From NCBI GenBank assembly GCA_041661005.1, contig JBAZVG010000001.1, positions 543,515-607,514 of the forward strand: DNA of 64,000 nucleotides, in the 5' to 3' direction. The number at the start of each line of letters is the position of its first letter. Positions within the stretch are counted from its first letter, which is position 1. Origin of the DNA: Minisyncoccota bacterium (lineage in GTDB: Bacteria > Patescibacteriota > Minisyncoccia > Phycocordibacterales > UBA9973). A model generated the notes under the pieces. That model was not told the origin of the DNA and searched no databases. It saw nothing but the letters and a program-made list of their open reading frames with translations. Both the position numbers and the translations under genes were made by a program. Shown here in pieces: positions 1 through 64,000 of the stretch.

Positions 1-368
1 GAAGAAAGCGAAATCCCACGGAAATCTTTCGTTCGAGGGAGGGCGACATTGATAAGCTTTTCCAGAAAAGCATACATCCTTTTACCCCGCAATGTCACGA
101 TGACTCCGATCGGATCGCCCTGCCTAGTCTTAAAAGACGCGACTGATTGCTTGGCGCCTCTAGTCACCGGCTTCTGGCCAGTTATCTTTGCTAAACGCAG
201 AGCAATAGCTTCATTTTTATTCTTATCTTTTTTCATAGCTGTCCCTGTGCCCACATTCAGCACGATTTTTTGCATTTTTGGCGCAGCTATAGCGCTCTTG
301 TAATGAAAAGTTGTTTTCATTTTATCAAACACTTCTATTTCTTTTTCTTTAACAGTTAAATGTTTCAT
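1..368 (-). CDS. rplE: 50S ribosomal protein L5, N-terminal part (gene continues past window start)
   Basis: Minus-strand translation from ATG at 366-368 gives MKHLTVKEKEIEVFDKMKTTF...KIVLNVGTG...ITGQKPVTRGAKQSVASFKTRQGDPIGVIVTLRGKRMYAFLEKLINVALPR, typical L5. It follows rplX as in the spc operon. No stop inside the window. Confidence 0.8.
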   Translation of the reverse strand, partial: MKHLTVKEKEIEVFDKMKTTFHYKSAIAAPKMQKIVLNVGTGTAMKKDKNKNEAIALRLAKITGQKPVTRGAKQSVASFKTRQGDPIGVIVTLRGKRMYAFLEKLINVALPRTKDFRGISLS

Positions 369-375
369 TTGGTTT

Positions 376-594
376 TTAATCTAATTTTTTAACGTTCGAG
401 GCATGGATCGGCATTTCGATACTTTTCATGCTTCCTTTTTCGCCAGACTTTCTCGGACGCTGGTGTTTCTTCATCATATTCGCGCCTTCGACAATGACCT
501 TGTTCTCATTCACTAAAACTCGGACAATTTTTCCTTTTTTGCCTTTATCCTTGCCTGTTATTATTGTTACACTGTCTCCTTTCTTGATTTTCAT
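376..594 (-). CDS. rplX: 50S ribosomal protein L24
   Basis: 72-aa ORF MKIKKGDSVTIITGKDKGKKGKIVRV..., KOW-type L24 signature. Lies between rplN and rplE. Confidence 0.9.
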   Translation of the reverse strand: MKIKKGDSVTIITGKDKGKKGKIVRVLVNENKVIVEGANMMKKHQRPRKSGEKGSMKSIEMPIHASNVKKLD

Positions 595-603
595 ATTGTG
601 TTG

Positions 604-975
604 TTATATTACCTCTTGCGCTAATGAAATTATTTTCTGAAATCCTTTTTCGGCTAGCTCTCTCGGAATCGGACCGAATACGCGACCAGCTTTTGGATCC
701 AGCTTGCCTTTCTCGAGAAGCACGACAGCATTATCATCAAAACGAATATAAGATCCGTCACGCCTTCTGAAAGCATTTCTGGTGCGCACGATGACTGCTT
801 GATGCACATCTTTCTTTTTGACCCCCTTTCTAGGACTCGCCACTTTGACGGTAATAATGACCTGCTCACCCAAAGTAGCGTATCTTTTTTTAGAGGAACC
901 TAAAACCTTAAACACCTTTCCTATGGTGCCTCCAGCATTGTCTGTTATTTTTACCCATGTTCCTGCTTGAATCAT
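604..975 (-). CDS. rplN: 50S ribosomal protein L14
   Basis: 123-aa ORF MIQAGTWVKITDNAGG...AVIVRT...IRFDDNAVVL, canonical L14. Confidence 0.95.
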   Translation of the reverse strand: MIQAGTWVKITDNAGGTIGKVFKVLGSSKKRYATLGEQVIITVKVASPRKGVKKKDVHQAVIVRTRNAFRRRDGSYIRFDDNAVVLLEKGKLDPKAGRVFGPIPRELAEKGFQKIISLAQEVI

Positions 976-979
976 ATAT

Positions 980-1267
980 TTATTTGCTTAAAACTTTAAA
1001 GTGTTTATCCTTTGAAATCGGTTTCGTTTCTACTATTTGCACGTTGTCTCCGATTTTATATTTATTTTCCTCATCATGCGCTTTGTATTTTTTGCTTACT
1101 TGGTAAAATTTGCCATACAAAGGATGCTTGATAAACCTGAAAACGTTGACAGTCACAGTCTTGTCCATTTTATCGGAAACAACCACACCTTTTAAGACGT
1201 TGCCTGTCCTGAGCGAAGTCGAAGGACCTTTGTTTTCTTTATTTTCTTTTTGTATTTTCGTTTTCAT
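980..1267 (-). CDS. rpsQ: 30S ribosomal protein S17
   Basis: 95-aa ORF with the [14 protein letters not shown]...[16 protein letters not shown]17 pattern. Operon position fits. Confidence 0.9.
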
Positions 1268-1282
1268 TTTTTTTACAACTTT

Positions 1283-1474
1283 TTACTTTGCGCGATTTAT
1301 TTCCGTCAAAACCCGAGCGATCTCTTTCCTCAAAGTTGCAAACTCTTTCACATTCTTTGATTTTGACCCTTCAGCTTTGAACTTTATAAGTCTCGCATTT
1401 TCCTGTAAAACAGCAAGTTTCTTTTTCAGCTCGCTTTCTGTCATGTCTTTTAAATTATCTTTTTTCTTTGCCAT
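1283..1474 (-). CDS. rpmC: 50S ribosomal protein L29
   Basis: Internal start MAKKKDNLKDMTESELKKKLAVLQENARLIKFK... (L29 coiled-coil pattern). The ORF-track start at 1513 is probably upstream of the true start. Confidence 0.8.
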   Translation of the reverse strand: MAKKKDNLKDMTESELKKKLAVLQENARLIKFKAEGSKSKNVKEFATLRKEIARVLTEINRAK

Positions 1475-1487
1475 ATGATTATCTAAA

Positions 1488-1916
1488 TTATTGTTTGTGA
1501 ACTCTGGACACAATTCTTACTTTGATCGGAAGTTTACTACCAGCTTTTCTGAGAGCCTCCCCCGCAGTTTTTTCATCTACCCCGTCCACTTCAAAAATAA
1601 TACGGCCGGGAAAAACGTCAAAACAATATCCCTGTGGATCTCCTTTACCCTTTCCCATGCCCACTTCCGCCGCTTTGGCGGTATATGGACGATCCGGAAA
1701 AATGCGAATCCAATACTTTCCAGCCTTGGTGAGCGTTCTGGCTATCACCTTTCGAGCAGCTTCAATCTGGGCTGACCTCACACGCGCCTGAGATACAGAT
1801 TTGAGTCCATAAGAACCGAAAGACAGCTTGATGCCTCTAGTATCCGGCGATGTCGCCTTTGGATTACTTCGTCCCGTCTGCCATTTCCTAAATTTTACTT
1901 TTTTTGGAGTCAACAT
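1488..1916 (-). CDS. rplP: 50S ribosomal protein L16
   Basis: 142-aa ORF MLTPKKVKFRKWQTGR...GMGKGKG... canonical L16. Confidence 0.95.
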   Translation of the reverse strand: MLTPKKVKFRKWQTGRSNPKATSPDTRGIKLSFGSYGLKSVSQARVRSAQIEAARKVIARTLTKAGKYWIRIFPDRPYTAKAAEVGMGKGKGDPQGYCFDVFPGRIIFEVDGVDEKTAGEALRKAGSKLPIKVRIVSRVHKQ

Positions 1917-1920
1917 AAAA

Positions 1921-2625
1921 TTAATCAGACTTGGCTTTATTTTCTAATGATTCGTTCTTTTTTGTATTTTTGTCAGCAAAAATTTTACCGCGATAAATCC
2001 AGACTTTCACACCCACAACGCCATAAGACAAAGTCGCGCGCTCACGTTTGAAGTCTATGTCCGCGCGGAAAGTCTGAAGCGGGATACTTCCACGCTTGAG
2101 CTCTTCCGTGCGGGCAATGTCTGCCCCTCCTAACCTGCCTGATAACACCACTCTCGCTCCCTCTACCCCGCGCGCTGTCATAACCTTTTCGATAATTGTT
2201 TTGATGACCCGGCGATAAGGCATTCGTTTCTCCAATCCTTCAGCGATCATATATGCCACGATCGCGGCATCAGCTTCTGGATTTGTGACTTCAATGACTT
2301 CGAGTTTGAAATCTTCCGGTCGTGGAAGTTTCAGATTATCCATTTTTTTAAGAATTTCCTCTTTGAGCTTTGTCGCTCCTTCGCCATTTCTGCCGATAAT
2401 GAGACCGGGGCGAGAAGTTTTGATGATAAATCTGGTAGCTTTTCTGCTTCTCTCGATTTCAATTGTAGAAACATACATCCCACGCAATTTCTTTTCCAAA
2501 TATTGGCGCACGAGCACATCTCCTTTCAAATAAGAGACATACTTTTTCGGATCGGCAAACCAGCGACTTTTCCAGTCTCTGAGCATGATCAATCTATGTG
2601 CGTATGGATGAACTATTTTTGACAT
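1921..2625 (-). CDS. rpsC: 30S ribosomal protein S3
   Basis: 234-aa ORF with KH domain and S3 C-terminal domain (MSKIVHPYAHRLIMLRDWKSRWFA...). Confidence 0.95.
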   Translation of the reverse strand: MSKIVHPYAHRLIMLRDWKSRWFADPKKYVSYLKGDVLVRQYLEKKLRGMYVSTIEIERSRKATRFIIKTSRPGLIIGRNGEGATKLKEEILKKMDNLKLPRPEDFKLEVIEVTNPEADAAIVAYMIAEGLEKRMPYRRVIKTIIEKVMTARGVEGARVVLSGRLGGADIARTEELKRGSIPLQTFRADIDFKRERATLSYGVVGVKVWIYRGKIFADKNTKKNESLENKAKSD

Positions 2626-2629
2626 ATTA

Positions 2630-3013
2630 TTATTTCGTAACTTTTTTTGTTTTAATCGCCTTTGTCTTCTTTGTTTTTGTTACTTGCGCCACTTTCTCAC
2701 CCAAAAGGAGGCTGAGATGACTGGTGCGTTTGTTTATCCTGTGTCCTGTGCCCATGGCAGCCGGCATCATTCTTTTCATTGTTATACCTTTGTCTACTCG
2801 CAATTCTTTAACAAATAAATTTTCTGCGTCTATTCCCATAGACTTTGCATTCGCAACAGCAGAAAGTAAAAGCTTTTTTATCGGCAAGCCTGCTCGCTTT
2901 GCCAAAAAATCAAGTTCAGCTATGGCTTCATTCACACTCTTTCCCTTTACCAGTCCTGCAACTAAGCGAACTTTTCTCGGAGCCTGTCTGTAATTTTTTA
3001 AAAAAGCTTTCAT
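2630..3013 (-). CDS. rplV: 50S ribosomal protein L22
   Basis: 127-aa ORF MKAFLKNYRQAPRKVRLVAGLVKGKSVNEAIAELDF... L22 pattern. Lys-rich C-terminal tail. Confidence 0.9.
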   Translation of the reverse strand: MKAFLKNYRQAPRKVRLVAGLVKGKSVNEAIAELDFLAKRAGLPIKKLLLSAVANAKSMGIDAENLFVKELRVDKGITMKRMMPAAMGTGHRINKRTSHLSLLLGEKVAQVTKTKKTKAIKTKKVTK

Positions 3014-3030
3014 GTTTATCTTATTTTTTA

Positions 3031-3384
3031 TTATTTCTTAGCCCCCTTTGCGTCGAGAGCGGCGGCAGTCGCTCCTTTTGCCGCATTTATTTCAGCTTCC
3101 TGTTTCTTTTGTTCAAGTTCTTTCTGCATCTTTCCGCCATGCTTTGTGAATTTCTTTGTTGGAGAAAATTCTCCCAATCTATGACCCACCATGTCTTCGG
3201 TGACCAGGACATCCACATGCACTTTGCCATTGTAAACGCCAAAAGTGAAACCAAGCATCTCGGGAGAAATGACGCAAGCCCTCTTCCATGTCTTGATGGA
3301 AGGAGTATTGAGCGGATTTTTGCCGGCAATCTTTTTTAAGAGCCTTTCATCCACGTATATTCCTTTTTTGATTGATCTTGTCAT
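3031..3384 (-). CDS. rpsS: 30S ribosomal protein S19 (with Lys/Ala-rich C-terminal extension)
   Basis: Start at internal [19 protein letters not shown]...[18 protein letters not shown] (S19 core), followed by a ~30-aa K/A-rich tail. The upstream in-frame extension in the ORF track overlaps a structured leader and is unlikely to be coding. Confidence 0.9.
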
Positions 3385-3390
3385 GTGTTT

Positions 3391-3486
3391 ATTCCCCTCT
3401 TGAGGGGTGGCTCGCTTGCGAGACGGGGTGGAAAAATACATCCACCTCCCTCCGACCAAAGTCGGAGTACTCCTCAAGAGGAGAAT
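3391..3486. repeat. Structured intergenic repeat, family A copy 1 (in the rpsS 5' leader)
   Basis: ATTCCCCTCTTGAGGGGTGG...GGTGGA-N8-TCCACCTCCC...CCGAC-caaa-GTCGG...ACTCCTCAAGAGGAGAAT. This is about 85% identical to 37083-37169. The third hairpin differs by compensatory changes (CCGAC/GTCGG here versus CCC/GGG in copy 2). The ends are near-inverted repeats. Confidence 0.7.
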
Positions 3487-3529
3487 TAATTAAAAATAGC
3501 TCGTAACGAGCTTGGTTTTATATTAGCAA

Positions 3530-3557
3530 ATATGAATAAAATGTCAACAAACAAACA
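3530..3557 (-). promoter_or_regulatory. Candidate sigma70-type promoter driving the rpsS leader (internal promoter in the S10 operon)
   Basis: Minus strand reads TTGACA-16 nt-TAATAT: -35 at 3552-3557 and -10 at 3530-3535. It lies directly after the U-tract of the upstream terminator. Confidence 0.5.
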
Positions 3558-3590
3558 AAAATGGGGGCATCAGACTGCCGATGCCCCCAC
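3545..3590 (-). terminator. Intrinsic terminator
   Basis: Minus strand reads GGGGGCATCGGCAGTCTGATGCCCCC followed by ATTTTTGTTTGTTTG (GC stem 3563-3588 plus U-tract). Confidence 0.65.
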
Positions 3591-3601
3591 ATGCCTCATT
3601 G

Positions 3602-3664
3602 CTACCGCCGCCGATTTGCGAACTTCTTCAAGTGTCTTGGAGAGGGTTTTTTCTTCTCTGCCAT
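3602..3664 (-). CDS. Candidate 20-codon basic mini-ORF (MAEKKKPSPRHLKKFANRRR) with a canonical Shine-Dalgarno
   Basis: GGAAGGGAGGTGAGAACC precedes the ATG (GGAGGTG 6 nt upstream). TAG stop is followed directly by the 3563-3588 terminator. It lies inside the rplB-rpsS insert and was not in the ORF track because it is under 60 aa. Confidence 0.35.
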   Translation of the reverse strand: MAEKKKPSPRHLKKFANRRR

Positions 3665-3797
3665 GGTTCTCACCTCCCTTCCGTGATCAAAAGACCACAT
3701 TGTTCGTTGTTCACTTATATTTATACAACTTACAAAAAATAACACAATACAAAAAAGTGGATAAACACAACCTCCTGAATCCCCCTTGTCAGGGAGA

Positions 3798-3830
3798 CAC
3801 CAAAAACCCTCCCTTGATAAGGGGAGGGTT
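3798..3830 (-). terminator. Intrinsic terminator directly after the rplB stop
   Basis: Minus strand reads CCCTCCCCTTATCAAGGGAGGG followed by TTTTTG. Confidence 0.6.
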
Positions 3831-3847
3831 AGGGAGGGGTTGAATTT

Positions 3848-4687
3848 TTATTTTGATTTCCCAGTCTTCCTGCGAGAAACAATGAAAACATTTGAGTACC
3901 TCTTTGGACCACGAGTTTTTCTGCCACCTGTGACTTTACCCCACATGGTTTTCGGACGTTTGGTTCCTCTGCCCTGTCTACCTTCTCCACCTCCATATGG
4001 ATGGTCTACTGGGTTCATAGCAGTACCACGAACTGTTGGTCTGATTCCTTTCCAGCGACTTCGTCCAGCTTTTCCATAATTTTCAAGATGGTGCTCATCG
4101 TTTGAGACAGTTCCGACACATGCCCAACAATTTTCATTTATTTTTCTGACTTCCGTCGAAGGCATTTTGATGTTTGTGTATCCGTCGGCATTTGCCACCA
4201 CTTGCGCAAAAATCCCCGCCGAACGTCCGATCTTCGATCCACCATTTGGTTGTATTTCCACATTGTAAACGAAAGTTCCAACTGGAATATTTTTTAGCGG
4301 AAGTCTATTGGCAACGGTAAAAGGCGCCTTTTCTGACACGACAAAGGTATCGCCGGGCTTCACGGACTTTGGTAAAATAACATATCTTTTTTCTCCGTCT
4401 TTATAAACAGCGAGTCCGATAAAAGCCGAGCGGTTTGGATCATATTCAACGGATTTTATTGTAGCAGGAATTTCTTTTTTGTTATATAAAAAATCTACAT
4501 CTCGGTAGAGACGTTTGTGTCCGGCGCCTTTATGTCGCACAGTTATCCGCCCGGCGCTGTTTCTGCCCACCCTGCGATAAAAACCATGAGTCAAAGATTT
4601 AGTCGGCTCTGTGTGAGTCAAAAGCTCCCTATAAGGGATATGGGTCATTTGTCTTCTAGATTTGCTTGTGGGTTTGTATGTTTTCAT
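3848..4687 (-). CDS. rplB: 50S ribosomal protein L2
   Basis: 279-aa ORF with the conserved L2 C-terminal motif GTAMNPVDHPYGGGEGR. Confidence 0.95.
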   Translation of the reverse strand: MKTYKPTSKSRRQMTHIPYRELLTHTEPTKSLTHGFYRRVGRNSAGRITVRHKGAGHKRLYRDVDFLYNKKEIPATIKSVEYDPNRSAFIGLAVYKDGEKRYVILPKSVKPGDTFVVSEKAPFTVANRLPLKNIPVGTFVYNVEIQPNGGSKIGRSAGIFAQVVANADGYTNIKMPSTEVRKINENCWACVGTVSNDEHHLENYGKAGRSRWKGIRPTVRGTAMNPVDHPYGGGEGRQGRGTKRPKTMWGKVTGGRKTRGPKRYSNVFIVSRRKTGKSK

Positions 4688-4727
4688 CTGATTTACTTTA
4701 TGAACTTGATAACTTTCTACTTTATGA

Positions 4728-4997
4728 CTAAACGAACTCTATTTTATCTTCCTTTTTCAAATACACAAGAGCTTTTTTACCTCCGCCTTTCGTGCCCATG
4801 CGTCCTTTCGACATGATATTTTTCTTTGGCACGCTTAAAATATTTATTCGGATAGGTTTTACTTTATAAAGCGCAAAAATAGCCTTATTTATTTCTGTCT
4901 TGTTGGCATTATTTGAAACATCGAAAGTGTAGACATTTTGCTCTTGCGCCAATGATGCTTTTTCAGTAATTCTTGGGTTTTTAATTATGTTTGTCAT
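4728..4997 (-). CDS. rplW: 50S ribosomal protein L23
   Basis: 89-aa ORF in the conserved L4-L23-L2 position. ...NKAIFALYKVKPIRINIL... is L23-like. Confidence 0.85.
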   Translation of the reverse strand: MTNIIKNPRITEKASLAQEQNVYTFDVSNNANKTEINKAIFALYKVKPIRINILSVPKKNIMSKGRMGTKGGGKKALVYLKKEDKIEFV

Positions 4998-5002
4998 AAA
5001 AA

Positions 5003-5662
5003 TTATCCTCGAGACTCCAAGAATTTTACACTCTCGACCGGATTTTCTATTAAAAGATACTTGTAATTTAAAACATCAAACGGATTTAAATTTTTCAAAA
5101 AAGCTATCTCGAGTTGTGGTATATTTCTAAAACTTTTCTCTATCTTTTCATCACGTCCGAAAATCGTAGTCAAAACGCGAGGCTTCTTCGAAGCATCAAT
5201 GATTTTCCAACCTGAAACTTTTACCAAATTTTGCACTATCTTCACAGCATCTTTCGTTTTGATAGAAGACGTAGATAGTGAATCAACAAAAAGTATTTCT
5301 CCATCTTTTAATTTTTTTGAAAGAACGGAAAAGAGAGCTTGCGCGCGCATTTTCTTTGAGATTTTTCTCTTGTAATTCTTCTCAGCAAGAGGTCCGTGAG
5401 TCACACCTCCACCAACCCATATAGGGCTTCGAGATGATCCATGTCTAGCCTGTCCGGTTCCTTTTTGCTTCCAAGGCTTTCTACCTCCACCCCGAACTTC
5501 TCCTCGGTCTTTGGTATCGGCAGTTCCAGCTCTTTTGTTGCTCCTCATGCTCTGCACAACTTGGTGTACCAAATCACTGCGCCACTTAGCAGCAAAAACT
5601 TTTTCCGGAAGATCTATCTTCCCTGCCTCCGCCCCTTTTTGGTTGTATATTTTTGCTTCCAT
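5003..5662 (-). CDS. rplD: 50S ribosomal protein L4
   Basis: 219-aa ORF with ...RGGGRKPWKQKGTGQARHGS... L4 signature. Confidence 0.9.
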   Translation of the reverse strand: MEAKIYNQKGAEAGKIDLPEKVFAAKWRSDLVHQVVQSMRSNKRAGTADTKDRGEVRGGGRKPWKQKGTGQARHGSSRSPIWVGGGVTHGPLAEKNYKRKISKKMRAQALFSVLSKKLKDGEILFVDSLSTSSIKTKDAVKIVQNLVKVSGWKIIDASKKPRVLTTIFGRDEKIEKSFRNIPQLEIAFLKNLNPFDVLNYKYLLIENPVESVKFLESRG

Positions 5663-5673
5663 TTGCTTTTGCT

Positions 5674-6288
5674 TTATCTGCTGATTATTTCCACTAAACT
5701 CCCGCGTTTGCCGGCTACTGCTCCTTTGACAAGCATTATGTTATTTTCCTTATCAACAGAAACAACTTTTAAATTCTTTTGAGTAATGCGATCTCCACCC
5801 ATTCTGCCCGCCATTCTCATGCCCTTGGGGACGTGAGTTCGCAGTCCGCCACCGATACTTCCAGGCTCTCTTTCGGAATGTTTCTGACCGTGTGTTCGAG
5901 GACCGCCAGAAAAGCCATGGCGTTTCACAACACCCTGAAAGCCCTTGCCTTTTGACACGCTTGAAATCTGCAACTTATCATCCGGAGAAAAAACTGAAAC
6001 ATCAATACTAGCGCCTTCTTTAACATCTATCGTATCAGTGGGCTTGAGTCTAAATTCTTTAAGATATTTATAAAAAGCTCCTTTCATAGCCCCAGCCCTA
6101 CCCTTTGTAATTCTTTCTTTCTTTTGTGTTCCAAAACCAACTTGAACAGCATTGTAGCCATCCTTATCTTTTGAAAACACTCTCGTCACCGTGATCGGTC
6201 CAGCGGAGAGTATGGTAACTGGAACAACAACCCCCTCAGGTGAGAAGTATTCCGTCATGTTTTCTTTTGTTGCTAAAATGAATTTCAT
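5674..6288 (-). CDS. rplC: 50S ribosomal protein L3
   Basis: 204-aa ORF with ...KGKGFQGVVKRHGFSGGPRTHGQ... L3 signature. Confidence 0.95.
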   Translation of the reverse strand: MKFILATKENMTEYFSPEGVVVPVTILSAGPITVTRVFSKDKDGYNAVQVGFGTQKKERITKGRAGAMKGAFYKYLKEFRLKPTDTIDVKEGASIDVSVFSPDDKLQISSVSKGKGFQGVVKRHGFSGGPRTHGQKHSEREPGSIGGGLRTHVPKGMRMAGRMGGDRITQKNLKVVSVDKENNIMLVKGAVAGKRGSLVEIISR

Positions 6289-6300
6289 GGTTTTTTGTAA

Positions 6301-6335
6301 TAGCGCTTTAGGCGCTCAGAGCGCCTAAAGCGCTA
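6301..6335. promoter_or_regulatory. Perfect 16-bp inverted repeat (stem-loop) between rpsJ and rplC
   Basis: TAGCGCTTTAGGCGCT-cag-AGCGCCTAAAGCGCTA. GC-rich in an AT-rich genome. Possible attenuator, processing site or protein-binding site. Confidence 0.5.
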
Positions 6336-6346
6336 TCTCCTCGGTT

Positions 6347-6784
6347 CTACAACATTTTCACATCAATATCTACACCAGAAGGTAATGACAAATTGGTAAG
6401 GGCCTCAATGGTCTTTGCGTTTGGATTTATAATATCAATCAATCTTTTGTGCACTCGAATCTCAAACTGTTCCCTTGTATTTTTATAAATAAAAGGAGAA
6501 CGATTGACTGTATATTTCTTGATCTCAGTAGGTAGTGGCACAGGACCGACTATCGTCGCATCATGACGAACTGCAGTATCTATAATCTGCTTGACTGAGC
6601 TGTCGAGTATTTTACTCTCATAAGCTCGCACTCGTATGCGAAGTATAACCTCGCCATCTTCCTTTTTTTTCTTTAAAGAAACTTTAGAGACTTTTCCCGC
6701 TTTCTGCGGAACCCCAGAAGAGGTGGTGGTTTTTGCGTCTTTCACCATTTTAGGTTTTTTTATTTTTGTCTCTGTTGTTGTCAT
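6347..6784 (-). CDS. rpsJ: 30S ribosomal protein S10 with ~40-aa Lys-rich N-terminal extension
   Basis: C-terminal ~100 aa are canonical S10 (ILRIRVRAYES...GPVPLPT...EIRVHKRLIDI). The N-terminus is K/T-rich, and the start may be an internal Met. Confidence 0.88.
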   Translation of the reverse strand: MTTTETKIKKPKMVKDAKTTTSSGVPQKAGKVSKVSLKKKKEDGEVILRIRVRAYESKILDSSVKQIIDTAVRHDATIVGPVPLPTEIKKYTVNRSPFIYKNTREQFEIRVHKRLIDIINPNAKTIEALTNLSLPSGVDIDVKML

Positions 6785-6823
6785 GGTACTTTTACTTTAT
6801 AACTTTGTGAACCTTTGAAGCTC

Positions 6824-8017
6824 CTAGCCTAATATCTTAGTAACAACTCCGGCTCCGACAGTCTTGCCTCCTTCACGAATAGCGAATCTTTGAGATTCTT
6901 CGAGCGCAACTGGGGTAACCAATTTAACTGTAATCTTTACTGTGTCTCCCGGCATGACCATCTCTGTTCCTTCAGCTAGAGCGACATCACCAGTAACATC
7001 TGTGGTTCGAATGTAGAATTGAGGTTTGTAACCCTTAAAGAAAGGAGTATGACGTCCACCTTCCTCTTTCTTCAAAACGTAAATTTCAGCAGTGAAATTG
7101 TCATGTGGAGTAGTAGTGCCCGGCTTACAAAGAACTTGTCCGCGAGTGATATCTTCTTTCTTAAGACCACGAAGAAGAATACCAGCATTGTCGCCAGCCA
7201 TACCTTCTTTTAGGCTCTTGTTAAACATTTCTATACCTGTAACTGTTGATTTTTGAGTAGGCTTGATTCCAACTATTTCGACATCTTCATCGACTTTAAC
7301 GACACCTCTTTCAATCTTTCCTGTAACGACAGTTCCACGTCCTTCGATTGAGAATATGTCTTCAACTGGCATGAGAAAAGGCTTTGCTAGATCTCGAACT
7401 GGAATCGGAATATAAGTATCAAGAGCGTTTGCAAGCTCGAGAATTTTCTTTGCCCATTCATCATCAACTGACTTTGACTCGAGACCTTTTAGAGCTGAAC
7501 CACGGATAACCGGAGCTCCTGCGCCGTCAAACCCTTGCTTGGTTAGAAGCTCACGAATTTCTTCCTCGACTAGATCGATCATTTCCTTATCATCAACCAT
7601 ATCGCACTTGTTTAAGAATACGATAATCTTTGGAACACCAACTTGCTTTGCTAGGAGAACGTGTTCACGAGTCTGAGGCATGGCACCGTCAGTAGCGGCA
7701 ACCACCAAAATGGCGCCATCCATTTGCGCTGCGCCTGTGATCATGTTTTTAATATAATCGGCGTGTCCCGGAGCATCGATGTGCGCGTAGTGGCGAGCAT
7801 CCGTAGCATACTCATTGTGAGAAATGTTAATAGTGATTCCACGAGCTTTTTCCTCGGGAGCATTGTCGATCTGATCAACACCTCGAAGTCTGACTTGCTT
7901 TCCAGCCAAGTTTAAAACATGCAAGATCGCAGCGGTTAAAGTGGTCTTACCATGGTCAACGTGACCAATAGTTCCGACATTTACGTGCGGTTTATCTCTT
8001 TTAAATTCTTCTGCCAT
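6824..8017 (-). CDS. tuf: Elongation factor Tu
   Basis: [31 protein letters not shown]... throughout. Likely start at the internal Met (8017) rather than the ORF-track start at 8038. Confidence 0.95.
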
Positions 8018-8282
8018 ATTTTTATTCTTACCCCGCAAGAGCGAGGAGACGTTACTAACTAAAACTCAACATACAGGAGCCAGTTGCTGGGGCTTAGTTA
8101 CTAACTTGCCCCGCTATAAGCGTGGGCGATAATTAAACTTATAATAATGTGCCTCAAGAGCGTTTCCGCTATTAGGAGGCAAATTGGTAAATCAAAACAA
8201 AAACTGCAAAAAGTGCAGTTATTACCATACTAACAAATTAAAAAGTAATGTCAATATTATTTATACAAGTATAAAAACAAAA

Positions 8283-8325
8283 GAAAAAACTTCAAGGCCC
8301 TCCTCCTCGAAGTTTTTTTCTTTTG
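8283..8325. terminator. Bidirectional intrinsic terminator
   Basis: AAAAAACTTC...GAAGTTTTTTTCTTTTGTTTTTT: a hairpin flanked by A-tract and T-tract. Confidence 0.55.
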
Positions 8326-8337
8326 TTTTTTATAAGA

Positions 8338-8787
8338 TTAATTAACTTTTATTGGCTCACTAGATAGACTACATCCTGATTTAAAAACATAGCTATTTGA
8401 ACATGTAACTTGAATATACAAATCAGCTGAATTTTCTCCACTTAAAGGAACCCATGATTCTTGCTTATCGTTTGGAGTATTTGTCTCAATTGTTCTTACA
8501 AGCACAAATTGTCTTGGAGAATCTGAAACCTTTCTAATTAAATTTATATTAACTCCGGCATCAACTGGATAATTAGAAGTTTGCCAGTTAACAGTCTTTG
8601 TCCCAGCAAGTACAGCTACTGCCGGTGAAGTGACTAAAGTAACCGACTGGGTAGAAATTGTCGCTGGAGCAACTTCTTCAGGAGTTTTTTCAGTCTTGGA
8701 TGAAGTAAGAACCCAAAAAATAATACCTAAAACAATGATTACAAAAAGCGCGATATATTTATTTTTATTCATACTTTTATTATACAA
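8338..8787 (-). CDS. Hypothetical membrane-anchored or secreted protein
   Basis: 149-aa ORF with an N-terminal hydrophobic segment (IALFVIIVLGIIFWVL). No recognised domain. Confidence 0.5.
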   Translation of the reverse strand: MYNKSMNKNKYIALFVIIVLGIIFWVLTSSKTEKTPEEVAPATISTQSVTLVTSPAVAVLAGTKTVNWQTSNYPVDAGVNINLIRKVSDSPRQFVLVRTIETNTPNDKQESWVPLSGENSADLYIQVTCSNSYVFKSGCSLSSEPIKVN

Positions 8788-8885
8788 AGTTAATTAATAA
8801 ATTACCAACTCACTACCCCATAGTATATCACACTTATCATAAAAAGCAAGCTCCCCGTCCCCGAATTCTGACTCCAAGCGCAATG

Positions 8886-8912
8886 TATAGTTAAAAAAAG
8901 CCCCACAGACTG
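8886..8912 (-). terminator. Intrinsic terminator after pyrF
   Basis: Minus strand reads CCCCAGTCTGTGGGGC followed by TTTTTTT. Confidence 0.6.
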
Positions 8913-8914
8913 GG

Positions 8915-9733
8915 TTATTTATATTTATTTATCTCTTCCCAAAGTTTTCTTGCCTCATCTTTTGGATTTTCAGCAAAAATTATACTGCGAGCAGAATTTA
9001 TGATAAGTCCCAAACCCTCACTATTTAATCCAGCTTCAATAGCAGATCTTAAATCTCCCCCTTGAGCCCCGATTCCCGGGACAAGAAAAGTCATATCTGG
9101 AGCGAGATTGCGAATCTTTTTCATCTCTTCCGGATACGTCGCTCCCACTACCAGCATGCAATTTTTATTTTTATTCCATTCTTCCGAAACTTTCTCTGCG
9201 ACAATTTGCCAAAGCGGAACACTTTTGTTGGACACCGGGTGTCCAACATTTAGATCTTGAAACTCGGGAGCGCCCGGATTGGAAGTTCTACACAAAATAA
9301 TCGAACATTTGTCTTTTCTATCTAAAAACGGCTGTAAGGCCTCCTTCCCTAAATATGGATGCAAAGTGACAGCGTCAAAACCAAGCCAATCAAAAATCGA
9401 AGCTACATATCCGTTATTTGTATTTCCAATATCTGCCCGTTTGGCGTCTAAAATAGTGAAAATATCGGGATGATTGTCGATCAAATAATCCATTGTCATT
9501 TTCAATTCTTTTATCCCCTTGTCCCCACGAGCTTCATAAAAAGCGCTGTTTGGTTTATACGCAGATGCATATTCATGCGTTTCATTTATAATCCATTTAT
9601 TAAATTCAAACTGTGGGAATTCTAATTTCTTAAATTTTTCAGGAATTTTAGCAAAATCCGCATCCAACCCAACACAAAGAAGTGAATCAATTTTCTTGGC
9701 TCTTTCGTTGTATTTGTTTATTATCTGACTCAT
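8915..9733 (-). CDS. pyrF: Orotidine 5'-phosphate decarboxylase (long, type-2 form)
   Basis: 272 aa with LCVGLDAD...ILDAKRADIGNT... (the catalytic Asp-x-Lys-x-x-Asp motif of OMP decarboxylase). Last gene of the pyr operon. Confidence 0.85.
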   Translation of the reverse strand: MSQIINKYNERAKKIDSLLCVGLDADFAKIPEKFKKLEFPQFEFNKWIINETHEYASAYKPNSAFYEARGDKGIKELKMTMDYLIDNHPDIFTILDAKRADIGNTNNGYVASIFDWLGFDAVTLHPYLGKEALQPFLDRKDKCSIILCRTSNPGAPEFQDLNVGHPVSNKSVPLWQIVAEKVSEEWNKNKNCMLVVGATYPEEMKKIRNLAPDMTFLVPGIGAQGGDLRSAIEAGLNSEGLGLIINSARSIIFAENPKDEARKLWEEINKYK

Positions 9734-9734
9734 A

Positions 9735-10358
9735 TTATTTAATCACATGCTTCAAAATCCAATCTTCCACAATCTTTAATCCGTCTGTGTTCAAGATTTT
9801 TTGTCTTTTTGCTTCTTCCAAAATAACAGGAAAGGATGTGAGTGTATGCAAACGAACCTTGGCTTTTTCAAACCCTTCTCTTGCTTCATCAAAACCATAA
9901 CTTAGAATGACTAAACAGTCATCGACAATTGCACCTTCAGCCCTTAAAGCGGAAACACCCGCAAGAGAACTGCATCCAGCGCTAACGACATCCTCAATAA
10001 GCAAAACCCTTTTTCCAGCGACATCACCCCCTTCAATCTTTTTTTTAGTTCCATGATCCTTCACTTGTTTTCTCACAAAAACTGACGGCACTTTCAAAAA
10101 AAATCCCAACCCGGCGCTGTGTGGTATACCAGCCGCTTCCACTCCGGCAATAATATCAAAATTTATGTTATCTCTCTCGATAATTTCCGCAAAACTTCGG
10201 ATAACACTCTCCCACTCTTTAGGATGAAAGGGAAATTTTCTATTATCCACATAAACCGGAGATTTAATTCCCGACTTAAATGTTACCGGGTCGTTTACAA
10301 CAAAGCTCACTGCGCCAATTTTTATAAGCGCTTGGGCAATTTTTTGTTCTATATTCAT
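9735..10358 (-). CDS. pyrE: Orotate phosphoribosyltransferase
   Basis: 207 aa with the PRPP-binding motif KRVLLIEDVVSAG, type I PRTase. Confidence 0.9.
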   Translation of the reverse strand: MNIEQKIAQALIKIGAVSFVVNDPVTFKSGIKSPVYVDNRKFPFHPKEWESVIRSFAEIIERDNINFDIIAGVEAAGIPHSAGLGFFLKVPSVFVRKQVKDHGTKKKIEGGDVAGKRVLLIEDVVSAGCSSLAGVSALRAEGAIVDDCLVILSYGFDEAREGFEKAKVRLHTLTSFPVILEEAKRQKILNTDGLKIVEDWILKHVIK

Positions 10359-10390
10359 ATCTTTATCTTAGCTCTCCTTCGCTGAAAAAG

Positions 10391-11476
10391 CTACGAACGG
10401 GCAAGCCTTTCCTTTATCTCTCTTGCAAGATATGGATTCCACATTGCCCCTGTGGCAGACATTACAATATCCGCCCCAGCATTTCTGTATTCAAAAAAAT
10501 CTTCTGGCGTAGCGACTCCACCGACCCCAATAATAGTATAATTTAAACCCAATTCGTCGCGTAATTTTTTTAACCTTTTCGCCATATCAAGCCCCGCCCA
10601 TTTTATAGCATGCCCACAAACCCCGCTTCTTGATCTCGCATCGCCCGGCAGAGCCTGTTTGCCGTTTTCATCAACAATTTCCGCGGAAATCGTATTGATA
10701 GCGGAAATGCCTTGCACCAAAGATCCAACCTCTTTAATAAAACTTCGCAACTTTTCTTCATCTTGGAAGAATGAAATTTTAATAACAAGAGGGACGTCTT
10801 TTATTTCATCTTTTATAGCTCTTGCAACCTTGACGCTGCGCTCTGTATCGTAACAAAGTAAATTATTTGTTCCTTCGTTTGGGCAACTCAGATTTACCTC
10901 CATCACTTTTACGCCTGTATCCCTAAGCAATCGGGCCGTCAAAACAAAATCATTTATGTATTCTTCGGCGCTTTGTCCCTCCTTTTTTGTTCCCTGAAAA
11001 CTTCCTACCACGATCTGACCAAGGCGAGCATTTTTGACAACTCTTGCTAGATCTTTCTGCCAAAATTCTGGATCAGTTGACGGCACGCCAAAAGAATTGG
11101 TGATAGAAAGAGGTTCATGATAATTTCTGTTCGCCTCTAATTTACTTTCAGCTTTTTTAAAAGTTAAATCTCCATCAATCTTTACGGACAAAACATTCGG
11201 CCACTCGTGACAAGGATATTTACTGCTCCGCACCGTTTTATAAGTCACAATGTCAAAACCTTTATCTAACGCTGCCTGAACAAAGTTGCCATTGATAAGT
11301 GGACCAGCCGGAATGCCAAAAGGTGAATCTACTTTAAAACCAAAAAAATTATACTTGCCATTTTCAGTAAGGACTCCCCTTGCTGAAGTTGCTGAAATTG
11401 CAAAGGCGCCAAAAGGACCATCTTTAAAATTTTCCTCGTAGGATTTTTCTGGATCGTAAAATGGGAAGTGAGGCAT
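10391..11476 (-). CDS. pyrD: Dihydroorotate dehydrogenase
   Basis: 361 aa TIM-barrel flavoenzyme with FGIPAGPL and NLSCPN motifs. Confidence 0.85.
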   Translation of the reverse strand: MPHFPFYDPEKSYEENFKDGPFGAFAISATSARGVLTENGKYNFFGFKVDSPFGIPAGPLINGNFVQAALDKGFDIVTYKTVRSSKYPCHEWPNVLSVKIDGDLTFKKAESKLEANRNYHEPLSITNSFGVPSTDPEFWQKDLARVVKNARLGQIVVGSFQGTKKEGQSAEEYINDFVLTARLLRDTGVKVMEVNLSCPNEGTNNLLCYDTERSVKVARAIKDEIKDVPLVIKISFFQDEEKLRSFIKEVGSLVQGISAINTISAEIVDENGKQALPGDARSRSGVCGHAIKWAGLDMAKRLKKLRDELGLNYTIIGVGGVATPEDFFEYRNAGADIVMSATGAMWNPYLAREIKERLARS

Positions 11477-11481
11477 AGTTT

Positions 11482-12399
11482 CTATAAATTGAGACTAAAA
11501 AGTAATACCGCCATTCGAATGTATAAACCATTTTGTGCCTGACGAAAGTAGGCTGCGCGAGAATCTAGATCAATTGCTGAATCAACTTCATTTACCCTTG
11601 GTAAGGGATGCATGATGATCGCCTCTTTCTTTAATCTTTTTAAATGTTTTGTTTTTAGTAAAAAAGCATCTTTAACTTTATTGTAATCCTCAATATTTGA
11701 GAACCGTTCTTTCTGCACTCGTGTCATATACAAAACATCTATATCTGGTATTATTTTTTCTAGATTATCCATTTCTAAAAAAGAAACTTTTTTATTACGT
11801 AAATATTCTCGATATTCTTCTGGCAAAACTAATTCTTTCGGAGAAACAAAATAAAATTTATTGTCTGGATATAGCATCAAAAGCGGGACAAGCGAACGAA
11901 GCGTTCTGCTGTTTAACACATCACCCACAAAGGCAATGGAAATATTATCCAATCTTCCATGTTCTTTTTTTATAGTGTAAAGATCAAGAAATCCCTGGGT
12001 CGGATGCTGGTTAGCGCCGTCTCCAGCATTTATTATTGGCTTAGTTGAGACTTTCGAAGCAGTCTCCGCCGCTCCCATCTTCGGATGACGCATGACGATA
12101 AGGTCGGCGTAACAATTGAGCATTTTTGTCGTATCCTCAACCGTTTCACCTTTATAAGCAGAAGAACTGGAAGACGCGTTCTCAACAGAAATCACACTGG
12201 CTCCGAGTTTGATCGCCGCTGTTTCAAAAGACAATCGAGTGCGGGTGGATGGTTCAAAAAAAATAGAAGCTACAATTTTATTTTCTAGTTGTTTGCCATT
12301 TTTACCGCTTTTACAAAGCTTTTCCATCTTTGAAGCGACCGACAAAATCTTTTCAACATCTTTCTTCTCAAATTGTTTTGTATCCAAAATGTGTCGCAT
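11482..12399 (-). CDS. pyrB: Aspartate carbamoyltransferase catalytic subunit
   Basis: 305 aa with STRTR, HPTQ and HPLP motifs. Confidence 0.9.
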   Translation of the reverse strand: MRHILDTKQFEKKDVEKILSVASKMEKLCKSGKNGKQLENKIVASIFFEPSTRTRLSFETAAIKLGASVISVENASSSSSAYKGETVEDTTKMLNCYADLIVMRHPKMGAAETASKVSTKPIINAGDGANQHPTQGFLDLYTIKKEHGRLDNISIAFVGDVLNSRTLRSLVPLLMLYPDNKFYFVSPKELVLPEEYREYLRNKKVSFLEMDNLEKIIPDIDVLYMTRVQKERFSNIEDYNKVKDAFLLKTKHLKRLKKEAIIMHPLPRVNEVDSAIDLDSRAAYFRQAQNGLYIRMAVLLFSLNL

Positions 12400-12405
12400 A
12401 TAATT

Positions 12406-15400
12406 TTAATTATTGAGATACTCCCTATATGATTTAATTTCTAAATCCGAGATCACATAGCGCGCCAATGCTTTGATAAATGCTCGCGCCAGATGCAAAT
12501 CAGTAAATAAAGGAATTTGATTATCGACCGTAGCCCTTCTGATACGAAAACCATCCGTGATGGTTTTCGCCAAAATTCCACTTTCGTCCTCTTTATTTAA
12601 ATTTATCACAAAAGCCACTTGCTTGCTAAGAATTGCATCGAGAACATTCGGAGATTGCTCGGACGCTTTCCTGACAATTATACAATCTACATTCTTATTT
12701 TTCAAAAACTCTCCGGTCGTATCGGTAGCCAAAATCTTATAATCAAGTTCTATCAACATTCGCGTTGCTTCTAAAAATTTTGCCTTATTCAAGTCTCCTC
12801 CAAGGGAAAGAAGAACAGTTTTCCTATTGAAATCAAATTTGTTGGCGCTTAAAATCGACTTTAGCAAGGCTTCATCATAATCTTTGCCAAAACAAGCCAC
12901 TTCCCCAGTCGAAGACATTTCTACCCGCAAAATAGGATCCGCGCCTGAAAGTCTGGCAAATGAAAATTGTGGCGACTTCACTATTACATTCTCTGGATAT
13001 GTAAATTTATGCATCTTGGCCACGCCCAAAAATGCGTCCACTGCAACTTCAGAAAAATTAACATCCATAGCCTTTGATAACAATGGAAAAGTTCGACTAG
13101 CGCGTAGATTCACTTCGATCACAGATGGGTGATTATCTTTTACTAAAAATTGGATATTGAAAGGTCCGGTGATATTGAGTTCTTTGGCTATTTTTTTAGA
13201 AATTTCACGCAGTTGAAATTCAGTGGAAGCGTAGACGCGCTGAGTTGGAAAAACTATCGTAGCATCGCCTGAATGGACGCCAGCATTTTCCACATGTTCA
13301 GAAATTCCGTAAATCATAATTTCTCCCCCTTGCGCAACCGCATCAAATTCAAGCTCTTTGGCATGTTCTATATATTGAGAAATAGTAACTGGATATCCGG
13401 GAGAAAGTCTGGAGGCTTTCATAATAAAATCCCGCAATTGGCGCTTGTCATAACATACGCTCATAGCAGAACCGGAAAGCACATAAGAAGGTCGCACCAA
13501 AACCGGAAAACCTGTTTTGTCTGTAAATTTGAGAGCTTGAGACATGTTGGTAAAACTCTGCCATCTCGGCTGGGCAATTTGAAGCTTATCTAAAAGCGCT
13601 GAAAAAAGATTGCGATCCTCAGCTTGATTAATATCGAAAGCTTTAGTGCCTAGAATATGAAAACCTTCTTTGGAAAGTTTTTGAGCCAGATTGTTTGGAC
13701 GCTGTCCGCCCACGGAGATGACAAGCCCGTAAGCATTTTCAAATTCAAAAATATCAGCCACAGTTTCAAAAGACAAGTCTTCAAAGTAGAGACGGTCGGA
13801 CATGTCATAATCAGTGGAGACAGTTTCCGGATTGCAGTTTATGATTATAGATTTTTTCTGATGTCGTTTAAATGCCATCGCCGCGTGCACACAAGACCAG
13901 TCAAATTCAACGCTGGAACCTATATGATACGAACCGCTCCCGAGCACCAAAACGGCATCTTTGCCAAATGCGGAAACGTCATTATAATTTGCATGATAAG
14001 TGAGATAAAGATAATTAGTTTTCGCCGGAAATTCTCCAGCCAAAGTATCAATGGCCAGGACTCTTGGTAAAATATTCAGACTTTTTCTTAATTTTCTTAT
14101 TTCTAATTCCTCCTTTCCACAAAGCGCGCCTATTTTTTTGTCGGAAAAGCCGGCTTGCTTTAATTCTAAGACTTTTTCTCTATTTAATTTTTTATTTTTT
14201 GAAAAAGCTTTTTCCATACGAACTATGTTTTCCAATCTAAACAAGAACCACGGATCAATGCCTGTGATTTTATAGATCGAAGCCACAGATGCGCCTTTTT
14301 TCATGGTTTCAGCAATGGCAAATAATCTCTTTGGAGTCGGAATCGATAAAAATTTTTTTAATTCTTTTCCATTTTTGAAACCATTATCAGTCACCCCTCC
14401 CGCTAGTCCGGACTGCATGCGCACTGCTTTTTGGATAGCTTCTTCAAAACTTCGGCCAATAGCCATGACCTCTCCCACCGACTTCATTGCGCTACCAATT
14501 TTTTCTTCCGCGCCCTTAAATTTTTCCAAATCCCATCTGGGCATCTTTACGACTACATAATCGAGCGCCGGCTCAAAAAAACTCTGAGTAACTTTGGTTA
14601 TTTTATTTTTGATTTCTAGCAAGCTGTGTCCGAGCGCAAGTTTTGCCGCTACATACGCGAGCGGATAACCAGTTGCCTTTGAAGCTAGCGCGCTCGAACG
14701 GGAAAGCCGAGCGTTAACTTCGATAACAAAAAAATCTAGCCCCTCACCCCCTCCTCCCCCTCTCCCCGAAGGAGAGGGGGACGGATTTAAGGCATATTGC
14801 ACATTGCACTCTCCGACAATTTTTAGACTCTCAACTATTTTTATGCTTGCCTCTCGCAGTCCGTGATATTCACTATTTGATAAAGTCTGACTCGGTGCCA
14901 CCACAATAGAGTCACCAGTATGGATTCCCAGCGGATCAAAATTTTCCATGTTGCATACTGTAACAATATTTCCAAATCTGTCTCGGACTACTTCATACTC
15001 TATTTCCTTAAAATGATGCAAATATTTTTCTATTAGAACTTGGGGGCTGACAGCTAACGCTCCTTCTACTATTTCCCTTAGATCTCGTTCGTTTTTCGCA
15101 ACACCTGATTTCTGCCCACCCAATGTGAAAGCTGCCCGCACCATTAGCGGGAATCCGATTTCTTTCGCAATTTTTTTCGCCTCTTTCAAATTCGTGGCAG
15201 AGCCAGAAGGTGGCACCGGAATTCCGATTTTTTTTAAATGATCGGCGAAAAACTGACGATCTTCGGTCAATTCAATAGAAGAAATAGGAGAACCAAGAAC
15301 TTGCACATTATATTTTTTCAAAATTCCTTTCTTCTCCAAACTAAGTCCGCAATTTAGCGCTGTCTGTCCGCCAAAAGACAGCATGATTCCGTCCGGGTGT

Positions 15401-15648
15401 TCTTTGATTATGACTTTCTCAACAAAATAATCATTGATTGGCAAAAAATAAACTTCATCGGCTAAGGTTTTGGAAGTTTGAAAAGTTGCAATATTTGGAT
15501 TCACCAAAATGACTTTAATTTTTTCTTCTTTCAGGGCTTTGATGGCCTGACTGCCACTATAATCAAATTCCCCCGCTTCACCTATTTTCAACGCTCCGGA
15601 ACCCAAGACCAATATTTTTCTGAATTTATTTTTATTAATTTTTGTCAT
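12406..15648 (-). CDS. carB: Carbamoyl-phosphate synthase large subunit
   Basis: 1080 aa with duplicated ATP-grasp halves and an MGS-like C-terminus. Carries an in-frame low-complexity insertion (SPSPSPSGRGGGGGEG) encoded by a GC-rich palindrome at ~14748-14790. Confidence 0.95.
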   Translation of the reverse strand: MTKINKNKFRKILVLGSGALKIGEAGEFDYSGSQAIKALKEEKIKVILVNPNIATFQTSKTLADEVYFLPINDYFVEKVIIKEHPDGIMLSFGGQTALNCGLSLEKKGILKKYNVQVLGSPISSIELTEDRQFFADHLKKIGIPVPPSGSATNLKEAKKIAKEIGFPLMVRAAFTLGGQKSGVAKNERDLREIVEGALAVSPQVLIEKYLHHFKEIEYEVVRDRFGNIVTVCNMENFDPLGIHTGDSIVVAPSQTLSNSEYHGLREASIKIVESLKIVGECNVQYALNPSPSPSGRGGGGGEGLDFFVIEVNARLSRSSALASKATGYPLAYVAAKLALGHSLLEIKNKITKVTQSFFEPALDYVVVKMPRWDLEKFKGAEEKIGSAMKSVGEVMAIGRSFEEAIQKAVRMQSGLAGGVTDNGFKNGKELKKFLSIPTPKRLFAIAETMKKGASVASIYKITGIDPWFLFRLENIVRMEKAFSKNKKLNREKVLELKQAGFSDKKIGALCGKEELEIRKLRKSLNILPRVLAIDTLAGEFPAKTNYLYLTYHANYNDVSAFGKDAVLVLGSGSYHIGSSVEFDWSCVHAAMAFKRHQKKSIIINCNPETVSTDYDMSDRLYFEDLSFETVADIFEFENAYGLVISVGGQRPNNLAQKLSKEGFHILGTKAFDINQAEDRNLFSALLDKLQIAQPRWQSFTNMSQALKFTDKTGFPVLVRPSYVLSGSAMSVCYDKRQLRDFIMKASRLSPGYPVTISQYIEHAKELEFDAVAQGGEIMIYGISEHVENAGVHSGDATIVFPTQRVYASTEFQLREISKKIAKELNITGPFNIQFLVKDNHPSVIEVNLRASRTFPLLSKAMDVNFSEVAVDAFLGVAKMHKFTYPENVIVKSPQFSFARLSGADPILRVEMSSTGEVACFGKDYDEALLKSILSANKFDFNRKTVLLSLGGDLNKAKFLEATRMLIELDYKILATDTTGEFLKNKNVDCIIVRKASEQSPNVLDAILSKQVAFVINLNKEDESGILAKTITDGFRIRRATVDNQIPLFTDLHLARAFIKALARYVISDLEIKSYREYLNN

Positions 15649-16726
15649 ATTCTTTATTTGTTTTTATCCCCGCCTTTTTTAAGAAAAAATCAAATATCCA
15701 GCCCGTATCAAGGGGTCCCGGAGAACTCTCTGGATGAAATTGCACCGACATGAAAGGCAAGCTTTTGTGAATAATTCCTTCATTGGTGCCATCATTCGCA
15801 TTGTGAAACCATTCTTGGAAACCTTCTGGGATTTTCTTGATCGCAAAACCATGATTTTGAGTTGAAAGATATGCTCGCTTGGCGCCGATTTCCATAACTG
15901 GCTGATTTTGACTGCGATGCCCAAATTTAAGCTTGTAAGTGGTGCCACCAGACGCCAATGCCAAGATTTGATTGCCCAAGCAAATGCCAAAAATCGGAAT
16001 TTTTCTATCAATAATTTTCTTTACATTTTTTATAGTTGCCTGCGCCATAGTCGGGTCACCCGGACCGCTGGAAATAACTACAGCATCAAAAACGCTATCA
16101 AGTTTGGTGACATCTGTATCCCAAGGCACCACAACAACTTTCAATCCCCTCCAAACGAGACTGCGAATTATGTTTAGCTTCACTCCGCAATCTATCAATA
16201 CAATCGTATTTTCACCAACACCGCTCGTCCATATTTTTTTTGTGGAAACTTCAGCCACCAGATTTCTCAAGTTCGGATCTTCGAATGAGACAATCTCATT
16301 TTTATTTTTTTCCTGAAACTGAATTTTCCCTAGCATCACACCTTCGGTCCGCAGTTTCTTGGTCAATTCACGAGTATCTTTAACCTCTAGCGCTGGAATA
16401 TTTTGTTCCTTGAGCCATTTGGATAGAGTCATCGTCGAAGAATGATGAGACGGCGTATCAATATAATTACATACTATGAGACCAGATATTTGTATCTTGC
16501 CGGACTCCCACAATTCCTTTTTAGGAACACCATAATTCCCAATAAGCGGATAAGTCATTATCAAAATCTGACCAGCAAAAGAAGGATCGGTAATGGCCTC
16601 CGGATAACCCACCATGCCAGTCGCAAAAACAACTTCGCCAGAAATAGATTTTTCCGCACCAAAACTTTTACCCTCATAAGAGCTTCCGTCTTTTAATACT
16701 AATTGGGCTGTTTTATTTGTTTTCAT
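15635..16726 (-). CDS. carA: Carbamoyl-phosphate synthase small (glutaminase) subunit
   Basis: 363 aa, class I glutamine amidotransferase (GICLGNQ...HGFA). Overlaps carB by 14 nt. Confidence 0.9.
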   Translation of the reverse strand: MKTNKTAQLVLKDGSSYEGKSFGAEKSISGEVVFATGMVGYPEAITDPSFAGQILIMTYPLIGNYGVPKKELWESGKIQISGLIVCNYIDTPSHHSSTMTLSKWLKEQNIPALEVKDTRELTKKLRTEGVMLGKIQFQEKNKNEIVSFEDPNLRNLVAEVSTKKIWTSGVGENTIVLIDCGVKLNIIRSLVWRGLKVVVVPWDTDVTKLDSVFDAVVISSGPGDPTMAQATIKNVKKIIDRKIPIFGICLGNQILALASGGTTYKLKFGHRSQNQPVMEIGAKRAYLSTQNHGFAIKKIPEGFQEWFHNANDGTNEGIIHKSLPFMSVQFHPESSPGPLDTGWIFDFFLKKAGIKTNKEYDKN

Positions 16727-17942
16727 ATACTTTACCTTTAATAACAGTCATAACTACACTACCCGGAAAGGTCACATTTAAAAATGGCGACTGGCGCGAT
16801 TTGGTTTTTAGTTCTTTTTCCATTATTTTTACTTGCTTATCCATATCCAAGACAGTAAAAGAACCAACATATCCTTTTTCTATTCTGCCGTATTTATCTG
16901 GGGTAAATTTATTGATAAAATTCCCAGGATTGTAACTGCAAACCCTTGCGATGTTTTCGGGAATAAAATTGTGTTCTTTCATCAACCATGCAACAAATGG
17001 ACCGTAAGTATCGAGATGCGTGAGCCCAGAAATGCCTTTTTCTTTTTCCTCAATAGTGTGCGGAGCATGATCTGTCGCCAGATAATCTATGTCACCATTC
17101 TTAAGCGCGGCAATCATGCTGAGACGATTACTCTTTGTCTGACGTATAGGCGGATTCACTTGAAAGTTTCTCTTGTTCTTGGGAAGCATGGTCTCGTCAA
17201 AAAATAAGTGATGAGGCGTCACCTCGACAGTCACATTTATTCCACGTTTTTTTGCATTTATTATTTTATTTATCCCCTCTAAGGTAGAACAATGGCAAAT
17301 CTTCCCAGTGAGGTTATATTTTTCAATGAGTTTCAAGGCAAAATCCACGGCGGAAATTTCGGCCTCAGGTGGACGCCTTGCTTCATGCACATCTCTGTCT
17401 GCATTTTCTTTTAAAATTTCAGGATCTTCACAATGAAAACTTACGTGCTGATTTTTATATTTCTCTAAAGCCTTTTCCAACTCTTCATTCGAAGTAAAAA
17501 ATAAATCTCCAACAGATTGTCCCATAAAAACTTTGTAAGGAACTATTTTGGAGAGGGGTTTTGTGCTTGGCCCAATGCCAGCATAAAGAATTATGGTAAC
17601 AGGAGACTTTTCTGTTAAATCACTTTTTGTTTTAAAACTTGCATCATCTATCGGTGGCACCGGATTATTCGGCATCTCTGCAAAAGCGACCACTCCACCA
17701 TTTATCGCCGCCTCGCCTGCGCTCTTGAAATCTTCCTTATAATCCTGTGTATGACCTGCATCTTCCCTCGCATGCACATGCAAATCTATAAATCCCGGGA
17801 AAATTAATTCATCTTTAAAAATAAAATCCGCAGTCCCAGTAGGTTCGCTAACTTTTAAAATCAATCCGCTTGCTTCATCTATCTCGATTCTACCTCGCGA
17901 GACTTTATCCTTATCCACAATGTTGCCTTCAATGCTAATCAT
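16713..17942 (-). CDS. pyrC: Dihydroorotase
   Basis: 409 aa amidohydrolase with DLHVHAR... metal-binding motif. First gene of the pyr operon. Overlaps carA by 14 nt. Confidence 0.85.
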   Translation of the reverse strand: MISIEGNIVDKDKVSRGRIEIDEASGLILKVSEPTGTADFIFKDELIFPGFIDLHVHAREDAGHTQDYKEDFKSAGEAAINGGVVAFAEMPNNPVPPIDDASFKTKSDLTEKSPVTIILYAGIGPSTKPLSKIVPYKVFMGQSVGDLFFTSNEELEKALEKYKNQHVSFHCEDPEILKENADRDVHEARRPPEAEISAVDFALKLIEKYNLTGKICHCSTLEGINKIINAKKRGINVTVEVTPHHLFFDETMLPKNKRNFQVNPPIRQTKSNRLSMIAALKNGDIDYLATDHAPHTIEEKEKGISGLTHLDTYGPFVAWLMKEHNFIPENIARVCSYNPGNFINKFTPDKYGRIEKGYVGSFTVLDMDKQVKIMEKELKTKSRQSPFLNVTFPGSVVMTVIKGKVYENK

Positions 17943-18075
17943 ATATTTGGGCCAGCCTCGCCGCCCGCTTCACCGAATCGAGGCGAGAGTCTAGGCGGGC
18001 AAAAAAATAACCCCGTGATAGGGGCTTTTATAAAAGAAGAGGTGACAGAAATACAAAAAAGTTTTGGGGTATTGC
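17943..18075 (-). promoter_or_regulatory. GC-rich structured 5' leader of the pyr operon (candidate attenuator or translational switch)
   Basis: Minus strand reads AAAAGCCCCUAUCACGGGGUUAUUUUUUU (hairpin plus U-tract), then GCCCGCC..CUCGCC..GCGGGC..GGCGAGG. These are two mutually exclusive helices, and the second overlaps the presumed SD (GGCGAGG) 16 nt before the ATG. Confidence 0.4.
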
Positions 18076-18369
18076 AAGTATAAAAATTTTTTTTCATGTC
18101 ACGCATATTGAGAGAAATGATATCATCTCCTAGAAAAGAAGCAAGTTTCTCGACAGTGGAGTAAGTGGACAAACTTTTTTGTTTAATTTAGAAAAATAAG
18201 AAAGTGCGCCAAGCTCGGAAGCTCGACGCACGATGCTGGCTCGGGGTAATCTTACGGACGAACGCAAGATCACCTTGATATAGGAAAACCTCCTTAAAAG
18301 CCAGCACACAAAGTGTATCATATCCAATGACCTTATCAACTACTTCCTCGCCGTAATAATAGGAAACAT

Positions 18370-18627
18370 TTATTTATAAATATCATGACTGCCTATTGAA
18401 TGAAAATAGACAATATTGTTTTTCCCGAATTCGCATATTATTCTGTAGGAAAAAGAAATGGAAAAAGCGGAACAACCTTTTAGTTTGCCTGAAAGTTTAT
18501 GGGTTTTTAATTTAGCATCAGAAGGATTTCTTTTAAATAGTGCTTCCTTTTTTACAGCTTCTTTCTTAATGTCTAGTGGAAGTTTCTTGAAAAGACGAAT
18601 AAATTCAGCTGTATAAATAATATCCAT
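18370..18627 (-). CDS. Type II toxin, RelE/ParE superfamily
   Basis: 85 aa with ...CSAFSISFSYRIICEFGKNNIVYFHSIGSHDIYK, which matches the RelE/ParE C-terminal pattern. Sits immediately downstream of the RHH antitoxin gene. Confidence 0.75.
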   Translation of the reverse strand: MDIIYTAEFIRLFKKLPLDIKKEAVKKEALFKRNPSDAKLKTHKLSGKLKGCSAFSISFSYRIICEFGKNNIVYFHSIGSHDIYK

Positions 18628-18632
18628 GTTAA

Positions 18633-18848
18633 TTACATAAGATCTTTAAGAGATCGCAATCTTTTGAACTTTCCTTGAGCAAAATCTCTCTGACTTCTCA
18701 TGACAGATTGATACAGCTGTTCTTCTTCCCAGGCTCTCACAGCATCTCTAAAAAATTCAGAGACAGAAGCATAACTACCCTCTCTTACAGCCAAGTCCAC
18801 ACTGCGCTTGAGCGAAACTGGCATTGAAATGTTTAATGTTGTTCTCAT
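18633..18848 (-). CDS. Type II antitoxin, ribbon-helix-helix (ParD/CopG-like)
   Basis: Internal start MRTTLNISMPVSLKRSVDLAVREGSYASVSEFFRDAVRAWEE, an RHH fold signature. 5-nt spacing to the toxin gene. Confidence 0.7.
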   Translation of the reverse strand: MRTTLNISMPVSLKRSVDLAVREGSYASVSEFFRDAVRAWEEEQLYQSVMRSQRDFAQGKFKRLRSLKDLM

Positions 18849-18965
18849 TCGGGAAGTGTAGCACACTGTGCTACAGGGTGTCAAATATCTCGAATCCAGC
18901 AAGGACTCCCCTTGCTGAACATTACTGGGGCTTTTGCAAAAGAAGAGGTGGATAACTTTATTTAT

Positions 18966-19346
18966 CTAGTTTTTGATTCTTAACGTAAGAAAACCCCATG
19001 ATTCAAGTAATGCCCACAATATTGATATCACCCAAAAAACAATTAACGAAGAATGTACTGTGATTTCTGAAAAAAGTATATAAATTATAGTAAATCCAAA
19101 AACACCCGTAATCACATCCGTTACTTTATTCCATTTTTCTTCATGAAGACCATTGATAATTTCTATTATTTCCCATGCAAGCATGATCATGAAAGAAATA
19201 AAAAATCCAAAATAAAAATCAATGTTATAGAAATAAATAACTGCACCAAGGAGTCCACCCGCAAGGGTGTGGTTTACAGACCAGAGATCTAAGAATTTTC
19301 CATTTTTCCAAACTTTAACCGACCAGCGTTTAAAGTCCTGTTTCAT
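18966..19346 (-). CDS. Hypothetical integral membrane protein
   Basis: 126 aa with three or four hydrophobic helices. Begins 6 nt after the fusA stop. Confidence 0.5.
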   Translation of the reverse strand: MKQDFKRWSVKVWKNGKFLDLWSVNHTLAGGLLGAVIYFYNIDFYFGFFISFMIMLAWEIIEIINGLHEEKWNKVTDVITGVFGFTIIYILFSEITVHSSLIVFWVISILWALLESWGFLTLRIKN

Positions 19347-19351
19347 TTGAG

Positions 19352-21511
19352 TTATTTCCTCGCAGCAATGATAGTCTCCGCGACATTATTAGGCACAATG
19401 TCATAGCGGAAGAATTCCATAGTGAAAGATGCTCGGCCTTCGGTCATCGAACGCAGTCCTGTCATATAACCAAACATTTCGGAAAGAGGCACTATCGCTT
19501 TGATAACTTTATTCATTCCCCTGTCTTCCATGCCCTCAATCAACGCGCGTTTTGAAGAAAGATTGCCTGTTACGTCTCCCATAAATTTGTCTGGGGTGAC
19601 AACTTCCACTTTCATCATAGGCTCGAGAATAACGGGGTTCGCCCTTTTGCAGGCATCCTGCACCGCCATGCTTGAGGCAATCTTGAAAGCCATTTCGTTC
19701 GAGTCAACTTCATGATAACTTCCATCCCAAAGCTCCACCGACACGTTGACGATTTTAAATCCAGCCAAAACTCCGCGATCCAAGCCCTCTTTGAATCCTT
19801 TTTCACAAGGCGCAATATATTCCTGTGGAATTACTCCTCCTTTAATGGTGTTCACAAACTCAAAACCCGGAGACCTCTTGGTGTTTTTCGGCAAGTCTTC
19901 CAGCTCTTCTTTTGAAAGCATTTCCATGGGCTTCACTTTGATCTTGACATGTCCGTAGTTTCCACGTCCACCAGATTGTTTGATATATTTTCCTTCAGCT
20001 TCGGCCTGACCGTTGATTGTCTCACGATATGCTACCTGCGGTTTACCCACATTCGCTTCGACAGTAAATTCGCGTTTCATTCTATCCACAATAATTTCCA
20101 AATGCAATTCTCCCATGCCGGCGATGATAGTCTCCCCCGTTTCTTGATCAGTGCTAACTTTAAAAGTAGGATCTTCTTGAGCAAGACGATTAAGAGCCAT
20201 ACCCATTTTTTCCTGGTCAGCTTTTGTTTTTGGTTCAATGCGGAGTGAGATAACTGGTTCTGGAAAAACAATCCTATCTAAGATAATTGGATTTTCTTCA
20301 TCGCAAAGAGTATCTGAAGTAATAGTGTCTTTGAGTCCAACTGCTGCCGCGATTTCTCCAGCAAAAACTTGCTTCACTTCTTCTCGGTCATTCGCATGCA
20401 TTCGAAGAATTCGGCCGATACGTTCTTTGTTGCGCGTGCGTGGATTGTAAACATAACTGCCAGCCGAAAGAGTTCCAGAGTAAACACGGAAGAAGATAAG
20501 TTGACCGACGAATGGGTCAGTCGCAACCTTGAAAGCAAGAGCCGCAAAAGGTTCTGTGTCTGAAGCGTGTCTCTCAATAGCAACATCATCATTGTTTGGA
20601 TCAATACCACTGATTGCAGCGATGTCTGTAGGAGACGGCAAGTAGTCAATAACTGCATCCAGCACAAGCTGAACACCTTTGTTTTTTAAAGCTGAACCAG
20701 CAAATACTGGAAAGATCATATTAGCAATAACAGCCTTGCGCAGAGTCTTCTTCAAAACATCGAAATTCGGAATCACCCCCTCCAAGTATTCAGTCATCAT
20801 GACATCATCCGTCTCAACTATTTTTTCAATAAGATCTGAATGATATTTTTCCGCATCAGCTTTCAAATTCTCTGGCAAAGTGTCTAAGTCTTTTTCAATA
20901 ACTTTATTTCCCATTTCTCCTTCAAAGTAATAAGCCTTCATGCGGAGAAGATCGATAACTCCCTCAAATTTATCTTCGAGGCCAATAGGAATCTGCACTC
21001 GCACAGCTTTTTTACTCAACCTGTCTAAAATTGTTGAAAAGGAATGTTCAAAAGAAGCGCCTGTTCGGTCTAATTTGTTTATAAAACAAATACGAGGAAC
21101 TTTCGCTTCGTCAGCATAGCGCCAATTAGTCTCAGATTGAGGCTCTACACCAGCCACACCGTCGAAAACAACGACAGCGCCGTCTAGAACGCGAAGAGAA
21201 CGTTTTACTTCAACCGTAAAATCAATGTGTCCAGGAGTATCAATAATATTAAAACGATTTGTCTTTGTCTTGTCAGTGGGAGCATAGGTGGGCGTCCAGA
21301 AACATGTGACAGCCGCAGAAGTAATGGTGATTCCACGCTCTCGTTCTTGCTCCATCCAGTCAGTCGTGGTCTCACCTTCATGAACTTCACCGATCTTGTG
21401 TTTTTTTCCAGTATAATAAAGCACACGTTCTGTGGTCGTCGTTTTACCCGCATCAATGTGCGCGATAATTCCAAAATTTCTAACTTTTTCTAAAGGATAG
21501 TCTCGTTCCAT
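19352..21511 (-). CDS. fusA: Elongation factor G
   Basis: 719 aa with [18 protein letters not shown]..., full EF-G domain order. Confidence 0.95.
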
Positions 21512-21517
21512 AAATTT

Positions 21518-21988
21518 CTACCAAGCAAAGTGAGCAAAAGCTTTATTGGCTTCAGCCATTTTGTGTGTGTCTTCTTTCTTTTTGATAGCTGCGCCTTCGT
21601 TCTTAGAAGCGGCGATGAGTTCATCTGCAAGTTTCAAGTGCATTGGTTTGCCTTTGCCTCCGCGAGCCGCATCACGAATCCATCGCATAGCCAGAGCGAG
21701 CTTTCTCTCCGGTCGGACTTCGATAGGTATTTGATAGTTCGCGCCTCCGATACGCTTTGAGCGAACTTCGGTTGAAGGTCCAGCATTTTTCATCGCTAAA
21801 TCAAAAATCTCCAGCGGATTTGGATTGCCTGTCTTTTCTTTGATCATGTCAAAAGTGGCATACATCACCTTGCGAGCTGTTTCTTTTTTTCCAGACCACA
21901 TGATGTAATTAATAAACTTCTCTAGTTTTGTAGAGTTGTAGATAAAATCAGGAGCAACTATATTTCTATTTTTAACTTTTCGTCTCAT
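21518..21988 (-). CDS. rpsG: 30S ribosomal protein S7
   Basis: 156 aa, canonical S7 (MRRKVKNRNIVAPDFIYNS...). Confidence 0.95.
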   Translation of the reverse strand: MRRKVKNRNIVAPDFIYNSTKLEKFINYIMWSGKKETARKVMYATFDMIKEKTGNPNPLEIFDLAMKNAGPSTEVRSKRIGGANYQIPIEVRPERKLALAMRWIRDAARGGKGKPMHLKLADELIAASKNEGAAIKKKEDTHKMAEANKAFAHFAW

Positions 21989-22024
21989 TTTTTTACTTTA
22001 TAACCTTATGAACTTTATAACTTT

Positions 22025-22441
22025 CTACTTACCCTTTGGTTTCTTGTTTCCATAGAGCGACCGAGCCTGTCTCCTCTTTTCCACTCCTTGTGTATCTAAA
22101 ACTCCACGCACAATATGATATCGTACTCCGATCAAATCTTTCACACGACCTCCCCGAAGCATCACCACTGAGTGTTCTTGTAAATTATGTCCTTCACCTG
22201 GGATATAGGCCGTAACTTCCATGCCGTTAGTGAGACGCACTCTCGCGATCTTTCGAAGAGCTGAGTTTGGCTTCTTTGGGGTTGTTGTCGAAACCTTGGT
22301 GCAAACACCGCGCTTGAAAGGACTAGAGAAAAAAACCGGTCTATTTTTCAAGACATTAAATCCGCGCGTCAAAGCGACCGTCTTGTCTTTCGGATGAGCC
22401 TTGACTCTATTTTTCTTTATTAGTTGATTAATTGTTGGCAT
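22025..22441 (-). CDS. rpsL: 30S ribosomal protein S12
   Basis: Internal start [12 protein letters not shown]... with ...[12 protein letters not shown]...[17 protein letters not shown]. The ORF-track N-terminal extension is unlikely to be coding. Confidence 0.9.
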
Positions 22442-22519
22442 ACAAGTATGTCTTTTGTAAAATAAAAGAGTCCGAAGACTCAGCCCATAATTTACTATAA
22501 ACAACTCTAAAATGCAAGC

Positions 22520-22587
22520 CCCGTAGTGAAACTTTGCGACGCATTAACAAATGCATGCTTCGCATATCGCAAAGTTCTACTACAGGG
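22520..22587. repeat. Structured intergenic repeat, family B copy 1 (in the rpsL leader, overlapping the M50 protease stop)
   Basis: CCCCGTAGTGAAACTTTGCGA...TCGCAAAGTTCTACTACAGGG: an imperfect long palindrome. It shares both termini with copies at 56281-56355 and 59882-59953. The interior differs but stays base-paired. Confidence 0.7.
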
Positions 22588-23203
22588 CAAGACCGGTAAA
22601 TAAATGAAAAAGAAACGACAATATGGGCGCTAAATAATCAGAAAAGAAAACAATAAAAACTAGCAACAAAATCAAAGAATATTGCTCATAGGCAAAGATA
22701 AAAGAAGAAGCCTTAGCGGGTAAAAAAGAAAAAAGTATTTTAGAACCATCAAGCGGGGGGATCGGAACTAGATTAAATATACCTAAGGCTAGATTTACTA
22801 TGACAATCACCGAAGTTATAAAATAAAAACCTACTGGTAGCGCTAAACCAGAAGTGAGGCGAATGATAACTCCAAATATAATTGCAATAGAAAAGTTCGC
22901 CAGAACTCCTGCAATGGCAACCCAGAAAGTTCCCCATTTTTTATTACTCAAATTGTCTGGATTGTATGGCACCGGCTTCGCCCAACCAATTAAAAAAGGT
23001 GAATGGGATAAAACTAACAATGTTGGCAAAATAATTGAACCAAAAAGATCTAGATGTTTAAGTGGATTCAAGGTCAACCTTCCGGCAAAGCGCGCAGTCT
23101 TGTCGCCAAAATATTCCGCCATGAAACCATGAGATACTTCGTGGATCACTACAGACATGATGAGTATAGCTACATAAAAAATTGCGTTGGTGCTATTGGC
23201 CAT
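22580..23203 (-). CDS. Site-2 protease family (peptidase M50) zinc metalloprotease
   Basis: 207 aa polytopic membrane protein with HEVSHG (HExxH) and a downstream LDG motif. Confidence 0.8.
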   Translation of the reverse strand: MANSTNAIFYVAILIMSVVIHEVSHGFMAEYFGDKTARFAGRLTLNPLKHLDLFGSIILPTLLVLSHSPFLIGWAKPVPYNPDNLSNKKWGTFWVAIAGVLANFSIAIIFGVIIRLTSGLALPVGFYFITSVIVIVNLALGIFNLVPIPPLDGSKILFSFLPAKASSFIFAYEQYSLILLLVFIVFFSDYLAPILSFLFHLFTGLAL

Positions 23204-23269
23204 TTGTATATTATTCTCTTCGTTTAAGTGTTTGCATTATAATAACTTTAATGATAACATAAAAAAACC

Positions 23270-23521
23270 ATGGCGAAAATATGCGTTATAACAAAAAAGG
23301 GCTCAATTATGGGAGGTGGATACTCAAACAGAACTCGTGCCACCAAATTCAACCCGACTGGTAAAGTGCGTAAATTCTTAAATCTTCAAAAGAAGAGGAT
23401 TTTTGTTCCCGAATTAAATAAATCTATAAATATAAAAGTGTCCACTCAAGGCATGCGCACAATGAAAAAAAATGGCACTTACGCCACCCTCCTCAAAGCT
23501 GGGTTGATAACATCTAGATAG
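23270..23521 (+). CDS. rpmB: 50S ribosomal protein L28
   Basis: MAKICVITKKGSIMGG...RKFLNLQKKRIFVPELNKSINIKVSTQGMRTMKKNG aligns with the L28 pattern (MxxxCxxTGK..., RRFLPNL...RV...SAKGMR...KKG). Confidence 0.85.
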   Translation: MAKICVITKKGSIMGGGYSNRTRATKFNPTGKVRKFLNLQKKRIFVPELNKSINIKVSTQGMRTMKKNGTYATLLKAGLITSR

Positions 23522-23540
23522 AAAACAAGAAGGAAATTTT

Positions 23541-23612
23541 TGCCGGTACGGATTTTTTGAAGCTTAAAAAATCCTGAAGTTTTCGGCTCGTCAGCCTCAA
23601 AACCCCTTAAAA
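23541..23612 (-). repeat. Structured repeat, family C copy a (inverted orientation; rpmB / helicase convergent 3' region)
   Basis: Reverse complement reads GGGGTTTTGAG-GCTGACGAGCC-GAAAACTTCAGGATTTTTTAAGCTTCAAAAAATCCGTACCGG. Matches 27389-27455 and 37694-37787 with compensatory changes in the first hairpin. Confidence 0.7.
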
Positions 23613-23642
23613 ACTTCCTTCTTATTTTCTATCTACGGAAAT

Positions 23643-25028
23643 CTACACTGGCACGAAAGTCAGCGCTGTGCCAGCTTTGCCACTTCGGCCGGTTCGGCCG
23701 ATACGATGCACATAGGTGTCGTAAGTTTGAGGCACATCATAGTTTATAACGTGTGTAACATCTGGAATATCAAGCCCCCTAGCGGCAACATCAGTCGCAA
23801 TCAAAATATTAATTTTATCTTGTTTAAATGAATCCAAAATGCGAATACGTTCACGACTTCTTTTGTCACCATGAATTCCGCCCACTTTGAATCCCATTGT
23901 GTGTAATTCTTTGGCGAGCGTATCCACGCTATGTTTCATCTCGCGGAAAATTAAAACCTTTTGGGTCGGACCGCTTGCCCCGCCGTGGCGTGGGTCTTTT
24001 TTCAAGACTTCATGCAACTTTTCTAACTTTTCTTCTTTGGTACGCACGCGAATTACGTCTTGATCAATATTTTTCGCCGTCTCGCCAGAGACGACAGAAA
24101 TAAAAGCTGGATCTTTCAAATATTGCTCAGTCATTTTTCTAATTTCTGGAGAAAGAGTCGCTGAAAAGAAAAGGGTTTGGCGTTCCTTTGCTGTCTTCCC
24201 TATTATAAACACCATATCATCTCGGAATCCCATATCAAGCATTCTGTCAGCTTCATCTAGCACGACACTGTGGCAAGTCGACAAGTCTAAAACTTTTTTC
24301 TCAATCAAGTCTCGCAAACGTCCGGGTGTGCCGATGACAAACGAAACTCCGAGCTTTATTTCCCTAATTTGTTTCATTATCGGCAATCCACCCACACATG
24401 CGACGGAAAACATCCCAAATCCAAAAGCTAGAGTTTTAAAATCACTTTCTATCTGAAGCGCGAGTTCACGAGTCGGCGCCATTATTAAAACTGTCTCTCT
24501 TTTATTTTGTCCTTTTGTTTTAGAAATTTTCTCAATTAAGGGAAGCAAGAAAGCTGCAGTTTTTCCTGTGCCAGTATTTGCCATACCAAAGACATCTTTG
24601 CCGGCTAAAATCGTCGGTATTGCTTGATCTTGAATTGGCCTAGGATTTTCAAAACCAGCTCCTTTTATATTTTTATGAAGTTGTGGATTAAAAGGAAAAT
24701 CGAGAAATGTGTGTCGGGAAACATAAGGTTTTTCCTCCACTCGAACACCTTTTTTAATGAAACGCGAAAAATCTATCCGTTCACCACGAGATCTCTTATT
24801 GCTTGAACGTCTAAAATTGCCCCCGCCTGCAACGCTATGCGTAGCATTGCGGGCAGGTCCAAAACGAGGACGAGAATTATTAAACCTGCCTCGACTTGCG
24901 CTGGACAAGGCGGGTTTTCCACTGCTTGAGTTGTATTTTGCTTTGTGAGCAAAAGTATGACTGCTAAATTTTTTCGGGTTAGCCGAATGGCTCGCCCGTA
25001 GGGCTATGCCCGAGGGATGTTTATACAT
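23643..25028 (-). CDS. DEAD-box ATP-dependent RNA helicase with ~110-aa R/S/G-rich N-terminal region
   Basis: Q motif (FENPRPIQ), motif I (GMANTGTGKT), DEAD (VLDEADRM), SAT, HRIGRTGR. The first ~20 codons overlap a family D mini-palindrome, so the true start is uncertain. Confidence 0.85.
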   Translation of the reverse strand: MYKHPSGIALRASHSANPKKFSSHTFAHKAKYNSSSGKPALSSASRGRFNNSRPRFGPARNATHSVAGGGNFRRSSNKRSRGERIDFSRFIKKGVRVEEKPYVSRHTFLDFPFNPQLHKNIKGAGFENPRPIQDQAIPTILAGKDVFGMANTGTGKTAAFLLPLIEKISKTKGQNKRETVLIMAPTRELALQIESDFKTLAFGFGMFSVACVGGLPIMKQIREIKLGVSFVIGTPGRLRDLIEKKVLDLSTCHSVVLDEADRMLDMGFRDDMVFIIGKTAKERQTLFFSATLSPEIRKMTEQYLKDPAFISVVSGETAKNIDQDVIRVRTKEEKLEKLHEVLKKDPRHGGASGPTQKVLIFREMKHSVDTLAKELHTMGFKVGGIHGDKRSRERIRILDSFKQDKINILIATDVAARGLDIPDVTHVINYDVPQTYDTYVHRIGRTGRSGKAGTALTFVPV

Positions 25029-25137
25029 AATGGGTCACTCCCAAAATGTAAAAGATGAGAATGATGTTTTAAGAGTAGCATTTTATCATTAATTTGTCAA
25101 CGTTTCATTAAACTATTGGAAAAGTTACAATAAAAAT

Positions 25138-26487
25138 ATGCCAAACATAGATAATTTAAAACATAGTCAAGTACAAATCAAAGGAGGTGGAAAAGTTATT
25201 GTTTTAGATACTGGATCAGTTATTGGTCCTGAAGCTGACGCTATGCTTCAGGCGCTCCATTCCAGATCTGTCGGAGGATTGGAAAGCCATCTCAAAATAC
25301 TTTCCGAAAAAGGACCGAATAATTTTATGAAAAATTTCTATGTCGGATATGGACATAAGTCTATAGGCGACTGTGGGAGTACTTCCCTTTTTATTGAGGG
25401 AATATCAATGCTCACAGCTAAGGCAATCCAAGATTGGGCACTTTATTCAGGACAAGAATCTTCGACTAGATACATTGATTTTCAAACTCAGCCTTTTAAA
25501 AATATACTAGGTACAAAAGAAGGAGAAGATATTCTTGAATCATATAGAAAATTTTATGTCGAAGCACTTCAACCGACAAAAGAATATTTAAAATCACAAT
25601 TCCCCCTTGATGCAGGTGAAAAGGAAAATATTTATATTAAAGCAATTGATGCCAGAGCCTTTGACATATTGAGAGGATTCTTACCAGCAGGATCAGCAAC
25701 TAACGTAGCTTGGCATACAAACCTGAGACAAGCAGCAGACAAAATAATGCTTCTTCGTCATCATCCGTTAGAAGAAGTAAGAAATGTTGCAAAAGCCATA
25801 GAGGAAGCTTTGCGCATGGCATTCCCAAATTCATTCGGACATGAACGTTATGAAAATACGGAAAATTACAATAAAGAATGGATGGAAAAAGATTATTATT
25901 ACCACGATAAAAACTGTCCGGATTTCAAAATGGTTAATAACTCTATAAACACTGATTTACTGCCAAGAAAAATTTTACAAAGCAGGCCAATAAAAACTGA
26001 ATTGCCAAAATATCTGGCTGAAGCTGGAAATTTACAATTTGAATTTTTACTTGATTTCGGGTCTTTTCGTGATTTACAAAGACATCGTGCGGTAATTCAA
26101 AGAATGCCACTCCTAACTACAGAAATTGGTTTTGAAAAATGGTATCTAGGTGAACTTCCTAAAGAATTAAAAAATAAAGCGGAATTATTTCTTAAAAAAC
26201 AAGAACAAAAAGTAAATAATTTAAAAATTTCAAAGGAAGAAAAGCAGTACTACACAGCCATGGGTTATCTTACTTCAAATAGGTTAACAGGAAATATCCC
26301 CGCTTTAGTTTATTTAGCAGAACTACGAGCTACAAGATTCGTGCATCCGACATTAAGAAAAAGGGCAAAAATGATAGCTGATACATTGTCGGAACTTTTA
26401 GGCAAATTTGGATTAGTAATGCATTTAGATAAAGAAATAGATAGATTTGATATTAAGCGCGGAGAACATGATATTGTTTTAAAATGA
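25138..26487 (+). CDS. Tandem-domain ThyX-like (flavin-dependent thymidylate synthase-like) protein
   Basis: 449 aa, two ThyX-like halves. Half 1 has ...YSGQESSTRYIDF and ...ATNVAWHTNLRQAADKIMLLRHHPLEEVRNVAKAIEEAL. Half 2 has ...FRDLQRHRAVIQ (the RHR motif) and ...ALVYLAELRATRFVHPTLRKRAKMIADTL. Each half lacks part of the canonical RHRxxxxxS...SQRY signature that the other retains. Confidence 0.5.
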   Translation: MPNIDNLKHSQVQIKGGGKVIVLDTGSVIGPEADAMLQALHSRSVGGLESHLKILSEKGPNNFMKNFYVGYGHKSIGDCGSTSLFIEGISMLTAKAIQDWALYSGQESSTRYIDFQTQPFKNILGTKEGEDILESYRKFYVEALQPTKEYLKSQFPLDAGEKENIYIKAIDARAFDILRGFLPAGSATNVAWHTNLRQAADKIMLLRHHPLEEVRNVAKAIEEALRMAFPNSFGHERYENTENYNKEWMEKDYYYHDKNCPDFKMVNNSINTDLLPRKILQSRPIKTELPKYLAEAGNLQFEFLLDFGSFRDLQRHRAVIQRMPLLTTEIGFEKWYLGELPKELKNKAELFLKKQEQKVNNLKISKEEKQYYTAMGYLTSNRLTGNIPALVYLAELRATRFVHPTLRKRAKMIADTLSELLGKFGLVMHLDKEIDRFDIKRGEHDIVLK

Positions 26488-26488
26488 T

Positions 26489-26821
26489 TTAGGGATCCTC
26501 GGGAGTTTTTATTCGAATAAAAATGTCTTCGCCCTCAGGTGATTTTTCTTTTCTATATTTTCTCTTCTTATTTTTTTCTATTTTGGCAATTAATTCTTTT
26601 TCCATATCAAAACCCATCGCTTCGCACATCCCAAGAATAAAAATCATTACATCCGCAAATTCCTCCGCCACACCGGGCTGATTCTTATTATGTTTAGAAA
26701 ATGCTTCAGAGAGCTCTTCATGCGCTCGACAGAATTCAAGCGCAACATTAGTTGTATTAAAACCTTTCTCCAACTTATTTCTCATTACCTCTTTTTGTAA
26801 TTCTTTTAAATTTATAGACAT
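26489..26821 (-). CDS. Small MazG-like all-alpha nucleoside triphosphate pyrophosphohydrolase
   Basis: 110 aa with EELSEA...EEFADVMIFILGM (the EExxE/D metal-binding helices of the MazG/HisE superfamily). Confidence 0.6.
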   Translation of the reverse strand: MSINLKELQKEVMRNKLEKGFNTTNVALEFCRAHEELSEAFSKHNKNQPGVAEEFADVMIFILGMCEAMGFDMEKELIAKIEKNKKRKYRKEKSPEGEDIFIRIKTPEDP

Positions 26822-26826
26822 TTTAT

Positions 26827-27360
26827 TTATTGATCTTTATATGATTCTATTTCTTTATTCACAATTTCCAATTTTACTCCCGATTTTTTAAAAACATTTT
26901 TTGACTGCTCAGTTAGATGATAATTTTTAAAAGCAACAACACGTTTAATCCCCGCATTGATAATTGTTTTCGCACAAGTATAACAAGGAACCATTTTGCA
27001 ATATAGTGTTGCCCCATCAATCACAACACCGTGCCGGGCGGCATTCGCGATAGCGTTCAATTCTGCATGAGCTGTCCTGAGACAATGACGAGAAACTGTT
27101 CCATCTTCATTCGTGAGAGTATGCATCTCATGACCCACCTCGTCACAATGAGGAAGTCCAACCGGAGAACCCACGTAGCCAGTAGCAAGAATTCTTTTAT
27201 CTTTTACCAAGATTGCGCCTGAGCGTCCACGATCACAAGTTCCACGTGAACCGACAAGTTCTATCATTTGTAAGAAATACTCGTCCCAGGATGGACGTTT
27301 GTGTTTTGTAACTTTTTCGACAGTCTTTTTCATATCTCTAATATACTCCAAAAATATCAA
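26827..27360 (-). CDS. dCMP deaminase (CMP/dCMP-type zinc deaminase)
   Basis: 177 aa with HAELNAI...PCYTCAKTII (the H-A-E and PC-x-x-C zinc motifs). Confidence 0.8.
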   Translation of the reverse strand: MIFLEYIRDMKKTVEKVTKHKRPSWDEYFLQMIELVGSRGTCDRGRSGAILVKDKRILATGYVGSPVGLPHCDEVGHEMHTLTNEDGTVSRHCLRTAHAELNAIANAARHGVVIDGATLYCKMVPCYTCAKTIINAGIKRVVAFKNYHLTEQSKNVFKKSGVKLEIVNKEIESYKDQ

Positions 27361-27388
27361 AAAACAAAATTTTTAAAATATAACTTTT

Positions 27389-27455
27389 GGAGGGGTTTTG
27401 AGCGCGACGGCGCGAAAACTTCAGGATTTTTTAAGCTTCAAAAAATCCGTACCGG
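27389..27455 (+). repeat. Structured repeat, family C copy b
   Basis: GGAGGGGTTTTGAG-CGCGACGGCGCG-AAAACTTCAGGATTTTTTAAGCTTCAAAAAATCCGTACCGG. Confidence 0.7.
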
Positions 27456-27482
27456 AAAAAGTTCATATTTTAAAAATTTTGT

Positions 27483-28511
27483 CTAATCTTTTTTTCCAAG
27501 CGCTTTTAACACTTTTAAATACATGGCTTCAACTATCTTTTTCTGTTTTTTACCAGTTGTAACATAGTGATCCAACCCCGGAGCGGCGTTAATCTCGATA
27601 ATATAATAACTACAATCTTTAGGATTTTGGGTTATATTTCCCTTTGTGACCATGATGTCCACCCCTGCAATACGTAGCCCCATTTTTTTTGTAAGTTCTA
27701 TGGCAATTTTCTGAAACTTTTTATGAATTACGTCAGTAACATCAACAGAATCTCCACCAGTGGACAGATTTGCGTTATCCAGTAGAAATATTTGCTGGTT
27801 TTTTTTGAGGATACTTTTAAAACTTAAAGTTTGTCTTGCCAATTTGTTTTTAATTCTTTCGTCAGAAAAATTTATTTTTGTATCTCGCTTATCAAAAATA
27901 AAATTCCTTTGTTTTTGTTTCAAAAGTGAAAGTACCGAACTTTTTCCATCTCCAGTAACAGAAAGTGGTATTCGTTCATAAGCAGAAATTATTTTTTCAT
28001 CGAGAACCACGATGCGATAATCGAGCCCCGGTAAATATCGCTCAATAATCGCTATTTTATCTGTCTTGAAAATTTCCAGCAGTACTCGCTTCAACTCTTT
28101 ATCATTCCAAACAAGAGCCACACCGGAACCTTGGCTCTGGCTATTTGGCTTTGCTATAACTGGATATCCTAAATGTTTCGCATATTTTATCCCTGACAAA
28201 ATTGTGCGATTGCTTTTTATGGCTTTAGCCCAGGAATCTTTAAAAAAAGTCCGTCCTTTCGCTACCGGATACCCGAGCTTTTTCATGAAAAATTTGGCGT
28301 AATCTTTATCTTTAGCAATATCCGCTGAAGCGACATGATTCAAGTCCAAAGAATAAAAACGCAATGACCTAGTGATGCCATTTGGATAAATTATTTGAGC
28401 TACGACTCCCCATTCCGGCTCGATCACAATCTTTGCGCCAATTTTCGGCGCAAGTTTTTTTAGAAGATTAGTCAAATACGGAAAAGATGGTTTTTTATTT
28501 CTTTTTTTCAT
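27483..28511 (-). CDS. ATP-grasp ligase, RimK/CofF/cyanophycin-synthetase-like
   Basis: 342 aa with ...NLSTGGDSVDVT...GVDIMV...YIIEINAAPGLD, which is comparable to RimK SNLHRGG...VDIL...MEVNASPGL. Overlaps the upstream cofE-like gene by 17 nt. Confidence 0.55.
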   Translation of the reverse strand: MKKRNKKPSFPYLTNLLKKLAPKIGAKIVIEPEWGVVAQIIYPNGITRSLRFYSLDLNHVASADIAKDKDYAKFFMKKLGYPVAKGRTFFKDSWAKAIKSNRTILSGIKYAKHLGYPVIAKPNSQSQGSGVALVWNDKELKRVLLEIFKTDKIAIIERYLPGLDYRIVVLDEKIISAYERIPLSVTGDGKSSVLSLLKQKQRNFIFDKRDTKINFSDERIKNKLARQTLSFKSILKKNQQIFLLDNANLSTGGDSVDVTDVIHKKFQKIAIELTKKMGLRIAGVDIMVTKGNITQNPKDCSYYIIEINAAPGLDHYVTTGKKQKKIVEAMYLKVLKALGKKD

Positions 28512-29217
28512 CTTTTATGATTTTTAAATTGGAAAAAAGCGGGGCATAAATATCTTTACTTGGATTAATGACAAGCTCTCCTCGTTTTATCTTATTAGTA
28601 AAAGTCACTGGCGCATTAGAAATGACCGCGAGGGGTTGCTTTTCTTTTCCCTCACCCATGCAAAGCACCGCAGATGTGGCCAAGCTATCTGCGATATCAG
28701 TCTTAGACATTTTCAAAACCCTGCCAAAAATATCTTTAGCGCCTACATAGTTTCGAATACCCTCAAATCCAGCGTAACTCAACGCCACACCCACAACCCC
28801 TGCGCGAAGTGGCATAAGTCTTGAGTCTGTTATTAAAACTCCTAGATTTTTTAAGTGAAAATGTCGCATTAATTTTCGACGTAAAACCTCTGCGCTTTTA
28901 AAACTATTTTTAGGCAAAAGAATTAGCTTCCCATCGGCATTAGACTCATCAATGCCAGCATTCGCCATCACTATGCCATTTTTAATGGAAAGCCAGACAA
29001 GTTTAGTCTTTAAGGCAAAATCACTTTCTTGTTTTATTAGAGCGACTTTTTGCTTTTCATTTTTATAGTCTACAGTCCTTCCCTCGGCAAGCGCAACAAT
29101 TTTAGAAGTCACGACTAAAACAGATTTCTCAGGAATTTTTTTAACGTATTTTAAAATAAATTGGAGCAAGTTTTCGTCTTTCCGAAATATTCTAGTTTTG
29201 ATTGCTTTGATTTGCAT
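28495..29217 (-). CDS. CofE-family gamma-glutamyl ligase-like protein (F420-0:gamma-glutamyl ligase family)
   Basis: 240 aa with VLVVTSKIVALAEGR and IVMANAGIDESN, the two hallmark CofE/FbiB-N motifs. No other F420 genes in the window. Confidence 0.6.
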   Translation of the reverse strand: MQIKAIKTRIFRKDENLLQFILKYVKKIPEKSVLVVTSKIVALAEGRTVDYKNEKQKVALIKQESDFALKTKLVWLSIKNGIVMANAGIDESNADGKLILLPKNSFKSAEVLRRKLMRHFHLKNLGVLITDSRLMPLRAGVVGVALSYAGFEGIRNYVGAKDIFGRVLKMSKTDIADSLATSAVLCMGEGKEKQPLAVISNAPVTFTNKIKRGELVINPSKDIYAPLFSNLKIIKDEKKK

Positions 29218-29854
29218 TTGGATTACCTCTAAGGAGTTTAATACCTAAATATGAGAGCGGAGTGTAAAACAAGCCCATCAAAACTTTATACAGCCACCAA
29301 GTAATAATGATACTGATTAAGGTTTTTGTCTCATAAATCCCGGCGAAAGCAATTAACATAAACAAGGCACTGTCGAGCAGCTGCGACCAAAGATTTGATA
29401 AGAGTGAGCGCAACCAGAAAAATTTAGGTCCTAATTTTTCTCGAACAAAGAAGAAAGTAAACACATCTTGATATTCAGCCACGATAAATGCTACGAGAGA
29501 TGCTAAAGCCATTCGGCCAGAAATACCAAAAATAAGGTTGTAACCTTCTTTTGCCCAAAGTCCCTGCTCTGCCCAAGGCAACCATAATGACAATAAAGAA
29601 TACAGAATAAATAAAGCGGTGCTGATAAAACCGGCCCTCACGAATAACTTTGCTAAACGCTTGCCGTAAACTTCTCCGATTACGTCAGTCATCAAAAATA
29701 CTATCGGGAATGAAAACACGGCCACGGACAAATGCGATCCAAACAGAAAAGGCATAATTTTTAAGCCTAAAGTATTCGCCGCAAAAAGAGAAGTAAGATA
29801 AAGGGTCAAACAAATAAGGATTTTCTTATAATCTCTTTCAGTAAGTGTTTGCAT
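29192..29854 (-). CDS. VUT/DUF165-family transporter (YhhQ-like putative queuosine-precursor or vitamin transporter)
   Basis: 220 aa with six predicted TM helices. Length and topology resemble YhhQ-type proteins. Assignment is from memory of the family and is moderate. Confidence 0.45.
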   Translation of the reverse strand: MQTLTERDYKKILICLTLYLTSLFAANTLGLKIMPFLFGSHLSVAVFSFPIVFLMTDVIGEVYGKRLAKLFVRAGFISTALFILYSLLSLWLPWAEQGLWAKEGYNLIFGISGRMALASLVAFIVAEYQDVFTFFFVREKLGPKFFWLRSLLSNLWSQLLDSALFMLIAFAGIYETKTLISIIITWWLYKVLMGLFYTPLSYLGIKLLRGNPNANQSNQN

Positions 29855-29869
29855 ATTTTATCGTAAAAA

Positions 29870-30295
29870 TTATCCCTTTACCTCAATGCCCATTGAGCGA
29901 GCCGAGCCAGCGATGATATTTATAGCACCCTCATCATCTTTGGCATTCAAGTCGCCTCTTTTTTTATTCGCAATTTCCAGAGCTTGCGCGCGGGTAATCT
30001 TTCCAGCTTTTGTGGCAACATTTTTACCTGATCCCTTTTCCACTCCGGCAGCTTTCAAAATAAGCCCAGTTGCAGGCGGAGTCTTTACTACGAAATCATA
30101 GCTACGATCTTCATAAACAGTAATAGAAACACCGACTTTATCCCCCGCCATTTTAGCAGTAGCCGCATTGAATTTAGTAACGAAGTCGCCGATGTTTATC
30201 CCCGCTTGTCCAAGAGCCGGCCCTAGTGGTGGCGCCGGAGTAGCTTTGGCAGCCTGAATTTGTAATTTTATTTTTTTTGTAATTTTCTTCGCCAT
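29870..30295 (-). CDS. rplK: 50S ribosomal protein L11
   Basis: 141 aa with [35 protein letters not shown]..., canonical L11. Not followed by rplA. Confidence 0.95.
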
Positions 30296-30317
30296 ATGTT
30301 TATTAGGTTAGATTAGC

Positions 30318-30860
30318 TTATATTTTCTTAACTTGCAAGAAATCCAGTTCGACCGGGGTTTCGCGACCAAACATTGAAACAAGCACCTTGACCTTCCCGC
30401 GTTCCTCGTCGACAGAATTCACTTTTCCTTCAAGATCTTTGAACGGACCATCGGTAATCAAAATACTTTCGCCAATAACCATATCGATATTGTGTCTTGT
30501 CGTACCGGCATCCATTTTCTTGAAAAGATAATCAACTTCTTCTTTTTTGAGAGGCACCGGATTCACTCCTGCGCCAACAAAACCAGTAACTCTGGGGGTA
30601 TTCCTAACAACATACCAAGAATCATCCGTCACGATCATATCAACTAATACGTAACCCGGATAAATCTTTTCTTCCACTTCCACTCTCTTGCCTCCCTTTA
30701 TTTTTATCTTCTTTTCAATAGGAACGATGACATTAAAAATCTTGTCATGCATACCCAAAGAATCTATGCGTTGTTTTAAGTTACGCAGAACAACGTTTTC
30801 ATATCCGGCATAAGTATGGATAGCATACCAATTTCTAGATCCTTGTTCTTCTTGTTTCAT
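30318..30860 (-). CDS. nusG: Transcription termination/antitermination factor NusG
   Basis: 180 aa with NGN domain (WYAIHTYAGYENVV) and C-terminal KOW. Confidence 0.9.
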   Translation of the reverse strand: MKQEEQGSRNWYAIHTYAGYENVVLRNLKQRIDSLGMHDKIFNVIVPIEKKIKIKGGKRVEVEEKIYPGYVLVDMIVTDDSWYVVRNTPRVTGFVGAGVNPVPLKKEEVDYLFKKMDAGTTRHNIDMVIGESILITDGPFKDLEGKVNSVDEERGKVKVLVSMFGRETPVELDFLQVKKI

Positions 30861-30876
30861 GGTAAATTTTTAAAAA

Positions 30877-31062
30877 TTACAGCAAAATTATTTTTTCCAA
30901 ACCTTTTGAAAAAATAAAATCGAAAATACCCAAATAATACGCTACGATGACAGACAAGACTATGACAATCAAAGTATAATAAAAGGTTTGGCTCCTGTTT
31001 GGCCAAATCACGTGCTTCAATTCTGTCTTTGTTTCTTTAAAATATTCAGTAATTTTTGACAT
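30877..31062 (-). CDS. secE: Preprotein translocase subunit SecE
   Basis: 61 aa, single TM helix, located upstream of nusG. Confidence 0.75.
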   Translation of the reverse strand: MSKITEYFKETKTELKHVIWPNRSQTFYYTLIVIVLSVIVAYYLGIFDFIFSKGLEKIILL

Positions 31063-31140
31063 CCCATTAGAAAATTAAAATAATAAACTTCAACTTTTTT
31101 ACAAGTTCCCTGATTTTCTAACGGGACAAGTAAATTCTTT
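31063..31140 (-). promoter_or_regulatory. Conserved ~75-nt promoter/5'UTR block shared by secE and ruvX
   Basis: Minus strand reads TACTTGTCCCGTTAGAAAATCAGGGAACTTGTAAAAAA...TTATTATTTTAATTTTCTAATGGG-ATG. The ruvX upstream reads TACTTGTCCCGTTAAAAAATCAGCGGACATGTGGAAAG...TTATTATTTTAATTTTTTAATAGG-ATG. Confidence 0.5.
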
Positions 31141-31274
31141 TAAAAAAGCCCCTCGGAGGGCTATTTCAATAATACTCCTTTTCTCTGAAATAGTCAAACA
31201 ATCAAAAAAGATGCCAGCCATGGAGATTCCTGCGACATCTTTTTTGATTTATATAGATTATAAATTATTTCGTA

Positions 31275-31991
31275 TTATTCTCTGTGAGAAATCTCTTCGC
31301 TGACTTTCGCAATAAACTTCGCAGCCGCATCGCGTCCACCCAAGCCAAAAGCGAGAGCGCCACCGATCGAAAGCATCGCTATAATTCCAGTGAAAAGCAC
31401 ATTCATGTAGTAATCAGCAACTCCGAGCTGACCTAGAGCTATGATGAATGCAAAGATCCAGACAGCATACTTAGCTATAGTAGCAAATAGGTTTGCTGTA
31501 GAAAGACCCATACCCATTGCTCCAGCTTTGACTGTCTTTGAAATACCTTCTGATACAAAAGCCGCAATGATCAAGATAAGCGCAGCAATAACAACTTTGA
31601 CCAAGTATACGAGCACAGCATCCTTCAAGAAAGAAGTGACTGCATTAGTACCTATATTTGGATCGACTGGTAAAACCAAACTAAGTGAAGCAATAAGGAA
31701 AACGATAATTACAAACCATTTGACCACTTCACCAATGAAATACCCAGAATTTAGATTCATTCCAGCTCTTCTAAAAAAACCTTCCACTCCGACAGATTTC
31801 AAAAGGTTATCTATCTTCAGAGTACTGAAAACTTGCGCTAGGGCCTTAGCGATAATATTGCCCAAAACCCAACCTATCACAAAAAACACGATTGCAATTA
31901 CAAGCTTCGGGGCAAATTGAATAAAACCCCACCACAACTCTTGAAGCGATGAATTAAAAACATCACCCCATGTAAGCCAAATATTACTCAT
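31275..31991 (-). CDS. Hypothetical polytopic membrane protein
   Basis: 238 aa with five or six hydrophobic helices. No confident family assignment. Confidence 0.5.
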   Translation of the reverse strand: MSNIWLTWGDVFNSSLQELWWGFIQFAPKLVIAIVFFVIGWVLGNIIAKALAQVFSTLKIDNLLKSVGVEGFFRRAGMNLNSGYFIGEVVKWFVIIVFLIASLSLVLPVDPNIGTNAVTSFLKDAVLVYLVKVVIAALILIIAAFVSEGISKTVKAGAMGMGLSTANLFATIAKYAVWIFAFIIALGQLGVADYYMNVLFTGIIAMLSIGGALAFGLGGRDAAAKFIAKVSEEISHRE

Positions 31992-32083
31992 AGTAAATTA
32001 CTAATATTAATAATAAAAACACTTTTTTAAGTTTCGACCTTATTAAAGTTCCTACTCTTATTATACCAAACTCTAATCGCTTT

Positions 32084-32674
32084 CTAGTATTTTTTTAACA
32101 CCTGTGTGGATAACTCTCGAACCTGCAAAAGAACCTCGTGCGGATAATCGAGAATATCTCGAACAAGTTTATCATACATATTTAATCTATAAACAAATTC
32201 CTTTGTATCGAAGACAGCGTAAGTGAGCTCCGCGCCGATTTCGGCTTCAAGCCTTTTAACACCTTCTTCGATCTTGCTTCGTTTCATTTTATCTCCAACG
32301 ATCAACAAATCAACTCTGGAGTCGTTGTTTTTTATAAATACGCCAGAAACAACGAGGAACTTCACTCGTCCAACTCTTTTGAAATTATCCAGAAGCTTTT
32401 GTTTGTTCAAATTATCAGACCGCACTAATAAATCCTCAAATTCTCCCGCATATTTAAAAAGAGAATTAAAATACCATTCCAAAGATGTCCTCGAGTGTTT
32501 TCTGACGAAATTAACAGATTCCAATAGTCTGAGTTCTCGGCGGACAATATCGAGACTGACCCGGCTTCTTTTGGCTATATCCTTGCTTTTAAAACTTTTC
32601 CCTCTATTCAACAAAAACAGTCGCATTATTTTCACTCGCGCTGAGTTACCCAATATTTTCTCTAGAATTTCCAT
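32084..32674 (-). CDS. Hypothetical protein, probable winged-helix regulator N-terminus
   Basis: 196 aa. The N-terminal ~60 aa look like a wHTH (ARVKIMRLFLLNRGKSFKSKDIAKRSRVSLDIVRRELRLLESVNFV). The remainder is unassigned. Confidence 0.4.
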   Translation of the reverse strand: MEILEKILGNSARVKIMRLFLLNRGKSFKSKDIAKRSRVSLDIVRRELRLLESVNFVRKHSRTSLEWYFNSLFKYAGEFEDLLVRSDNLNKQKLLDNFKRVGRVKFLVVSGVFIKNNDSRVDLLIVGDKMKRSKIEEGVKRLEAEIGAELTYAVFDTKEFVYRLNMYDKLVRDILDYPHEVLLQVRELSTQVLKKY

Positions 32675-32719
32675 CCCCTTATTCTATCCCTTTTCCGATA
32701 AAAATCAAGAAAAAACCAC

Positions 32720-32757
32720 TCCAGCACAACGCCAAAGTGGTTTTTTCATTAACAATA
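32720..32757. terminator. Bidirectional intrinsic terminator
   Basis: AAAAAACCACTCCAGCACAACGCCAAAGTGGTTTTTTC. Confidence 0.6.
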
Positions 32758-32766
32758 AAAACAACT

Positions 32767-35700
32767 TTATCTATTTAACAAACTTCTCACCTCGTATCCG
32801 ACAATTCCATCGCTTTTTAATCCATTGTCAGTTTGGAATTTGATGACAGCCTCTTTGACTTTGGCACCGAAGTTTCCATCGACATTTCCAGCGTCATATC
32901 CTGCTCCATTCAAGAATTTCTGAAGCTCTCTGACTTCATTTCCATAAGAACCTTCTTCTAGAAATTGAGTGAAGTGAAAGGAACCTGCGTTAGAAACATT
33001 TCCATCTGTATTCGCCGTTCCGTTTATCGCGGTAGCAACTAGAGACGATGATAGATTGCGAGTGGTCGAACCTGAAGAACAAGTATATAATCTCGGATAA
33101 TCGCCAACGCCTACATTCACCCATTGAGATCCATCGAAACGATAATGATCTCCAGTCGTGGGATTATCACCCTGAACCTTCGAAGTTCCACTGGTATATA
33201 CTTTTCCCGGCACGGCTTGGCACCATTTTGTGGCCGTTCCGGTGTCATTGAAAGGCAAGAGGTCGCCATTTCCAAAATTCACTCGTGGATTGTAATAAAT
33301 ATCTCCTGAAGAGATACTAGTCATCCAACTAATGGACTTTAGATCAAGTGAATTAGTTACCGTCTTGTTAGCACATGCGCCATTTACTGAATACTCTGTA
33401 GAACAGGACATGAGAATGTTTGAAACTTTGCCGTCATCTGCACAGTAACCTTCAGCAACAGAAGTGCAAGAATCTCCGGAACATACTCCTCCATTCGAAG
33501 CAACAGATACATCCCTAAAATATGAACCTAACCCATTAACACGCCCGTCGGCAAGCCCCGCCACGTTTGGATTTCTTCCATCGTCAGAATCGGTGCAGGA
33601 CGATACAGTGGTTGGAGAGGTGATGGTGAAATAATTATTACTTAATCCGATTGCGAGTACGCCGCTTCCCGTCACAGTATCAAAAGCTTCGATACGGAGT
33701 TTGTAATGATTCCCGGCAGGAATCAGGTGTGGCATCGGCGTAGCCAGGGTGATTCTACTTGTTGAGAGCTGAATTGCGGTTGAGACCTGATAATTTAAGT
33801 TTGTATCGGTATTCAAGAGAAAAACGTTGGCTTGTTTGCCGACCAAACCGCTTGGTGTGAAATCAATTCCAATCACATCCGTCGAGCTGAATGTTCCCCC
33901 ATTTGGACTTGTAACGGTGATGGAAGGTTGAGTGGTAGAAACTGGACTAAAACTCACTCCAATAATATGACTCCCTGTAACATTGTAAAACGTATAGGAG
34001 GAGGCGACTGGAACAGTACTGTTATTATCAAGAGTAATAGTACTAACTTTGTAACCAACATTAGGAGTAAAAGTGAAAGTCTTGTTACTTCCAGCCGGAA
34101 CAGTAATATGTCCAGATGGAGAAATCGTTCCACCTTCGCTAGTAGAAGTAATAATCGTGGGTTGCGTTGCTCCAACAGAACAAAGAACATTACTACTTGC
34201 ATTAACATTGTTTAAAGTACAATCATTCCTAGCATTATTTGTACATCCCTGATAAACGCCACTCTTACTGAAACAAACGTTTTCAAACCCTTGATTTTTG
34301 CAAGAATTGTAATAACCTTGCTGGGTCTGTTGAAGGGTAGAACAACTTAGGGTTGAAGTCGTTGGAGAAGTGATGGTGAAAACACCACTTCGAGAAACAA
34401 TTCCATGTGGAATATCACTAATGATAATTTGTGTGTTTGTCATTGCAGTATCTGGTGTCCATGAGTATCGACAAGCATACGTGGCATCACATCTGCTTCC
34501 TGTTCCTTGAAGTTGGCCTGCAGAAATACTTGATACAATTGTCCTGTTACCACCGCTTGTTACATAAGCTATTGAGAATGAATCGTTTATATTACTGATA
34601 TTTGGGTCCAGCCATGTAATTTGATACGGTTGACCAACTACCAAATTTTCTCCACTTGTTGGACTAACGACAGTGATGGAAGGGCTAGTAGAAACAGTTC
34701 CCCTTGGTACTATATTTGATGCTGGAATGCTTATTCTTGCACTAGTGTTATCGGTGAAATTTAACAAGAGATAACCTCCGGCAAATCTCTGACTGCCGGG
34801 ATAACCATAAGCATAGAAACTAAGTCCACCATAAGCGGGAATTTGCCAGCCAATGTTGTCAGTTTGAGTGGCATTGGGTTCACAATTGACTCCGCAGGAT
34901 TGGCTTGTGGTCCATCCTAAAATGTAAAGATATTTACCAACAGGATTGTTGGATGAAGCATCAGTCGCCCAGCCTTCTCCGGAAGTGTTGTGCACAAGTA
35001 CCATTCTCTTGATGGTCTTCGCGCTAGAGCCCGAATTATTTATTTTAACTGCCCATTTCCAATCAGGACCATGAATTCTGCCCCCGATTGAAGTATTCCA
35101 TTTAATCGGATGGTCTTCACTGGCGCTTACTAATTCTGCGGAGCCGGTGATGTAGGGAGTTTGAGTATTAGTACCAGAAGTGATAGTGATAGTTGAATTG
35201 CTTAAACCACAAGTGTCGGAAGAACTTTGGCAAACTTTAACAGTATAAACTCCATCCGGAACAATCCCACTCAAATAATTACCTACTGTCCAATTGTAAG
35301 AAGAACCTTGAGTATTAGCAATGACATATACAGATCCAGTTGAAATTAGTTCTACTTCATGAGTAGAAATATTGTTTGTATCATTCCAACTAAGAGTTTT
35401 TGTTGTACCTCTCACCCACGTCACTCTCTCATTTGGGCTTGTGACAGTGATAGAAGGTTGGGTTGATGGTGTACCGATAGTAAACGAAATCGAGTTTTGT
35501 GTATTGAACGCAAGAGAGCCGTTTGAATTACGACCTTGTGCAGTTAGTGAATATAGTCCAGGAGGGAAATTGGGAACTGTAAAACTTAAATAAGTACCAA
35601 CTATGGATGCATCTGTATCACCAGATAAAGTTTTTCCAGCAAAGGTGACGGTGTAAGAATATGCACTATGTAAATCAAACATGTACATTGCGACTTTTTC

Positions 35701-36489
35701 ACCTGGCAGAGCATTATTTGTGCCTAAAGAAGTGATAGAAGGTTGAGTGGTATTCCCCACATTCACGCTCAAACTCGTCTGCGCAGTTTGACCAACTGCA
35801 TTTTGAACTGTAAACCTCGGAGTGAATATTCCTGATTTTACATAGCTATGTTGAAAGGTTGCAGACTGTGTCGGAATGTTAAGAACTTGCGAGTTAGAAC
35901 CTGCTTGTATATTAGTAGCTTCATCTCCCCAAAGCACAGAATACATGAGTTCTCCTCCATTTGGACTAGAAGCACGGACACTCCAAGTCCCTTGCTGATT
36001 GACATTCAATGTTTGTGGTCCACTTACTCCGCTGATAACTGGATTATTATTGGTTCCTTCTTCGCAAGACCTGCCGGTAGTAGAACTAAAACCTGTGTTT
36101 GAAGCACAACCTGGCGGAAAATTCGATGAGTTACCGCAAGGTAGACCCGTGGTTATGCTGTATCCGGAATTAGATGTACATCCCGCTGGAAAATTTGTGG
36201 AAACAAGACTATCGCATTTTACCCCAGTGAGCGGACTGTAGCCGGCAGTTGAAGTACAACCTGAGGGAAGCGATGAGTTAATTACTGTATCGCACTTTAC
36301 TCCGGTAAGTGGACTATACCCACGAGTTGAAGTACAACCTGCTGGCAAAGATCTGGTGGACGAAGATCCACTACCTCCACCGGAAGATCCTCTATTTATA
36401 GCTGCCATCTGCGCACTTGCAGAATTAGTAAAACCTAGTAAAGAAAATACTAAAGTAAAAATAAACAAAAACAATATGTATTTTTTCAT
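32767..36489 (-). CDS. Giant cell-surface protein with Cys-motif repeats and a C-terminal peptidoglycan-binding domain
   Basis: Likely start at MKKYILFLFIF (signal/TM). Four ~20-aa repeats xPxGC[TA]S[TN]xG[YF]SxxTGxxC, long beta-rich Thr/Ser-rich regions, and a C-terminal PG_binding_1-like segment (LQKFLNGAGYDAGNVDGNFGAKVKEAVIKFQTDNGLKSDGIVG). Confidence 0.7.
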   Translation of the reverse strand: MKKYILFLFIFTLVFSLLGFTNSASAQMAAINRGSSGGGSGSSSTRSLPAGCTSTRGYSPLTGVKCDTVINSSLPSGCTSTAGYSPLTGVKCDSLVSTNFPAGCTSNSGYSITTGLPCGNSSNFPPGCASNTGFSSTTGRSCEEGTNNNPVISGVSGPQTLNVNQQGTWSVRASSPNGGELMYSVLWGDEATNIQAGSNSQVLNIPTQSATFQHSYVKSGIFTPRFTVQNAVGQTAQTSLSVNVGNTTQPSITSLGTNNALPGEKVAMYMFDLHSAYSYTVTFAGKTLSGDTDASIVGTYLSFTVPNFPPGLYSLTAQGRNSNGSLAFNTQNSISFTIGTPSTQPSITVTSPNERVTWVRGTTKTLSWNDTNNISTHEVELISTGSVYVIANTQGSSYNWTVGNYLSGIVPDGVYTVKVCQSSSDTCGLSNSTITITSGTNTQTPYITGSAELVSASEDHPIKWNTSIGGRIHGPDWKWAVKINNSGSSAKTIKRMVLVHNTSGEGWATDASSNNPVGKYLYILGWTTSQSCGVNCEPNATQTDNIGWQIPAYGGLSFYAYGYPGSQRFAGGYLLLNFTDNTSARISIPASNIVPRGTVSTSPSITVVSPTSGENLVVGQPYQITWLDPNISNINDSFSIAYVTSGGNRTIVSSISAGQLQGTGSRCDATYACRYSWTPDTAMTNTQIIISDIPHGIVSRSGVFTITSPTTSTLSCSTLQQTQQGYYNSCKNQGFENVCFSKSGVYQGCTNNARNDCTLNNVNASSNVLCSVGATQPTIITSTSEGGTISPSGHITVPAGSNKTFTFTPNVGYKVSTITLDNNSTVPVASSYTFYNVTGSHIIGVSFSPVSTTQPSITVTSPNGGTFSSTDVIGIDFTPSGLVGKQANVFLLNTDTNLNYQVSTAIQLSTSRITLATPMPHLIPAGNHYKLRIEAFDTVTGSGVLAIGLSNNYFTITSPTTVSSCTDSDDGRNPNVAGLADGRVNGLGSYFRDVSVASNGGVCSGDSCTSVAEGYCADDGKVSNILMSCSTEYSVNGACANKTVTNSLDLKSISWMTSISSGDIYYNPRVNFGNGDLLPFNDTGTATKWCQAVPGKVYTSGTSKVQGDNPTTGDHYRFDGSQWVNVGVGDYPRLYTCSSGSTTRNLSSSLVATAINGTANTDGNVSNAGSFHFTQFLEEGSYGNEVRELQKFLNGAGYDAGNVDGNFGAKVKEAVIKFQTDNGLKSDGIVGYEVRSLLNR

Positions 36490-36540
36490 ATACCTAAGTA
36501 TACCCACCCCGGGCGAATTTGTTAAATAAGTTATCCACAC

Positions 36541-36577
36541 TAAAAAAACATCAAGGAGTATCTTTGATGTTTTTTTA
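36541..36577. terminator. Bidirectional intrinsic terminator
   Basis: AAAAAAACATCAAGGAGTATCTTTGATGTTTTTTTAG. Confidence 0.6.
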
Positions 36578-36696
36578 GTGCTTCCGGTCGAAAAGTCGAG
36601 TATTTTATTTTAGCTCGACTCTTGCACATAAAATTCTGCTGAATTTTTGTACAAGCCGGCCCTCGATGCCGACGCATCTGTGGACCGAAAATTGAG

Positions 36697-37062
36697 CTAT
36701 TTAAGCTCAATTTTCCCTCCTGCTGCTTCGATTTTTTTCTTTAAATCGTTCGCTTCTTCTTTCTTCATTCCCTCTTTCAAGGTTCCCGGAGCGGCATCAA
36801 CCAAGTCCTTGGCATCTTTCAAACCAAGACCAAGAGTTTCTTTTACGACTTTCATCACAGCTATCTTTTGGTCGCCAGCGGACGCCAAAACAACAGTGTA
36901 AGTGCTTTGTTCTTCGGCTACAGGAGCTGCTCCAGCGCCTCCACCGATAGCGACAGCTGCGGCAGACACTCCAAATTTCTCCTCAATGGCTTTTACAAGC
37001 TCATTGAGCTCCAAAACTGAAGCGCTTTCTAAATCTTTCATAAACCCATCGAATTTTGACAT
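36697..37062 (-). CDS. rplL: 50S ribosomal protein L7/L12
   Basis: Internal start [38 protein letters not shown]...[22 protein letters not shown]...[21 protein letters not shown]. The ORF-track upstream extension overlaps repeat A2. Confidence 0.9.
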
Positions 37063-37082
37063 AATATTTTTGTTTAAAAATA

Positions 37083-37169
37083 ATTTTAATAATTCCCCTC
37101 TTGAGGGGTGGCGTTTATGCCGGGGTGGATATAATTCGTCCACCTCCCCCCTAAAGGGTACTCCTCAAA
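37083..37169. repeat. Structured intergenic repeat, family A copy 2 (between rplJ and rplL)
   Basis: ATTCCCCTCTTGAGGGGTGG...GGTGGA-N8-TCCACCTCCCC-CCTAAAGGG-TACTCCTCAAAGAGGAGAAT. See copy 1 at 3391-3486. Confidence 0.7.
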
Positions 37170-37178
37170 GAGGAGAAT

Positions 37179-37658
37179 CTATTTCCCTTTCGCTACTTCA
37201 CCAACCGCGATAGCTAAACGTTGCATCGGACTCTTGAGTAAGAATGCAAGTTTCGAAAGCAAAACTTCTTTCGAAGGTATCATCGCTAGCTCCATCATTT
37301 TTGCGCCGGTGATAAATTTCCCTTCAAAAATCCCTCCTAAAATATTCAGCATCCCCTTGTGGGTTTTCTGAAAATTATAGATTTCACGCGGTCCCGCTAT
37401 TTCATCCTTTGAATACGCGATAGCAACTTCTCCTTCAAGATCCGGAATTTCGCCTTCCGCTTTTCCTTTCAATGCTCGAGCAAGAAGGGTTTTTCTGGAA
37501 ACTTTATAGCCTACTCCACCTGAACGAAGGTCCCGACGAAGTATAGTCTCATCGCTGACTTTCAAACCATGAAAATTCACGAAAACTAAAGACTCAGATT
37601 CTTTGATCACTCCCTCAAGATCTTTTACTATTTCTTCTTTTTTTGATTTTTGTAACAT
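37179..37658 (-). CDS. rplJ: 50S ribosomal protein L10
   Basis: 159 aa in the rplJ-rplL arrangement. The L10 fold is recognisable (MLQKSKKEEIVKDLEGVIKESESLVFVNFHGLKV...). Confidence 0.85.
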   Translation of the reverse strand: MLQKSKKEEIVKDLEGVIKESESLVFVNFHGLKVSDETILRRDLRSGGVGYKVSRKTLLARALKGKAEGEIPDLEGEVAIAYSKDEIAGPREIYNFQKTHKGMLNILGGIFEGKFITGAKMMELAMIPSKEVLLSKLAFLLKSPMQRLAIAVGEVAKGK

Positions 37659-37693
37659 GTTTGATTTTTAAAAACTTTTGAAACATAATTTTT

Positions 37694-37787
37694 TGAAGGG
37701 GTTTCGAGGCTGTCGAGCCGAGAACTTCCCTTGGCCGTCCCGGCACGGGCGAGGCAGGATTTTTTAAGCTTAAAAAAATCCGTACCG
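37694..37787 (+). repeat. Structured repeat, family C copy c (with a 27-nt internal insertion)
   Basis: GAAGGGGTTTCGAG-GCTGTCGAGCC-GAGAACTTCC[insert CTTGGCCGTCCCGGCACGGGCGAGGC]AGGATTTTTTAAGCTTAAAAAAATCCGTACCG. Confidence 0.65.
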
Positions 37788-37799
37788 AAAAAAAATTGA

Positions 37800-37990
37800 T
37801 GTTGATAAAGTTTTAACTAAAAAAACGGCTTTCGCCGTCAAAGATATCGACCCCGCCTTGACTCGCATAGGCGAGGCAGGCCACTAAATAGGCTATAACA
37901 AAGATTTATCTTTGTTCGCCCGTTCCGACTATGTCGGAATTAGGGACTTATTAAGACCTTACGGTCGCCTATCTTCTTTGCGGTATTTAC
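37800..37990. other. GC-rich multi-hairpin non-coding region (candidate structured RNA)
   Basis: Successive hairpins ACGGC-TTTC-GCCGT, GCCT..CTCGC-ATAG-GCGAG..AGGC and TTCCGAC-TAT-GTCGGAA. No ORF. GC-rich relative to surroundings. The motif GGCGAGGCAGG recurs at 37748 and 37869. Confidence 0.3.
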
Positions 37991-38008
37991 AATATAACAC
38001 AAGACGCT

Positions 38009-38278
38009 CTATTTTGCAAAATAGTTCACCAAGAAAACACTGCCAAGCCCTAAAACTATGATCGTGGTAAAAAGAAGTAATGTTTTTAAAAAGTGTTTTG
38101 TAACCATATAAATTAACGATATCCCCTCAACCACAATACAACCAACAGAAAAACTAGAACAACAATAAAAGAATGCCAGACATCCCAATCCGAATATATG
38201 TTTTTTTTCTTCAAAAAGTTTGAGAACTTTTTGTCCCCTTCCAGAAAAAGAATATATGGCAAAACAGCAATCATCCAC
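38009..38278 (-). CDS. Small hypothetical membrane protein (uncertain; overlapping alternative ORF at 38113-38304)
   Basis: 89 aa, hydrophobic. No homology recognised. Confidence 0.25.
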   Translation of the reverse strand: MDDCCFAIYSFSGRGQKVLKLFEEKKHIFGLGCLAFFYCCSSFSVGCIVVEGISLIYMVTKHFLKTLLLFTTIIVLGLGSVFLVNYFAK

Positions 38279-38349
38279 CAGACTTTAAAAAGGAATTCAA
38301 ACATAAACCTATTTTAACAAAATCTTGTTACAAACACTAGACGACCAAT

Positions 38350-39168
38350 TTACCGTATTTCGTAGGTTATCGTCACATCCGAGCTAATCGTATTTTCACC
38401 TTTAGGAATCACAGCTGGAGCTGGAGCTCTGCCTGCGCCATCTTTCATCATTGCCGACTCAGCATACATCATGACGGGATAATTCCCAGATTCGCTGAAG
38501 TTTGCAACCCTGCCCAACCTTACACCCAAATCATCTGCCAAGACTTTGGCTTTTTCCCTAGCATCTTCGATAGCCTCCTTTCTGGCTTGCGCTTTCAGAG
38601 CATCCTCGTCATCTATCGCAAAGTTTGGTCCGCTTAAATTCAAGACACCTGTCGTGCCCAACCCCTGCATAACTGCACCGGCCTCATCTGTGTTGCGAAT
38701 TTTTACAGTAATACTTTCACTTGCCTCATAACCAGTAAGAACTTGCTTGCCAGTACCGCAATCATAAGACGATCCAGAGACACCGCCCGTCTCAACCTGC
38801 GGACATAAAGCGCGAACATACTCGTATTTTGGATAAAAAGATGCGTTCGTGGTTTTTATATCTTTATCGGCAATATCTTTTGTTTTTAGAAAATCGAGAG
38901 CCTTTTTCTCTATCCCAGCAACGCCATTTTGAGCTTCCTTGACCGTCTTTGCAGTTTTGCTGATTGTAAAGTATACACTCGCAATATCTGGCACTGCTTG
39001 AACTTCTCCATGACCAGACAAAGTAATAGTGTTGGTATCTGAACTACCCATCTTGCCATAAGATCTGAATTCAGATAATAGTCTAACTACGAAGAACAAA
39101 GAAAGAACAACCAAAAAAACAAGTGAGACTTTGTATAAATTTTTTACGTATTGCTGTGGTATTTCCAT
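38350..39168 (-). CDS. SIMPL-domain (DUF541 / BP26-like) protein
   Basis: 272 aa with an N-terminal TM, then ...ITLSGHGEVQAVPDIASVYFTISKTAKTVKEAQ...GYEASESITVKIRNTDEAGAVMQ...AKVLADDLGVRLGRV, matching the SIMPL family pattern. Confidence 0.7.
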   Translation of the reverse strand: MEIPQQYVKNLYKVSLVFLVVLSLFFVVRLLSEFRSYGKMGSSDTNTITLSGHGEVQAVPDIASVYFTISKTAKTVKEAQNGVAGIEKKALDFLKTKDIADKDIKTTNASFYPKYEYVRALCPQVETGGVSGSSYDCGTGKQVLTGYEASESITVKIRNTDEAGAVMQGLGTTGVLNLSGPNFAIDDEDALKAQARKEAIEDAREKAKVLADDLGVRLGRVANFSESGNYPVMMYAESAMMKDGAGRAPAPAVIPKGENTISSDVTITYEIR

Positions 39169-39232
39169 ATATTTTTACCTTATTTATTCTTAATAATTTG
39201 ATTATAACATAAAATAATATTAATCAAAAATT

Positions 39233-40213
39233 TTAATACGGATCAGTGCCTTGAATAAGTCGTGGGGAACCTGGCTGAACTATTATGCCTTGTCTGGTAT
39301 TGGGAATATTTCGTGGAACCTCAGGATTATTAGTATTATTTCCATTATTTGTATTTTGATTTTCTGGATTAGGATTTGTGGTAACAGGAGGAGTGGTGGG
39401 AGAAGTGGGAGTCGGAGGTGGTGGATTGGGAGTAGATTGCTGTATCTCTTGTTCCACCTGTGTCAATTTTTCTTTTATACTATCTACTTCATCTTCTACT
39501 TGTTCCACGACTTCTTGTTGATTACCGACATCTTCCGGTGTGACTGATGGTATATTCGAAGGAGAAGTTGGAGGGGTTTGTGGATTATTAGAATTTTCAA
39601 TAGCAGTTTCGAGAGAGACCAATACTTCTTCGATGGCTTCTACGGGTGGAAGTTGTGATAAATAAATATCTATTTGCAATTGAGAAAGTCCAGAATCTGC
39701 CGGCGTTAAGCTTTCTATTATTTCAGAAAGATCTTCCAGAAATTCTTTAATCGTTTGCATTTCTTTCTGTATTTTCTCCCTCTCGTTTACATCTATTGTC
39801 TTGATTAACAGAATGTCAGTTTTTTTCCGCCATTCTTCAAGTAATAAATTTATATTTTTTCTTTCATCATTTATGAGAATATTTTTCAGAGGATTTTTAA
39901 CTATGAGTTCTGGATTTGATCCAGATGCGTCTTTAAACATAAAATCGGTCTCCTCGACTATCCCAGAAGCTTTCCTCATTTGATCTTGGAAAGTTGCAGC
40001 AAGATAAAATTCACTCTCGAGGTCGTCCGTCATCGTATCTAGAGTTTCTTTTTCTTTATTTAATTTATTTTTCGCTATCGCTAAATCGCTTTGTAACATA
40101 TTTTTTTGAGTGACCAAATCGTTGTATTTATCTCCATGCATAAAAAAATACACTCCAAAAGCAAGAACGAGTGCAAACACTACCCCTCCGCCAATAAGGC
40201 TTAATTTATTCAT
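39233..40213 (-). CDS. Hypothetical membrane-anchored coiled-coil protein with Pro/Thr/Asn-rich C-terminus
   Basis: 326 aa with an N-terminal TM, a long coiled-coil, and a low-complexity PTSP-rich tail. Confidence 0.5.
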   Translation of the reverse strand: MNKLSLIGGGVVFALVLAFGVYFFMHGDKYNDLVTQKNMLQSDLAIAKNKLNKEKETLDTMTDDLESEFYLAATFQDQMRKASGIVEETDFMFKDASGSNPELIVKNPLKNILINDERKNINLLLEEWRKKTDILLIKTIDVNEREKIQKEMQTIKEFLEDLSEIIESLTPADSGLSQLQIDIYLSQLPPVEAIEEVLVSLETAIENSNNPQTPPTSPSNIPSVTPEDVGNQQEVVEQVEDEVDSIKEKLTQVEQEIQQSTPNPPPPTPTSPTTPPVTTNPNPENQNTNNGNNTNNPEVPRNIPNTRQGIIVQPGSPRLIQGTDPY

Positions 40214-40239
40214 CTATTTATTATAATTTTTTATACCAA

Positions 40240-41280
40240 CTAAATCAAATTAACTTCTGAGGTAAGTTCAAGACCAAATTTTTCTTTTACATCAACGATG
40301 ATTTTATTTGCCAGAGCCAACACTTCTTCTCCTTTTGCTTTACCATAATTTACCAAAACTAACGCTTGTTTTTCATGGACGCCAACATTTCCAAGCCTTT
40401 GTCCTTTCCACCCACATTGTTCGATCAACCATCCAGCTGGGATTTTGACAAGATTATCTTCTTCAAAATACGGCATTTCCGGATATGCTTTTTGCAGTTT
40501 TTTTAATTCCTCCGGTTGTACAAAAATATTTTTAAAAAAACTACCTGCGTTAGGAATGCTAACCGGATCTGGAAGTTTACTCCTGCGTATAGCAGAAACC
40601 GCATTGCTTATATCCCTCGGCCGTAGCCCTACGGGCGAGTCCTTTAAACTTCTGACTTCAATTTTATTTTTCTCTAAATAATCCTGTAAAATTTTATAAG
40701 TTACATTTTTATTTTCTTTTTTACTTAATCGAAGAGTTGTCGCGATAATAAAATATTTTTCCTTTAATTCATTTTTAAAAATACTATCTCGGTAGCCAAG
40801 TTTGCATTCTTCTTTGCTGAAAACCATCTTTTCTCCAGTAATAATATTAATCGTCTCGACATTTTCTAATACATTTTTGAGCTCGACTCCATACGCTCCG
40901 ATATTTTGCATCGGCGCTGCGCCGACTGTCCCCGGGATAAGCGCCAAATTCTCGATGCCCCACAAATCACGTTCCACTGCAAAAGTCACAAGATCGTGCC
41001 AAATCTCTCCGCCCATGGCGCGAACCATAACGGTTTCAGAATTTTCTGATAGAATCTCAATACCTTTCAATTTATTTAAAACAACTAAACCATCGAAATC
41101 TTTAGTAAACAAAACATTGCTCCCTCCGCCGAGAAATAATTTATTGCTGTTTTGAAACTCTTTCGTAGTCAAAAGTTCTTTTAAATCGGCCTCATTCGCG
41201 ATTTCTACAAAAAATTTAGCATTCACCGAAATGCTAAAAGTGTTTAACTTTGACAAATTGTAGTTGTGCTCTATTTTCAC
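40240..41280 (-). CDS. murB: UDP-N-acetylenolpyruvoylglucosamine reductase
   Basis: 346 aa with an FAD-binding PCMH domain (LFLGGGSNVLF) and the MurB C-terminal KLPDP...GSFFKN motif. Contains an in-frame copy of the family D mini-palindrome at 40614-40639 encoding DSPVGLRPRD. Confidence 0.85.
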   Translation of the reverse strand: MKIEHNYNLSKLNTFSISVNAKFFVEIANEADLKELLTTKEFQNSNKLFLGGGSNVLFTKDFDGLVVLNKLKGIEILSENSETVMVRAMGGEIWHDLVTFAVERDLWGIENLALIPGTVGAAPMQNIGAYGVELKNVLENVETINIITGEKMVFSKEECKLGYRDSIFKNELKEKYFIIATTLRLSKKENKNVTYKILQDYLEKNKIEVRSLKDSPVGLRPRDISNAVSAIRRSKLPDPVSIPNAGSFFKNIFVQPEELKKLQKAYPEMPYFEEDNLVKIPAGWLIEQCGWKGQRLGNVGVHEKQALVLVNYGKAKGEEVLALANKIIVDVKEKFGLELTSEVNLI

Positions 41281-41891
41281 TCTCTAAGTATATAGACAGA
41301 CCCATCTTTCTGCAATTTAATTACTTTGGATGCTTTTCCTTTGATCTCTCCCCCGTCTATATATAAATCCACTAAATTTCCAAAATATTTTCTAGCTTCA
41401 GAAATATTCTCACTCGGAGACAAGCCCTCTGGGTTAGCCGAGGGCGCAATGAGCGGACCTGTTTCCTTCAATAAATCTCGTAAACTTTCTTCCGCAGGCA
41501 AACGAAATGCCAAAGTCTGCGTTCCTCGATGCAGATATGCGAATTTTTCATCTGAACATTCAAAAACAATACTAACTGGAAGAGATCCTCCGACTGTGAT
41601 CAGAGCAGACCAATATTCTTGAACTATAGCTTTTTGTTTTTCAGAAAGAACAATAGAAAATTTTTCAAGCTCGTCAATATCACCAATTAATATTACACAA
41701 GGTTTTTTGGGATCTCTTTTTCTTATACTATAAATTCGATTTACCGCAGAGACGTCCAGAGCACTACCGACAATGCCATAAATAGTGTCTGTGGGTATGA
41801 CAGCGACGCCATTTCCTTTCAAAGTTTTTATCAAACTTTCATTATTCCAAATGTTTTGCTGTGACAACATAAAATGTATTATAATATACAA
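41277..41891 (-). CDS. tsaC: L-threonylcarbamoyladenylate synthase (Sua5/YrdC family)
   Basis: 204 aa with ...VAVIPTDTIYGIVGSALDVSAVNRIYSIRKR...PCVILIGD..., the YrdC fold signature. Confidence 0.8.
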   Translation of the reverse strand: MYIIIHFMLSQQNIWNNESLIKTLKGNGVAVIPTDTIYGIVGSALDVSAVNRIYSIRKRDPKKPCVILIGDIDELEKFSIVLSEKQKAIVQEYWSALITVGGSLPVSIVFECSDEKFAYLHRGTQTLAFRLPAEESLRDLLKETGPLIAPSANPEGLSPSENISEARKYFGNLVDLYIDGGEIKGKASKVIKLQKDGSVYILRE

Positions 41892-42281
41892 ATGATAAAA
41901 AACATCGTAAAATTTTTCGATAAACTAGAAGATCGCATGCGAGGTAAATTAAGCCACTACCCTATTGTTTACGCTTTCATTGGAGGTATTGGAATCGTAT
42001 TATTTTGGCGCGGAGTTTGGTACACGGCAGACGATACGAACATCGGAAGCATTGATTCATTTGTCATCGGATCTATCATCCTCCTCATAACCGGAGTGTT
42101 TGTTTCCGCTTTCATTGGAAGCCGGCTCATTATTTCCGGCTTAATTGGAGGGAAAAAACTAGCCGAAAAAGAACAAAGTGAAATAGAAACTGAAGAAACC
42201 CAACTTGTAAATCTGCAAAACACCATGAACAGAGTGGAGGAGAAGATAGATAATCTCAAAAAAGAAACAGAAAAAAAATAG
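41874..42281 (+). CDS. Hypothetical membrane protein with C-terminal coiled coil
   Basis: 135 aa, two TM segments then a charged helical tail. Plus strand. Starts at a divergent junction with tsaC. Confidence 0.45.
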   Translation: MYYNIQMIKNIVKFFDKLEDRMRGKLSHYPIVYAFIGGIGIVLFWRGVWYTADDTNIGSIDSFVIGSIILLITGVFVSAFIGSRLIISGLIGGKKLAEKEQSEIETEETQLVNLQNTMNRVEEKIDNLKKETEKK

Positions 42282-42298
42282 TTTTATACGGCTATGGA

Positions 42299-42829
42299 TT
42301 AGAAAATTTCTTCTTCTAATTTTCTTTCTATTTCCTCTTCACTGATAGGTTTGAGCAACTTCCTCAGTTCTGGATCTTCCGACAAATCCACTCCTTGCCT
42401 TTCCAGCACTATGGCCAACATTTGCATAAGTTTAGTAATTTCCTTCTCGGAAATAAGATTGACTTGCAAATGAGTTTCTTCACGCAGATCATCTATCTTT
42501 GAGTTGCGATTCTGGGAGATGAGCACAAAAATTGCAAGAAAAATAGCTTCGAGGGAGACAACCATCGTCAGAAGGTTGAAGGGAAAAGGATCAAACGGAG
42601 GTATCCACTTTATCTGATTGGTATTGATGAGTATCCACCCAGTAAACAAAAATATATTCAATAATAAAAAAGCCATACTACCAAAACTCGAAGTCATCCA
42701 ATCGGCAATTCTCTCTGTCACCGTTCTTTTAGAATCAAAAGTGGCTTTAATGCTCTTAAATATTTTTCTTCTCGACCCCTTGCTTTCTCCAAACAATGAG
42801 CTCAAAAATGAAACGTGGTTTTTTGACAT
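42299..42829 (-). CDS. DUF1003-family membrane protein
   Basis: 176 aa with ...WILINTNQIKWIPPFDPFPFNLLTMVVSLEAIFLAIFVLISQNR...HLQVNL..., the characteristic DUF1003 pattern. Confidence 0.65.
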   Translation of the reverse strand: MSKNHVSFLSSLFGESKGSRRKIFKSIKATFDSKRTVTERIADWMTSSFGSMAFLLLNIFLFTGWILINTNQIKWIPPFDPFPFNLLTMVVSLEAIFLAIFVLISQNRNSKIDDLREETHLQVNLISEKEITKLMQMLAIVLERQGVDLSEDPELRKLLKPISEEEIERKLEEEIF

Positions 42830-42849
42830 ACATCTTTATTATACACTAA

Positions 42850-42935
42850 AATTGGGTGCCTATTCGGTTATGCTCCGAATCTAAGAGCTCCACAAGCTCT
42901 TGTGCTACTATTACACCATAGGCACCATGTATTGA
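42850..42935. other. Nested multi-hairpin element between the P-type ATPase and the DUF1003 gene
   Basis: GGTGCCTAT[TTCGG..CCGAA][TAAGAGCT-ccaca-AGCTCTT]...ATAGGCACC: a 9-bp outer stem enclosing two inner hairpins. Confidence 0.3.
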
Positions 42936-43052
42936 TATTTATAACAATAAAAGAGGAACATATGCAAGTTTATTTGCATAACGTCCGAGAGTAATTGGTA
43001 TATGGTAATCCATATAACAAAAAATATACGTAAATGCTACTTTTTTTATCTT

Positions 43053-45716
43053 TTATTTTATTCTAAATAATTTTAGATAATGTTCTTTGGTGAATAAATG
43101 ATTCTTGTTGTGAAGAAGATATTTTGCACCCTCAACCATAGCAATATTAAAAATAAGCCAAAATACGATTAAGGGCGTCCAAGCGAGAGGTAATGGCGCA
43201 ATTTCGAAAATATTTCTAATCGCCGGTATGGTCATCGTAGCGACTAAAATGACAACTGCAATCAAAATACTTATGTTGAGTTTTTTGTTGGCAAATATAG
43301 GATATGAAAAAAGCGGACGATGCAAACTTCTGAAAGAAAAGGAAATAGCAAGGATGTAAGAAGAGAAACAAACGAAAAATATGGAACGAGTGACATCTAA
43401 ATCCAGGCCGATTTGCAATAGAAAATAATACAAAAAGAAAAGAAACAATGAACTTAAAACTCCAACGCCAAAAATAAACACTTTAACATTCTTTGTAAAA
43501 ATAAGATGCGTACTTTCCATCTTTTTGCTTTTTCTTTTTTCTTTATCTATGTCTTCTTCAAATGCAAAAGCGAGCGCAGGCAGACTTCCGGTAAAAAGAT
43601 TCACCCAGATGATTTGGAGCGCGGTAATGGGCAGAGGAAGCCCCATCAAGAGACTCCCCCCAATTACAAACACTTCATCAAGAGAATTAGACATTAGATA
43701 TGTGAATGCTTTTTTGATATTGGAAAGAATTCGGCGTCCTTCATCTATGGCCAGAGAAATAGTTTGAAAATTGTCATCAAGCAATACTAAATCTGCCGCG
43801 CTTTTTGCCACATCACTTCCTGAGCCGAGCGATATGCCTATATCCATCGCCTTGAGCGCCGGAGCATCATTGACACCATCCCCCGTCATAGCCACTACCT
43901 CTCCAAGACTTTGATACAGCCGTCCTATGCGAAGTTTGTCTTCTGGTGTCACTCGGGCGAATATTTTTATTTTAGGAATGATGACAAGTAATTCTTTATC
44001 AGAAAGACTCTTGAGGTCATTGCCGGTAAGTATTTCATCTTCACGCGCTTCCCAATCCAAACTTTTTACCACAGAAAGCGCGGTTCCCATGAGATCTCCT
44101 GTGACTAAAACCATTTTTATGCCATGAGACTCAATATTTTTAATTGCAGCCGGAACTTCTACTCTTATGGGATCATAAAAAACAAACATTCCGAGAAAAT
44201 CAAGTCCCTCCATGTCTTGAATAGAAAAACTTTTTGGATGTTTTTTGGAGATTGTCGCAATACCGATAAGTCTTTTGCCCTCTCTGCTCGTAACATCTAT
44301 CCATTCTTCTAATTTAATATATTCTTCTTTCGAAATATTTGATTTCTTGAGTAAAATATCCGGCGCGCCCATCACCACATACAATCCATTTTTCTCGGCT
44401 ACAGAAAATTTGTTGGTTGAATTAAATGGCAAAACCAAAAAGGAAGAACTGAAAACAATGTCATCAAAAGAAACATTATGCAAGAGGCTTGCTTTGGCGA
44501 TATTGACTTCAAACGGTCGCCCCCGAAAAGTCCATTCTGCCTTGTCTTTATCTCTGTTTTCAATAGAAACGTCAATATTGAGTAATGCCAATTCTAATAA
44601 TTTTTTTTGATCATCAGAAAAAACTTTATGCAATACTTCGTGTTCATCTTTTTTAATTGGATTAGAGAGAAGCGCTGTTCTGGTGTGTATTCCAACGAGT
44701 TGCATATCTGCTAGCGTCAACGTCCCCGTTTTGTCTGTCATTATGAGGGTTGCAGAGCCGAGTGTCTCCGCCGCGGTAAGCTTTCTGACGATTCCCTTCT
44801 TGTTTGCAATACGCTCGGAACCGATCGCTAAAATAACAGTGAGTGCGATAGGCAATGCCTCGGGCACGGCCCCCACAGCAACAGCCGCGGAAAGGACGAG
44901 CATTGGAATCAATGACTCTCCACGCATTATTCCCAAAATTAAAATTCCTATGACAATAATAGAAACTATAAAAAAAATGAACCAAGCCAAACGTCCGATA
45001 CCTCTCTGTAGTGGAGTTTGAGTTCTTTTAGTGGTGGAGACTATCCCGGCAATTTTACCGATTTCAGTTTCATTGCCCGTAGCATAGACAACCGCGGTAG
45101 CATATCCCTGCACCACCAAACTCCCAGCATGAGCAATATTTTTACGTTCCGAAACCGCCGAAGTTATATTGATAGTTATATTATTTTTTTCCACTGGCAG
45201 AGATTCTCCAGTAAGTATTGCTTCGTCTACATTGAGATCAATTTCACTGAGAATGCGCGCATCAGCAGGCACTCTCGAACCGTAAAATAATTTTATTATA
45301 TCCCCGGGCACCAAAAGAGAAGAATCAATTTCTTGTTCTTTTCCGTTACGAATAACTTTAGCCCTATCTTTTATATATGTTTTTAATTTCTCAAGGGTAT
45401 TTTCAGCATGATATTCATGATAAAACCCCAGCACCACATTGAGCAATACCGCAAAGACAATCACAGCTGTGTTCATCCACTCGGCAAGTATGCTGGTGAG
45501 AACAGCCGCGCCAATAAGTAAAAATATAAGCGGACTTAAAAATTGTTTCAAAAAAAGAGAAGGAATATGGATCTTTTCTTTGCTGTGAAAAGTATTATTT
45601 CCGTATTTTTGCAAACGAACTTCTGCCTCTTTGTCAGTTATGCCAACTTGCGTCGAATGTAATTGTTCGACGGTTTCTTTGTCCGATAGTCCCCATGGTT
45701 GCATAGTATTCTGCAT
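43053..45716 (-). CDS. P-type cation-transporting ATPase (P2-type, Ca2+/Mg2+-ATPase-like)
   Basis: 887 aa with TGES, the phosphorylation motif DKTGTLT, MTGDGVNDAPAL, and ten TM helices. Confidence 0.85.
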   Translation of the reverse strand: MQNTMQPWGLSDKETVEQLHSTQVGITDKEAEVRLQKYGNNTFHSKEKIHIPSLFLKQFLSPLIFLLIGAAVLTSILAEWMNTAVIVFAVLLNVVLGFYHEYHAENTLEKLKTYIKDRAKVIRNGKEQEIDSSLLVPGDIIKLFYGSRVPADARILSEIDLNVDEAILTGESLPVEKNNITINITSAVSERKNIAHAGSLVVQGYATAVVYATGNETEIGKIAGIVSTTKRTQTPLQRGIGRLAWFIFFIVSIIVIGILILGIMRGESLIPMLVLSAAVAVGAVPEALPIALTVILAIGSERIANKKGIVRKLTAAETLGSATLIMTDKTGTLTLADMQLVGIHTRTALLSNPIKKDEHEVLHKVFSDDQKKLLELALLNIDVSIENRDKDKAEWTFRGRPFEVNIAKASLLHNVSFDDIVFSSSFLVLPFNSTNKFSVAEKNGLYVVMGAPDILLKKSNISKEEYIKLEEWIDVTSREGKRLIGIATISKKHPKSFSIQDMEGLDFLGMFVFYDPIRVEVPAAIKNIESHGIKMVLVTGDLMGTALSVVKSLDWEAREDEILTGNDLKSLSDKELLVIIPKIKIFARVTPEDKLRIGRLYQSLGEVVAMTGDGVNDAPALKAMDIGISLGSGSDVAKSAADLVLLDDNFQTISLAIDEGRRILSNIKKAFTYLMSNSLDEVFVIGGSLLMGLPLPITALQIIWVNLFTGSLPALAFAFEEDIDKEKRKSKKMESTHLIFTKNVKVFIFGVGVLSSLFLFFLYYFLLQIGLDLDVTRSIFFVCFSSYILAISFSFRSLHRPLFSYPIFANKKLNISILIAVVILVATMTIPAIRNIFEIAPLPLAWTPLIVFWLIFNIAMVEGAKYLLHNKNHLFTKEHYLKLFRIK

Positions 45717-45745
45717 TTTAAATAAATATTCTAGGAATTACTCCA

Positions 45746-46378
45746 TTAGAATTCTTTAAAACAATATTCTTTATCGGGTTCACTTTTTATTAAATTACAA
45801 ATTTGCGAATCATTTTTATTTTTAGCTATTTGCATATAACAACTGGTAATATACACTTGTGCAACTACCTTTTCACATATTCCAGCGTCTCCTTTTTTAA
45901 TCGCGATACCGACATAGCATAAATCTTTCGAAGATAATCCTACTATATTTTCACAAGCTTGTTCGTCACCAGATTCAATAGCGCTTTTCTTTTGAATTTG
46001 AGTTTCACAACTAAATCTATAGTCATCTGATTTTAATGTTTTACAAAGACTTAAATCTTTTATCTTAACTGCAATACCCATAATACATACCTGATTATCA
46101 AATTCAGGCAAGCCATTGCAGGCATTTAAATCTTCTTTCTCTTTAGCAAAATTAGTTATACATGAATATTTAGTTCCATTTGTACTAGTTGTATTGCAAA
46201 TTTCTATATTATTTTCTTGGACAGCGGCTTTATATAAACAATAATTGTACTCAGCAAACGGTAAGTTTTTACTACATCCTGATTTTTTATTATAAACATA
46301 CATACCACCTCCAATTACTAATAATGCGATAATCACTATTAATAGTGGTGCAACGAAACCTTTTTGTGAGTTTTCCAT
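45746..46378 (-). CDS. Hypothetical Cys-rich secreted or membrane-anchored protein
   Basis: 210 aa with an N-terminal TM and repeated ~35-aa Cys-containing units (C..N/D..C..G). Confidence 0.5.
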   Translation of the reverse strand: MENSQKGFVAPLLIVIIALLVIGGGMYVYNKKSGCSKNLPFAEYNYCLYKAAVQENNIEICNTTSTNGTKYSCITNFAKEKEDLNACNGLPEFDNQVCIMGIAVKIKDLSLCKTLKSDDYRFSCETQIQKKSAIESGDEQACENIVGLSSKDLCYVGIAIKKGDAGICEKVVAQVYITSCYMQIAKNKNDSQICNLIKSEPDKEYCFKEF

Positions 46379-46427
46379 AATTGCTATTTTAACATTTTAT
46401 CAACGAAACCCCCAAACGCCTACACTA

Positions 46428-46513
46428 TGGTGCGCGGGAGAGGAATCGCACCTCCACGCCCTTGCGGGCACTACCACCTCAAGGTAGCTCGGCTACTGTT
46501 ACGACACCCGCGC
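46428..46513 (-). tRNA. tRNA-Leu(GAG)-like, class II, atypical D and T loops
   Basis: Minus strand reads GCGCGGG-UG-UCG-UAACAGUAGC-CGA-G-CUACC-UUGAGGU-GGUAG-[UGCCCGCAAGGGCGUG]-GGAGG-UGCGAUU-CCUCU-CCCGCGC-A-CCA. Perfect 7-bp acceptor, encoded CCA, long variable arm. The D-loop lacks GG and the T-loop is UGCGAUU, so it may be a variant or a pseudo-tRNA. Confidence 0.5.
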
Positions 46514-46522
46514 ATGTTTTTG

Positions 46523-47200
46523 TCAATAGTATGTTTGTTGTTGCTTGTAGTTAATTTTTAAAGCCTTCTCTATCTTTAACCTCTTGCGCGACAGACACAT
46601 GACTTTTTTATCATAGTACATTCTTTTAATAATTTCCAGCGCTTCCTTTTTCGCATATTTAAGTTGAAAAGTGCTCCCTTTACCATCTTTAGTTATGTGA
46701 CCATAAATATTTAATCTACACTTGAGTTCTTCTCTTAACCAATCAATGTGTTTTTTGCTGGCAGAAATAAATTCTAAGTAAAACATAAAACTAGATCTCC
46801 ATCTTTTGTCCCAATAGGAATAGAAAGTTCCGTCTCCGTCAAAACACCCTCTTAGAAAATCAAAGAAATATTTAGGTGGCATTAAAACTTTACCAATTGT
46901 TTTAGACTTTTTAGCATACAATCCTATCGACTCTAAAAATCTATATAAAAGCACATCACCAAATTGTACTTTGTGTGATAAATTACCATCATAACCAGAA
47001 ATCGCCTTACCTATTTTAACATCAAGATTAAAACACTTCATGAAGTTATTAATCTGCTCAATTTCTTTAGAAACAAAAGCTATATGGCGATTATCGGGTG
47101 AAAGATTCCCATCCGTAGTTAAAAGTCCAATTGCATACGCAAAATTTTCTGACCATTTTATTTTTACTTTACCTTTTGGCTTTGGTCCCCTCTTCCCCAT
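46523..47200 (-). mobile_element. LAGLIDADG homing endonuclease (double-motif), free-standing
   Basis: 225 aa with two dodecapeptide motifs: FAYAIGLLTTDGNL and FLRGCFDGDGTF. Sits 9 nt upstream of the tRNA-Leu-like gene. The 12-mer TACCTTGAGGTG from the tRNA anticodon arm is repeated just upstream of its start codon (47215-47226), next to an extended -10 TGATATAAT. Confidence 0.8.
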
Positions 47201-47282
47201 TTGTATATTATATCACCTCAAGGTAATAGCGTCTACCAATTATTAGATAAACAAAAAACCACTTTCGTGGGATTATGTTTAT

Positions 47283-47756
47283 TTATTCTGCAACCTTAAC
47301 TTCTTCGGCTGGAGCTTCTTCCTCAACATCTACCTGATTAGTGATAGAACGCATTTTACTGCGAACATCTTTCACCGCCTTGGTGCGGATATAATAAAGC
47401 TTTGATCTGCGAGCGCGAGATCTTTTAGTTATTTCAATTTTATCTATCATCGGAGAATAAAGTGGAAAAATTCTCTCGACTCCGACGCCGGAAGCTACTT
47501 TTCTTACCGTAAAAGTTGCGCCTATTTCTGTCCCATGTTTCCTCCCAAGCACGATACCTTCAAAAGCCTGAAGTCTAAATTTGCCAGCTTCGCCCTTTTT
47601 AGCGTCTCCTTTTTTCTTTTCACCCTTTTTTTCAGTTTTTTCCTCTAAAATCTTGGACCAAATGTTTACAGTATCTCCAGCCTTAAAACTAAGGCTCTTG
47701 CGAGCTTCCATATCCACTGGGCTAAATTTAATATTGGTAACTTTATTTCCTGTCAT
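47283..47756 (-). CDS. rplS: 50S ribosomal protein L19 (with Lys-rich internal insertion and acidic C-terminal tail)
   Basis: 157 aa with ...GKFRLQAFEGIVLGRKHGTEIGATFTVRKVASGVGVERIFPLYSPMIDKIEI..., matching the L19 core. Confidence 0.85.
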   Translation of the reverse strand: MTGNKVTNIKFSPVDMEARKSLSFKAGDTVNIWSKILEEKTEKKGEKKKGDAKKGEAGKFRLQAFEGIVLGRKHGTEIGATFTVRKVASGVGVERIFPLYSPMIDKIEITKRSRARRSKLYYIRTKAVKDVRSKMRSITNQVDVEEEAPAEEVKVAE

Positions 47757-47812
47757 AGTAGAAGCACTTTAGCATAAAAGATTTTACAAATCAAATGCAT
47801 ACGCTGTGTGCT

Positions 47813-49516
47813 TTAGATAAATTCCTGCTGATAGCATTTCTCACAATAAATTATTTCTGGTCTTTCCGGCGCGTAAGAAGTCCTTATCATCTTGTCGCAT
47901 TTTGCGCATGTACGATTGTAGAGTTTCGGCATCTGCAGTTTATCAAAACGAGATTTCTCTCTACATTTCAAACACCGATCAGGAAGAGGTATATTCATTT
48001 TTCTTAGAAGATCAAACTCTAAACCGGCAATCTTATATCTCCTGTCGCAAGTAGTGCAAGAAATAACTTCCTTTAACATCGATTCATCCACTTCGCTTAT
48101 AGTTTCAGGTAAGTCATTGCCAGAAATAGTTGCTTTGCTTTGTTGTTCTACCTCATCATTCCAAAAATATCCGTCTCTTAATGCTTCCTCTTTTGTCTTT
48201 GGACAAAATTTATAAGCCGTAGAATTATTATAAGCAAATTTACCAAAAACTATTTGAGGAAATTCTCCATATGTCCATATTCTACCTTTTTCATCAACAT
48301 ATGGATTTATTTTCATATCTTCAATTATTTTTTCACGTAAAATTTCATACTCTTCCTTTGAATATTCCTTGTTTAGGATGCAATGTTTTTTTCTCTTTAA
48401 ACTCACACAACCGAAATCATTTTTACCAGATCTATTCCAAAGACAGTACTCAACATCTACAACATCTTCGACGCAATATGCAGAGAATTTAACGTTACTG
48501 ACATTTTCACCAACTGTAACAGATTCATAAATAAGTTCAGCATTATTACCCCAACCCGAATAATCCATACAATCTTTTATTGGAGAGACAGTAATAAACT
48601 GGCACCATTTACTATTTTCTGCTTTACTTGCAATATAAATTTCTTTAGAATTTTTAGAATTAAATAAATATTCTCCAGTAACATTTAAATTTAAAGTGTT
48701 GCCTGTATAAAACCTGTAAGGATGTTTTTGCCAAAATTTTTCGGCTTCTTTTTGAACTTTTTTAATTCCAGAACGCGTGTCTAACTTAAATTCTTTTAAT
48801 TTTTCAAAATATTCTTCTTTAGAATACTGAACATTAAAGATCTGGTAGGATGCGCCCCGTAAATTTACACAACCAACACAATACATAGAACTATAGCAAT
48901 TTCTAGAAAACCAAACATCTGTACAGGCGTCGCATTCTTTGGAATAAAAAACGCGATAAGAATCATTCTGACCTATAGATTCGTAACACAATTCTGATTT
49001 AAATATTCTAAATGAATCAGCTGTATCTTTGGCATTATTTAAGAAGGAAGAAAAGTAAACATTTTCACAATAATCAGCCCAGATGGCAAGGGTGCAATTT
49101 TTAGAAAAACCGATAGAATTACTGTAGTCACAATTTTTCAAATTTAAATAACCCGATTCTAATGACGGAAAAGGAACTTTTTCTGAAAGTTGTTTTAATT
49201 GTTCTAAAAAAGAACGGCTAGAATCATAATCCATACCATACTCTGTTCCATCCCAAGAATCTTCCCACCAACATGGCTGGCAATATACCGTAATTTTTTG
49301 TTCTGGTGGATACATTGAAAGAGCACGCTTGCCACACTTGTCGCAATCACGATAAAAAAGATACCAGCCATTGTGACAAGACATGCGTCTGATCATTCGA
49401 CACTCCGGACACCAAGTCGGCGCTGGAACTTTTATTTTCTCGTAAAAATTAAAGTCTTCGGATTCTATTGTGAAATCTTTTTTGCAATTCTGGCATATTT
49501 TATCTTCTGCTTCCAT
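47813..49516 (-). CDS. Hypothetical large multi-zinc-ribbon (Cys-rich) protein
   Basis: 567 aa with at least ten CxxC pairs clustered at both termini (CQNCKK...CPEC; CDKCGK; CTTCDRR...CLKCREK...CAKCDK...CEKC), internal repeats, and no TM. Confidence 0.5.
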   Translation of the reverse strand: MEAEDKICQNCKKDFTIESEDFNFYEKIKVPAPTWCPECRMIRRMSCHNGWYLFYRDCDKCGKRALSMYPPEQKITVYCQPCWWEDSWDGTEYGMDYDSSRSFLEQLKQLSEKVPFPSLESGYLNLKNCDYSNSIGFSKNCTLAIWADYCENVYFSSFLNNAKDTADSFRIFKSELCYESIGQNDSYRVFYSKECDACTDVWFSRNCYSSMYCVGCVNLRGASYQIFNVQYSKEEYFEKLKEFKLDTRSGIKKVQKEAEKFWQKHPYRFYTGNTLNLNVTGEYLFNSKNSKEIYIASKAENSKWCQFITVSPIKDCMDYSGWGNNAELIYESVTVGENVSNVKFSAYCVEDVVDVEYCLWNRSGKNDFGCVSLKRKKHCILNKEYSKEEYEILREKIIEDMKINPYVDEKGRIWTYGEFPQIVFGKFAYNNSTAYKFCPKTKEEALRDGYFWNDEVEQQSKATISGNDLPETISEVDESMLKEVISCTTCDRRYKIAGLEFDLLRKMNIPLPDRCLKCREKSRFDKLQMPKLYNRTCAKCDKMIRTSYAPERPEIIYCEKCYQQEFI

Positions 49517-49520
49517 AAGT

Positions 49521-50321
49521 TTATTTTATCACCTTTCCGAACTCTTTAGGCACTGTTGATTCAACTTTTACAGTCTTGCCCTTTAAATTTTCAAATTCAA
49601 TAGATTTTGCATGAAGTGCCATGCGAGAAATGCCTTTCGGGCAAAAACCGTCTGGATTATAAAGCAAATCACAAACCACTGGATGATTCAAGAATTTCAT
49701 GTGCACACGGATCTGATGCGTTCGGCCGGTTTTAGGCTTAACTTCAAGATAAGTAAAAGGCAATTGATCTAGCACATCAAAATTTTTCCTCCTGCGCCCT
49801 TCCCCGAGTACGGGGCGGGACCCTCGGAGATAAAAATTTTGATACGCTTTCGCTTTGAATCGCTTTAAAACTTTGTATTCAGTAATTGCTTCACGCATTT
49901 CTCCTCTTGCTCCTCTGCCAGCCAAATGACGACGGAAATCTTTTGGACTCCTACCAATTGGTTTATTTATAATTCCTCTATCATTTTTTACCCAACCAGA
50001 AACTATTGTGTAATAAGTTTTTTTTATTGTTCTATCTTGAAATTGTTTTTTGAGAAATTCATGCGCTTTTTTATTTTTTGCTAAAAGCATAACACCGGAA
50101 GTGTCACGATCTAAACGGTGTACAACTTCGAGTTTGGGATATTTTTTCAAAAAAATACTAAGAATTGTACTTTTGTCCGAGCCTGCCCCGTGCCGAACTC
50201 TTTGTCCCGTAGTGAGCTTTGCTCTACTACTGGGATGTTCTGGTGCAGGGTGCACCAAAATACCCGACGGTTTATCGATGGCTAGAATATTTGTATCTTC
50301 GTATAAAACTTTTATTTTCAT
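49521..50321 (-). CDS. RluA-family pseudouridine synthase
   Basis: 266 aa with the catalytic motif HRLDRDTSGVML and ...THQIRVH... Confidence 0.8.
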   Translation of the reverse strand: MKIKVLYEDTNILAIDKPSGILVHPAPEHPSSRAKLTTGQRVRHGAGSDKSTILSIFLKKYPKLEVVHRLDRDTSGVMLLAKNKKAHEFLKKQFQDRTIKKTYYTIVSGWVKNDRGIINKPIGRSPKDFRRHLAGRGARGEMREAITEYKVLKRFKAKAYQNFYLRGSRPVLGEGRRRKNFDVLDQLPFTYLEVKPKTGRTHQIRVHMKFLNHPVVCDLLYNPDGFCPKGISRMALHAKSIEFENLKGKTVKVESTVPKEFGKVIK

Positions 50322-50432
50322 AAATTGATATTTTTGTTGATTCTATCATATCATTTTTATTTTTTTGAACAGATATGAATCAAAACACTCTGCTGGCTTT
50401 CACCTGCAGAGTGCGCGATTGAAATGTCCCCA

Positions 50433-51152
50433 TCACCTTGGGACAGACCGATAAAACACGTTCGGTGATGAGTAACTGTCGCGAAACGTATTTGTGAAAC
50501 CGGACCGCACCCGCCAATCAATGATGGGCACCCAGTCGACGAGATTGGTTGACCTCTCTAAGCCAGCCAAGACCCCCTCCGTATCTACTGGAGGTTGTCC
50601 GACTGACCAAGATAGATTCGGAATTCCTGCTTCGTCAACAGGCATTCCTAAGTCCTGAAAACTGACAGGTTTAAGATCTGTATCCTTCTCAAAGAGAAGC
50701 GCAAGAGCAACTCGCCCTGTCTCATTGAGAGTCGCATACACGACCGGGGAAATGATTGCAACTGCCTGAGTCTGGGTCTGAGCCATAATAGGAGTAAAAC
50801 TCGTCGACCTCAAACCCTGACCTGAACTTGAAGAAGAAACAATCGAAACCGCCGGTGGTAAATTACTCTCATCCACCCACTCAAACCAGATGCGCTGATC
50901 TTGCCAACTTGCCGAAGTGATATTTGTGACACCACCACCCGGAATAAAAATCCGGACTTCGTTTGTTTCCTGTCCAACTGGTGGCGGACGGTTCAACCGT
51001 TGGGCAAGTTTGTAAATGTTGTAGGCGACATAGCCGCCTCCAACAATGACTAGCGTTGCCACAGCAAACGCCATGAGAACACTGAGAGCGGATGCTTGTT
51101 TTGTCAGCACCATAATCAGCATGCCGACAATGCTCGGGCTCTTGGTTTTCAT
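50433..51152 (-). CDS. Hypothetical membrane-anchored protein (island gene 2)
   Basis: Start at internal MKTKSPSIVGMLIMVLTKQ... giving an ATGA overlap (translational coupling) with the upstream 77-aa ORF. N-terminal TM then a Ser/Thr/Pro-rich extracytoplasmic domain. GC-rich codons. Confidence 0.45.
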   Translation of the reverse strand: MKTKSPSIVGMLIMVLTKQASALSVLMAFAVATLVIVGGGYVAYNIYKLAQRLNRPPPVGQETNEVRIFIPGGGVTNITSASWQDQRIWFEWVDESNLPPAVSIVSSSSSGQGLRSTSFTPIMAQTQTQAVAIISPVVYATLNETGRVALALLFEKDTDLKPVSFQDLGMPVDEAGIPNLSWSVGQPPVDTEGVLAGLERSTNLVDWVPIIDWRVRSGFTNTFRDSYSSPNVFYRSVPR

Positions 51153-51382
51153 GGCAACAGCCCTCCCGATTTGATGTCGTTCAGGATGTAATAAACCAAC
51201 CACACAATCCCCGAGACTAAAACCAGCGTCCCGAGAACGTACTGCACCGGTCGTGACAACCACCGGTTTGTAAACCTGGACTCCGCCTCGCAGAGTCTTG
51301 TGAATATCGTCATAAGACTTCTCCAGCTTTGTCTTTGTCCGTCATCGTAGTTGATGAAGTTAACAAAGATCAATTTTTCCAT
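51149..51382 (-). CDS. Hypothetical small membrane protein (island gene 1)
   Basis: 77 aa with a C-terminal TM (YVLGTLVLVSGIVWLVYYIL). Its stop overlaps the start of the downstream gene. Confidence 0.4.
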   Translation of the reverse strand: MEKLIFVNFINYDDGQRQSWRSLMTIFTRLCEAESRFTNRWLSRPVQYVLGTLVLVSGIVWLVYYILNDIKSGGLLP

Positions 51383-51610
51383 TTTAGAATACTACTTGGT
51401 CGTCAATTTGTCAAATAATCTAAGACACTCTTGATCATGATATTTCTTGATTTTGTATCTGTATTATGACAAGCTCTTAAACGGAATCCCAAAACAGTTT
51501 GTCCATTTTTAGACGAGAAGCACAGTATTAGGTTGTCATCTAAAAAAACAAATGCGCATGAGCGCGATCAATGAGATTTTGTTTTGGGATAGTTTACGGG
51601 AGAAAATCGT

Positions 51611-52168
51611 ATGGAAACCTACACGTTTGGGTTTGGTAGTGATAGGAAACCAGCCTTGGTACCTGGTTTCAAAGTCGACACCTGTGGACAAGTCTTCAAA
51701 GAAGAAAAGGTGGTCGGGTTGGGCGCTGAAGGATCACACCACTACTGGGAAGTACCTTTAAAGATCTACAGGGATAAATACCCTAAAACAGTCGTAACCA
51801 ACCAGATTGAAGCTATTTTTCATGCCCATCCCATCAGAGAAGGACACAATCCCAAATTCTATCTTGTCTATGCAGGCCCTGAACGTCCGTCCGACAGGGT
51901 CCTGATACGAGTTAGAACAATGGCAGGAGACGATGCAGGTTGTGAACCTGGCAGAATCATATTCTGCCACCCTGGGCGGGCATTCAAGATCGCTCATGGA
52001 CATTCGATTAGTTCTGATGGAATTCGGTCTGTGGACATGATCCTCGATGTGCACCCAATGACCTTCTTCATAGTTGTCGCTGGAAGCGATCAACTGCATC
52101 GTCGATTCAAGATAGCTTATTCCGGAGGATGTCCCCCGACTTTCACGGAAATCAAACCCCATCCATAA
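51611..52168 (+). CDS. Hypothetical protein (island gene 3)
   Basis: 185 aa with a GGGAG SD 10 nt upstream, followed by the plus-strand terminator CGGGAGAAATCCCACG-TCTTTTTTATTTT. An overlapping antisense ORF (51758-52225) is the less likely alternative. Confidence 0.45.
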   Translation: METYTFGFGSDRKPALVPGFKVDTCGQVFKEEKVVGLGAEGSHHYWEVPLKIYRDKYPKTVVTNQIEAIFHAHPIREGHNPKFYLVYAGPERPSDRVLIRVRTMAGDDAGCEPGRIIFCHPGRAFKIAHGHSISSDGIRSVDMILDVHPMTFFIVVAGSDQLHRRFKIAYSGGCPPTFTEIKPHP

Positions 52169-52298
52169 TGGGTGAATTAAGCATCGTTGGCTACAAGCCA
52201 AGTTAGCACCAATCAATCTCATCAAAGGCGCGGGAGAAATCCCACGTCTTTTTTATTTTCCAGTTTTCTGGCTTTTAAAAAGACGTTGATTTCTGTGT

Positions 52299-52373
52299 TG
52301 GTGCCCCCGGCAGGAATCGAACCTACATCAAGGCCTTAGAAGAGCCTTGTTCTATCCATTGAACTACGAGGGC
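52299..52373 (-). tRNA. tRNA-Arg(TCT)
   Basis: Minus strand reads GCCCTCG-UA-GUUC-AAUGGAUA-GAAC-A-AGGCU-CUUCUAA-GGCCU-UGAUG-UAGGU-UCGAUUC-CUGCC-GGGGGC-A-CCA. Canonical cloverleaf with anticodon UCU. Confidence 0.85.
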
Positions 52374-52399
52374 TACTTGCCCCGCCCTAGGCGTGGGGG

Positions 52400-52472
52400 T
52401 GCGCGGTGAGGGACTTGAACCCCCGACCTTCTCAGTGTAAATGAGTTGCTCTACCAACTGAGCTAACCGCGC
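52400..52472 (-). tRNA. tRNA-Val(TAC)
   Basis: Minus strand reads GCGCGGU-UA-GCUC-AGUUGGUA-GAGC-A-ACUCA-UUUACAC-UGAGA-AGGUC-GGGGG-UUCAAGU-CCCUC-ACCGCGC-A. Anticodon UAC. CCA not encoded. Confidence 0.85.
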
Positions 52473-52498
52473 ATAAACACCCTTTTAAATTAACATTT

Positions 52499-52813
52499 TT
52501 ACAGCGACGGGTCAATGACCGGCGCAGGAGAGTTCAATATTTTATCTGATTTTTGTTCTCGTCGAGAGAAATATTCCAACACTTTTTCAATCCTTTCTTT
52601 TTTTACTGTCTCAACTTCGGGGATAACATCGACGGTTGATAAAACGAGTTCTTTATTGGTTTGTGTAAAAAGATAATAACCAAAAAAAGAAGATAGCAGA
52701 ATAACCACAAATATGAAAAGAACAGCCAATTGCCAATAAAAATTAATGTTTAATAATAAATTTTCTTTCTTCTTCTTGAAACTTTTTTCTTTTTTGAGAA
52801 ATTTTATTTTCAT
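52499..52813 (-). CDS. Small membrane protein, last gene of the pilMNO cluster (PilP-like position)
   Basis: 104 aa with a single TM. Sits downstream of the pilO-like gene in the same operon. Confidence 0.4.
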   Translation of the reverse strand: MKIKFLKKEKSFKKKKENLLLNINFYWQLAVLFIFVVILLSSFFGYYLFTQTNKELVLSTVDVIPEVETVKKERIEKVLEYFSRREQKSDKILNSPAPVIDPSL

Positions 52814-52828
52814 AACATTATTTGAAAT

Positions 52829-53374
52829 TTATTTTATAAAACTCAAAAGCCTTATCTTGAAAATCGCTTCCCATTCCGAAACTTGAATATTTTTACTCTT
52901 TGTGTCTGGAATGGTTTTCCTGTCAATGTCCATACCAATAAATTCAAGTTCATATGGAGAATTTTCTAAAAGCATCAAAAATTTATAGAGACTATAGAAG
53001 GTTCCAGAAGCTTTCATTCCAACCATGAGCCCGACATCGTCAGCTAAAATACTGACAGAAGTAACCTCAGCTTTGGCGTTCACCTTCTTTGCTAACCCTT
53101 CAATCGTATCCAAGAACGGCACAACATCGGAACTTTTAGCAAAATGGGTTTCTAACTGAGCTCTTTCCCCCTCGATCATTTCGATTGAACGATCGAGCGC
53201 CCTTATTCCATCCCGTCTGAGTGTTTCATTTTGCCATTTTTCTTCTTTGGTTTGCAATTCTCTGTTGTTGGTATTTACCGTCCAATATAAAAAAAAGAAT
53301 GCTAGAAGGGAAATACAAAAAAATGCTGTAAAAAAAAGTAATGGAGTTTTTGGAAAATTGCTTTGCATGTTCAT
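52829..53374 (-). CDS. pilO: Type IV pilus assembly protein PilO-like
   Basis: 181 aa with an N-terminal TM, a coiled-coil, then a ferredoxin-like periplasmic domain. Operon position after pilN. Confidence 0.55.
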   Translation of the reverse strand: MNMQSNFPKTPLLFFTAFFCISLLAFFFLYWTVNTNNRELQTKEEKWQNETLRRDGIRALDRSIEMIEGERAQLETHFAKSSDVVPFLDTIEGLAKKVNAKAEVTSVSILADDVGLMVGMKASGTFYSLYKFLMLLENSPYELEFIGMDIDRKTIPDTKSKNIQVSEWEAIFKIRLLSFIK

Positions 53375-53384
53375 GTTACATTTA

Positions 53385-53936
53385 CTACGGAATTAAACTC
53401 AAATAAAATTTAATATCGGATCCCTTTACAAAATTCGAGATCGGCAAATCGACCTGCTTAAAAATGGCCCCATCTTCGAGTGCTTGACGAAATGAAAGTA
53501 AAACTTCTCGAGAAGGCGCGTTACCTTGAATACCAACCTTTTTGTCGGTTTTTCCACTATTGGGCAGATCGCCTTCATAGGCAATGCTGGTAATTTCGAT
53601 ACCGGGTATTTTTTTAGAAATAATAGCATTTATTATTTTTTCAGATATAGTAAATTTGTTTTTTTCAGCATTTTCAATCAGATCAAGCTTGTAATTCAAG
53701 TCTTTGATCACTATAAGAGTTTTCTGGTCGATTGAAGGCACTGGCTCGCTTTTTTGTATCTCCAGTTTGCTATTTATGATGCTATTCTTCACAGAAGAAA
53801 GAAAGTAAGACGGTAGAATCGCGACAAAAGCAATAAAGACAGACACCCCGCCCACAGCCAAAAACAAAACAACAAGTTTATAATAAAAAACTCTGACCAT
53901 TTTTTTCTTTTCTTCTTTTGGAATTAAATTGATCAC
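53385..53936 (-). CDS. pilN: Type IV pilus assembly protein PilN-like
   Basis: 183 aa with the N-terminal INLIPKEEKKK...TM pattern typical of PilN. Confidence 0.6.
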   Translation of the reverse strand: MINLIPKEEKKKMVRVFYYKLVVLFLAVGGVSVFIAFVAILPSYFLSSVKNSIINSKLEIQKSEPVPSIDQKTLIVIKDLNYKLDLIENAEKNKFTISEKIINAIISKKIPGIEITSIAYEGDLPNSGKTDKKVGIQGNAPSREVLLSFRQALEDGAIFKQVDLPISNFVKGSDIKFYLSLIP

Positions 53937-53942
53937 AAAAAA

Positions 53943-55055
53943 TTAATTGTTATTATAATTCCTCAGGGCTAGTCCTAATGCGGTGGCAAACGAAAGCGCT
54001 TGTTTAAAATTCATGTCTGGAACATGATTTTCTGTATCAACTATATTGACCCAGACATTGGCCATCTCTACCGGACTTTTCATGCTAACAGAAAAGTAAT
54101 CAACAAGTCCTGTCAAATTAGAATCTCCGCCACAAAGAATTATTTTTTTAATCGGCATATTATTTTTTCCTTCCACGTCTTTGTGTGTATGCCAATATAA
54201 AAAGTGCTTCACTATCTCGTCACGCAGAATAGAAACGCTGTTCAAGAGAACAGAAAACAGTTCCTTGTTGGGAGCATTGCGCTCCAGCCCGTATTTGCGC
54301 TTCATTTTTTCCGCTTCGTCGAAATTTATTTTGAAATTTTTGGCAATCATGTCGGTGAGCATAACTCCACCCACGTCAAGCGTCGAGGTAAACATCACAA
54401 TGCCACGAGATACGATGAAGATACCTGTGCGTTTTTCTCCAAAATCCACGATCATGTAAGTATCTAAGTCTCCCTTTTTAACGACAGCTCGAGAAATCGC
54501 TTGCGCTTCGAGCTCAAACGACTGGACTAATATTTGAGAATTCCGAAATATAGCAAGATAATTTTCAATAACATTTCTTGATATAGTCGCGACTTGAAGC
54601 TCTATGCTTTGCATATCTTCGGAGATAATTTCATAGTCAAAGATAGCATCCTGAGCTGAGATTGGCACATGTTCTTCGAGAGCAAGCTCAATACTCTCTT
54701 TAATATTCACTAATCCATCCTTCTCCAATCGAAGTTTAAAAAGATACACTTGTTCTTCCGGCAGAGAAGCGCGCACAGATTTCAATCCGATCTCTTTTTT
54801 AAGCGAGATAAGAATTTCTTCTATCCGTTTTGGATTTTTAATCTTACCCGAATCAATGATCCCAGGAGGAATGGCGCGCTCCCCGTGCCGTCCGACTCTT
54901 ATACCATTTTTGGTGCTGACAAGCTCCATAAATTTTATTGATTCATCGCCGATATCTAACCCAAAAGAAGAATCTGAAAGAAAAGAAGGAACCGGAAAAA
55001 ATCTGCTGAAGAATGTGTCGAACAAATTGAAAGACATGCGCATATTATACAACAC
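53943..55055 (-). CDS. pilM: Type IV pilus assembly ATPase-fold protein PilM
   Basis: 370 aa actin-like fold (LGLDIGDESIKFMEL...IVDFGEKRTGIFIV...ILCGGDSNLTGL). Confidence 0.75.
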   Translation of the reverse strand: MLYNMRMSFNLFDTFFSRFFPVPSFLSDSSFGLDIGDESIKFMELVSTKNGIRVGRHGERAIPPGIIDSGKIKNPKRIEEILISLKKEIGLKSVRASLPEEQVYLFKLRLEKDGLVNIKESIELALEEHVPISAQDAIFDYEIISEDMQSIELQVATISRNVIENYLAIFRNSQILVQSFELEAQAISRAVVKKGDLDTYMIVDFGEKRTGIFIVSRGIVMFTSTLDVGGVMLTDMIAKNFKINFDEAEKMKRKYGLERNAPNKELFSVLLNSVSILRDEIVKHFLYWHTHKDVEGKNNMPIKKIILCGGDSNLTGLVDYFSVSMKSPVEMANVWVNIVDTENHVPDMNFKQALSFATALGLALRNYNNN

Positions 55056-55203
55056 ATCCCATCATCTCGCTATCATTTTCTCCTACTTTTGTGGATTAAA
55101 AAAAATGTTCTTGAAGAAGATGTCATTGACATAGAGAGGTAAATTTCATAATCTTGACTAGAATCAACAGCATCTTGAAACAATAGAACCAAGTAAAGAA
55201 ACT

Positions 55204-55701
55204 ATGGAAAAATTACCAAAAAAACCTCACTCCATCATTCGATCCTGCGACTTTCTCGTAGATTACGAGCCGGATGCTATAGCACAAGCAATAAGGTCGG
55301 TTCGTTTTCACGAAAAGGATCTCAAGCTCGATCTGGAAGAAATTCCGGTTTTGAGTCACGTCAGAGCTTGGCGGCGTGTCTTTGGGGTCTGCCTATATAA
55401 CCAAACATACGGTTACGAAGTCCCAGAGGCACTAAGCAAAGTGCCTTGCGCGAACAGACCTCTGGTGTTAGCGGATCCGCTGACATCGATACTCTTCATC
55501 GCACTAAATGCTAAAATGATGCGCAGGCATTATTTTGTCAGCATTTTTACCGATACCCACGGACAACAATGGGTCATCAATATGGAAGCCCTCGTTAGGG
55601 AGCCCATTATCCAAATCCACCCGACCTGCCCTGAGGCAATTTACCGGGATGCCGCTATCCACTTGGCCACCCCTAGCAGGCCTCTTGCTTGGGCATCCTA
55701 G
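55204..55701 (+). CDS. Hypothetical protein, GC-richer orphan (candidate horizontally acquired singleton)
   Basis: 165 aa, ~50% GC. Has its own strong promoter (TTGACA-17-TAATCT at ~55120-55150) and a terminator at 55722-55752. Confidence 0.5.
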   Translation: MEKLPKKPHSIIRSCDFLVDYEPDAIAQAIRSVRFHEKDLKLDLEEIPVLSHVRAWRRVFGVCLYNQTYGYEVPEALSKVPCANRPLVLADPLTSILFIALNAKMMRRHYFVSIFTDTHGQQWVINMEALVREPIIQIHPTCPEAIYRDAAIHLATPSRPLAWAS

Positions 55702-55721
55702 GCCTATCTCATCATCACCCC

Positions 55722-55752
55722 CCCGCAGGGTCTAACTCTGCGGGTCTTTTTT
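55722..55752 (+). terminator. Intrinsic terminator
   Basis: CCCGCAGGGTCTAACTCTGCGGG followed by TCTTTTTTTATC. Confidence 0.7.
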
Positions 55753-55754
55753 TA

Positions 55755-56195
55755 TCAAATTTTTTGATTCTTTCTATCCAAATATCTTTGTAAGATTATT
55801 GCAGCTGCCTGCGCGTCAATCCGTCCGCTTTTTATTTGCTTTACTTTACTGTGCGCTTGGGACGGATTTAATCCCGCCTTGCTATCTTTCCCTCGCCTAG
55901 CTTCGACTGAAGTCAAAAATTCTTTTTGTTTATGAATGGGCAGTTTAAATTTCTCCTCAAGTTCTAAAATAAAGACTTCTATCCTCCCCGACAGCGCATT
56001 TAATTTTCCAGAAAAATCTACCGACTCCCCTATTATTATTTCTCCAATATTTTCTTGTTCTATGATCTCGCAGAATTTTTTCATGACATTCGAATAATTC
56101 AATATTATTTCTTTCGGAAAAGCAAAAACTCCATTTTCGTCCGAAATAGCCACCCCTATCCTTTTTGTTCCATAATCAATGCCCAGAAATTTCAT
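55755..56195 (-). CDS. ruvX: Holliday-junction resolvase-like protein RuvX/YqgF
   Basis: 146 aa with MKFLGIDYGTKRIGVAISD..., RNase H-like fold. Confidence 0.85.
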   Translation of the reverse strand: MKFLGIDYGTKRIGVAISDENGVFAFPKEIILNYSNVMKKFCEIIEQENIGEIIIGESVDFSGKLNALSGRIEVFILELEEKFKLPIHKQKEFLTSVEARRGKDSKAGLNPSQAHSKVKQIKSGRIDAQAAAIILQRYLDRKNQKI

Positions 56196-56280
56196 CCTAT
56201 TAAAAAATTAAAATAATAATGCTTACTCTTTCCACATGTCCGCTGATTTTTTAACGGGACAAGTATTTTAGATACTAGCA

Positions 56281-56355
56281 CCCCGTAGTGAATTTTGGAA
56301 ATGCGCGGAGCGTGCTCCGACGCAAGTCGGAACTTTTCCAAAATCTACTACTGGG
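56281..56355. repeat. Structured intergenic repeat, family B copy 2
   Basis: CCCCGTAGTGAATTTTGGAAA-[TGCGCGGAGCGTGCTCCGACGCAAGTCGGAAC]-TTTTCCAAAATCTACTACTGGG. Confidence 0.7.
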
Positions 56356-56390
56356 TAGCATAAAACCTATTTTTCTGATATGATTTTATT

Positions 56391-56630
56391 ATGGAACAAT
56401 TGCCAACTTCTTTCAATATACTCATAGTAGTAATCACCCTTTGGACTATTCCTTGGAAAATTTATGCCGTGTGGACGGCGGTAAAGCACAACCACAAGAA
56501 ATGGTTTGTGGTGTTGCTCATATTAAACACAGTGAGTATTTTAGAGATTTTTTACATCTTCAAAATTGTCAAGAAAAGTTGGGCTGAAGTAAAAAGAGAT
56601 TTCAGAAAAGCATTTTCGTCTTTTAAATAA
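56391..56630 (+). CDS. Small hypothetical membrane protein
   Basis: 79 aa, two TM helices. Confidence 0.45.
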   Translation: MEQLPTSFNILIVVITLWTIPWKIYAVWTAVKHNHKKWFVVLLILNTVSILEIFYIFKIVKKSWAEVKRDFRKAFSSFK

Positions 56631-56682
56631 ATCAGCTTGAGAAAAAACTCAAAATAGATATACTGAATTAGTTATTCAGTAA

Positions 56683-56758
56683 GGGATGGGTGCCTGAGTG
56701 GTCTAAAGGAACAGTCTTGCCACCGCCTTTGGCGGGGTCCCGCAGTAAGCGGGAAAAA
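56683..56758 (+). other. tRNA-like 5' fragment fused to a conserved hairpin element (pseudo-tRNA / element 1)
   Basis: GGGATGG-GU-GCCUGAGUGGUCUAAAGG-A-ACAGU-CUUG looks like acceptor, D arm and the anticodon stem up to the loop of a class II tRNA. It then diverges into CCGCC-TTT-GGCGG and GTCCCGCAGTAAGCGGGAAAAAC. The latter motif recurs at 57200-57225. Confidence 0.35.
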
Positions 56759-56759
56759 C

Positions 56760-57014
56760 ATGTATATGTTTAAGGTTTATATTTTAAAAAGCTTAAATTA
56801 TAACCGTTACTACATCGGTCATAGTGCAGATGTTGAAAAAAGATTAAGGGAACATAATATTGGAAAGGTTCATTCGACTAAAGCATACAAATCTTGGAAA
56901 ATAGTGTATATTGAGAATAAACCAAGTAAGAAAGAAGCGTACGCTAGGGAAATGCAAATAAAATCTTTCAAACATGGCGAAGCTTTTAAAAAATTAATTG
57001 AAAATAAAATTTAA
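56760..57014 (+). mobile_element. GIY-YIG nuclease family protein (small URI-domain homing-endonuclease-like)
   Basis: 84 aa with MYMFKVYILKSLNYNRYYIGHSADVEKRLREHN...WKIVYIE...EAYAREMQIKS, the GIY-x10-YIG core plus R and E catalytic residues. Confidence 0.75.
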
Positions 57015-57033
57015 AATTATTTGGTGTTCTAGC

Positions 57034-57122
57034 GGAGGCGTCGCATAGTTGGTCTAGTGCGCTTGTCTTGAAAACAAGTACGCCGCAAGGCGTCGTGAGT
57101 TCGAATCTCACCGCCTCCGCCA
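57034..57122 (+). tRNA. tRNA-Ser(TGA)
   Basis: GGAGGCG-UC-GCAU-AGUUGGUCUA-GUGC-G-CUUGU-CUUGAAA-ACAAG-[UACGCCGCAAGGCGUC]-GUGAG-UUCGAAU-CUCAC-CGCCUCC-G-CCA. Long variable arm, anticodon UGA, encoded CCA. Confidence 0.9.
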
Positions 57123-57300
57123 GAATACCAAGTCTTGTCATCGCCTTCCACGACCCGCCGAAGGCGGAGTCTCGCCTACGGCGGGACGAGTCGGCGAGAT
57201 CCCGCAGTAAAGCGGGAAAAACTATCGGGAGAAATCCCTTAGAGGTTCTCATTCCCTAGGCAGATCCGCCTTGGGCGGAGACTCCTCTGTCATCCGCAAA
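57123..57300 (+). other. Hairpin-rich element 2 following tRNA-Ser (paralogous to element 1)
   Basis: Begins AAGTCTTGTCATCGCC (compare element 1 CAGTCTTGCCACCGCC). Contains CCGCC-GAA-GGCGG, CCGCC-TTG-GGCGG and GATCCCGCAGTAAAGCGGGAAAAAC. Bounded by TGTCATC(G/C) at both ends. Confidence 0.35.
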
Positions 57301-57341
57301 TTTTCAAACTGCCAAAATAAAATATAAGCTATAATAGTATT

Positions 57342-57926
57342 ATGCAGAAAAAATTCGAAAAACTCCTAGATTTTGTAAGATTCATGCACGAGTTTAGAGA
57401 GATCGTTAGATATGAGGGTTCAAAACTCGGCAAAAAAGTTGAAACTGATTCGGAACATAGTTATCAAGTTGCAATGGTTGCTTGGTTTTTGATTGATGAG
57501 AATAATTTAAAATTGAACAAGGAACTTTGCTTAATGTATTCACTAACTCATGATTTAGTGGAAGTTTACGCCGGAGACACGTTTGTCTTTGACAAAAAAA
57601 GGTTATCCTCACAACATGAAAGAGAGAAAGGGGCATTAATAAAAATCAAAAAAAGATTTCCCTATTTTAATAATCTGATCAAAATAATAGAAAATTATGA
57701 AAAAAAAGAAGATGGAGAAAGTAAATTCATCTATGCGGTAGATAAAATAATCTCACCACTTCAAATATACATAGAAGGAGGAAAATTATGGCATGAAAAG
57801 AAGGTTTCTTTTTTAGATGCGTTCGAAAACAAGGATAAAAAGATTGCTGTATCTTCGGATGTATATAAATATTGGCAAGAACTTCTGAAAGAATTCAAAA
57901 AAAACAAAAAGATGTTTTACAATTAG
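57342..57926 (+). CDS. HD-domain phosphohydrolase (YfbR-like 5'-deoxynucleotidase family)
   Basis: 194 aa with ...SEHSYQVAMVAW...LTHDLVEVYAGD..., the HD motif arrangement of the YfbR family. Confidence 0.7.
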   Translation: MQKKFEKLLDFVRFMHEFREIVRYEGSKLGKKVETDSEHSYQVAMVAWFLIDENNLKLNKELCLMYSLTHDLVEVYAGDTFVFDKKRLSSQHEREKGALIKIKKRFPYFNNLIKIIENYEKKEDGESKFIYAVDKIISPLQIYIEGGKLWHEKKVSFLDAFENKDKKIAVSSDVYKYWQELLKEFKKNKKMFYN

Positions 57927-58283
57927 TTTAACGTCTGATTAAGCCTTATTCCTCAACAACCAGTTCCAACAGCGTACCCCTCGGTCGTAGCCCTACGGGT
58001 GAGACAAACTGCCTTCGCCTGCCAAAAGGTTTGTAAAGACCACATATATTGTTACACTGTAAAAAAAATAGACAAAAGATATCTAATCTGTTATACTAGC
58101 GGAGTTGAATTTTAGAAATTTATTTTAATTCGGTTTAGGGGAATATTCCATATATTATGAAGTGTTTAAAGCAAAATTTTCCACGCCACGGCGAGGTAAA
58201 TAAAATCTTTTTTAACGTACGCTTTGGGCTAGGGACAAATCCATAAATATAGGGACATGTTCTTGTAAGCTGACATAAAGCTT

Positions 58284-59816
58284 ATGAGCATAACACTGAT
58301 AACAATTTTTATAAGCGCAGGAGCGCTCCTTTTGGGTGTCGGCATCGGATACTATCTCCGCTTGATTATTGCATTGGGGAAAAGACGGTCAATTGAAATC
58401 GATATCAAGCAGATGATGGTGAGCGCAAAAGAGGAAGCACAAAAAATAACAGATGAGGCAAAAAAGACATCAGAGTCCAAACTTGCAGAGTTGAAAGAAG
58501 AAGAAAAAAAGAAAGAGCAGGAGTTTCGAGAGAGGGATATGAGGCTCATTAAAAAAGATGAGTTTCTTGATGCTCGACAGATCGAAATAGACAAAGAGGT
58601 TGAAAATATCAAAACGAGAGTAGAAGAAGTAAAAAAGATTCAAGAAAAAGTAGTAAAGGTAGAGGAAGAAAAAAGGACAGAATTGGAAAGAGTGTCAAAA
58701 TTAACACAAGAAGAAGCGAAGGAAGAACTCTTGCGAGATATCGAAAAGAAATATGAGGAAGACATCTTGACCAGAATTCAAAAACTTGAAAATAGCAACC
58801 AAGAAAAACTGGATCGTAGAGCAAAAGACATATTGGCCACAAGCATCCAACGCTTGGCTTCAAGCACAGCCTCGGAACTCATGACAACTGTGGTTTCTAT
58901 TCCCAACAACGAAATCAAAGGAAAGATAATCGGAAAAGAAGGCAGAAACATCAGAGCCTTTGAAAGGGCATCTGGGGTGGAACTCATTGTGGATGATACT
59001 CCCGGCTCCATTGTCATATCTTCATTCGATCCAATCAGAAGGCAGGTGGCAAGGCTTGCGCTAGAAAATTTGATTTTAGACGGACGTATTCAACCGGCAA
59101 AGATAGAGGAGTTAGTGGAAAAAGCAAAAGAGGAGATAAATAAAATCATTAAAGAAAAAGGTGAACAAGCGGTTTATGAATGTGGAATATTAAATTTCGA
59201 TCCACGCATCATTGCAATCATTGGACGATTGTATTTCCGTACAAGTTATGGACAAAATGTTCTTCAACATTCCATCGAGATGGCGCACATCGCCGGAATG
59301 CTCGCTGAAGAACTCGGCGCAGATGTGGCTATTGCCAAAGCCGGCGCGCTTGTTCACGACATCGGTAAGGCTCTCGATCATGAAGTACAAGGCACGCACA
59401 TCGAGATAGGTATTAGAATCCTGCAGAAATTCGGCGCTGATGAACGCATTATCACTGCAATGAAAAGTCACCATGAAGACTACCCCTATGAGACTATCGA
59501 GTCCATTATCGTTCAAACTGCCGACTCTATCTCCGGCGGACGACCTGGAGCTCGCCGAGATTCAGTAGAAAATTACCTAAAGAGACTCCAAGAATTGGAA
59601 GCATTAGTAAACACCTTCCCTGCAGTAGAGAAATCATATGCTTTGCAAGCTGGCCGTGAAATCCGCATCTTTGTTACCCCAGAAAAGATCTCTGATGCCG
59701 AAGCTAAGATCATGGCTCGCGATATAGCGTTAAAAATAGAGCAAGAACTAAAATACCCAGGTGAAATCAAGGTCACAATGATCCGTGAACTCAGGGTTAT
59801 AGAATACGCGAGGTAG
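58284..59816 (+). CDS. rny: Ribonuclease Y
   Basis: 510 aa with an N-terminal TM, coiled-coil, KH domain (IGKEGRNIRAFE), and HD domain (HSIEMAHIAG...VHDIGKA). Confidence 0.9.
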   Translation: MSITLITIFISAGALLLGVGIGYYLRLIIALGKRRSIEIDIKQMMVSAKEEAQKITDEAKKTSESKLAELKEEEKKKEQEFRERDMRLIKKDEFLDARQIEIDKEVENIKTRVEEVKKIQEKVVKVEEEKRTELERVSKLTQEEAKEELLRDIEKKYEEDILTRIQKLENSNQEKLDRRAKDILATSIQRLASSTASELMTTVVSIPNNEIKGKIIGKEGRNIRAFERASGVELIVDDTPGSIVISSFDPIRRQVARLALENLILDGRIQPAKIEELVEKAKEEINKIIKEKGEQAVYECGILNFDPRIIAIIGRLYFRTSYGQNVLQHSIEMAHIAGMLAEELGADVAIAKAGALVHDIGKALDHEVQGTHIEIGIRILQKFGADERIITAMKSHHEDYPYETIESIIVQTADSISGGRPGARRDSVENYLKRLQELEALVNTFPAVEKSYALQAGREIRIFVTPEKISDAEAKIMARDIALKIEQELKYPGEIKVTMIRELRVIEYAR

Positions 59817-59881
59817 AAAATATTGGAAATATAATTTTTGTCAAATTGCACAGCCTCTTGCCTTAAAAAACCCTTGATATA

Positions 59882-59953
59882 TCCCGGTAGTGAATTTTGG
59901 CAAAGCATTAAATGCGCTCGCTTTGCGAGCATTGCCAAAATCTACTAACCGGG
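59882..59953. repeat. Structured intergenic repeat, family B copy 3
   Basis: TCCCGGTAGTGAATTTTGGCAAAGCATTAAATGCGCTCGCTTTGCGAGCATTGCCAAAATCTACTAACCGGG. Confidence 0.7.
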
Positions 59954-60048
59954 TATAATGTATGGGTATTAAAAATAAGGGTAAAAGTCCCGCCTGCGCA
60001 CAAAGCTTCGGCGTGGCAAGGTCGAAAGAATTATTAATAGTTAGTTAA

Positions 60049-60090
60049 CTAGGTTCTAGCTTCTAGATTTTACTAGCAACTAGTCACTAG
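60049..60090. promoter_or_regulatory. Array of six CTAG tetranucleotides in 42 bp upstream of hup
   Basis: aaCTAGgttCTAGcttCTAGattttaCTAGcaaCTAGtcaCTAGcat, located 20-60 nt upstream of the hup ATG. Confidence 0.4.
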
Positions 60091-60109
60091 CATCTAAAAC
60101 CTAATCTAT

Positions 60110-60382
60110 ATGAATAAACAAGCATTAGCAGAATTTGTACACGGAAAGCTGGGTGGCACAAAAGTGCAAGCAGAAGAGATCGTAGACGGATTGTTTGGAG
60201 TTATCATCGACACTTTAAAGAAGGGCGGTGAGGTTTCAATCGCCGGCTTTGGTATCTTTTCCGTAAAACAAAGAGCTGCTCGAATGGCTCGCAATCCAAA
60301 GACTGGAGAGCAAGTCAAAGTGGAGGCAAAGAAAGTGCCAAAATTCCGAGCTGCAAAAGGTTTGAAGGACACAATTGCATAA
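60110..60382 (+). CDS. hup: DNA-binding protein HU
   Basis: 90 aa with MNKQALAEFVH...GGEVSIAGFGIFSVKQRAARMARNPKTGEQVKV..., canonical HU. Confidence 0.9.
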   Translation: MNKQALAEFVHGKLGGTKVQAEEIVDGLFGVIIDTLKKGGEVSIAGFGIFSVKQRAARMARNPKTGEQVKVEAKKVPKFRAAKGLKDTIA

Positions 60383-60404
60383 ATTCTTTTCGCGCGAAAA
60401 GAAT

Positions 60405-60440
60405 GAACATAAAAAACACCCGATGAGGGTGTTTTTTATG
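60405..60440. terminator. Bidirectional terminator between convergent hup and lexA
   Basis: AAAAAACACCCGATGAGGGTGTTTTTTATG. Confidence 0.7.
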
Positions 60441-60454
60441 TATTTGAGTAATTT

Positions 60455-61033
60455 CTAGTATTTCCTTATCACCGCCTTTAAAACTGCATTGATATTCAAA
60501 CTACGTTCTGGATATATCGGCTTATAATTTTTATTGGCTGGCTCGAGCCAAACTTTGTCTCCAACTTTTCTGAAATATTTTAGAGTGAATTCCCCATCTA
60601 TTTCGGCAATAACTATCTGCCCATCGCGGGCTACGTTCGCCCTTTCTACCAACACCATGTCTCCCTTTTCTATATGCGCATCTATCATTGAGTCGCCATC
60701 TACCTCAAGCATATAAGTTAGCGGTTTATTTTTTATCAAAAGATCATCCAGGTTCACAGTATCAGCTAATTCTTCCTCAACAGTAGCCGGAAAACCAGCA
60801 GTAACAAAACCAAGCATTGGGACACTGACAGTATTTTCTGCAAAAGTTTTGGTAGGTATTAGCCTACCTAAGTGATCTTTCGCCACAAGTCCTGCTTCTA
60901 GCAACTTCTCTACCACCTTGAACACTGCATTCTTTGACTTAAAACTGAAAAGTTTCATCATCTCTGAATACGTGGGCATTCTTTTATTTTCTGAATAAAA
61001 AGACTCAATCTTTGTCTGGTGTTCGTTACGCAT
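60455..61033 (-). CDS. lexA: LexA repressor
   Basis: 192 aa with an N-terminal wHTH and a C-terminal S24 peptidase domain (GDSM catalytic Ser, downstream Lys, cleavage-site region VTAGFPA). Confidence 0.85.
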   Translation of the reverse strand: MRNEHQTKIESFYSENKRMPTYSEMMKLFSFKSKNAVFKVVEKLLEAGLVAKDHLGRLIPTKTFAENTVSVPMLGFVTAGFPATVEEELADTVNLDDLLIKNKPLTYMLEVDGDSMIDAHIEKGDMVLVERANVARDGQIVIAEIDGEFTLKYFRKVGDKVWLEPANKNYKPIYPERSLNINAVLKAVIRKY

Positions 61034-61232
61034 GAATAGGAGTTCTAAAGAATAAATTTATAAATCTATTCATCCAACCCCTACGAGTGTGATAGCGAAC
61101 CTTTTGTAATAGCAACTTATGATCTCTCGCCTCCTTTAGATACGTCTCTCCTTGAAGTATCTTCAAATCAATCTTCTTATTAATCCTATTTATTTCTCGC
61201 TCTAACATTTTTAAATATTGTGTTTGTGACAT
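61026..61232 (-). CDS. Small hypothetical protein co-transcribed with lexA
   Basis: 68 aa. Overlaps the lexA start by 8 nt. The LexA box lies ~65 nt upstream. Confidence 0.4.
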   Translation of the reverse strand: MSQTQYLKMLEREINRINKKIDLKILQGETYLKEARDHKLLLQKVRYHTRRGWMNRFINLFFRTPIHA

Positions 61233-61297
61233 ACTTGTCTCGCCGAAGCTTATTAAGCGAAGGCGGATGTTTATATTTCTAATACTCGACTATATGT

Positions 61298-61311
61298 TTA
61301 GTATAAGTGAA
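61298..61311. promoter_or_regulatory. Cheo-type LexA operator (GAAC-N4-GTTC)
   Basis: TGAACGCTCGTTCA, a perfect palindrome upstream of the small-ORF/lexA unit. This points to autoregulation. Confidence 0.6.
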
Positions 61312-61504
61312 CGCTCGTTCACTGTCAACAAACGACCTGTGGATAACTAAGGAAAACTAAAATCTAGCGAACTTGAAGCCCGCTAGAATTACTCGTCTTT
61401 CCGAGTTGCCAAGATGTTTCACCTTCCCTTCTTCCCTCTTTTACGATAGGGGAATCGACGATGTCCGCGCACTGCCTTAACGACCACCCCGCCAAAGCGA
61501 ATTT

Positions 61505-61753
61505 TCATAGGCTTAGGCGATGAGTGAATTCGGGTGGGGAAGTTTGTAGCACCACCCCCGACTGTTCAAGTGCATGCCTTTCGGCACACATGGTTGAGCA
61601 AAAGAAAAAATACTGCACTTCCTTTGCTCCGTTTTCCCCAGTGAGTACCCAATTGAATGGGAATTTGCCGTTGCACTGGGAGCAAGTAACCGTCTCCAAA
61701 TCCCAATCTTTGCCAGTGAGCATAGAACAATTCCTTTCAAATATATTATACAT
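61505..61753 (-). CDS. Small Cys-containing hypothetical protein (uncertain)
   Basis: 82 aa with CSQC...C..MC spacing suggestive of a zinc ribbon. The region has overlapping ORFs in other frames, so coding status is uncertain. Confidence 0.25.
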   Translation of the reverse strand: MYNIFERNCSMLTGKDWDLETVTCSQCNGKFPFNWVLTGENGAKEVQYFFFCSTMCAERHALEQSGVVLQTSPPEFTHRLSL

Positions 61754-61857
61754 CTAGTAAAACACCACAATACCCCATGCAGTGCATAACTTACCTTAGA
61801 AATTCCAAGCTAGAGGAAAGCCCAGCCCAAGACACATTTAAAATAAATAAATTTTAT

Positions 61858-62601
61858 TTACTCAAATTCTAACAACAATGGCAAATGGTCAGAAACTTCA
61901 TCTGTAAGAACTTCAAAATTTTTTACCTCAACCTCAGGAGAAACTATTATATAGTCTACAACCTCAGATCTATTTTTAAGAGAACTTCTTGTGGTGATTA
62001 TTCCATATTCCTCAACCAGATTTCTATTACCATCTTTTAAAATTGCTAAACTCTGGGTATCTGGAGACACATTCAAGTCGGCACATAAAATTCGAGCGCC
62101 TTTTGATTCGTCAAAAATTTTCTTTACTTTTTCCGATTGCAAAATACGTTTCTCGGTATCTGCTTTGCCTCTTGCTATCCACATCCCATGAAAATTAAAA
62201 ATTTTGTATGTTTTTCCTGAAAAAGAAAATTCTACAATTTGCAAATTTCTACCCATCGAAAAATAACTATCATCGTTTTCATCTTCTGTGTTATTTAATT
62301 CTGGAAAAAGGATTAAATTCTCAGTCTTCTTCACAACCCAATCTTTTTTAATAAATATCACCAGACCTCCTACGTCAATTTCAACTGGAGCGGCATAATA
62401 TCCATTAAAATCCGGGAGAATATTCTGCAGTTCGGAGAAAAGTTTTGGCTGAACATTCCCCAAAAGCGGTCTCGTTTTTTTTGCATCATGAAAAACTTCT
62501 TGGAAAGAAAAGATATCTGTGCTCAACGAATGATTTTTAATAAACTCCATCATGGGTTCATAAACAACACCACCTTGAAGATTTAAGTTAATTAATTTCA
62601 T
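61858..62601 (-). CDS. Endonuclease/exonuclease/phosphatase (EEP) family protein
   Basis: 247 aa with the C-terminal SDHLPL motif and N-terminal ...FQEV... typical of the EEP superfamily. Confidence 0.7.
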   Translation of the reverse strand: MKLINLNLQGGVVYEPMMEFIKNHSLSTDIFSFQEVFHDAKKTRPLLGNVQPKLFSELQNILPDFNGYYAAPVEIDVGGLVIFIKKDWVVKKTENLILFPELNNTEDENDDSYFSMGRNLQIVEFSFSGKTYKIFNFHGMWIARGKADTEKRILQSEKVKKIFDESKGARILCADLNVSPDTQSLAILKDGNRNLVEEYGIITTRSSLKNRSEVVDYIIVSPEVEVKNFEVLTDEVSDHLPLLLEFE

Positions 62602-62610
62602 TAAAAATGA

Positions 62611-62859
62611 TTAAAGAAACCAATAATTAATAACACCAAAAAGTATAACAGCTGTAAGTATCAGCGTACTTATAAAAGCGCCAATCTGGTCTGCATTTTT
62701 CCATGATTTATAGGAACTATACAACCAAAAAGGTTGCGATACTAAATTACTGATTAACCCCCATTCAGGTAATTTTAAAGCTGTAAGTAAAAATCCCAAC
62801 AAAGTAAAAAAAACAATAGAAACTTGCACGAAGCCATTAAAATTTAAATAGTTTCTCAT
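62611..62859 (-). CDS. Small hypothetical membrane protein
   Basis: 82 aa, three hydrophobic helices. Confidence 0.4.
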   Translation of the reverse strand: MRNYLNFNGFVQVSIVFFTLLGFLLTALKLPEWGLISNLVSQPFWLYSSYKSWKNADQIGAFISTLILTAVILFGVINYWFL

Positions 62860-62868
62860 ATTTCTATA

Positions 62869-63471
62869 TTATAATTTATTTTCCAAAGGCTTGAATAATT
62901 CTTTTAATTCTTGCATCTTATCCGAGTTAAGTTTGGCTTCAAAAAATTTTACAATAACCTCTTTTTCATAAAAATCTTGATGACCATTGGTGGCTATATC
63001 AATAAGCTTATCAAGTGTCACAGGTAATAATTTTATTTTTTCTCCCGCATCAAGGTGGAGATCAGAAACTTTTTTTAAACCTTTCGCAATAAAAGTATAT
63101 ACCACCCAATCAATTTTACTTATTGGATGTTGTGAATCCCATAAAATAAACTCTTCAGCCTCATACCCACTTTCTTCTAAAAGTTCTCTCTTGGCAGCAG
63201 AAAGTATATCTTCTCCTTCATCCACTCTGCCTCCTGTCGCTCCGACGAAAGGAGCTTTTCCGGGCTGTTCTTGTTCTGTCAAAATAATTTTTCCATCAGG
63301 AAGCACAGGGAAAACAACAACTGTGTCTGGCCGTTTTAATTTCTCAAATGTTTCTTTTGTTCCGTCAAACATTTCTTGCTCCCATTGATATACATCAAAA
63401 ATAACCCCCTTAAAAACTTTCTTGGCATTTTCGGGAATGGGTTGTTTTGATTTTGGACGATCTATATTCAT
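62869..63471 (-). CDS. Nudix hydrolase
   Basis: 200 aa with Nudix box GGRVDEGEDILSAAKRELLEESG. Confidence 0.8.
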   Translation of the reverse strand: MNIDRPKSKQPIPENAKKVFKGVIFDVYQWEQEMFDGTKETFEKLKRPDTVVVFPVLPDGKIILTEQEQPGKAPFVGATGGRVDEGEDILSAAKRELLEESGYEAEEFILWDSQHPISKIDWVVYTFIAKGLKKVSDLHLDAGEKIKLLPVTLDKLIDIATNGHQDFYEKEVIVKFFEAKLNSDKMQELKELFKPLENKL

Positions 63472-63508
63472 TTATATATTATAGCAAAATTCCAGATTAC
63501 TGAATAAA

Positions 63509-63991
63509 TTAGATGCCCGTGTTGCCATAATAAGGACAATATAAAGATCCTGAAGAATGAAACATACCGCATCTGGGACAACTACCTAAGGATACACCTG
63601 ATGCAGTTGTGGTATTAACTCCAGTAACTGTTAGTGGAGACGTCCCAGTTATACTGGAATAAAAACCAGGTTGATAAATTGGGGTAGATATAGTATATGC
63701 TCCAATTGTAGCTTCGTCTTTTTTGAGACTATCTATGGCTTTTTGTATTTCTTTTTTATTGGCTGCTGTAGCTGAACTTAAAGCTTTTTCCTGTTCAATA
63801 ATAAGAATTTGTAATTTCTTTTTAGCCTCGTCTCGTCCCTTTTTAGAAAGTTCTTCGAACCTAGTTATACTTTCTTTGGAAATTTTTTCTTGTGACTCTA
63901 AAAATTCCCTAAATTTTTTCTTCTGTTCATCGCTGTTTTTCCAGAGTGCGTAACCTACAAGAATTGCAACTATGGCAATAATTACTGACAA
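63509..63991 (-). CDS. Hypothetical membrane-anchored protein
   Basis: 160 aa with an N-terminal TM and a coiled-coil. A C-terminal CPRCG...CPYYG Cys pair could bind metal. Confidence 0.45.
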   Translation of the reverse strand: MSVIIAIVAILVGYALWKNSDEQKKKFREFLESQEKISKESITRFEELSKKGRDEAKKKLQILIIEQEKALSSATAANKKEIQKAIDSLKKDEATIGAYTISTPIYQPGFYSSITGTSPLTVTGVNTTTASGVSLGSCPRCGMFHSSGSLYCPYYGNTGI

Positions 63992-64000
63992 AATACCAAC

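Follow-up and report, generated by a model that had tools for sequence, protein, structure and literature searches.

Hairpin repeats of Patescibacteria as a probable MITE-like mobile DNA element in register with promoters and start codons

Background

Patescibacteria (CPR) have tiny genomes and are thought to be poor in mobile elements. Among the mobile elements of other bacteria, MITEs such as the Correia elements (CREE) of Neisseria and the pneumococcal RUP are small, non-coding, multi-copy sequences with terminal inverted repeats and target-site duplications; their insertions are polymorphic between relatives, and the whole unit can be folded into a long hairpin. Correia elements are, furthermore, frequently associated with promoters. 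In the present study, we analyzed hairpin repeats in a 64-kb stretch of patescibacterial DNA (the window) and their relatives in other genomes, and found that they share all of these properties, including the promoter association. However, the CPR element differs from the Correia and RUP MITEs in several respects. It duplicates 4-5 bp of the form T-N-N-(N)-R, of variable sequence, and not TA; its interiors differ within one genome and yet stay structured; its arms covary; and its core is common to phylum-level lineages, not to one genus. No cognate insertion sequence was found for it in 1.57 Mb of CPR DNA. Finally, its insertions are aligned to the nucleotide with -35, extended -10 and start-codon motifs that are already present, and it brings no promoter parts itself.

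Rickettsia palindromic elements (RPE) are likewise palindromic repeats of a reduced genome that are found both in frame in protein genes and in intergenic regions. RPEs are translated as extra peptide segments, and all six clear in-gene copies of the CPR element, as well as a mini copy in the window, are in frame and open. However, the sequences and the host lineages are different (we know of no sequence relationship between the element and RPEs), the CPR elements are shorter and have clear target duplications with empty and occupied alleles, and copies inside genes are a small minority (about 6 of 124), most copies being intergenic.

REPs and REPINs with RAYT also have a GTAG motif and an imperfect palindrome with a conserved stem irregularity, and persist for long in their lineages as dispersed, mostly extragenic copies. 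In REPs, the GTAG lies outside (5' of) the palindrome, whereas that of the CPR element is paired inside the stem; moreover, REPs are extragenic and, as is the case for IS200/IS605 elements, insert without target duplication, whereas the CPR element duplicates 4-5 nt. Integron attC sites, too, are imperfect palindromes with conserved ends and a variable centre, in which conserved unpaired bases make the two folded strands different. However, the ends of the CPR element do not have the R''/R' core (RYYYAAC / GTTRRRY), its copies are dispersed between housekeeping genes with no cassette array and no integrase nearby, and attC sites have no flanking target duplications. As an analogy only, Ty3 is inserted at RNA polymerase III start sites and its position is likewise fixed within 1-2 nucleotides of transcription landmarks; the kingdom, the element class and the mechanism are different, and targeting through RNA polymerase or a sigma factor is purely hypothetical for the CPR element.

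Results

Copies in the window

The preliminary description of the window had reported three hairpin repeats with interiors that are unrelated in sequence yet self-complementary. All three exist, on the + strand, their interiors are as claimed, and the neighbours named there (rpsL, the M50 protease gene, ruvX, the gene for a DUF5652 small membrane protein, rny and hup) were borne out. A covariance-model search added a fourth copy. The features are as follows.

22519..22587, + strand: copy A, full-length element (covariance model 62 bits, fold, core pattern)
22515..22518, no strand: left target-site duplication of copy A, CAAG (read from the sequence)
22588..22591, no strand: right target-site duplication of copy A, CAAG
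50205..50234, + strand: fourth copy, 30-nt mini form (covariance model 21.4 bits, E = 7e-4)
56281..56355, + strand: copy B, full-length, between ruvX (-) and the DUF5652 gene (+) (67 bits)
56276..56280, no strand: left target-site duplication of copy B, TAGCA (sequence and relatives)
56356..56360, no strand: right target-site duplication of copy B, TAGCA (sequence and relatives)
59883..59953, + strand: copy C, full-length, between rny and hup (63 bits)
59878..59881, no strand: left direct repeat of copy C, TATA
59954..59959, + strand: right direct repeat of copy C, TATA, with a TATAAT box

The core pattern GTAGTGAA-N30-60-CTACTA has exactly three matches in the window, against 0.02 expected. 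The right arm of copy A supplies the TAG stop codon (22580-22582, - strand) of the M50 protease gene, as the claimed overlap implied, and the open reading frame terminates 8 nt within the element; 14 other copies have a like arrangement. On its other side, the left duplication overlaps a -35-like TTGCAT (22517-22512, - strand), and 17 nt beyond this box lies TAAATT (22494-22489), facing rpsL; the register of this flank is the same as in the overall promoter profile given below. The left duplication of copy B reads TGCTA on the - strand and is part of TGCTAGTAT, an extended -10-like box towards ruvX, so that this left flank fits TGnTAnn[A/T]T. Copy C has one additional A in the right arm. Its direct repeat is imperfect, an extra T at 59882 separating the left TATA from the element, and the right TATA doubles as the start of a TATAAT -10-like box towards hup. 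The mini copy consists of the outer stem, the conserved core and a 3-nt loop, and is an in-frame insertion (PSSRAKLTTG) in a gene for an RluA-type pseudouridine synthase (49521-50321, - strand; Pfam PseudoU_synth_2). It has no clear target duplication. Its 10 codons are absent from the best-matching relative, L136, with a gap of exactly 10 residues, and L155 is without 12.

Fold and covariation of the arms

Most copies are ~56-90 bp long; mini forms are ~30-45 bp and rare ones ~130 bp (full span 30-138 nt). The left arm is CCNN-GTAGTGAA followed by ~10 bp, and the right arm is ~10 bp followed by TCTACTAC-NNGG, so that the element begins and ends with CCNNGTAGTGAA and TCTACTACNNGG, respectively. 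The arms cover ~21-22 positions on each side, 20 of them paired, and are mirror images, that is, terminal inverted repeats, with a constant difference at one dinucleotide (GA in the left arm, AG in the right) that becomes a tandem G.T / A.C mismatch in the hairpin form. In the window copies, the stem consists of an outer 4-bp stem, GUAGUG/UACUAC ending in a G.U pair, the A.C mismatch and an inner stem of ~10 bp, and its tip carries two small hairpins. That a stable hairpin would form was confirmed by folding energies of -34 to -41 kcal/mol (z-scores -6 to -8), with both strands alike. In general, the tip between the arms is of variable sequence and usually has one or two small hairpins (two in 69 of 125; mean z-score -2.7).

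The earlier proposal that the repeats are maintained by structure agrees with strong covariation of the arms. Among 60 copies, 10 of the 20 arm pairs were changed on both sides, and 95.4% of the cells were paired, against 78.7% after shuffling and 36-46% when the partner columns were slid. Copies at orthologous positions are 76-99% alike and their flanks 58-80%, and a compensatory change from C-G to U-A separates L096 from L102.

The very stable fold, the covariation and the conservation of orthologous-position copies beyond that of their flanks, with compensatory change, would all be expected of a structured RNA family that acts in the transcript and is kept by the host for that role, mobility being secondary. 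Such an RNA might serve as a site of RNase III-type processing, as a hairpin that stabilises the 5' or 3' end, as a terminator without a U-tract, or in the regulation of leaderless translation. However, the element shows no overall orientation bias with respect to the local coding strand (55:43), G.U-type pairs are no more common than A.C-type pairs (52:53 in total; 16:19 if the mRNA strand is considered), and the two strands have equal folding energy. Thus, neither strand is favoured, and the constraint looks like palindromy at the level of DNA. Furthermore, neither the window copies nor the 124 listed flanks have a U-tract or T-run after the right arm, in agreement with the view that the repeat is not a terminator. 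Rfam searches of the three window regions gave only tRNAs at the gathering threshold, and relaxing this to E up to 10 added only generic matches far below threshold, mostly eukaryotic microRNA-precursor hairpins and a few others; even permissive thresholds, therefore, gave no Rfam family for the element. Five loci with a common recurrent insertion site, TGGACCNGGG, had no Rfam match either. We consider a structured RNA family unlikely. We infer instead that the palindromy of the DNA is under selection, with neither strand favoured.

Target duplication and mobility

The repeats that flank the window copies (CAAG, TAGCA and, imperfectly, TATA) were found to be instances of a general 4-5 nt target-site duplication. 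In one fixed register, exact direct repeats of 4 nt flank 68 of 124 copies, those of 5 nt flank 17 and those of 6 nt flank 3. With a flexible register, repeats of at least 4 nt were found for 103 of the 124 real copies and for ~15% of control pairs with mismatched flanks. The flanking repeats are direct and not complementary, and thus they are not a mere extension of the stem.

Empty and occupied forms of one site were found upstream of ruvX. Of 80 loci with a RuvX of 70-83% identity, the majority show ATACTAGCATAAAA without a break there, with a single TAGCA, whereas the arrangement TAGCA-element-TAGCA is present in the window and in L123, L153, L161, L180 and L190. The copy in the window has the opposite orientation to those in the other five, and such occupation of the same site in either orientation also speaks against an RNA acting in the transcript. 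In L122 and L142, the site contains decayed half-elements, and L121 is possibly a third case. Furthermore, one copy is nested within another (L115), and tandem copies have one common TTGA in L002, L024 and L055.

These results bear on the REP-like part of the earlier suggestion that the repeats are REP/MITE-like. A REP/REPIN-like element would be moved as single-stranded DNA by RAYT or by an IS200/IS605-type HUH (Y1) transposase, and such an enzyme would read the GTAG motif together with the hairpin and its mismatch or bulge. HUH enzymes read extrahelical bases, which the conserved mismatch of the element recalls. The presence of GTAG in both arms, the conserved asymmetric mismatch or bulge of the stem and the hairpin potential kept on both strands agree with this mechanism, as does a published survey (PMC3733652), which describes GTAG-tagged palindromic repeats as a superfamily. 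However, the element as a rule duplicates 4-5 nt of variable sequence and empty sites have the target exactly once, GTAG is base-paired within the stem and not 5' of it, and copies are present inside genes. Orientation is also unbiased when the majority coding strand is taken to stand for the direction of replication. The outer 4 nt of the element were also considered as a guide sequence, and the listing of flanks showed no visible relation between them and the duplicated 4-mer. Thus, the strict REP reading does not hold, and mobilization by an HUH enzyme seems very unlikely. The MITE reading, on the other hand, is favoured by the duplications, the empty and occupied sites, the nested and tandem copies and the in-frame insertions into genes described next. 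The usual properties of a MITE in size, coding and copy number were likewise found: the element is 30-138 nt long and non-coding, with four copies in the window and at least 120 loci overall.

Insertions in genes and tRNA sequences

Six clear in-gene insertions were found, in the genes for UvrC, diphosphomevalonate decarboxylase, an RsmI-like methylase, an AP endonuclease, Dus and one unnamed protein. In all six, the length of the element plus 4 is a multiple of 3 and the inserted sequence is free of stop codons; the probability that the six satisfy the frame condition alone by chance is ~0.0014. In five of the six, the insertion interrupts or separates recognisable Pfam domains: the domain match is split around the insert in RsmI, the AP endonuclease and Dus, and is stretched in the decarboxylase.

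A hairpin flanked by direct repeats could also be a removable intervening sequence, either intron-like or bypassed in translation like T4 gene 60 and the mitochondrial 'byps', with the direct repeats serving as splice boundaries or as take-off and landing sites. The stop codons just inside each end, in one frame per strand (TAG TGA; TAG TAG), and the presence of two copies in tRNA-like sequences would fit such a reading. However, the in-frame and open state of all six clear in-gene copies would be needless if the insert were removed or bypassed, and most copies are intergenic. Splicing and translational bypass are thus largely refuted by the frame statistics, and we find a removable intervening sequence hardly credible. 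Rather, insertions in genes seem to survive only if they are in frame and free of stop codons, which argues for translation and not removal; judged from their reading frames, the in-gene copies appear to be read through and translated. This is again not expected of a structured RNA family. The preliminary description had left two alternatives, a MITE-like element and a small-RNA family; these in-frame gene copies, together with the balanced orientation, the balance of G.U and A.C pairs and the like folding of both strands, sustain the former and not the latter.

A tRNA intron was likewise rejected, since both tRNA-embedded copies, which interrupt D-loop and T-loop sequences, lie in gene fragments. 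In L010, the fragment with the copy is just upstream of an intact tRNA, and in L086, the 3' part of a tRNA stands alone, next to an unrelated tRNA-Pro. Both cases are further signs of mobility.

Register with promoters and start codons

In many of the copies, the duplicated target coincides with the first bases of a -35 hexamer (TTGA/C...) or of an extended -10 box (TGnTA/...), or with the start codon of a leaderless gene (TATG). Twenty-two flanks have a complete sigma-70-type promoter (TTGnnn, 16-18 nt, TAnnnT) beginning at offset 0 of the duplicated target, and 9 have one at offset 1. Offsets 0-2 account for 32 of 117 copies, whereas each of the offsets from 3 to 59 has only 0-2. A -10 box follows in 21 of the 22 flanks that begin with TTGAC, against 39% of the intergenic TTGAC sequences of the same loci, and all 9 flanks that begin with TGnTA, which belong to further copies, are extended -10 boxes. 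The duplication of the target leaves the promoter intact on one side.

This register could reflect targeting, selection, or both. Compactness of the genome was considered as its sole cause. This explanation is weakened, because in about half of the checked -35-class copies at least 40 nt of intergenic DNA lie free beyond the element, and promoters are nevertheless almost absent at offsets 3-59.

Many copies are located between the end of one gene and the next promoter, which would also suit a structured RNA. The same is true of the copies that abut start codons, mostly those of leaderless genes: in 11 of 11, the start codon is on the right-arm side, so that all are in one orientation. This is the sole observation that asks for an effect at the level of RNA or expression, and an orientation-blind element acting at the level of DNA does not predict it.

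Distribution and sister families

A scan with one pattern of 21 fixed bases matched at least 120 genome loci, against ~8 estimated by chance, almost all of them in Patescibacteria; together with the fourth copy in the window, this answers the question of further copies raised in the preliminary description. The hosts include Yanofsky-, Nomura-, Nealson-, Zambryski-, Moran-, Lipton-, Portnoy-, Yonath- and Gottesmanbacteria, Kazan and others. The 8-nt core thus recurs across phylum-level lineages, far more widely than is usual for a MITE. The breadth of its conservation is partly a matter of ascertainment, since the core was among the fixed bases of the scan; copies that came to light without the pattern nevertheless keep the core and its asymmetry. 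Searches of phages, plasmids and viral contigs gave no match to the element. A finder anchored on palindromic ends and duplications recovered three families, and besides the main element there are at least two sister families, which likewise have CCC...GGG ends. Full-text searches of the literature found no description of the element, and we regard it as previously undescribed.

Search for an autonomous partner

In 1.57 Mb of CPR DNA with ~150 copies, we searched for an autonomous partner of the element. No pairs of arms 150-4000 bp apart with a matching duplication were found there, and a search of the same DNA for open reading frames flanked by inverted repeats and a duplication gave four weak AT-rich matches, which we judged to be chance. 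Pfam scans of 29 window proteins revealed no transposase and no RAYT (Y1 HUH) gene. Among known insertion sequences, IS1380 is a possible lead, because it makes 4-5 bp duplications and has ends beginning with CC. Looking for the mobilising enzyme is a well-defined task, since the distribution of the element over ~100 genomes can be profiled against protein families.

Discussion

We think it likely that the repeats are a non-autonomous mobile DNA element of the MITE kind, specific to Patescibacteria and found mostly in lineages of the Parcubacteria type. The element would enter DNA at a staggered cut of 4-5 nt made by an enzyme acting in trans. Our preferred reading of the palindromy is that the constraint acts on DNA and that both ends must stay identical for this enzyme. 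A duplex this short cannot loop its ends together, and a fold-back or cruciform form may do so. A possible secondary benefit is that a transcript that folds compactly would do little harm.

One further, tentative possibility, which we put forward with considerable reserve, is that integration is directed by the promoter complex. The hairpin would be inserted where RNA polymerase and the sigma factor distort the DNA, namely at the upstream edges of the -35 and -10 boxes and at leaderless start sites, and a conserved host-encoded recombinase, so far unrecognised, would keep the element and its sister families with CCC...GGG ends mobile throughout the CPR radiation. Leaderless mRNAs might then have recruited some copies as their 5' hairpins, and this would account for the orientation bias of 11:0 at start codons. 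To our knowledge, promoter-targeted transposition would be new in bacteria.

If the element is mobile in the way that we prefer, CPR genomes have been remodelled by a hairpin family and at least two sister families at promoters, start codons, gene ends and the interiors of proteins. For annotation, it is relevant that elements supply stop codons, lengthen conserved enzymes by 10-27 residues and create apparent 'leaders', and annotators should recognise them. Furthermore, the exact register with -35 boxes, extended -10 boxes and leaderless starts could provide a free sequence-based promoter map for organisms that are mostly uncultured.

The interiors deserve a separate remark. Within one genome they are unrelated in sequence and yet structured, and the arms covary, which does not sit easily with a MITE account. 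If a transposase bound the termini alone, neither property would be needed, and in this respect the element is unlike ordinary MITEs.

A family of palindromic insertion elements

The three copies of a structured repeat that the preliminary description had picked out from sequence alone are present in the window, in the same orientation and beside the genes named there; the observation was accurate and the finding is real. A covariance-model search added a fourth copy, a mini form.

22519-22587 (+), copy A, M50 protease and rpsL
56281-56355 (+), copy B, ruvX and DUF5652 membrane protein
59883-59953 (+), copy C, rny and hup
50205-50234, mini copy, 30 nt, outer stem, conserved core and loop only (covariance model)

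The core pattern GTAGTGAA-N30-60-CTACTA occurs three times in the window, against 0.02 expected from shuffles. Copies A, B and C have a common fold, in which an outer 4-bp stem CCCN/NGGG is followed by GUAGUG/UACUAC with a last G.U pair, then by an A.C mismatch, an inner helix roughly 10 bp long and a two-hairpin tip. This hairpin is stable (-34 to -41 kcal/mol, z -6 to -8, both strands about alike), and the element is no intrinsic terminator, as had been held. The overlap with the M50 stop codon was also correctly noted; the TAG that ends this open reading frame is inside the right arm of copy A, and, as read from the sequence, the original frame without copy A would stop three codons downstream.

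One genome per species was scanned with a pattern of 21 fixed bases, and at least 120 loci match, whereas about 8 are estimated by chance (596 Gb x 2 strands x 31 gap lengths / 4^21). Among the matches listed, nearly all records are Patescibacteria from many named lineages (among them Nomura-, Nealson-, Yanofsky-, Zambryski-, Moran-, Lipton-, Portnoy-, Yonath- and Gottesmanbacteria, and Kazan); the labels as recorded give other phyla for a few (loci L009, L031, L037 and L076). No match was found in viral contigs, phage records or plasmid records, neither gathering thresholds nor E values up to 10 yield an Rfam family for the element, and full-text literature searches gave no description of it. 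The best explanation is that these belong to a new family of palindromic, MITE-like insertion elements found widely in CPR bacteria. Of the earlier suggestion of a REP/MITE-like element, the MITE-like part is borne out by the target-site duplications and the empty and occupied sites described below, and the REP part is not; membership in REP/REPIN, attC or any Rfam family was rejected. What sets the element apart from known bacterial MITEs is how broadly it occurs, the covariation of its body and the promoter-exact sites at which it inserts.

Structure under selection

When 60 copies are aligned, pairing across the 20 arm pairs reaches 95.4%, compared with 78.7% after shuffling and 36-46% with slid partner columns, and ten of these pairs have changes on both sides. 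Because the core and some further arm positions were set by the scan pattern, their invariance in the aligned set is partly ascertainment; copies found without the pattern, through the covariance model or the RuvX route, keep the core and the GA/AG asymmetry. Tip structure exceeds that of shuffles (mean z = -2.7), with two hairpins in 69 of 125 tips and one in 53. Copies at orthologous positions in different species are 76-99% identical, against 58-80% for their flanks, and a compensatory C-G to U-A change separates L096 from L102.

The structure is under selection, as the strong covariation supports, with no strand preferred. Copies divide 55:43 by orientation to the local coding strand, non-Watson-Crick pairs of the G.U and A.C types at variable stem positions number 52:53 (16:19 on the mRNA strand), and the two strands fold equally well. 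Because no strand is singled out, we read the constraint as acting on the DNA palindrome, and of the alternatives first offered, a hairpin RNA or DNA maintained by its structure, the RNA alternative finds no support in these counts. Selection at the RNA level would nevertheless look similar if the element often switched site and orientation, which would erase a strand-specific RNA signature too. A duplex this short may need fold-back or a cruciform to bring its ends together.

Target-site duplication and mobility

The flanks of 124 copies carry short direct repeats right outside the outer stem; in one fixed register, exact repeats are of 4 nt in 68 copies, 5 nt in 17 and 6 nt in 3. Repeats of at least 4 nt are found in 103 of the 124, compared with about 15% of mismatched pairs in a flexible-register control that joined left and right flanks of different copies. 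In the window the duplications are CAAG (copy A), TAGCA (copy B) and an imperfect TATA (copy C). Among 68 copies, the first base of the duplicated target is T in 54 and, in the remaining 14, C in 12; the last base is A or G in 67.

A scan anchored on the RuvX protein gave 80 metagenomic loci of 70-83% identity. Most have an uninterrupted ...ATACTAGCATAAAA... upstream of ruvX, and the same site is occupied as TAGCA, element, TAGCA in the window and in L123, L153, L161, L180 and L190, the window's element being in the opposite orientation to those five. These empty and occupied sites in relatives are direct proof of insertion with target-site duplication. At this site, only a decayed left arm remains in L122 and L142, and L121 has a degenerate arm followed by other inserted sequence. 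Further marks of mobility are one element nested within another in L115 and tandem elements with one common TTGA in L002, L024 and L055. Just downstream of ruvX, five relatives carry arms-only forms of 37-45 nt, flanked by TTATA in four (in L173 the right side is CTATA); the left repeat completes an TGATATTAT-type extended -10 box facing into the element.

L123 7592-7629, arms-only form
L132 678-715, arms-only form
L173 10793-10829, arms-only form
L161 2835-2879, arms-only form
L171 1023-1067, arms-only form

Two insertions lie in tRNA gene fragments, and functional tRNA genes were rejected as hosts for both.

L010 3965-4085, in the D-loop of a partial duplicate just upstream of an intact tRNA-Ile
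L086 5565-5660 (-), in the T-loop of a 3' fragment beside an unrelated tRNA-Pro

A recurrent site, ...TATAATGGCTTATTATTGGA, element, GGACC(N)GGG..., is used in L007, L063, L072, L078 and L117. It lies just downstream of a TATAAT box, so an unannotated RNA may have its 5' end here; Rfam gave nothing at this site. L007 and L078 carry unrelated elements in opposite orientations at this orthologous site. Furthermore, duplications are perfect in 71% of copies, although flanks have diverged by 20-40% between species, and at orthologous sites the two repeats have changed together (TCGG in L001 and TTGG in L023; TGATA in L038 and TGCTA in L079). The intact duplications, the paired changes and the unrelated elements of L007 and L078 are most simply read as signs that elements were lost and re-inserted repeatedly at preferred sites, rather than inserted once long ago.

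Insertion in register with promoters and start codons

Promoters were sought outward from each junction (TTGnnn with at least 4/6 matches to TTGACA, 16-18 nt, TAnnnT). In 22 flanks the -35 hexamer starts on the first base of the duplication and in 9 on the second, while each offset from 3 to 59 has just 0-2 full promoters. A -10 box follows in 21 of the 22 flanks beginning TTGAC, compared with 39% of intergenic TTGAC at the same loci, and each of the nine flanks beginning TGnTA, among them the window's ruvX side, is an extended -10 box (TGnTAnn[A/T]T). Altogether, 41 of 117 copies (35%) lie directly against a promoter and in exact register with it. In the window, the left end of copy A abuts TTGCAT-17-TAAATT directed at rpsL, and the right repeat of copy C forms the first bases of a TATAAT directed at hup. 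Another eleven copies lie directly against a start codon, with the gene after the right (TCTACTAC) arm in 11/11 (two-sided p about 0.001); in most of these the left flank has a -10 box, 6-7 nt and ATG, the layout of a leaderless gene.

As the target is duplicated, one side retains an intact promoter or start codon. Part of the register with promoters is surely due to selection against disruptive insertions. However, about half of the -35-class copies checked have at least 40 nt of free intergenic DNA beyond the element, and non-promoter TTGAC is almost never an insertion site; thus some form of targeting is likely. The promoter register is the most unusual result.

Copies inside genes

Removing the element and one repeat in silico, and then searching for open reading frames that span the site, gave six clear in-gene copies (L016, L060, L064, L071, L074 and L119). 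In all six, the length plus 4 is divisible by three and no stop codon is present; the probability of the frame condition alone by chance is about 0.0014. Five hosts are recognisable. By Pfam, the match is split in two around the insert in an RsmI-like methylase, an AP endonuclease and a dihydrouridine synthase (Dus), and stretched by it in diphosphomevalonate decarboxylase; two domains flank the insert in UvrC. An RluA-type pseudouridine synthase contains the mini copy as 30 nt inserted in frame (PSSRAKLTTG); at that position exactly ten residues are missing from the best-matching relative, L136, and twelve from L155. In 14 further copies, as in the window's M50 gene, a reading frame enters the element and stops at a TAG just inside an arm. 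The in-frame, stop-free copies, the mini copy and the reading frames ending at an arm TAG argue against splicing or translational bypass. The behaviour of the element inside genes is similar to that of the Rickettsia palindromic elements.

Sister families and the mobilising enzyme

Two sister families have CCC...GGG ends and 4-5 bp duplications like those of the element, which suggests common machinery. Family 2 (arms CCCNCACACTTA.../...TAAGTGTGNGGG, two-hairpin tip) lies just upstream of ruvX in L128, L162 and L181, at the exact TAGCA site, and with the TAGCA duplication, of the window's copy B; this common target points the same way. Family 3 is a 73-nt repeat with arms (T)CCCGTTAGAAA...TTTCTAACGGG(A), found in L149, L153, L196 and L199 just after the DUF5652 ATG, with TGGA on either side, and twice in the window, each time right at the start codon of a - strand gene.

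31063-31125, family 3, at the start of a 61-aa ORF (30877-31062, -)
56196-56258, family 3, at the start of ruvX (-)

The length of the duplication, 4-5 bp, points to staggered cutting such as a DDE transposase would perform. IS1380-type elements have 4-5 bp duplications and ends beginning CC. A search for an autonomous partner found none: scans of 29 window proteins showed no transposase, the fetched loci had no arms paired over a long distance with the duplication to match, and in 1.57 Mb there was no credible ORF between inverted repeats that also had a duplication on its flanks.

Other repeats and genes in the window

A short GC-rich hairpin repeat, CCCTCGG(C/T)CGTAGCCCTACGGG(C/T)GAG, occurs in both orientations and also has CGTAG...CTACG inside; it may belong to a family of its own or be related to the element as an even smaller form. 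Another repeat, about 82 nt long and in three copies of 87-95% identity, contains the hairpin GGATTTTTT-AAGCTT-AAAAAATCC followed by GTACCG, and a similar motif is present in L124.

24986-25018, 40611-40644 and 57975-58006, GC-rich hairpin repeat; 37725-37753, weaker copy
23535-23616, 27382-27463 (inverted) and 37755-37797, repeat of about 82 nt

A small stand-alone GIY-YIG nuclease gene (84 aa, 56760-57014, +) lies about 400 nt from copy B and adjoins tRNA-Ser (57034-57122); no tie to the element was seen. The ORF at 46523-47200 (-), with a weak LAGLIDADG_3 match, adjoins tRNA-Leu (46428-46513) and may be a free-standing or degenerate homing endonuclease. This tRNA-Leu and tRNA-His (42854-42925) were found by ARAGORN, and neither by the whole-window Rfam tRNA search at the gathering threshold. 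The sole Pfam match of a 1257-aa protein (32767-36540, -) is a C-terminal peptidoglycan-binding domain; its gene has a 33-nt DNA motif four times, at spacings of about 760, 770 and 285 nt, which suggests large internal protein repeats. Finally, a 449-aa ORF (25138-26487, +) has a ThyX (Thy1) domain over residues 56-231 only and, being much longer than we would presume for a ThyX, may be a fusion or contain an insertion.

Follow-up and report, generated by a model that had tools for sequence, protein, structure and literature searches.

The described elements closest in kind to the repeat analysed here, called family C, are the Correia elements (NEMIS), MITEs of Neisseria. These are non-coding units of ~100-170 bp with terminal inverted repeats of ~26-40 bp and a target-site duplication, which lie in many copies at gene boundaries, fall into subfamilies through internal insertions and deletions, and yield transcripts that would form a long hairpin. 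Correia hairpins are substrates of RNase III. Family C follows the same general plan, but its target duplication is 7 bp rather than TA, its hosts are Patescibacteria, its best conserved part is a covarying centre and not the termini, and its termini are common to elements with unrelated centres. We know of no IS that matches it.

Several other systems are similar in part. The Rickettsia palindromic elements (RPEs), which are ~100-150 bp long, belong to a lineage with reduced genomes and have no known transposase, occur both between genes and in frame inside protein genes, as family C does in a uvrB gene (L078; L labels denote the individual loci compared); on family C, two frames of one strand are open. 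Unlike RPEs, family C is rarely found in coding sequence (one clean and one less clean case among the ~125 copies listed) and has clear inverted repeats and target duplications; the likeness is functional, with no sequence relationship expected. REPs and REPINs, associated with RAYT transposases, are likewise dispersed extragenic palindromes that form long hairpins at gene ends. REPINs conserve two inverted REPs while the loop varies, whereas family C conserves its loop (the core) while its arms drift, and family C has target duplications and no GTAG motif. The ERIC, BOX and RUP elements of enterobacteria and streptococci share with family C a modular, structured and intergenic character, internal modules conserved across species and co-transcription with genes; they differ in sequence and hosts, and for family C transposition is directly demonstrated by target duplications and empty sites. 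The double-hairpin element (DHE) of chytrid fungal mitochondria, a small mobile unit with two adjacent structure-conserved hairpins that occupies spacers and occasionally genes, is alike by description but is organellar and without long inverted-repeat arms.

Three copies of family C in the window

The window, the whole 64-kb stretch of Minisyncoccota DNA that was analysed, contains exactly three matches to a 31-nt motif, GGATTTTTTAAGCTTNAAAAAATCCGTACCG, at 23544-23574(-), 27424-27454(+) and 37757-37787(+), where dinucleotide shuffles give 0 expected, and GGGGTTTYGAG comes before each of the three (copies a, b and c; Table 1). A dispersed, structured family, as proposed in the sequence-only reading of this stretch, is upheld. 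When the window was scanned with a covariance model, no fourth copy was found in the 64 kb, the next score being only 15.6 bits. Long, AT-rich inverted-repeat arms of 27-38 nt bracket each core and extend each copy, so the ~70-nt limits first given to the element were too narrow. Arms and core together are predicted to fold into a junction that is three-way in copies a and b and four-way in copy c (z-scores between -3.3 and -7.0); the - strand of copy a folds with -54.5 kcal/mol (z = -7.0). The 27-nt GC-rich insertion described earlier in copy c was confirmed, and it recurs at the same position in L068 and L058, thus marking a sub-lineage. At the tip of hairpin 1, three compensatory pairs separate copy b (GCGC/GCGC) from copies a and c (GGCU/AGCC).

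According to Pfam, the flanking genes encode L28, a DEAD-box helicase, dCMP deaminase, an ATP-grasp protein and L10. The earlier placement of the copies at gene ends was correct but their assignment to the coding strand was not: the consensus was given in the GGGG... strand, which runs antisense to rpmB, to the gene for the ATP-grasp protein and to the ORF preceding rplJ; of the genes flanking the copies, only the one for the helicase, next to copy a, has the same sense. The rpmB stop codon (23519-23521) falls within an arm of copy a, the helicase stop codon is at 23643-23645, and the ATP-grasp stop codon (27483-27485) falls within an arm of copy b. Read along the - strand, copy c closely follows a classical terminator at 37839-37824(-) (GACGGCGAAAGCCGTT followed by TTTTT, at 37839-37814), which separates it from the upstream ORF and whose hairpin is kept at the orthologous site in L023, L027, L051 and L118. 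Mechanical ORFs at 27301-27486(+) and 27398-27562(+) read through copy b (…RGFERDGAKTSGFFKLQKIRTGK…), and spurious ORFs reading GFERDGAKTSGFFKLQKIRTGK were found among the window ORFs.

Other repeats were noticed in the same DNA. A second palindromic family, (G/A)CCCCGTAGTGAA...TTCTACTACNGGG, with arms of 22-29 nt and loops of 22-33 nt, is present at 22518-22588, 56280-56356 and 59878-59957, the last of these sharing its intergenic site with the family-C elements of L057 and L099. AT-rich intergenic hairpins without the family-C core lie at 8257-8345 and 36538-36580, in one of which perfect arms of 17 nt lie within arms of 41 nt, while in the other a 3-nt loop separates arms of 20 nt; both may be bidirectional terminators. 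The tRNA-Ser at 57034-57122 has ~13 extra complementary bases on each side that extend the acceptor stem (inverted repeat I16, 57021-57131) and may form a processing stem.

Table 1. Positions of family-C features in the window and of modules nested within hairpin 2 at other loci.
Feature	Position	Strand	Remarks
Copy a, whole element	23515..23635	-	~121 bp; inverted repeat I4, fold
Copy a, setting			between convergent rpmB (+) and DEAD-box helicase gene (-); junction type TAA...GGC
Copy a, core	23545..23606	-	62 nt; covariance-model match 112.1 bits
Copy a, hairpin 1	23576-23606	-	GGGGUUUU GA GGCU GACG AGCC GA AAACUUC
Copy a, rest of core	A 23575; hairpin 2 23550-23574; GUACC 23545-23549	-	
Copy a, arm on GUACC side	23515..23541		I4, 27 nt, 93% complementary
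Copy a, arm on GGGG side	23609..23635		I4, 27 nt, 93% complementary
Copy b, whole element	27351..27495	+	~145 bp; inverted repeat I1; arm type AAAATATAACTTTT
Copy b, arms	27351-27388/27458-27495		I1, 38 nt, 76%
Copy b, setting			between dCMP-deaminase gene start (-) and ATP-grasp gene end (-); antisense to both
Copy b, core	27392..27453	+	62 nt; covariance-model match 116.8 bits
Copy b, core parts	hairpin 1 27392-27422; A 27423; hairpin 2 27424-27448; GUACC 27449-27453	+	hairpin 1 tip GCGC GACG GCGC
Copy c, whole element	37659..37826	+	~168 bp; inverted repeat I3
Copy c, arms	37659-37694/37791-37826		I3, 36 nt, 72%
Copy c, setting			abuts rplJ start codon (rplJ -, ATG 37656-37658); antisense to both flanking genes
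Copy c, core	37698..37786	+	89 nt; covariance-model match 54.8 bits, insert shown as insertion
Copy c, core parts	hairpin 1 37698-37728; insert 37729-37755; A 37756; hairpin 2 37757-37781; GUACC 37782-37786	+	
Copy c, GC-rich extra hairpin	37729..37755	+	27 nt, CCTTGGCCGTCCCGGCACGGGCGAGGC; between hairpins 1 and 2
Nested hairpins in hairpin 2 loop	L024:3100-3235, L047:6260-6385, L083:3097-3222, L058:979-1105		GC-rich
Nested 130-nt palindrome in hairpin 2 loop	L009:3563-3683		

Distribution among Patescibacteria

The pattern GGGGTTTYGAG-N(8-14)-CGARAACTTC, scanned over one genome per species, matched at least 119 stretches, with ~65 Patescibacteria assemblies (species genomes) among the matches listed. 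The assembly names among these matches include Nomura-, Yonath-, Yanofsky-, Adler- and Vogelbacteria, Paceibacterota, Minisyncoccia and Parcubacteria, and some automated entries carry the label 'Saccharibacteria'. A lone match in Agrobacterium is without the rest of the element and looks like a chance occurrence. A search for further copies with the covariance model returned 114 matches in the first 100 of the at least 119 loci, and the full core order of hairpin 1, a single A, hairpin 2 and GUACC is present in nearly every match listed. Flanking inverted repeats were found in all 118 testable copies among the matches listed (median of 35 aligned positions and 29 Watson-Crick pairs). In addition to the three copies in the 64-kb window, one MAG has at least seven loci.

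No viral contig matched the family-C pattern, which argues against a phage vector. Among the families of Rfam 15 only tRNAs passed the gathering threshold, and at E <= 10 the region around copy a (23480-23670) returned only spurious miRNA-precursor hairpins, with at most 27 bits against thresholds of at least 70. A known RNA family or ribozyme (hammerhead, twister, pistol or hatchet) was rejected on this absence of Rfam matches at gathering or at E <= 10; the hammerhead core CUGANGA can be read by eye in copy a and is absent from copies b and c. We found no description of family C in full-text searches of the literature.

Structure and conservation of the core

The asymmetric 62-nt core is predicted to form two hairpins and, together with the arms, a three-way junction. 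Across 110 distinct copies among the matches listed, 99% of the cells in 20 core pairs are standard pairs, and double changes occur at 10 core pairs (231 cells), a level reached by 0 of 500 shuffles and lost when the register is slid; since copies are not independent, through shared descent and transposition, such covariation counts, like the orientation counts given below, overstate the number of events. The same three helices were recovered independently by RNAalifold. The covariation of hairpin 1, first read from GGCU/AGCC and GCGC/GCGC in the window, is strong across the 110 copies. Y8 and R25 covary as well (C-G in 64 and U-A in 43 copies among the matches listed), in support of a register in which a GNCG-capped stem of 4 bp stands on a tandem G.A internal loop (GA/GA). 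Hairpin 2 covaries in other genomes and its loop tolerates GC-rich hairpin insertions (L024, L047, L083, L058 and L009); these, together with the 27-nt hairpin of copy c, L068 and L058, suggest that small hairpin modules insert into loops. The diverged relatives L036, L073 and L039 keep UUUCG.A-stem-GNCG-stem-GAGAA and hairpin 2, closed directly by a helix.

Judged by identity between same-site pairs, the core (82-98%) appears to change more slowly than the arms (50-88%) and the flanking coding DNA (48-87%), with the proviso that the scan pattern fixed 21 core positions, at which conservation is partly by construction. Gene conversion or concerted evolution among cores may add to it. Peptide coding was considered as a cause and rejected, because the two hairpin-1 variants would be translated differently, as ERDGAK and EADEPR.

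Folding strand and orientation

Limited evidence points to the GGGG strand as the folding strand. It has the lower folding energy in 97 of 118 copies among the matches listed, carries an invariant G.U at two pairs, and at a third pair has 18 G.U against 1 A.C. With respect to the neighbouring genes, the consensus strand of 103 copies among the matches listed is antisense in 46 and sense in 14, while 34 copies lie between convergent and 9 between divergent genes; for the co-directional pairs, the 46 antisense cases out of 60 correspond to p = 4e-5. This orientation is biased and not fixed, which tells against the earlier suggestion that the coding strand carries a 3'-UTR or intercistronic RNA element acting in cis, and, being mostly antisense, the folding strand would usually be outside the neighbouring mRNA. 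At least one gene 3' end adjoins 94 of the 103 copies, and the GUACC side faces a gene 3' end in 80. In 85-93% of copies every frame of the reverse strand contains a stop codon, so that an ORF entering from the GUACC side ends at once, while two frames are open on the GGGG strand. These reverse-strand stops offer an alternative explanation of the orientation bias at the DNA level.

Arms, termini and evidence for transposition

Very probably, family C is the folded, conserved middle part of a non-autonomous DNA transposon (MITE), which in full length measures ~105-170 bp (103-168 bp for the elements delimited) and has no transposase coding capacity. A tblastx synteny comparison among the loci revealed many empty orthologous spacers of 24-60 nt against ~153 nt for filled ones, and in MAFFT alignments arms and core together make up the inserted segment (L001 vs L117, ~125 nt; L084 vs L080, 103 nt), with further clean whole-unit insertions in the comparisons of L118 with L023, L059 with L114 and L063 with L041. 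At the site of copy c, in front of rplJ, L023 and L051 have an empty spacer, and an element occupies it in the window, L027 and L118. One arm type is shared by the window and L027 and a different one is seen in L118, indicating independent insertions. In assembly MFTH01, five near-identical copies are flanked by 7-bp direct repeats (TAAGTAA, ATTTTAC(A), TATACAA, TCAAAAC and TTTATCA), four of which are equidistant from the termini CTTTGAATTACGAAAC...GTTTCGTAATTCAAAG (~40 nt of arm per side), the fifth, at L050, being offset by 3 nt. Additional target duplications were seen at L056 (AGTAATT) and L102 (AATCT(A/G)A). Over all copies among the matches listed the excess is modest, 11 of 117 against ~5 expected, and duplications are discernible in young copies only; none is visible at the three window copies, which are probably old insertions at gene boundaries.

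Insertion into a coding sequence was found in the uvrB gene of L078, where an in-frame element (453-559) accounts for a 39-aa (117-nt) insertion; the alignment of the encoded protein with solved UvrB breaks off at residue 429 and continues from that same residue beyond the insertion. In the second apparent coding copy (L098:2626-2731), located in an M1 aminopeptidase gene, the frame is open and the alignment less clean. All the features that define a MITE are present: the element is small, ends in inverted repeats, duplicates its target and is polymorphic in its insertion.

The conserved termini read (CTTT)GAATTACGAAAC...GTTTCGTAATTC(AAAG). The arms, of ~25-40 bp, are best kept as CTTTGAATTACGAAACTCGTCGAAGGCATG... 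and are represented in the window by AT-rich, decayed versions. They fall into three types: AAASTTTTTGAAATATAACTTTTGAA (window copies b and c), ...AAGRAWAAKGTTTTTAA...GGCAAAAA (window copy a), and a long GC-richer form in MFTH01. We read these types as related through intermediates such as L101 and L116, a judgement made on the sequences rather than a statistical one; on this reading the arms would be decayed inverted-repeat termini, and arms made specifically for each locus at insertion are ruled out. Mismatches in the arms are unbiased by strand (107 G:T vs 93 A:C, p = 0.36, in copies among the matches listed), the behaviour of inverted repeats at the DNA level. The same termini, GAATTACGAAAC...GTTTCATAATTC, enclose unrelated centres in other MITEs (L053 ~1540-1680(+) and L071 ~5596-5707(+)), that of L071 being flanked by an 8-bp direct repeat, ATGCTATA. 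Because MITEs with different centres have these termini in common, the termini and not the core are likely the transposase site, and the core is probably cargo.

Neither in the window nor in the 0.95 Mb of loci was an ORF found between family-C termini, and clustering of 903 ORFs from the loci gave no transposase-like family enriched near copies; no autonomous element or transposase came to light there, which counts against the MITE reading. L009 was considered as an autonomous copy and rejected, its large hairpin 2 insertion being another palindrome and not an ORF. The largest of the clusters unites paralogous proteins of ~570 aa, encoded at 47815-49516(-) in the window and by 19 ORFs of 16 loci, in which zinc-ribbon CxxC motifs recur and which have ...VYCExCYQQEV at the C-terminus; this family often adjoins elements and is not a transposase candidate. 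The empty site of the L084/L080 pair consists of a short palindrome, AAAAAATATTTTTT, which could reflect a target preference or an excision footprint. In one orthologous spacer (L005:4789-4894 and L095:1689-1794) the arms, CTTSRAAAGCAWAATTTAG, are homologous and the core orientation is opposite, owing either to in-place inversion by recombination between the arms or to re-insertion.

Alternative explanations

The position of the copies at gene ends, with 34 between convergent and 9 between divergent genes among the matches listed, the long and very stable stems, and the other long AT-rich intergenic hairpins of this genome (8257-8345 and 36538-36580) are what would be expected of a terminator or bidirectional attenuator hairpin whose conserved loop is shared by chance. 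We consider this highly improbable: a terminator scan called none of the three window copies, and a separate, classical terminator directly adjoins copy c. Where an intrinsic (Rho-independent) terminator has a GC-rich stem, a short loop and a U-tract, the stems here are rich in AU, the loop is a structured one of 62 nt and no U-tract follows consistently. Moreover, the copies between divergent genes and the one within uvrB are hard to place in such a scheme, and insertion polymorphism indicates that flanking genes manage without the element. The earlier view that this is not a classical terminator stands. Two conserved, covarying hairpins, the hint of a single folding strand, and a bias in orientation that might follow the replication strand instead suggest an element of the REP/REPIN-like or IS200/IS605-derived (PATE) kind, mobilised in single-stranded form by a Y1/HUH transposase that recognises the hairpins; the GUAC beside the hairpin recalls the GTAG of REPs. 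IS200/IS605 and REP elements, however, are known to have neither terminal inverted repeats nor target duplications, whereas the inserted unit of family C contains long terminal inverted repeats and generates 7-bp target duplications. In addition, its termini are common to MITEs without the hairpins, and copies a and b, only 4 kb apart, are oppositely oriented. Membership of REP/REPIN is rejected on the long inverted repeats, the target duplications and the lack of GTAG, and membership of the IS200/IS605-derived PATEs on the first two of these; a single-stranded DNA element inserted into pre-existing terminator loops is rejected on the same two features and on empty sites that are without arms. 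The REP/PATE explanation, largely refuted by the target duplications and inverted repeats, is thus extremely improbable. The label REP-like used in the sequence-only reading is apt only loosely, as the long terminal inverted repeats, 7-bp target duplications and presence or absence at orthologous sites point to a MITE.

It has also to be considered whether the core is a functional structured RNA, either cis-acting (3'-UTR or intercistronic) or a small RNA gene, whose role explains the conservation and for which the MITE is only the vehicle. Such a role would fit the strong covariation of both hairpins and of Y8:R25, the presence on the GGGG strand of an internal loop rich in purines (GA/GA) and of a conserved GNCG loop, the restriction of G.U pairs to that strand, a conservation of the core that outranks that of flanking coding DNA, the three-way junction that L036, L073 and L039 keep with different closing helices, and the gene 3' ends beside 94 of 103 copies among the matches listed. 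We nevertheless hold it to be unlikely, given that 46 of the 60 co-directional cases place the folding strand antisense, that no conserved promoter was found, that there is no Rfam match even at E <= 10, and that the orientation bias has the DNA-level alternative of reverse-strand stops. The order of conservation, with the centre above the arms, is the reverse of that in a typical MITE and counts against the MITE reading. On the evidence as a whole, family C is an undescribed MITE of CPR bacteria whose termini are modular and whose centre covaries.

Proposed mechanism and significance

Movement of the element would be due to a trans-acting DDE-type transposase that recognises the termini and makes 7-bp staggered cuts, while selection for the fold would keep the core. 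Most likely the core would act as a folded single strand of the GGGG... sense, either as RNA or as extruded DNA, and this strand would bind a conserved host or element factor; the role proposed for the core is much less certain than the MITE identity. In transcripts that cross an element, the arms would form duplex stems of ~27-38 bp, which by analogy with the Correia elements may plausibly be RNase III or stability determinants.

A further suggestion, decidedly doubtful in our estimate, is that the core is an undescribed functional nucleic-acid module that rides on MITEs and is selected more strictly than neighbouring coding DNA in at least 65 Patescibacteria species. Such a module would comprise the three-way junction, the tandem G.A internal loop, the GNCG tetraloop and the conserved UCA/GUA junction strands, and could be a regulatory or processing RNA that binds protein, a new small ribozyme, or a site of folded DNA that promotes its own retention. 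Because the covarying centre is more conserved than adjacent genes and the termini are common to other cargoes, it is a candidate for a new functional RNA or DNA motif.

As a MITE, family C is of an ordinary kind; what is unusual is the combination of modular termini with a covarying, slow-changing centre. The genomes of CPR bacteria are streamlined and very small and nonetheless carry it widely, and it accounts for many of the long intergenic hairpins in Patescibacteria genomes. Since family C can extend or interrupt ORFs, it can mislead gene calling, and ORFs that read through it could be miscalled as genes. It also provides a marker of recent transposition in uncultured lineages.

What the first reader, a model, noticed from the sequence alone, without database searches (positions are those of the whole stretch)
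25138..27360. Thymidylate cluster with a tandem-domain ThyX whose halves have complementary motif degeneration
A 449-aa protein contains two ThyX-like domains. Domain 1 keeps the SxxxSxRY portion (YSGQESSTRYIDF) and the C-terminal Arg helices but lacks RHR. Domain 2 keeps RHR (DLQRHRAVIQ) but lacks the Ser/Tyr part. Canonical ThyX forms active sites across subunits of a homotetramer. A fused pseudo-heterodimer in which each half supplies one part would be a covalently linked version of that arrangement. The gene sits opposite a dCMP deaminase (dUMP supply) and a 110-aa MazG-like pyrophosphatase (a possible dUTPase substitute). Together these form a compact dTMP-synthesis module.
Basis: partly seen in the sequence, partly recalled or inferred. 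Interest (0 to 1): 0.6.

Follow-up and report, generated by a model that had tools for sequence, protein, structure and literature searches.

The report
Fused two-domain ThyX thymidylate synthase
This gene most likely encodes the cell's flavin-dependent thymidylate synthase in a fused, two-domain form whose halves each keep only part of the catalytic residues; the form is widespread in Patescibacteria, already annotated as ThyX, and uncharacterised in everything I could search.

Summary
ORF 25138-26487 (+) encodes a 449-aa protein with two ThyX-like halves. Half 1 keeps GQESSTRY but has D-W-A where RHR should be. Half 2 keeps RDLQRHR but lacks the Ser/Arg/Tyr loop.

The split is a family trait. 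It holds in 128 representatives that are under 50% identical to each other, in at least 578 species genomes (the best 80 are all Patescibacteria-type MAGs), and in jumbo phages.

Published ThyX and PolB structures show that RHR plus R174 come from one subunit and E86/S88/R90/R147 from a neighbour. Here the first set survives only in half 2 and the second only in half 1. The expected enzyme is a homodimer that mimics the ThyX tetramer, with two working sites and two degenerate ones. This is inferred, not shown.

A thymidylate synthase role is well supported. In 61 of 70 related loci the gene lies beside dCMP deaminase, dCTP deaminase, dUTPase or thymidylate kinase. One locus carries a thyA remnant directly downstream.

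The MazG-like gene is a conserved partner of the dCMP deaminase and coexists with a true dUTPase in one relative, so "dUTPase substitute" is not supported.

The protein is already annotated as ThyX, and a ThyX domain duplication was noted in 2009. Interest is moderate.

The parts
25138..26487 (+). Fused two-domain ThyX-like gene (449 aa), the probable flavin-dependent thymidylate synthase
   Evidence: ORF. Pfam Thy1 61 bits. 100% identical NCBI protein named FAD-dependent thymidylate synthase. AF2 model pLDDT 95, pTM 0.91. All significant PDB matches are ThyX or PolB.
25138..25887 (+). Half 1 (aa 1-250): supplies the dUMP-loop role (canonical subunit C) and the FAD-phosphate role (subunit B); the RHR position is degenerate
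   Evidence: hhalign against a canonical ThyX profile: E=8.8e-6, aa 63-235 to Tm 43-204. Residue table.
25354..25362 (+). H73-K-S75, equivalent to Tm H53/T55 (folate and FAD contacts)
   Evidence: H73 is 124/128 and S75 is 128/128. Mtb Ser71 of subunit B binds FAD.
25420..25440 (+). K95-A-I-Q-D99-W100-A101: the degenerate position of R74...R78-H79-R80
   Evidence: K95 is 122/128, D99 is 105/128, position 100 is variable, position 101 is mostly Pro.
25450..25473 (+). G105-Q-E107-S-S109-T-R111-Y112: the retained dUMP-binding loop (Tm E86, S88, R90, Y91)
   Evidence: E107 125/128, S109 128/128, R111 128/128, Y112 125/128.
25672..25728 (+). R179 (Tm R147, dUMP phosphate) to R197 (Tm R165, FAD phosphate)
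   Evidence: R179 119/128, R197 105/128. PolB R166' lies on the same monomer as S96'/R98'. Mtb R190 of subunit B.
25888..26484 (+). Half 2 (aa 251-449): supplies the RHR/R174 role (canonical subunit A); the dUMP loop is degenerate
   Evidence: Pfam 13.1 bits, E=0.084. hhalign E=5.2e-4, aa 298-422 to Tm 59-199, with RHR aligned on RHR. The order of secondary-structure elements parallels half 1 in the pLDDT-95 model. Isolated half 2 cannot be separated from decoys with a simple HMM.
26068..26088 (+). R311-D-L-Q-R315-H316-R317: the retained ThyX RHR motif with the preceding R74/Q75 equivalents
   Evidence: R311, D312, R315 and R317 are 128/128; H316 is 112/128.
26245..26247 (+). Q370: the position of Tm R147, lost in half 2
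   Evidence: Q in 124/128.
26326..26346 (+). R397 (Tm R174, uracil contact) to H403
   Evidence: Both 128/128. The register of H403 (Tm H178 or Q180) is uncertain.
26458..26463 (+). Invariant C-terminal R441-G442, with no assigned canonical counterpart
   Evidence: 128/128 and 122/128. Also kept in the phage BONAISHI homolog.
26489..26821 (-). MazG-like all-alpha NTP pyrophosphohydrolase (110 aa), co-transcribed partner of the dCMP deaminase
   Evidence: PF12643 30 bits against 27. EExxE...EExxD motifs intact. Weak PDB matches to pyrophosphatases and DCTPP1. Lies directly downstream of the deaminase in the window, L009, L012 and L034.
26827..27360 (-). dCMP deaminase (ComEB-like); the probable start is the ATG at 27333
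   Evidence: PF00383 81.6 bits. HAE and PCxxC motifs. Found near the ThyX-like gene in 27 of 70 loci.

Best explanation
The 449-aa protein is the organism's flavin-dependent thymidylate synthase (ThyX/FDTS, dUMP to dTMP using CH2-H4folate, FAD and NAD(P)H). It arose from an ancient tandem duplication and fusion of the ThyX domain.

In canonical ThyX, each of the four sites is built from three identical subunits:
- Subunit A gives R74/Q75, RHR and R174.
- Subunit B gives T55 and R165, which bind the FAD phosphates.
- Subunit C gives E86, S88, G89, R90, Y91 and R147, which bind dUMP.

In the fused protein, half 2 has kept only the A role. Half 1 has kept only the B and C roles.

Two chains should therefore form a homodimer that mimics the 222 tetramer, with the half 2 domains in positions A and D and the half 1 domains in positions B and C. 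That arrangement gives two complete composite sites, each made of half 2 from one chain and half 1 from both chains. The other two sites are degenerate.

Shown here: the ThyX fold, the residue partition and its conservation, and the pathway context.

Inferred: the dimeric assembly, the two-site stoichiometry, and catalysis.

The adjacent dCMP deaminase supplies dUMP. The MazG-like pyrophosphatase co-transcribed with it probably makes a dNMP from a dNTP. dCTP to dCMP, feeding the deaminase, is the most economical guess.
For: Family and fold:
- Pfam Thy1 scores 61 bits against 24.8.
- The AF2 model has pLDDT 95 and pTM 0.91.
- All 33 PDB matches with E<=1e-3 are ThyX or PolB, with TMt 0.60-0.66 and RMSD about 4.2 A over about 217 columns.
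- hhalign gives half 1 E=8.8e-6 and half 2 E=5.2e-4, both in the correct motif register.

Partition of catalytic residues:
- Subunit roles come from PMC6514825 and PMC5003785.
- R311, D312, R315, R317 and R397 are invariant in half 2. Half 1 has K, A, D, a variable residue and a gap at those positions.
- E107, S109, R111, Y112, R179, S75 and R197 are conserved in half 1. Half 2 has M, L, a gap, T and Q at the aligned positions and P at the R165 position; the T55 position could not be aligned.
- The same split is present in a jumbo-phage homolog at 32% identity.

Not an assembly artefact:
- More than 4,200 full-length homologs of about 450 aa.
- 1,896 cluster representatives.
- At least 578 species genomes.
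- Full-length structural matches in BFVD: TMq 0.89, RMSD 3.0 A over 461 columns.

Function from genomic context:
- 61 of 70 loci have dCMP deaminase, dCTP deaminase, dUTPase or thymidylate kinase close by. Tmk is present in 41 of 70, and within 1.5 kb in 33.
- L020 has the same-strand cluster dCMP deaminase, kinase, ThyX-like, HD, dUTPase, Tmk.
- L010 has a ThyA C-terminal remnant directly downstream.
- The window's CofE-like neighbour best matches a putative folate gamma-glutamate ligase (FolC2 precedent in PMC1971073).
- No thyA or canonical thyX lies in the 64-kb window.
Against: - There is no biochemical or structural data for this form in anything I could search.
- The NCBIfam thyX equivalog scores 21.9 against a cutoff of 87.9.
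- Neither a single-sequence nor a family-profile search of PDB sequences finds any ThyX.
- Isolated half 2 cannot be told from reversed decoys with a canonical ThyX HMM, so its ThyX ancestry rests on profile-profile alignment, motif register and the model.
I therefore could not check that the two halves pack like a canonical ThyX interface, and no dimer was modelled.
- The rest of the 813-kb genome could not be searched for thyA.
- The residues that replace RHR in half 1 (K95, Q98, D99, P101) are themselves conserved, so the 'dead' sites may not be inert.
Confidence: 0.72

Rival explanations
1. It is a ThyX-fold flavoenzyme with a different substrate or product, not the housekeeping dTMP synthase. 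Possibilities include a UMP or dCMP C5-methylase like PolB, or an enzyme that makes a modified pyrimidine.
For: It is very divergent from characterised ThyX: TIGR02170 scores 21.9 against 87.9, and there is no PDB ThyX hit by sequence. PolB shows that the fold can take UMP. Homologs occur in jumbo phages, which often modify their bases.
Against: All canonical dUMP and FAD ligands are retained across the two halves. The gene sits with dCMP deaminase, dUTPase and thymidylate kinase in 87% of loci. A thyA remnant lies at the same position in L010. It is a near-universal single-copy gene in at least 578 Patescibacteria species.
Confidence: 0.08
2. Only one half is functionally relevant. The other is a structural or regulatory pseudo-domain, and the apparent complementarity is incidental.
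For: Half 2 is barely recognisable as ThyX by sequence. The two halves align to each other only at E=0.011.
Against: Half 1 alone lacks RHR and R174, which bind the FAD phosphates, the isoalloxazine ring and the uracil. The residues that are invariant in half 2 are exactly those missing ligands. A 128/128 conservation of R311, D312, R315, R317 and R397 is hard to explain for a scaffold.
Confidence: 0.08
3. The fused chain works as a monomer or in some other assembly. One composite site forms within the chain, and other residues, such as the invariant R441-G442 tail or S42-R43, stand in for the third-subunit contacts.
For: The AF2 monomer is very confident (pTM 0.91). Invariant residues with no canonical counterpart exist (R441, G442, S42, R43). 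No oligomer data are available.
Against: In canonical ThyX the B-role and C-role residues at one site come from two different subunits. Both roles survive only in half 1, which argues for two copies of half 1 per site.
Confidence: 0.1
4. It is an assembly or gene-calling artefact that joins two adjacent thyX genes or fragments.
For: None beyond the unusual length.
Against: There are thousands of independent full-length homologs of about 450 aa from NCBI, JGI, ENA and Logan assemblies, plus cultured-phage genomes. The reading frame is continuous. The single-chain model is confident.
Confidence: 0.01

Closest known systems
Canonical homotetrameric ThyX/FDTS (T. maritima TM0449, M. tuberculosis ThyX, H. 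pylori ThyX; EC 2.1.1.148)
   Same: Same fold. Same set of FAD and dUMP ligands when both halves are taken together. Same pathway context.
   Different: About 220-250 aa with one domain, against 449 aa with two. The contiguous motif RHRxxSxxxxSxRY in one chain is here split between two domains. Four identical sites are replaced by a predicted two intact and two degenerate sites. Sequence divergence is large enough that the NCBIfam equivalog and PDB sequence searches fail.
'Duplicated ThyX' noted in Chloroflexi and 'a few other species' (Valas & Bourne 2009, PMC3224940)
   Same: ThyX with an internal domain duplication, stated to be uncharacterised.
   Different: I could not test whether the Chloroflexi proteins belong to this same family and share the split motif. 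That paper gives no residue-level analysis.
Two-domain ThyX-like proteins of phages (Vibrio phage BONAISHI ORF269 'thymidilate synthase-like', vB_VmeM-Yong phages, Microcystis phage LMM01 491-aa 'thymidylate synthase')
   Same: Full-length homology: 31-33% identity over 86-96% of the protein. Same split motif. Same overall two-domain structure: TMq 0.89 and 0.72.
   Different: Viral genes whose local context is hypothetical proteins. Also uncharacterised.
PolB, the UMP/dUMP C5-methylase of polyoxin biosynthesis (PDB 4P5A/4P5B)
   Same: ThyX fold and an FAD-dependent methylation site shared between monomers.
   Different: Single-domain homotetramer that accepts UMP and belongs to secondary metabolism.
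Herpesvirus monomeric dUTPase (duplicated and fused trimeric-dUTPase fold whose conserved motifs are split between the halves); from my own knowledge, not tested here
   Same: Same evolutionary logic in the same pathway: a site shared between subunits becomes a site shared between domains after duplication and fusion, and the redundant copies of the motifs decay in a complementary way.
   Different: Unrelated fold and reaction. It gives a single site in a monomer rather than two sites in a dimer.
C. trachomatis ThyX (CT632); a lead from my memory that it is a long form of about 529 aa with characterised FDTS activity (Griffin et al. 2005)
   Same: If my memory is right, it is a biochemically validated long-form ThyX.
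   Different: Not verified. The papers are not held and no named chlamydial homolog appeared in any search.

Membership tests
ThyX / Thy1 (PF02511; flavin-dependent thymidylate synthase) | Pfam Thy1 domain above the gathering score | tested here: met
   61 bits against 24.8 for the whole protein. Half 1 alone scores 51.7 bits. Half 2 alone scores 13.1 bits, below the gathering score.
ThyX / Thy1 (PF02511; flavin-dependent thymidylate synthase) | NCBIfam TIGR02170 thyX equivalog above its cutoff | tested here: not met
   21.9 bits against a cutoff of 87.9.
ThyX / Thy1 (PF02511; flavin-dependent thymidylate synthase) | ThyX fold | tested here: met
   For the pLDDT-95 model, all 33 PDB matches with E<=1e-3 are ThyX or PolB, with probability 1.00 and TMt 0.60-0.66. 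The output does not say which half was aligned.
ThyX / Thy1 (PF02511; flavin-dependent thymidylate synthase) | Contiguous ThyX motif RHRxxS(x)4SxRY within one domain | tested here: not met
   Half 1 has D99-W-A...S104...S109-T-R111-Y112. Half 2 has R315-H-R317 followed by A-V-I-Q-R-M-P-L-L-T. Every motif residue is present, but the motif is split between the two domains.
ThyX / Thy1 (PF02511; flavin-dependent thymidylate synthase) | Full set of FAD and dUMP ligands (Tm H53, T55, R74, Q75, R78, H79, R80, E86, S88, R90, Y91, R147, R165, R174) | tested here: met
   All are present once per chain when the halves are combined, and they are conserved in 105-128 of 128 representatives. Q75 is D312.
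ThyX / Thy1 (PF02511; flavin-dependent thymidylate synthase) | Homotetramer with four active sites at three-subunit interfaces | not testable with these tools
   Model coordinates are not exposed and no multimer prediction is available. The residue partition predicts a pseudo-tetrameric homodimer with two sites.
ThyX / Thy1 (PF02511; flavin-dependent thymidylate synthase) | FAD-bound enzyme that converts dUMP to dTMP with CH2H4folate and NAD(P)H; complements thyA | not testable with these tools
   This needs biochemistry and genetics.
ThyX / Thy1 (PF02511; flavin-dependent thymidylate synthase) | Genomic association with dTMP-pathway genes, and ThyA absent | tested here: inconclusive
   The association is strong: 61 of 70 loci, the L020 cluster, and a thyA remnant in L010. 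Absence of thyA could be checked only in the 64-kb window, where there is none, not in the whole genome.
MazG-like all-alpha NTP pyrophosphohydrolase (PF12643) | Pfam match above the gathering score, and EExxE...ExxD metal-binding motifs | tested here: met
   30 bits against 27. E35-E36-x-x-E39 and E53-E54-x-x-D57 are present.
dUTPase (PF00692) as the identity of the 110-aa protein | Trimeric dUTPase domain, or evidence that the protein replaces Dut | tested here: not met
   There is no PF00692 match. In L034 the orthologous MazG-like gene (75% identity) coexists with a true dUTPase (PF00692, 99.7 bits).
dCMP deaminase (PF00383; ComEB-type) | Cytidine/deoxycytidylate deaminase zinc-binding domain with HAE and PCxxC motifs | tested here: met
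   81.6 bits against 25. HAE at aa 98 and PCYTC at aa 125. The TIGR02571 ComEB equivalog scores 124 against a cutoff of 219, which is not met.

The most novel reading that the evidence does not exclude
The two 'degenerate' sites of the pseudo-tetramer are not dead but repurposed. The residues that replace RHR in half 1 (K95, Q98, D99, P101) are conserved. So are residues with no canonical counterpart (S42-R43, and the C-terminal R441-G442). Together these could form a dedicated binding or regulatory site for NAD(P)H, a folate polyglutamate tail or an effector nucleotide. That would physically separate steps that compete for one overlapping pocket in canonical ThyX. The adjacent FolC2-like ligase, ATP-grasp ligase and Vut_1 transporter would then supply a specially glutamylated folate to this enzyme.
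Probability: 0.1. Interest if true: 0.7.

Novelty: new member of a known kind. Interest (0 to 1): 0.4.

Why it matters
ThyX is essential in many bacteria, is absent from humans and is a drug target. Its sites, each shared by three subunits, make it hard to assign a role to each subunit, because every mutation hits all four sites at once.

The fused form is a natural asymmetric ThyX. Mutations in half 1 or half 2 would affect only one role at each site, and the predicted two-site stoichiometry is directly measurable.

It also appears to be the standard thymidylate synthase of a very large bacterial radiation: at least 578 Patescibacteria species genomes, plus some jumbo phages. A structure and enzymology of one member would cover much uncharacterised biology.

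It would also explain why equivalog models and simple homology searches under-call this protein.

As a genome feature it is not surprising. It is already annotated as ThyX, and the duplication was noted in 2009.

Tried and rejected
1. PDB sequence searches with the single protein and with a family profile found no ThyX. The relationship shows only through Pfam, profile-profile alignment and structure.
2. The first AF2 model, from a shallow alignment, was mediocre (pLDDT 69). It was replaced by a model from a deeper alignment (pLDDT 95).
4. Model coordinates are not exposed, so there was no geometric test of the interface between halves or of the composite site. No structure jobs remained for a dimer.
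5. I could not put organism names on distant representatives: two cluster look-ups and a third homolog search returned only unnamed metagenomic proteins.
6. Exact-sequence contig look-up of the window protein failed. I used a 75%-identical relative instead.
7. Literature searches for tandem, fused, pseudo-tetrameric or CPR ThyX found only the one-sentence mention by Valas & Bourne 2009. The primary ThyX structure and Chlamydia papers are not held.
8. A canonical-ThyX HMM run against the isolated halves showed that half 2 cannot be separated from reversed decoys. This is reported as a limitation.
9. Promoter and terminator scans were no better than chance.
10. The gene-fusion artefact idea is rejected because of the thousands of full-length homologs.
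11. 'MazG-like protein replaces dUTPase' is rejected as a general statement because the two coexist in L034.
Full report
**Observation**

The window region holds three ORFs as described:
- a 449-aa ORF at 25138-26487 (+);
- a convergent 110-aa ORF at 26489-26821 (-);
- a 177-aa ORF at 26827-27360 (-), with a likelier ATG start at 27333.

Pfam assigns the 449-aa protein to Thy1/ThyX (PF02511, 61 bits against a gathering score of 24.8, two stretches). It assigns the 110-aa protein to MazG-like (PF12643, 30 against 27) and the third to dCMP/cytidine deaminase (PF00383, 81.6 bits).

Scanned separately, half 1 (aa 1-248) scores 51.7 bits and half 2 (aa 249-449) only 13.1 bits, E=0.084. The NCBIfam thyX equivalog is far below its cutoff (21.9 against 87.9). 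Neither the protein nor a family profile finds any ThyX among PDB sequences. This is therefore a distant ThyX relative.

- K95-AIQ-D99-W-A101 occupies the RHR position in half 1.
- G105-QESST-R111-Y112 follows it.
- R311-DLQ-R315-H-R317 lies in half 2.

**Is the two-domain reading real?**

I verified my recalled T. maritima TM0449 sequence against the PDB. It matches at 219 of 220 residues, and the S88A, R174K and Y91F mutant entries confirm the numbering. I then built a canonical ThyX profile and compared it with profiles of each half, made from 128 diverse full-length family members:
- Half 1 aligns to Tm 43-204 with E=8.8e-6.
- Half 2 aligns to Tm 59-199 with E=5.2e-4. RHR falls on RHR and R397 on R174.
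- The two halves align to each other only weakly (E=0.011), so the duplication is old.

An AlphaFold2 model from a 41-sequence diverse alignment is very confident (pLDDT 95, pTM 0.91). From the third strand onward, half 2 repeats the element order of half 1 and of canonical ThyX: strand, helix, loop, long helix, helix, strand, helix, helix. RHR sits at the C-terminal end of helix 307-314, and R397 at the end of helix 387-397.

All 33 PDB matches with E<=1e-3 are ThyX or PolB chains (TMt 0.60-0.66, RMSD about 4.2 A over about 217 columns). None spans both halves, so no two-domain ThyX has been solved.

One caveat applies. A canonical ThyX HMM cannot separate isolated half 2 sequences from reversed decoys. 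Half 2's ancestry therefore rests on the profile-profile alignment, the motif register and the model.

**The split is a conserved family trait**

The identical protein is in NCBI as 'FAD-dependent thymidylate synthase [Candidatus Paceibacterota bacterium]'. More than 4,200 homologs of about 450 aa were scored, and the top 120 are at least 71% identical. An exhaustive search of 50%-identity cluster representatives found 1,896 (483 at E<=1e-30), mostly 430-500 aa and full length. A scan of species-representative genomes found at least 578 carriers, and the best 80 are all Patescibacteria-type MAGs.

Across 128 representatives, each under 50% identical to the others, conservation is as follows:
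- S109, R111, R311, D312, R315, R317, R397, H403 and R441 are 128/128.
- E107 and Y112 are 125/128.
- H73 is 124/128 and S75 is 128/128.
- R179 is 119/128 and R197 is 105/128.

Full-length homologs with the same split also occur in jumbo Vibrio phages and Microcystis phages. Two viral predicted structures match across the whole chain: TMq 0.89 with RMSD 3.0 A over 461 columns, and the LMM01 'thymidylate synthase' with TMq 0.72. An assembly or gene-fusion artefact is excluded.

**Mechanism**

The review PMC6514825 describes one canonical site as follows:
- Subunit A gives RHR (FAD phosphates and ribityl, isoalloxazine, dUMP) and the C-terminal Arg (Mtb R199, equivalent to Tm R174).
- Subunit B gives Ser71 and Arg190 (Tm T55 and R165), which bind FAD.
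- Subunit C gives Ser105, Arg107 and Tyr108 (Tm S88, R90, Y91) and a backbone contact at Tm E86.

The PolB structure paper PMC5003785 gives the same split independently and adds detail. R82, H83, R86 and R193 (Tm R74, Q75, R78, R174) come from one monomer. E94', S96', A97', R98' and R166' (Tm E86, S88, G89, R90, R147) come from the neighbour.

So the RHR part and the SxRY part of the motif that meet at any one site already belong to different chains. The residue table for this protein shows a clean partition:
- Every A-role residue is invariant in half 2 (R311, D312, R315, H316, R317, R397). In half 1 those positions are K95, A96, D99, a variable residue, P/A101, and a gap at R174.
- Every C-role residue is conserved in half 1 (E107, S109, T110, R111, Y112, R179). 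In half 2 those positions are M323, L325, L326, a gap, T327 and Q370.
- Both B-role residues are conserved in half 1 (S75, R197). In half 2 the R165 position is P388, and the T55 position could not be aligned.

In a 222 tetramer ABCD, the site headed by A uses B and C, and the site headed by D uses C and B. Placing half 2 at A and D and half 1 at B and C gives two complete sites and two sites without RHR.

The prediction is a homodimer (pseudo-tetramer) with two composite sites and about one FAD per chain. This step is inference. I could not access model coordinates or run a multimer prediction.

**Function from context**

In 70 related loci with at least 6 kb of flanking sequence, 61 (87%) carry at least one of dCMP deaminase, dCTP-deaminase-like, dUTPase or thymidylate kinase near the ThyX-like gene. 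Tmk is present in 41, and within 1.5 kb in 33. The dCMP deaminase is present in 27, in two different arrangements.

L020 (a Komeilibacteria MAG) has a tight same-strand cluster, confirmed by Pfam: dCMP deaminase, dNMP-kinase-like, ThyX-like, HD, dUTPase, thymidylate kinase.

L010 (a Dojkabacteria MAG) has dCTP deaminase, the kinase and the ThyX-like gene, followed directly by a 92-aa ORF that matches only the last 62 positions of the ThyA profile. This is a thyA remnant at the same locus. A RibD_C/DHFR-like gene follows.

The window itself has no thyA, canonical thyX, dut, tmk or dcd. The other roughly 750 kb of the contig could not be examined.

**The MazG-like gene**

It has intact EExxE...EExxD motifs and only weak similarity to solved pyrophosphatases, including DCTPP1 and MazZ. 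It lies directly downstream of the dCMP deaminase, on the same strand, in the window, L009, L012 and L034. In closer relatives such as L003 and L001, a dNMP-kinase-like gene occupies that slot.

In L034 the same locus also encodes a true dUTPase and tmk. It is therefore a partner of the deaminase, not a general dUTPase replacement. dCTP to dCMP is a reasonable guess but is untested.

**Comparison with what is known, and novelty**

The protein works like ThyX and belongs to the Pfam family. It fails the equivalog model and lacks a contiguous ThyX motif.

[quoted passage not shown] I found no paper on CPR ThyX or on the split of the catalytic residues.

From memory, C. trachomatis ThyX is a long form with characterised FDTS activity. 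I could not verify this.

The residue-level partition and the two-site homodimer prediction are the added value. Interest is 0.4.

**Seen in passing**

Directly upstream of the deaminase-MazG pair lie three overlapping genes: a Vut_1/YhhQ-family transporter, a CofE-like ligase and an ATP-grasp ligase. The CofE-like ligase's best NCBIfam match is 'putative folate metabolism gamma-glutamate ligase' (220 bits, below the 350 cutoff). The chlamydial CofE homolog CT611 (FolC2) complements E. coli folC (PMC1971073). This may be a folate salvage or glutamylation unit that serves ThyX.

The window also carries a complete de novo pyrimidine operon at 8915-17942.

Noticed in passing
window 27483-29854 (-): Three overlapping genes lie directly upstream of the deaminase-MazG pair. 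They are a Vut_1/YhhQ-family transporter (29192-29854), a CofE-like ligase (28495-29217) and an ATP-grasp ligase (27483-28511; cyanophycin-synthetase, RimK, MptN or CofF-like). The CofE-like ligase's best NCBIfam hit is TIGR04132 'putative folate metabolism gamma-glutamate ligase' (220 bits, below the 350 cutoff). The chlamydial CofE homolog FolC2 complements folC (PMC1971073). This may be a folate salvage or glutamylation unit that feeds ThyX. The ATP-grasp gene also follows the deaminase in L009.
   Followed up: partly
window 8915-17942 (-): A complete de novo pyrimidine (UMP) operon is present: dihydroorotase, CarA, CarB, aspartate carbamoyltransferase, dihydroorotate dehydrogenase, a phosphoribosyltransferase (PyrE-like) and OMP decarboxylase. 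From my own knowledge, this is notable for a Patescibacteria genome, since many lack de novo nucleotide synthesis.
   Followed up: partly
L010 7351-7629 and 8573-9094: In a Dojkabacteria MAG, a 92-aa ORF directly after the ThyX-like gene matches only the C-terminal 62 positions of the ThyA profile (PF00303, 72 bits). It looks like a decayed thyA at the same locus. A RibD_C/DHFR-like gene lies 1 kb further on. This suggests in-place replacement of thyA by the fused thyX.
   Followed up: partly
L020 4904-9048: A Komeilibacteria MAG has a same-strand cluster of dCMP deaminase, dNMP-kinase-like, fused ThyX, HD protein, dUTPase and thymidylate kinase. This is a near-complete dTMP/dTDP module.
   Followed up: yes
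window 26489-27360; L009 11975-12806; L012 9051-9880; L034 7368-8155: The gene pair of dCMP deaminase followed by the MazG-like gene is conserved in four genomes, with gaps of 0-18 nt. In closer relatives (L003, L001/L005) a small AAA_17/18, DNMK-like kinase takes the MazG slot next to the deaminase. The two look like alternative partners of the deaminase.
   Followed up: partly
L083 4884-6326 (Vibrio phage BONAISHI ORF269); MK308674-7; Microcystis phages: Jumbo phages encode full-length two-domain ThyX-like proteins with the same split motif. They are mostly annotated 'hypothetical' or 'thymidilate synthase-like'. BFVD entry A0A6B7EUB9 matches the model at TMq 0.89.
   Followed up: partly
window 26458-26463 and 25261-25266 (R441-G442; S42-R43): These residues are invariant or nearly so across the family (R441 128/128, G442 122/128, S42 126/128, R43 127/128) and have no counterpart assigned in canonical ThyX. 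The residues that replace RHR in half 1 (K95, Q98, D99, P101) are also conserved.
   Followed up: no
window 23643-25028 (-): The DEAD-box helicase upstream of the ThyX-like gene is syntenic in several relatives. It carries an N-terminal extension of about 100 aa that is rich in Ser, Arg and Asn and of low complexity.
   Followed up: no
window 46428-47200 (-): A 225-aa ORF with a weak LAGLIDADG_3 match (29 bits) lies immediately beside tRNA-Leu(GAG).
   Followed up: no
window 42854-42925 and 46428-46513: ARAGORN calls five tRNAs (His, Leu, Arg, Val, Ser). Rfam at gathering threshold reports only three and misses tRNA-His and tRNA-Leu.
   Followed up: no
window 57342-57926 (+) and 62869-63471 (-): An HD_3/YfbR-like protein (a possible 5'-deoxynucleotidase) and a NUDIX hydrolase are further candidate nucleotide-pool enzymes in the window.
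   Followed up: no
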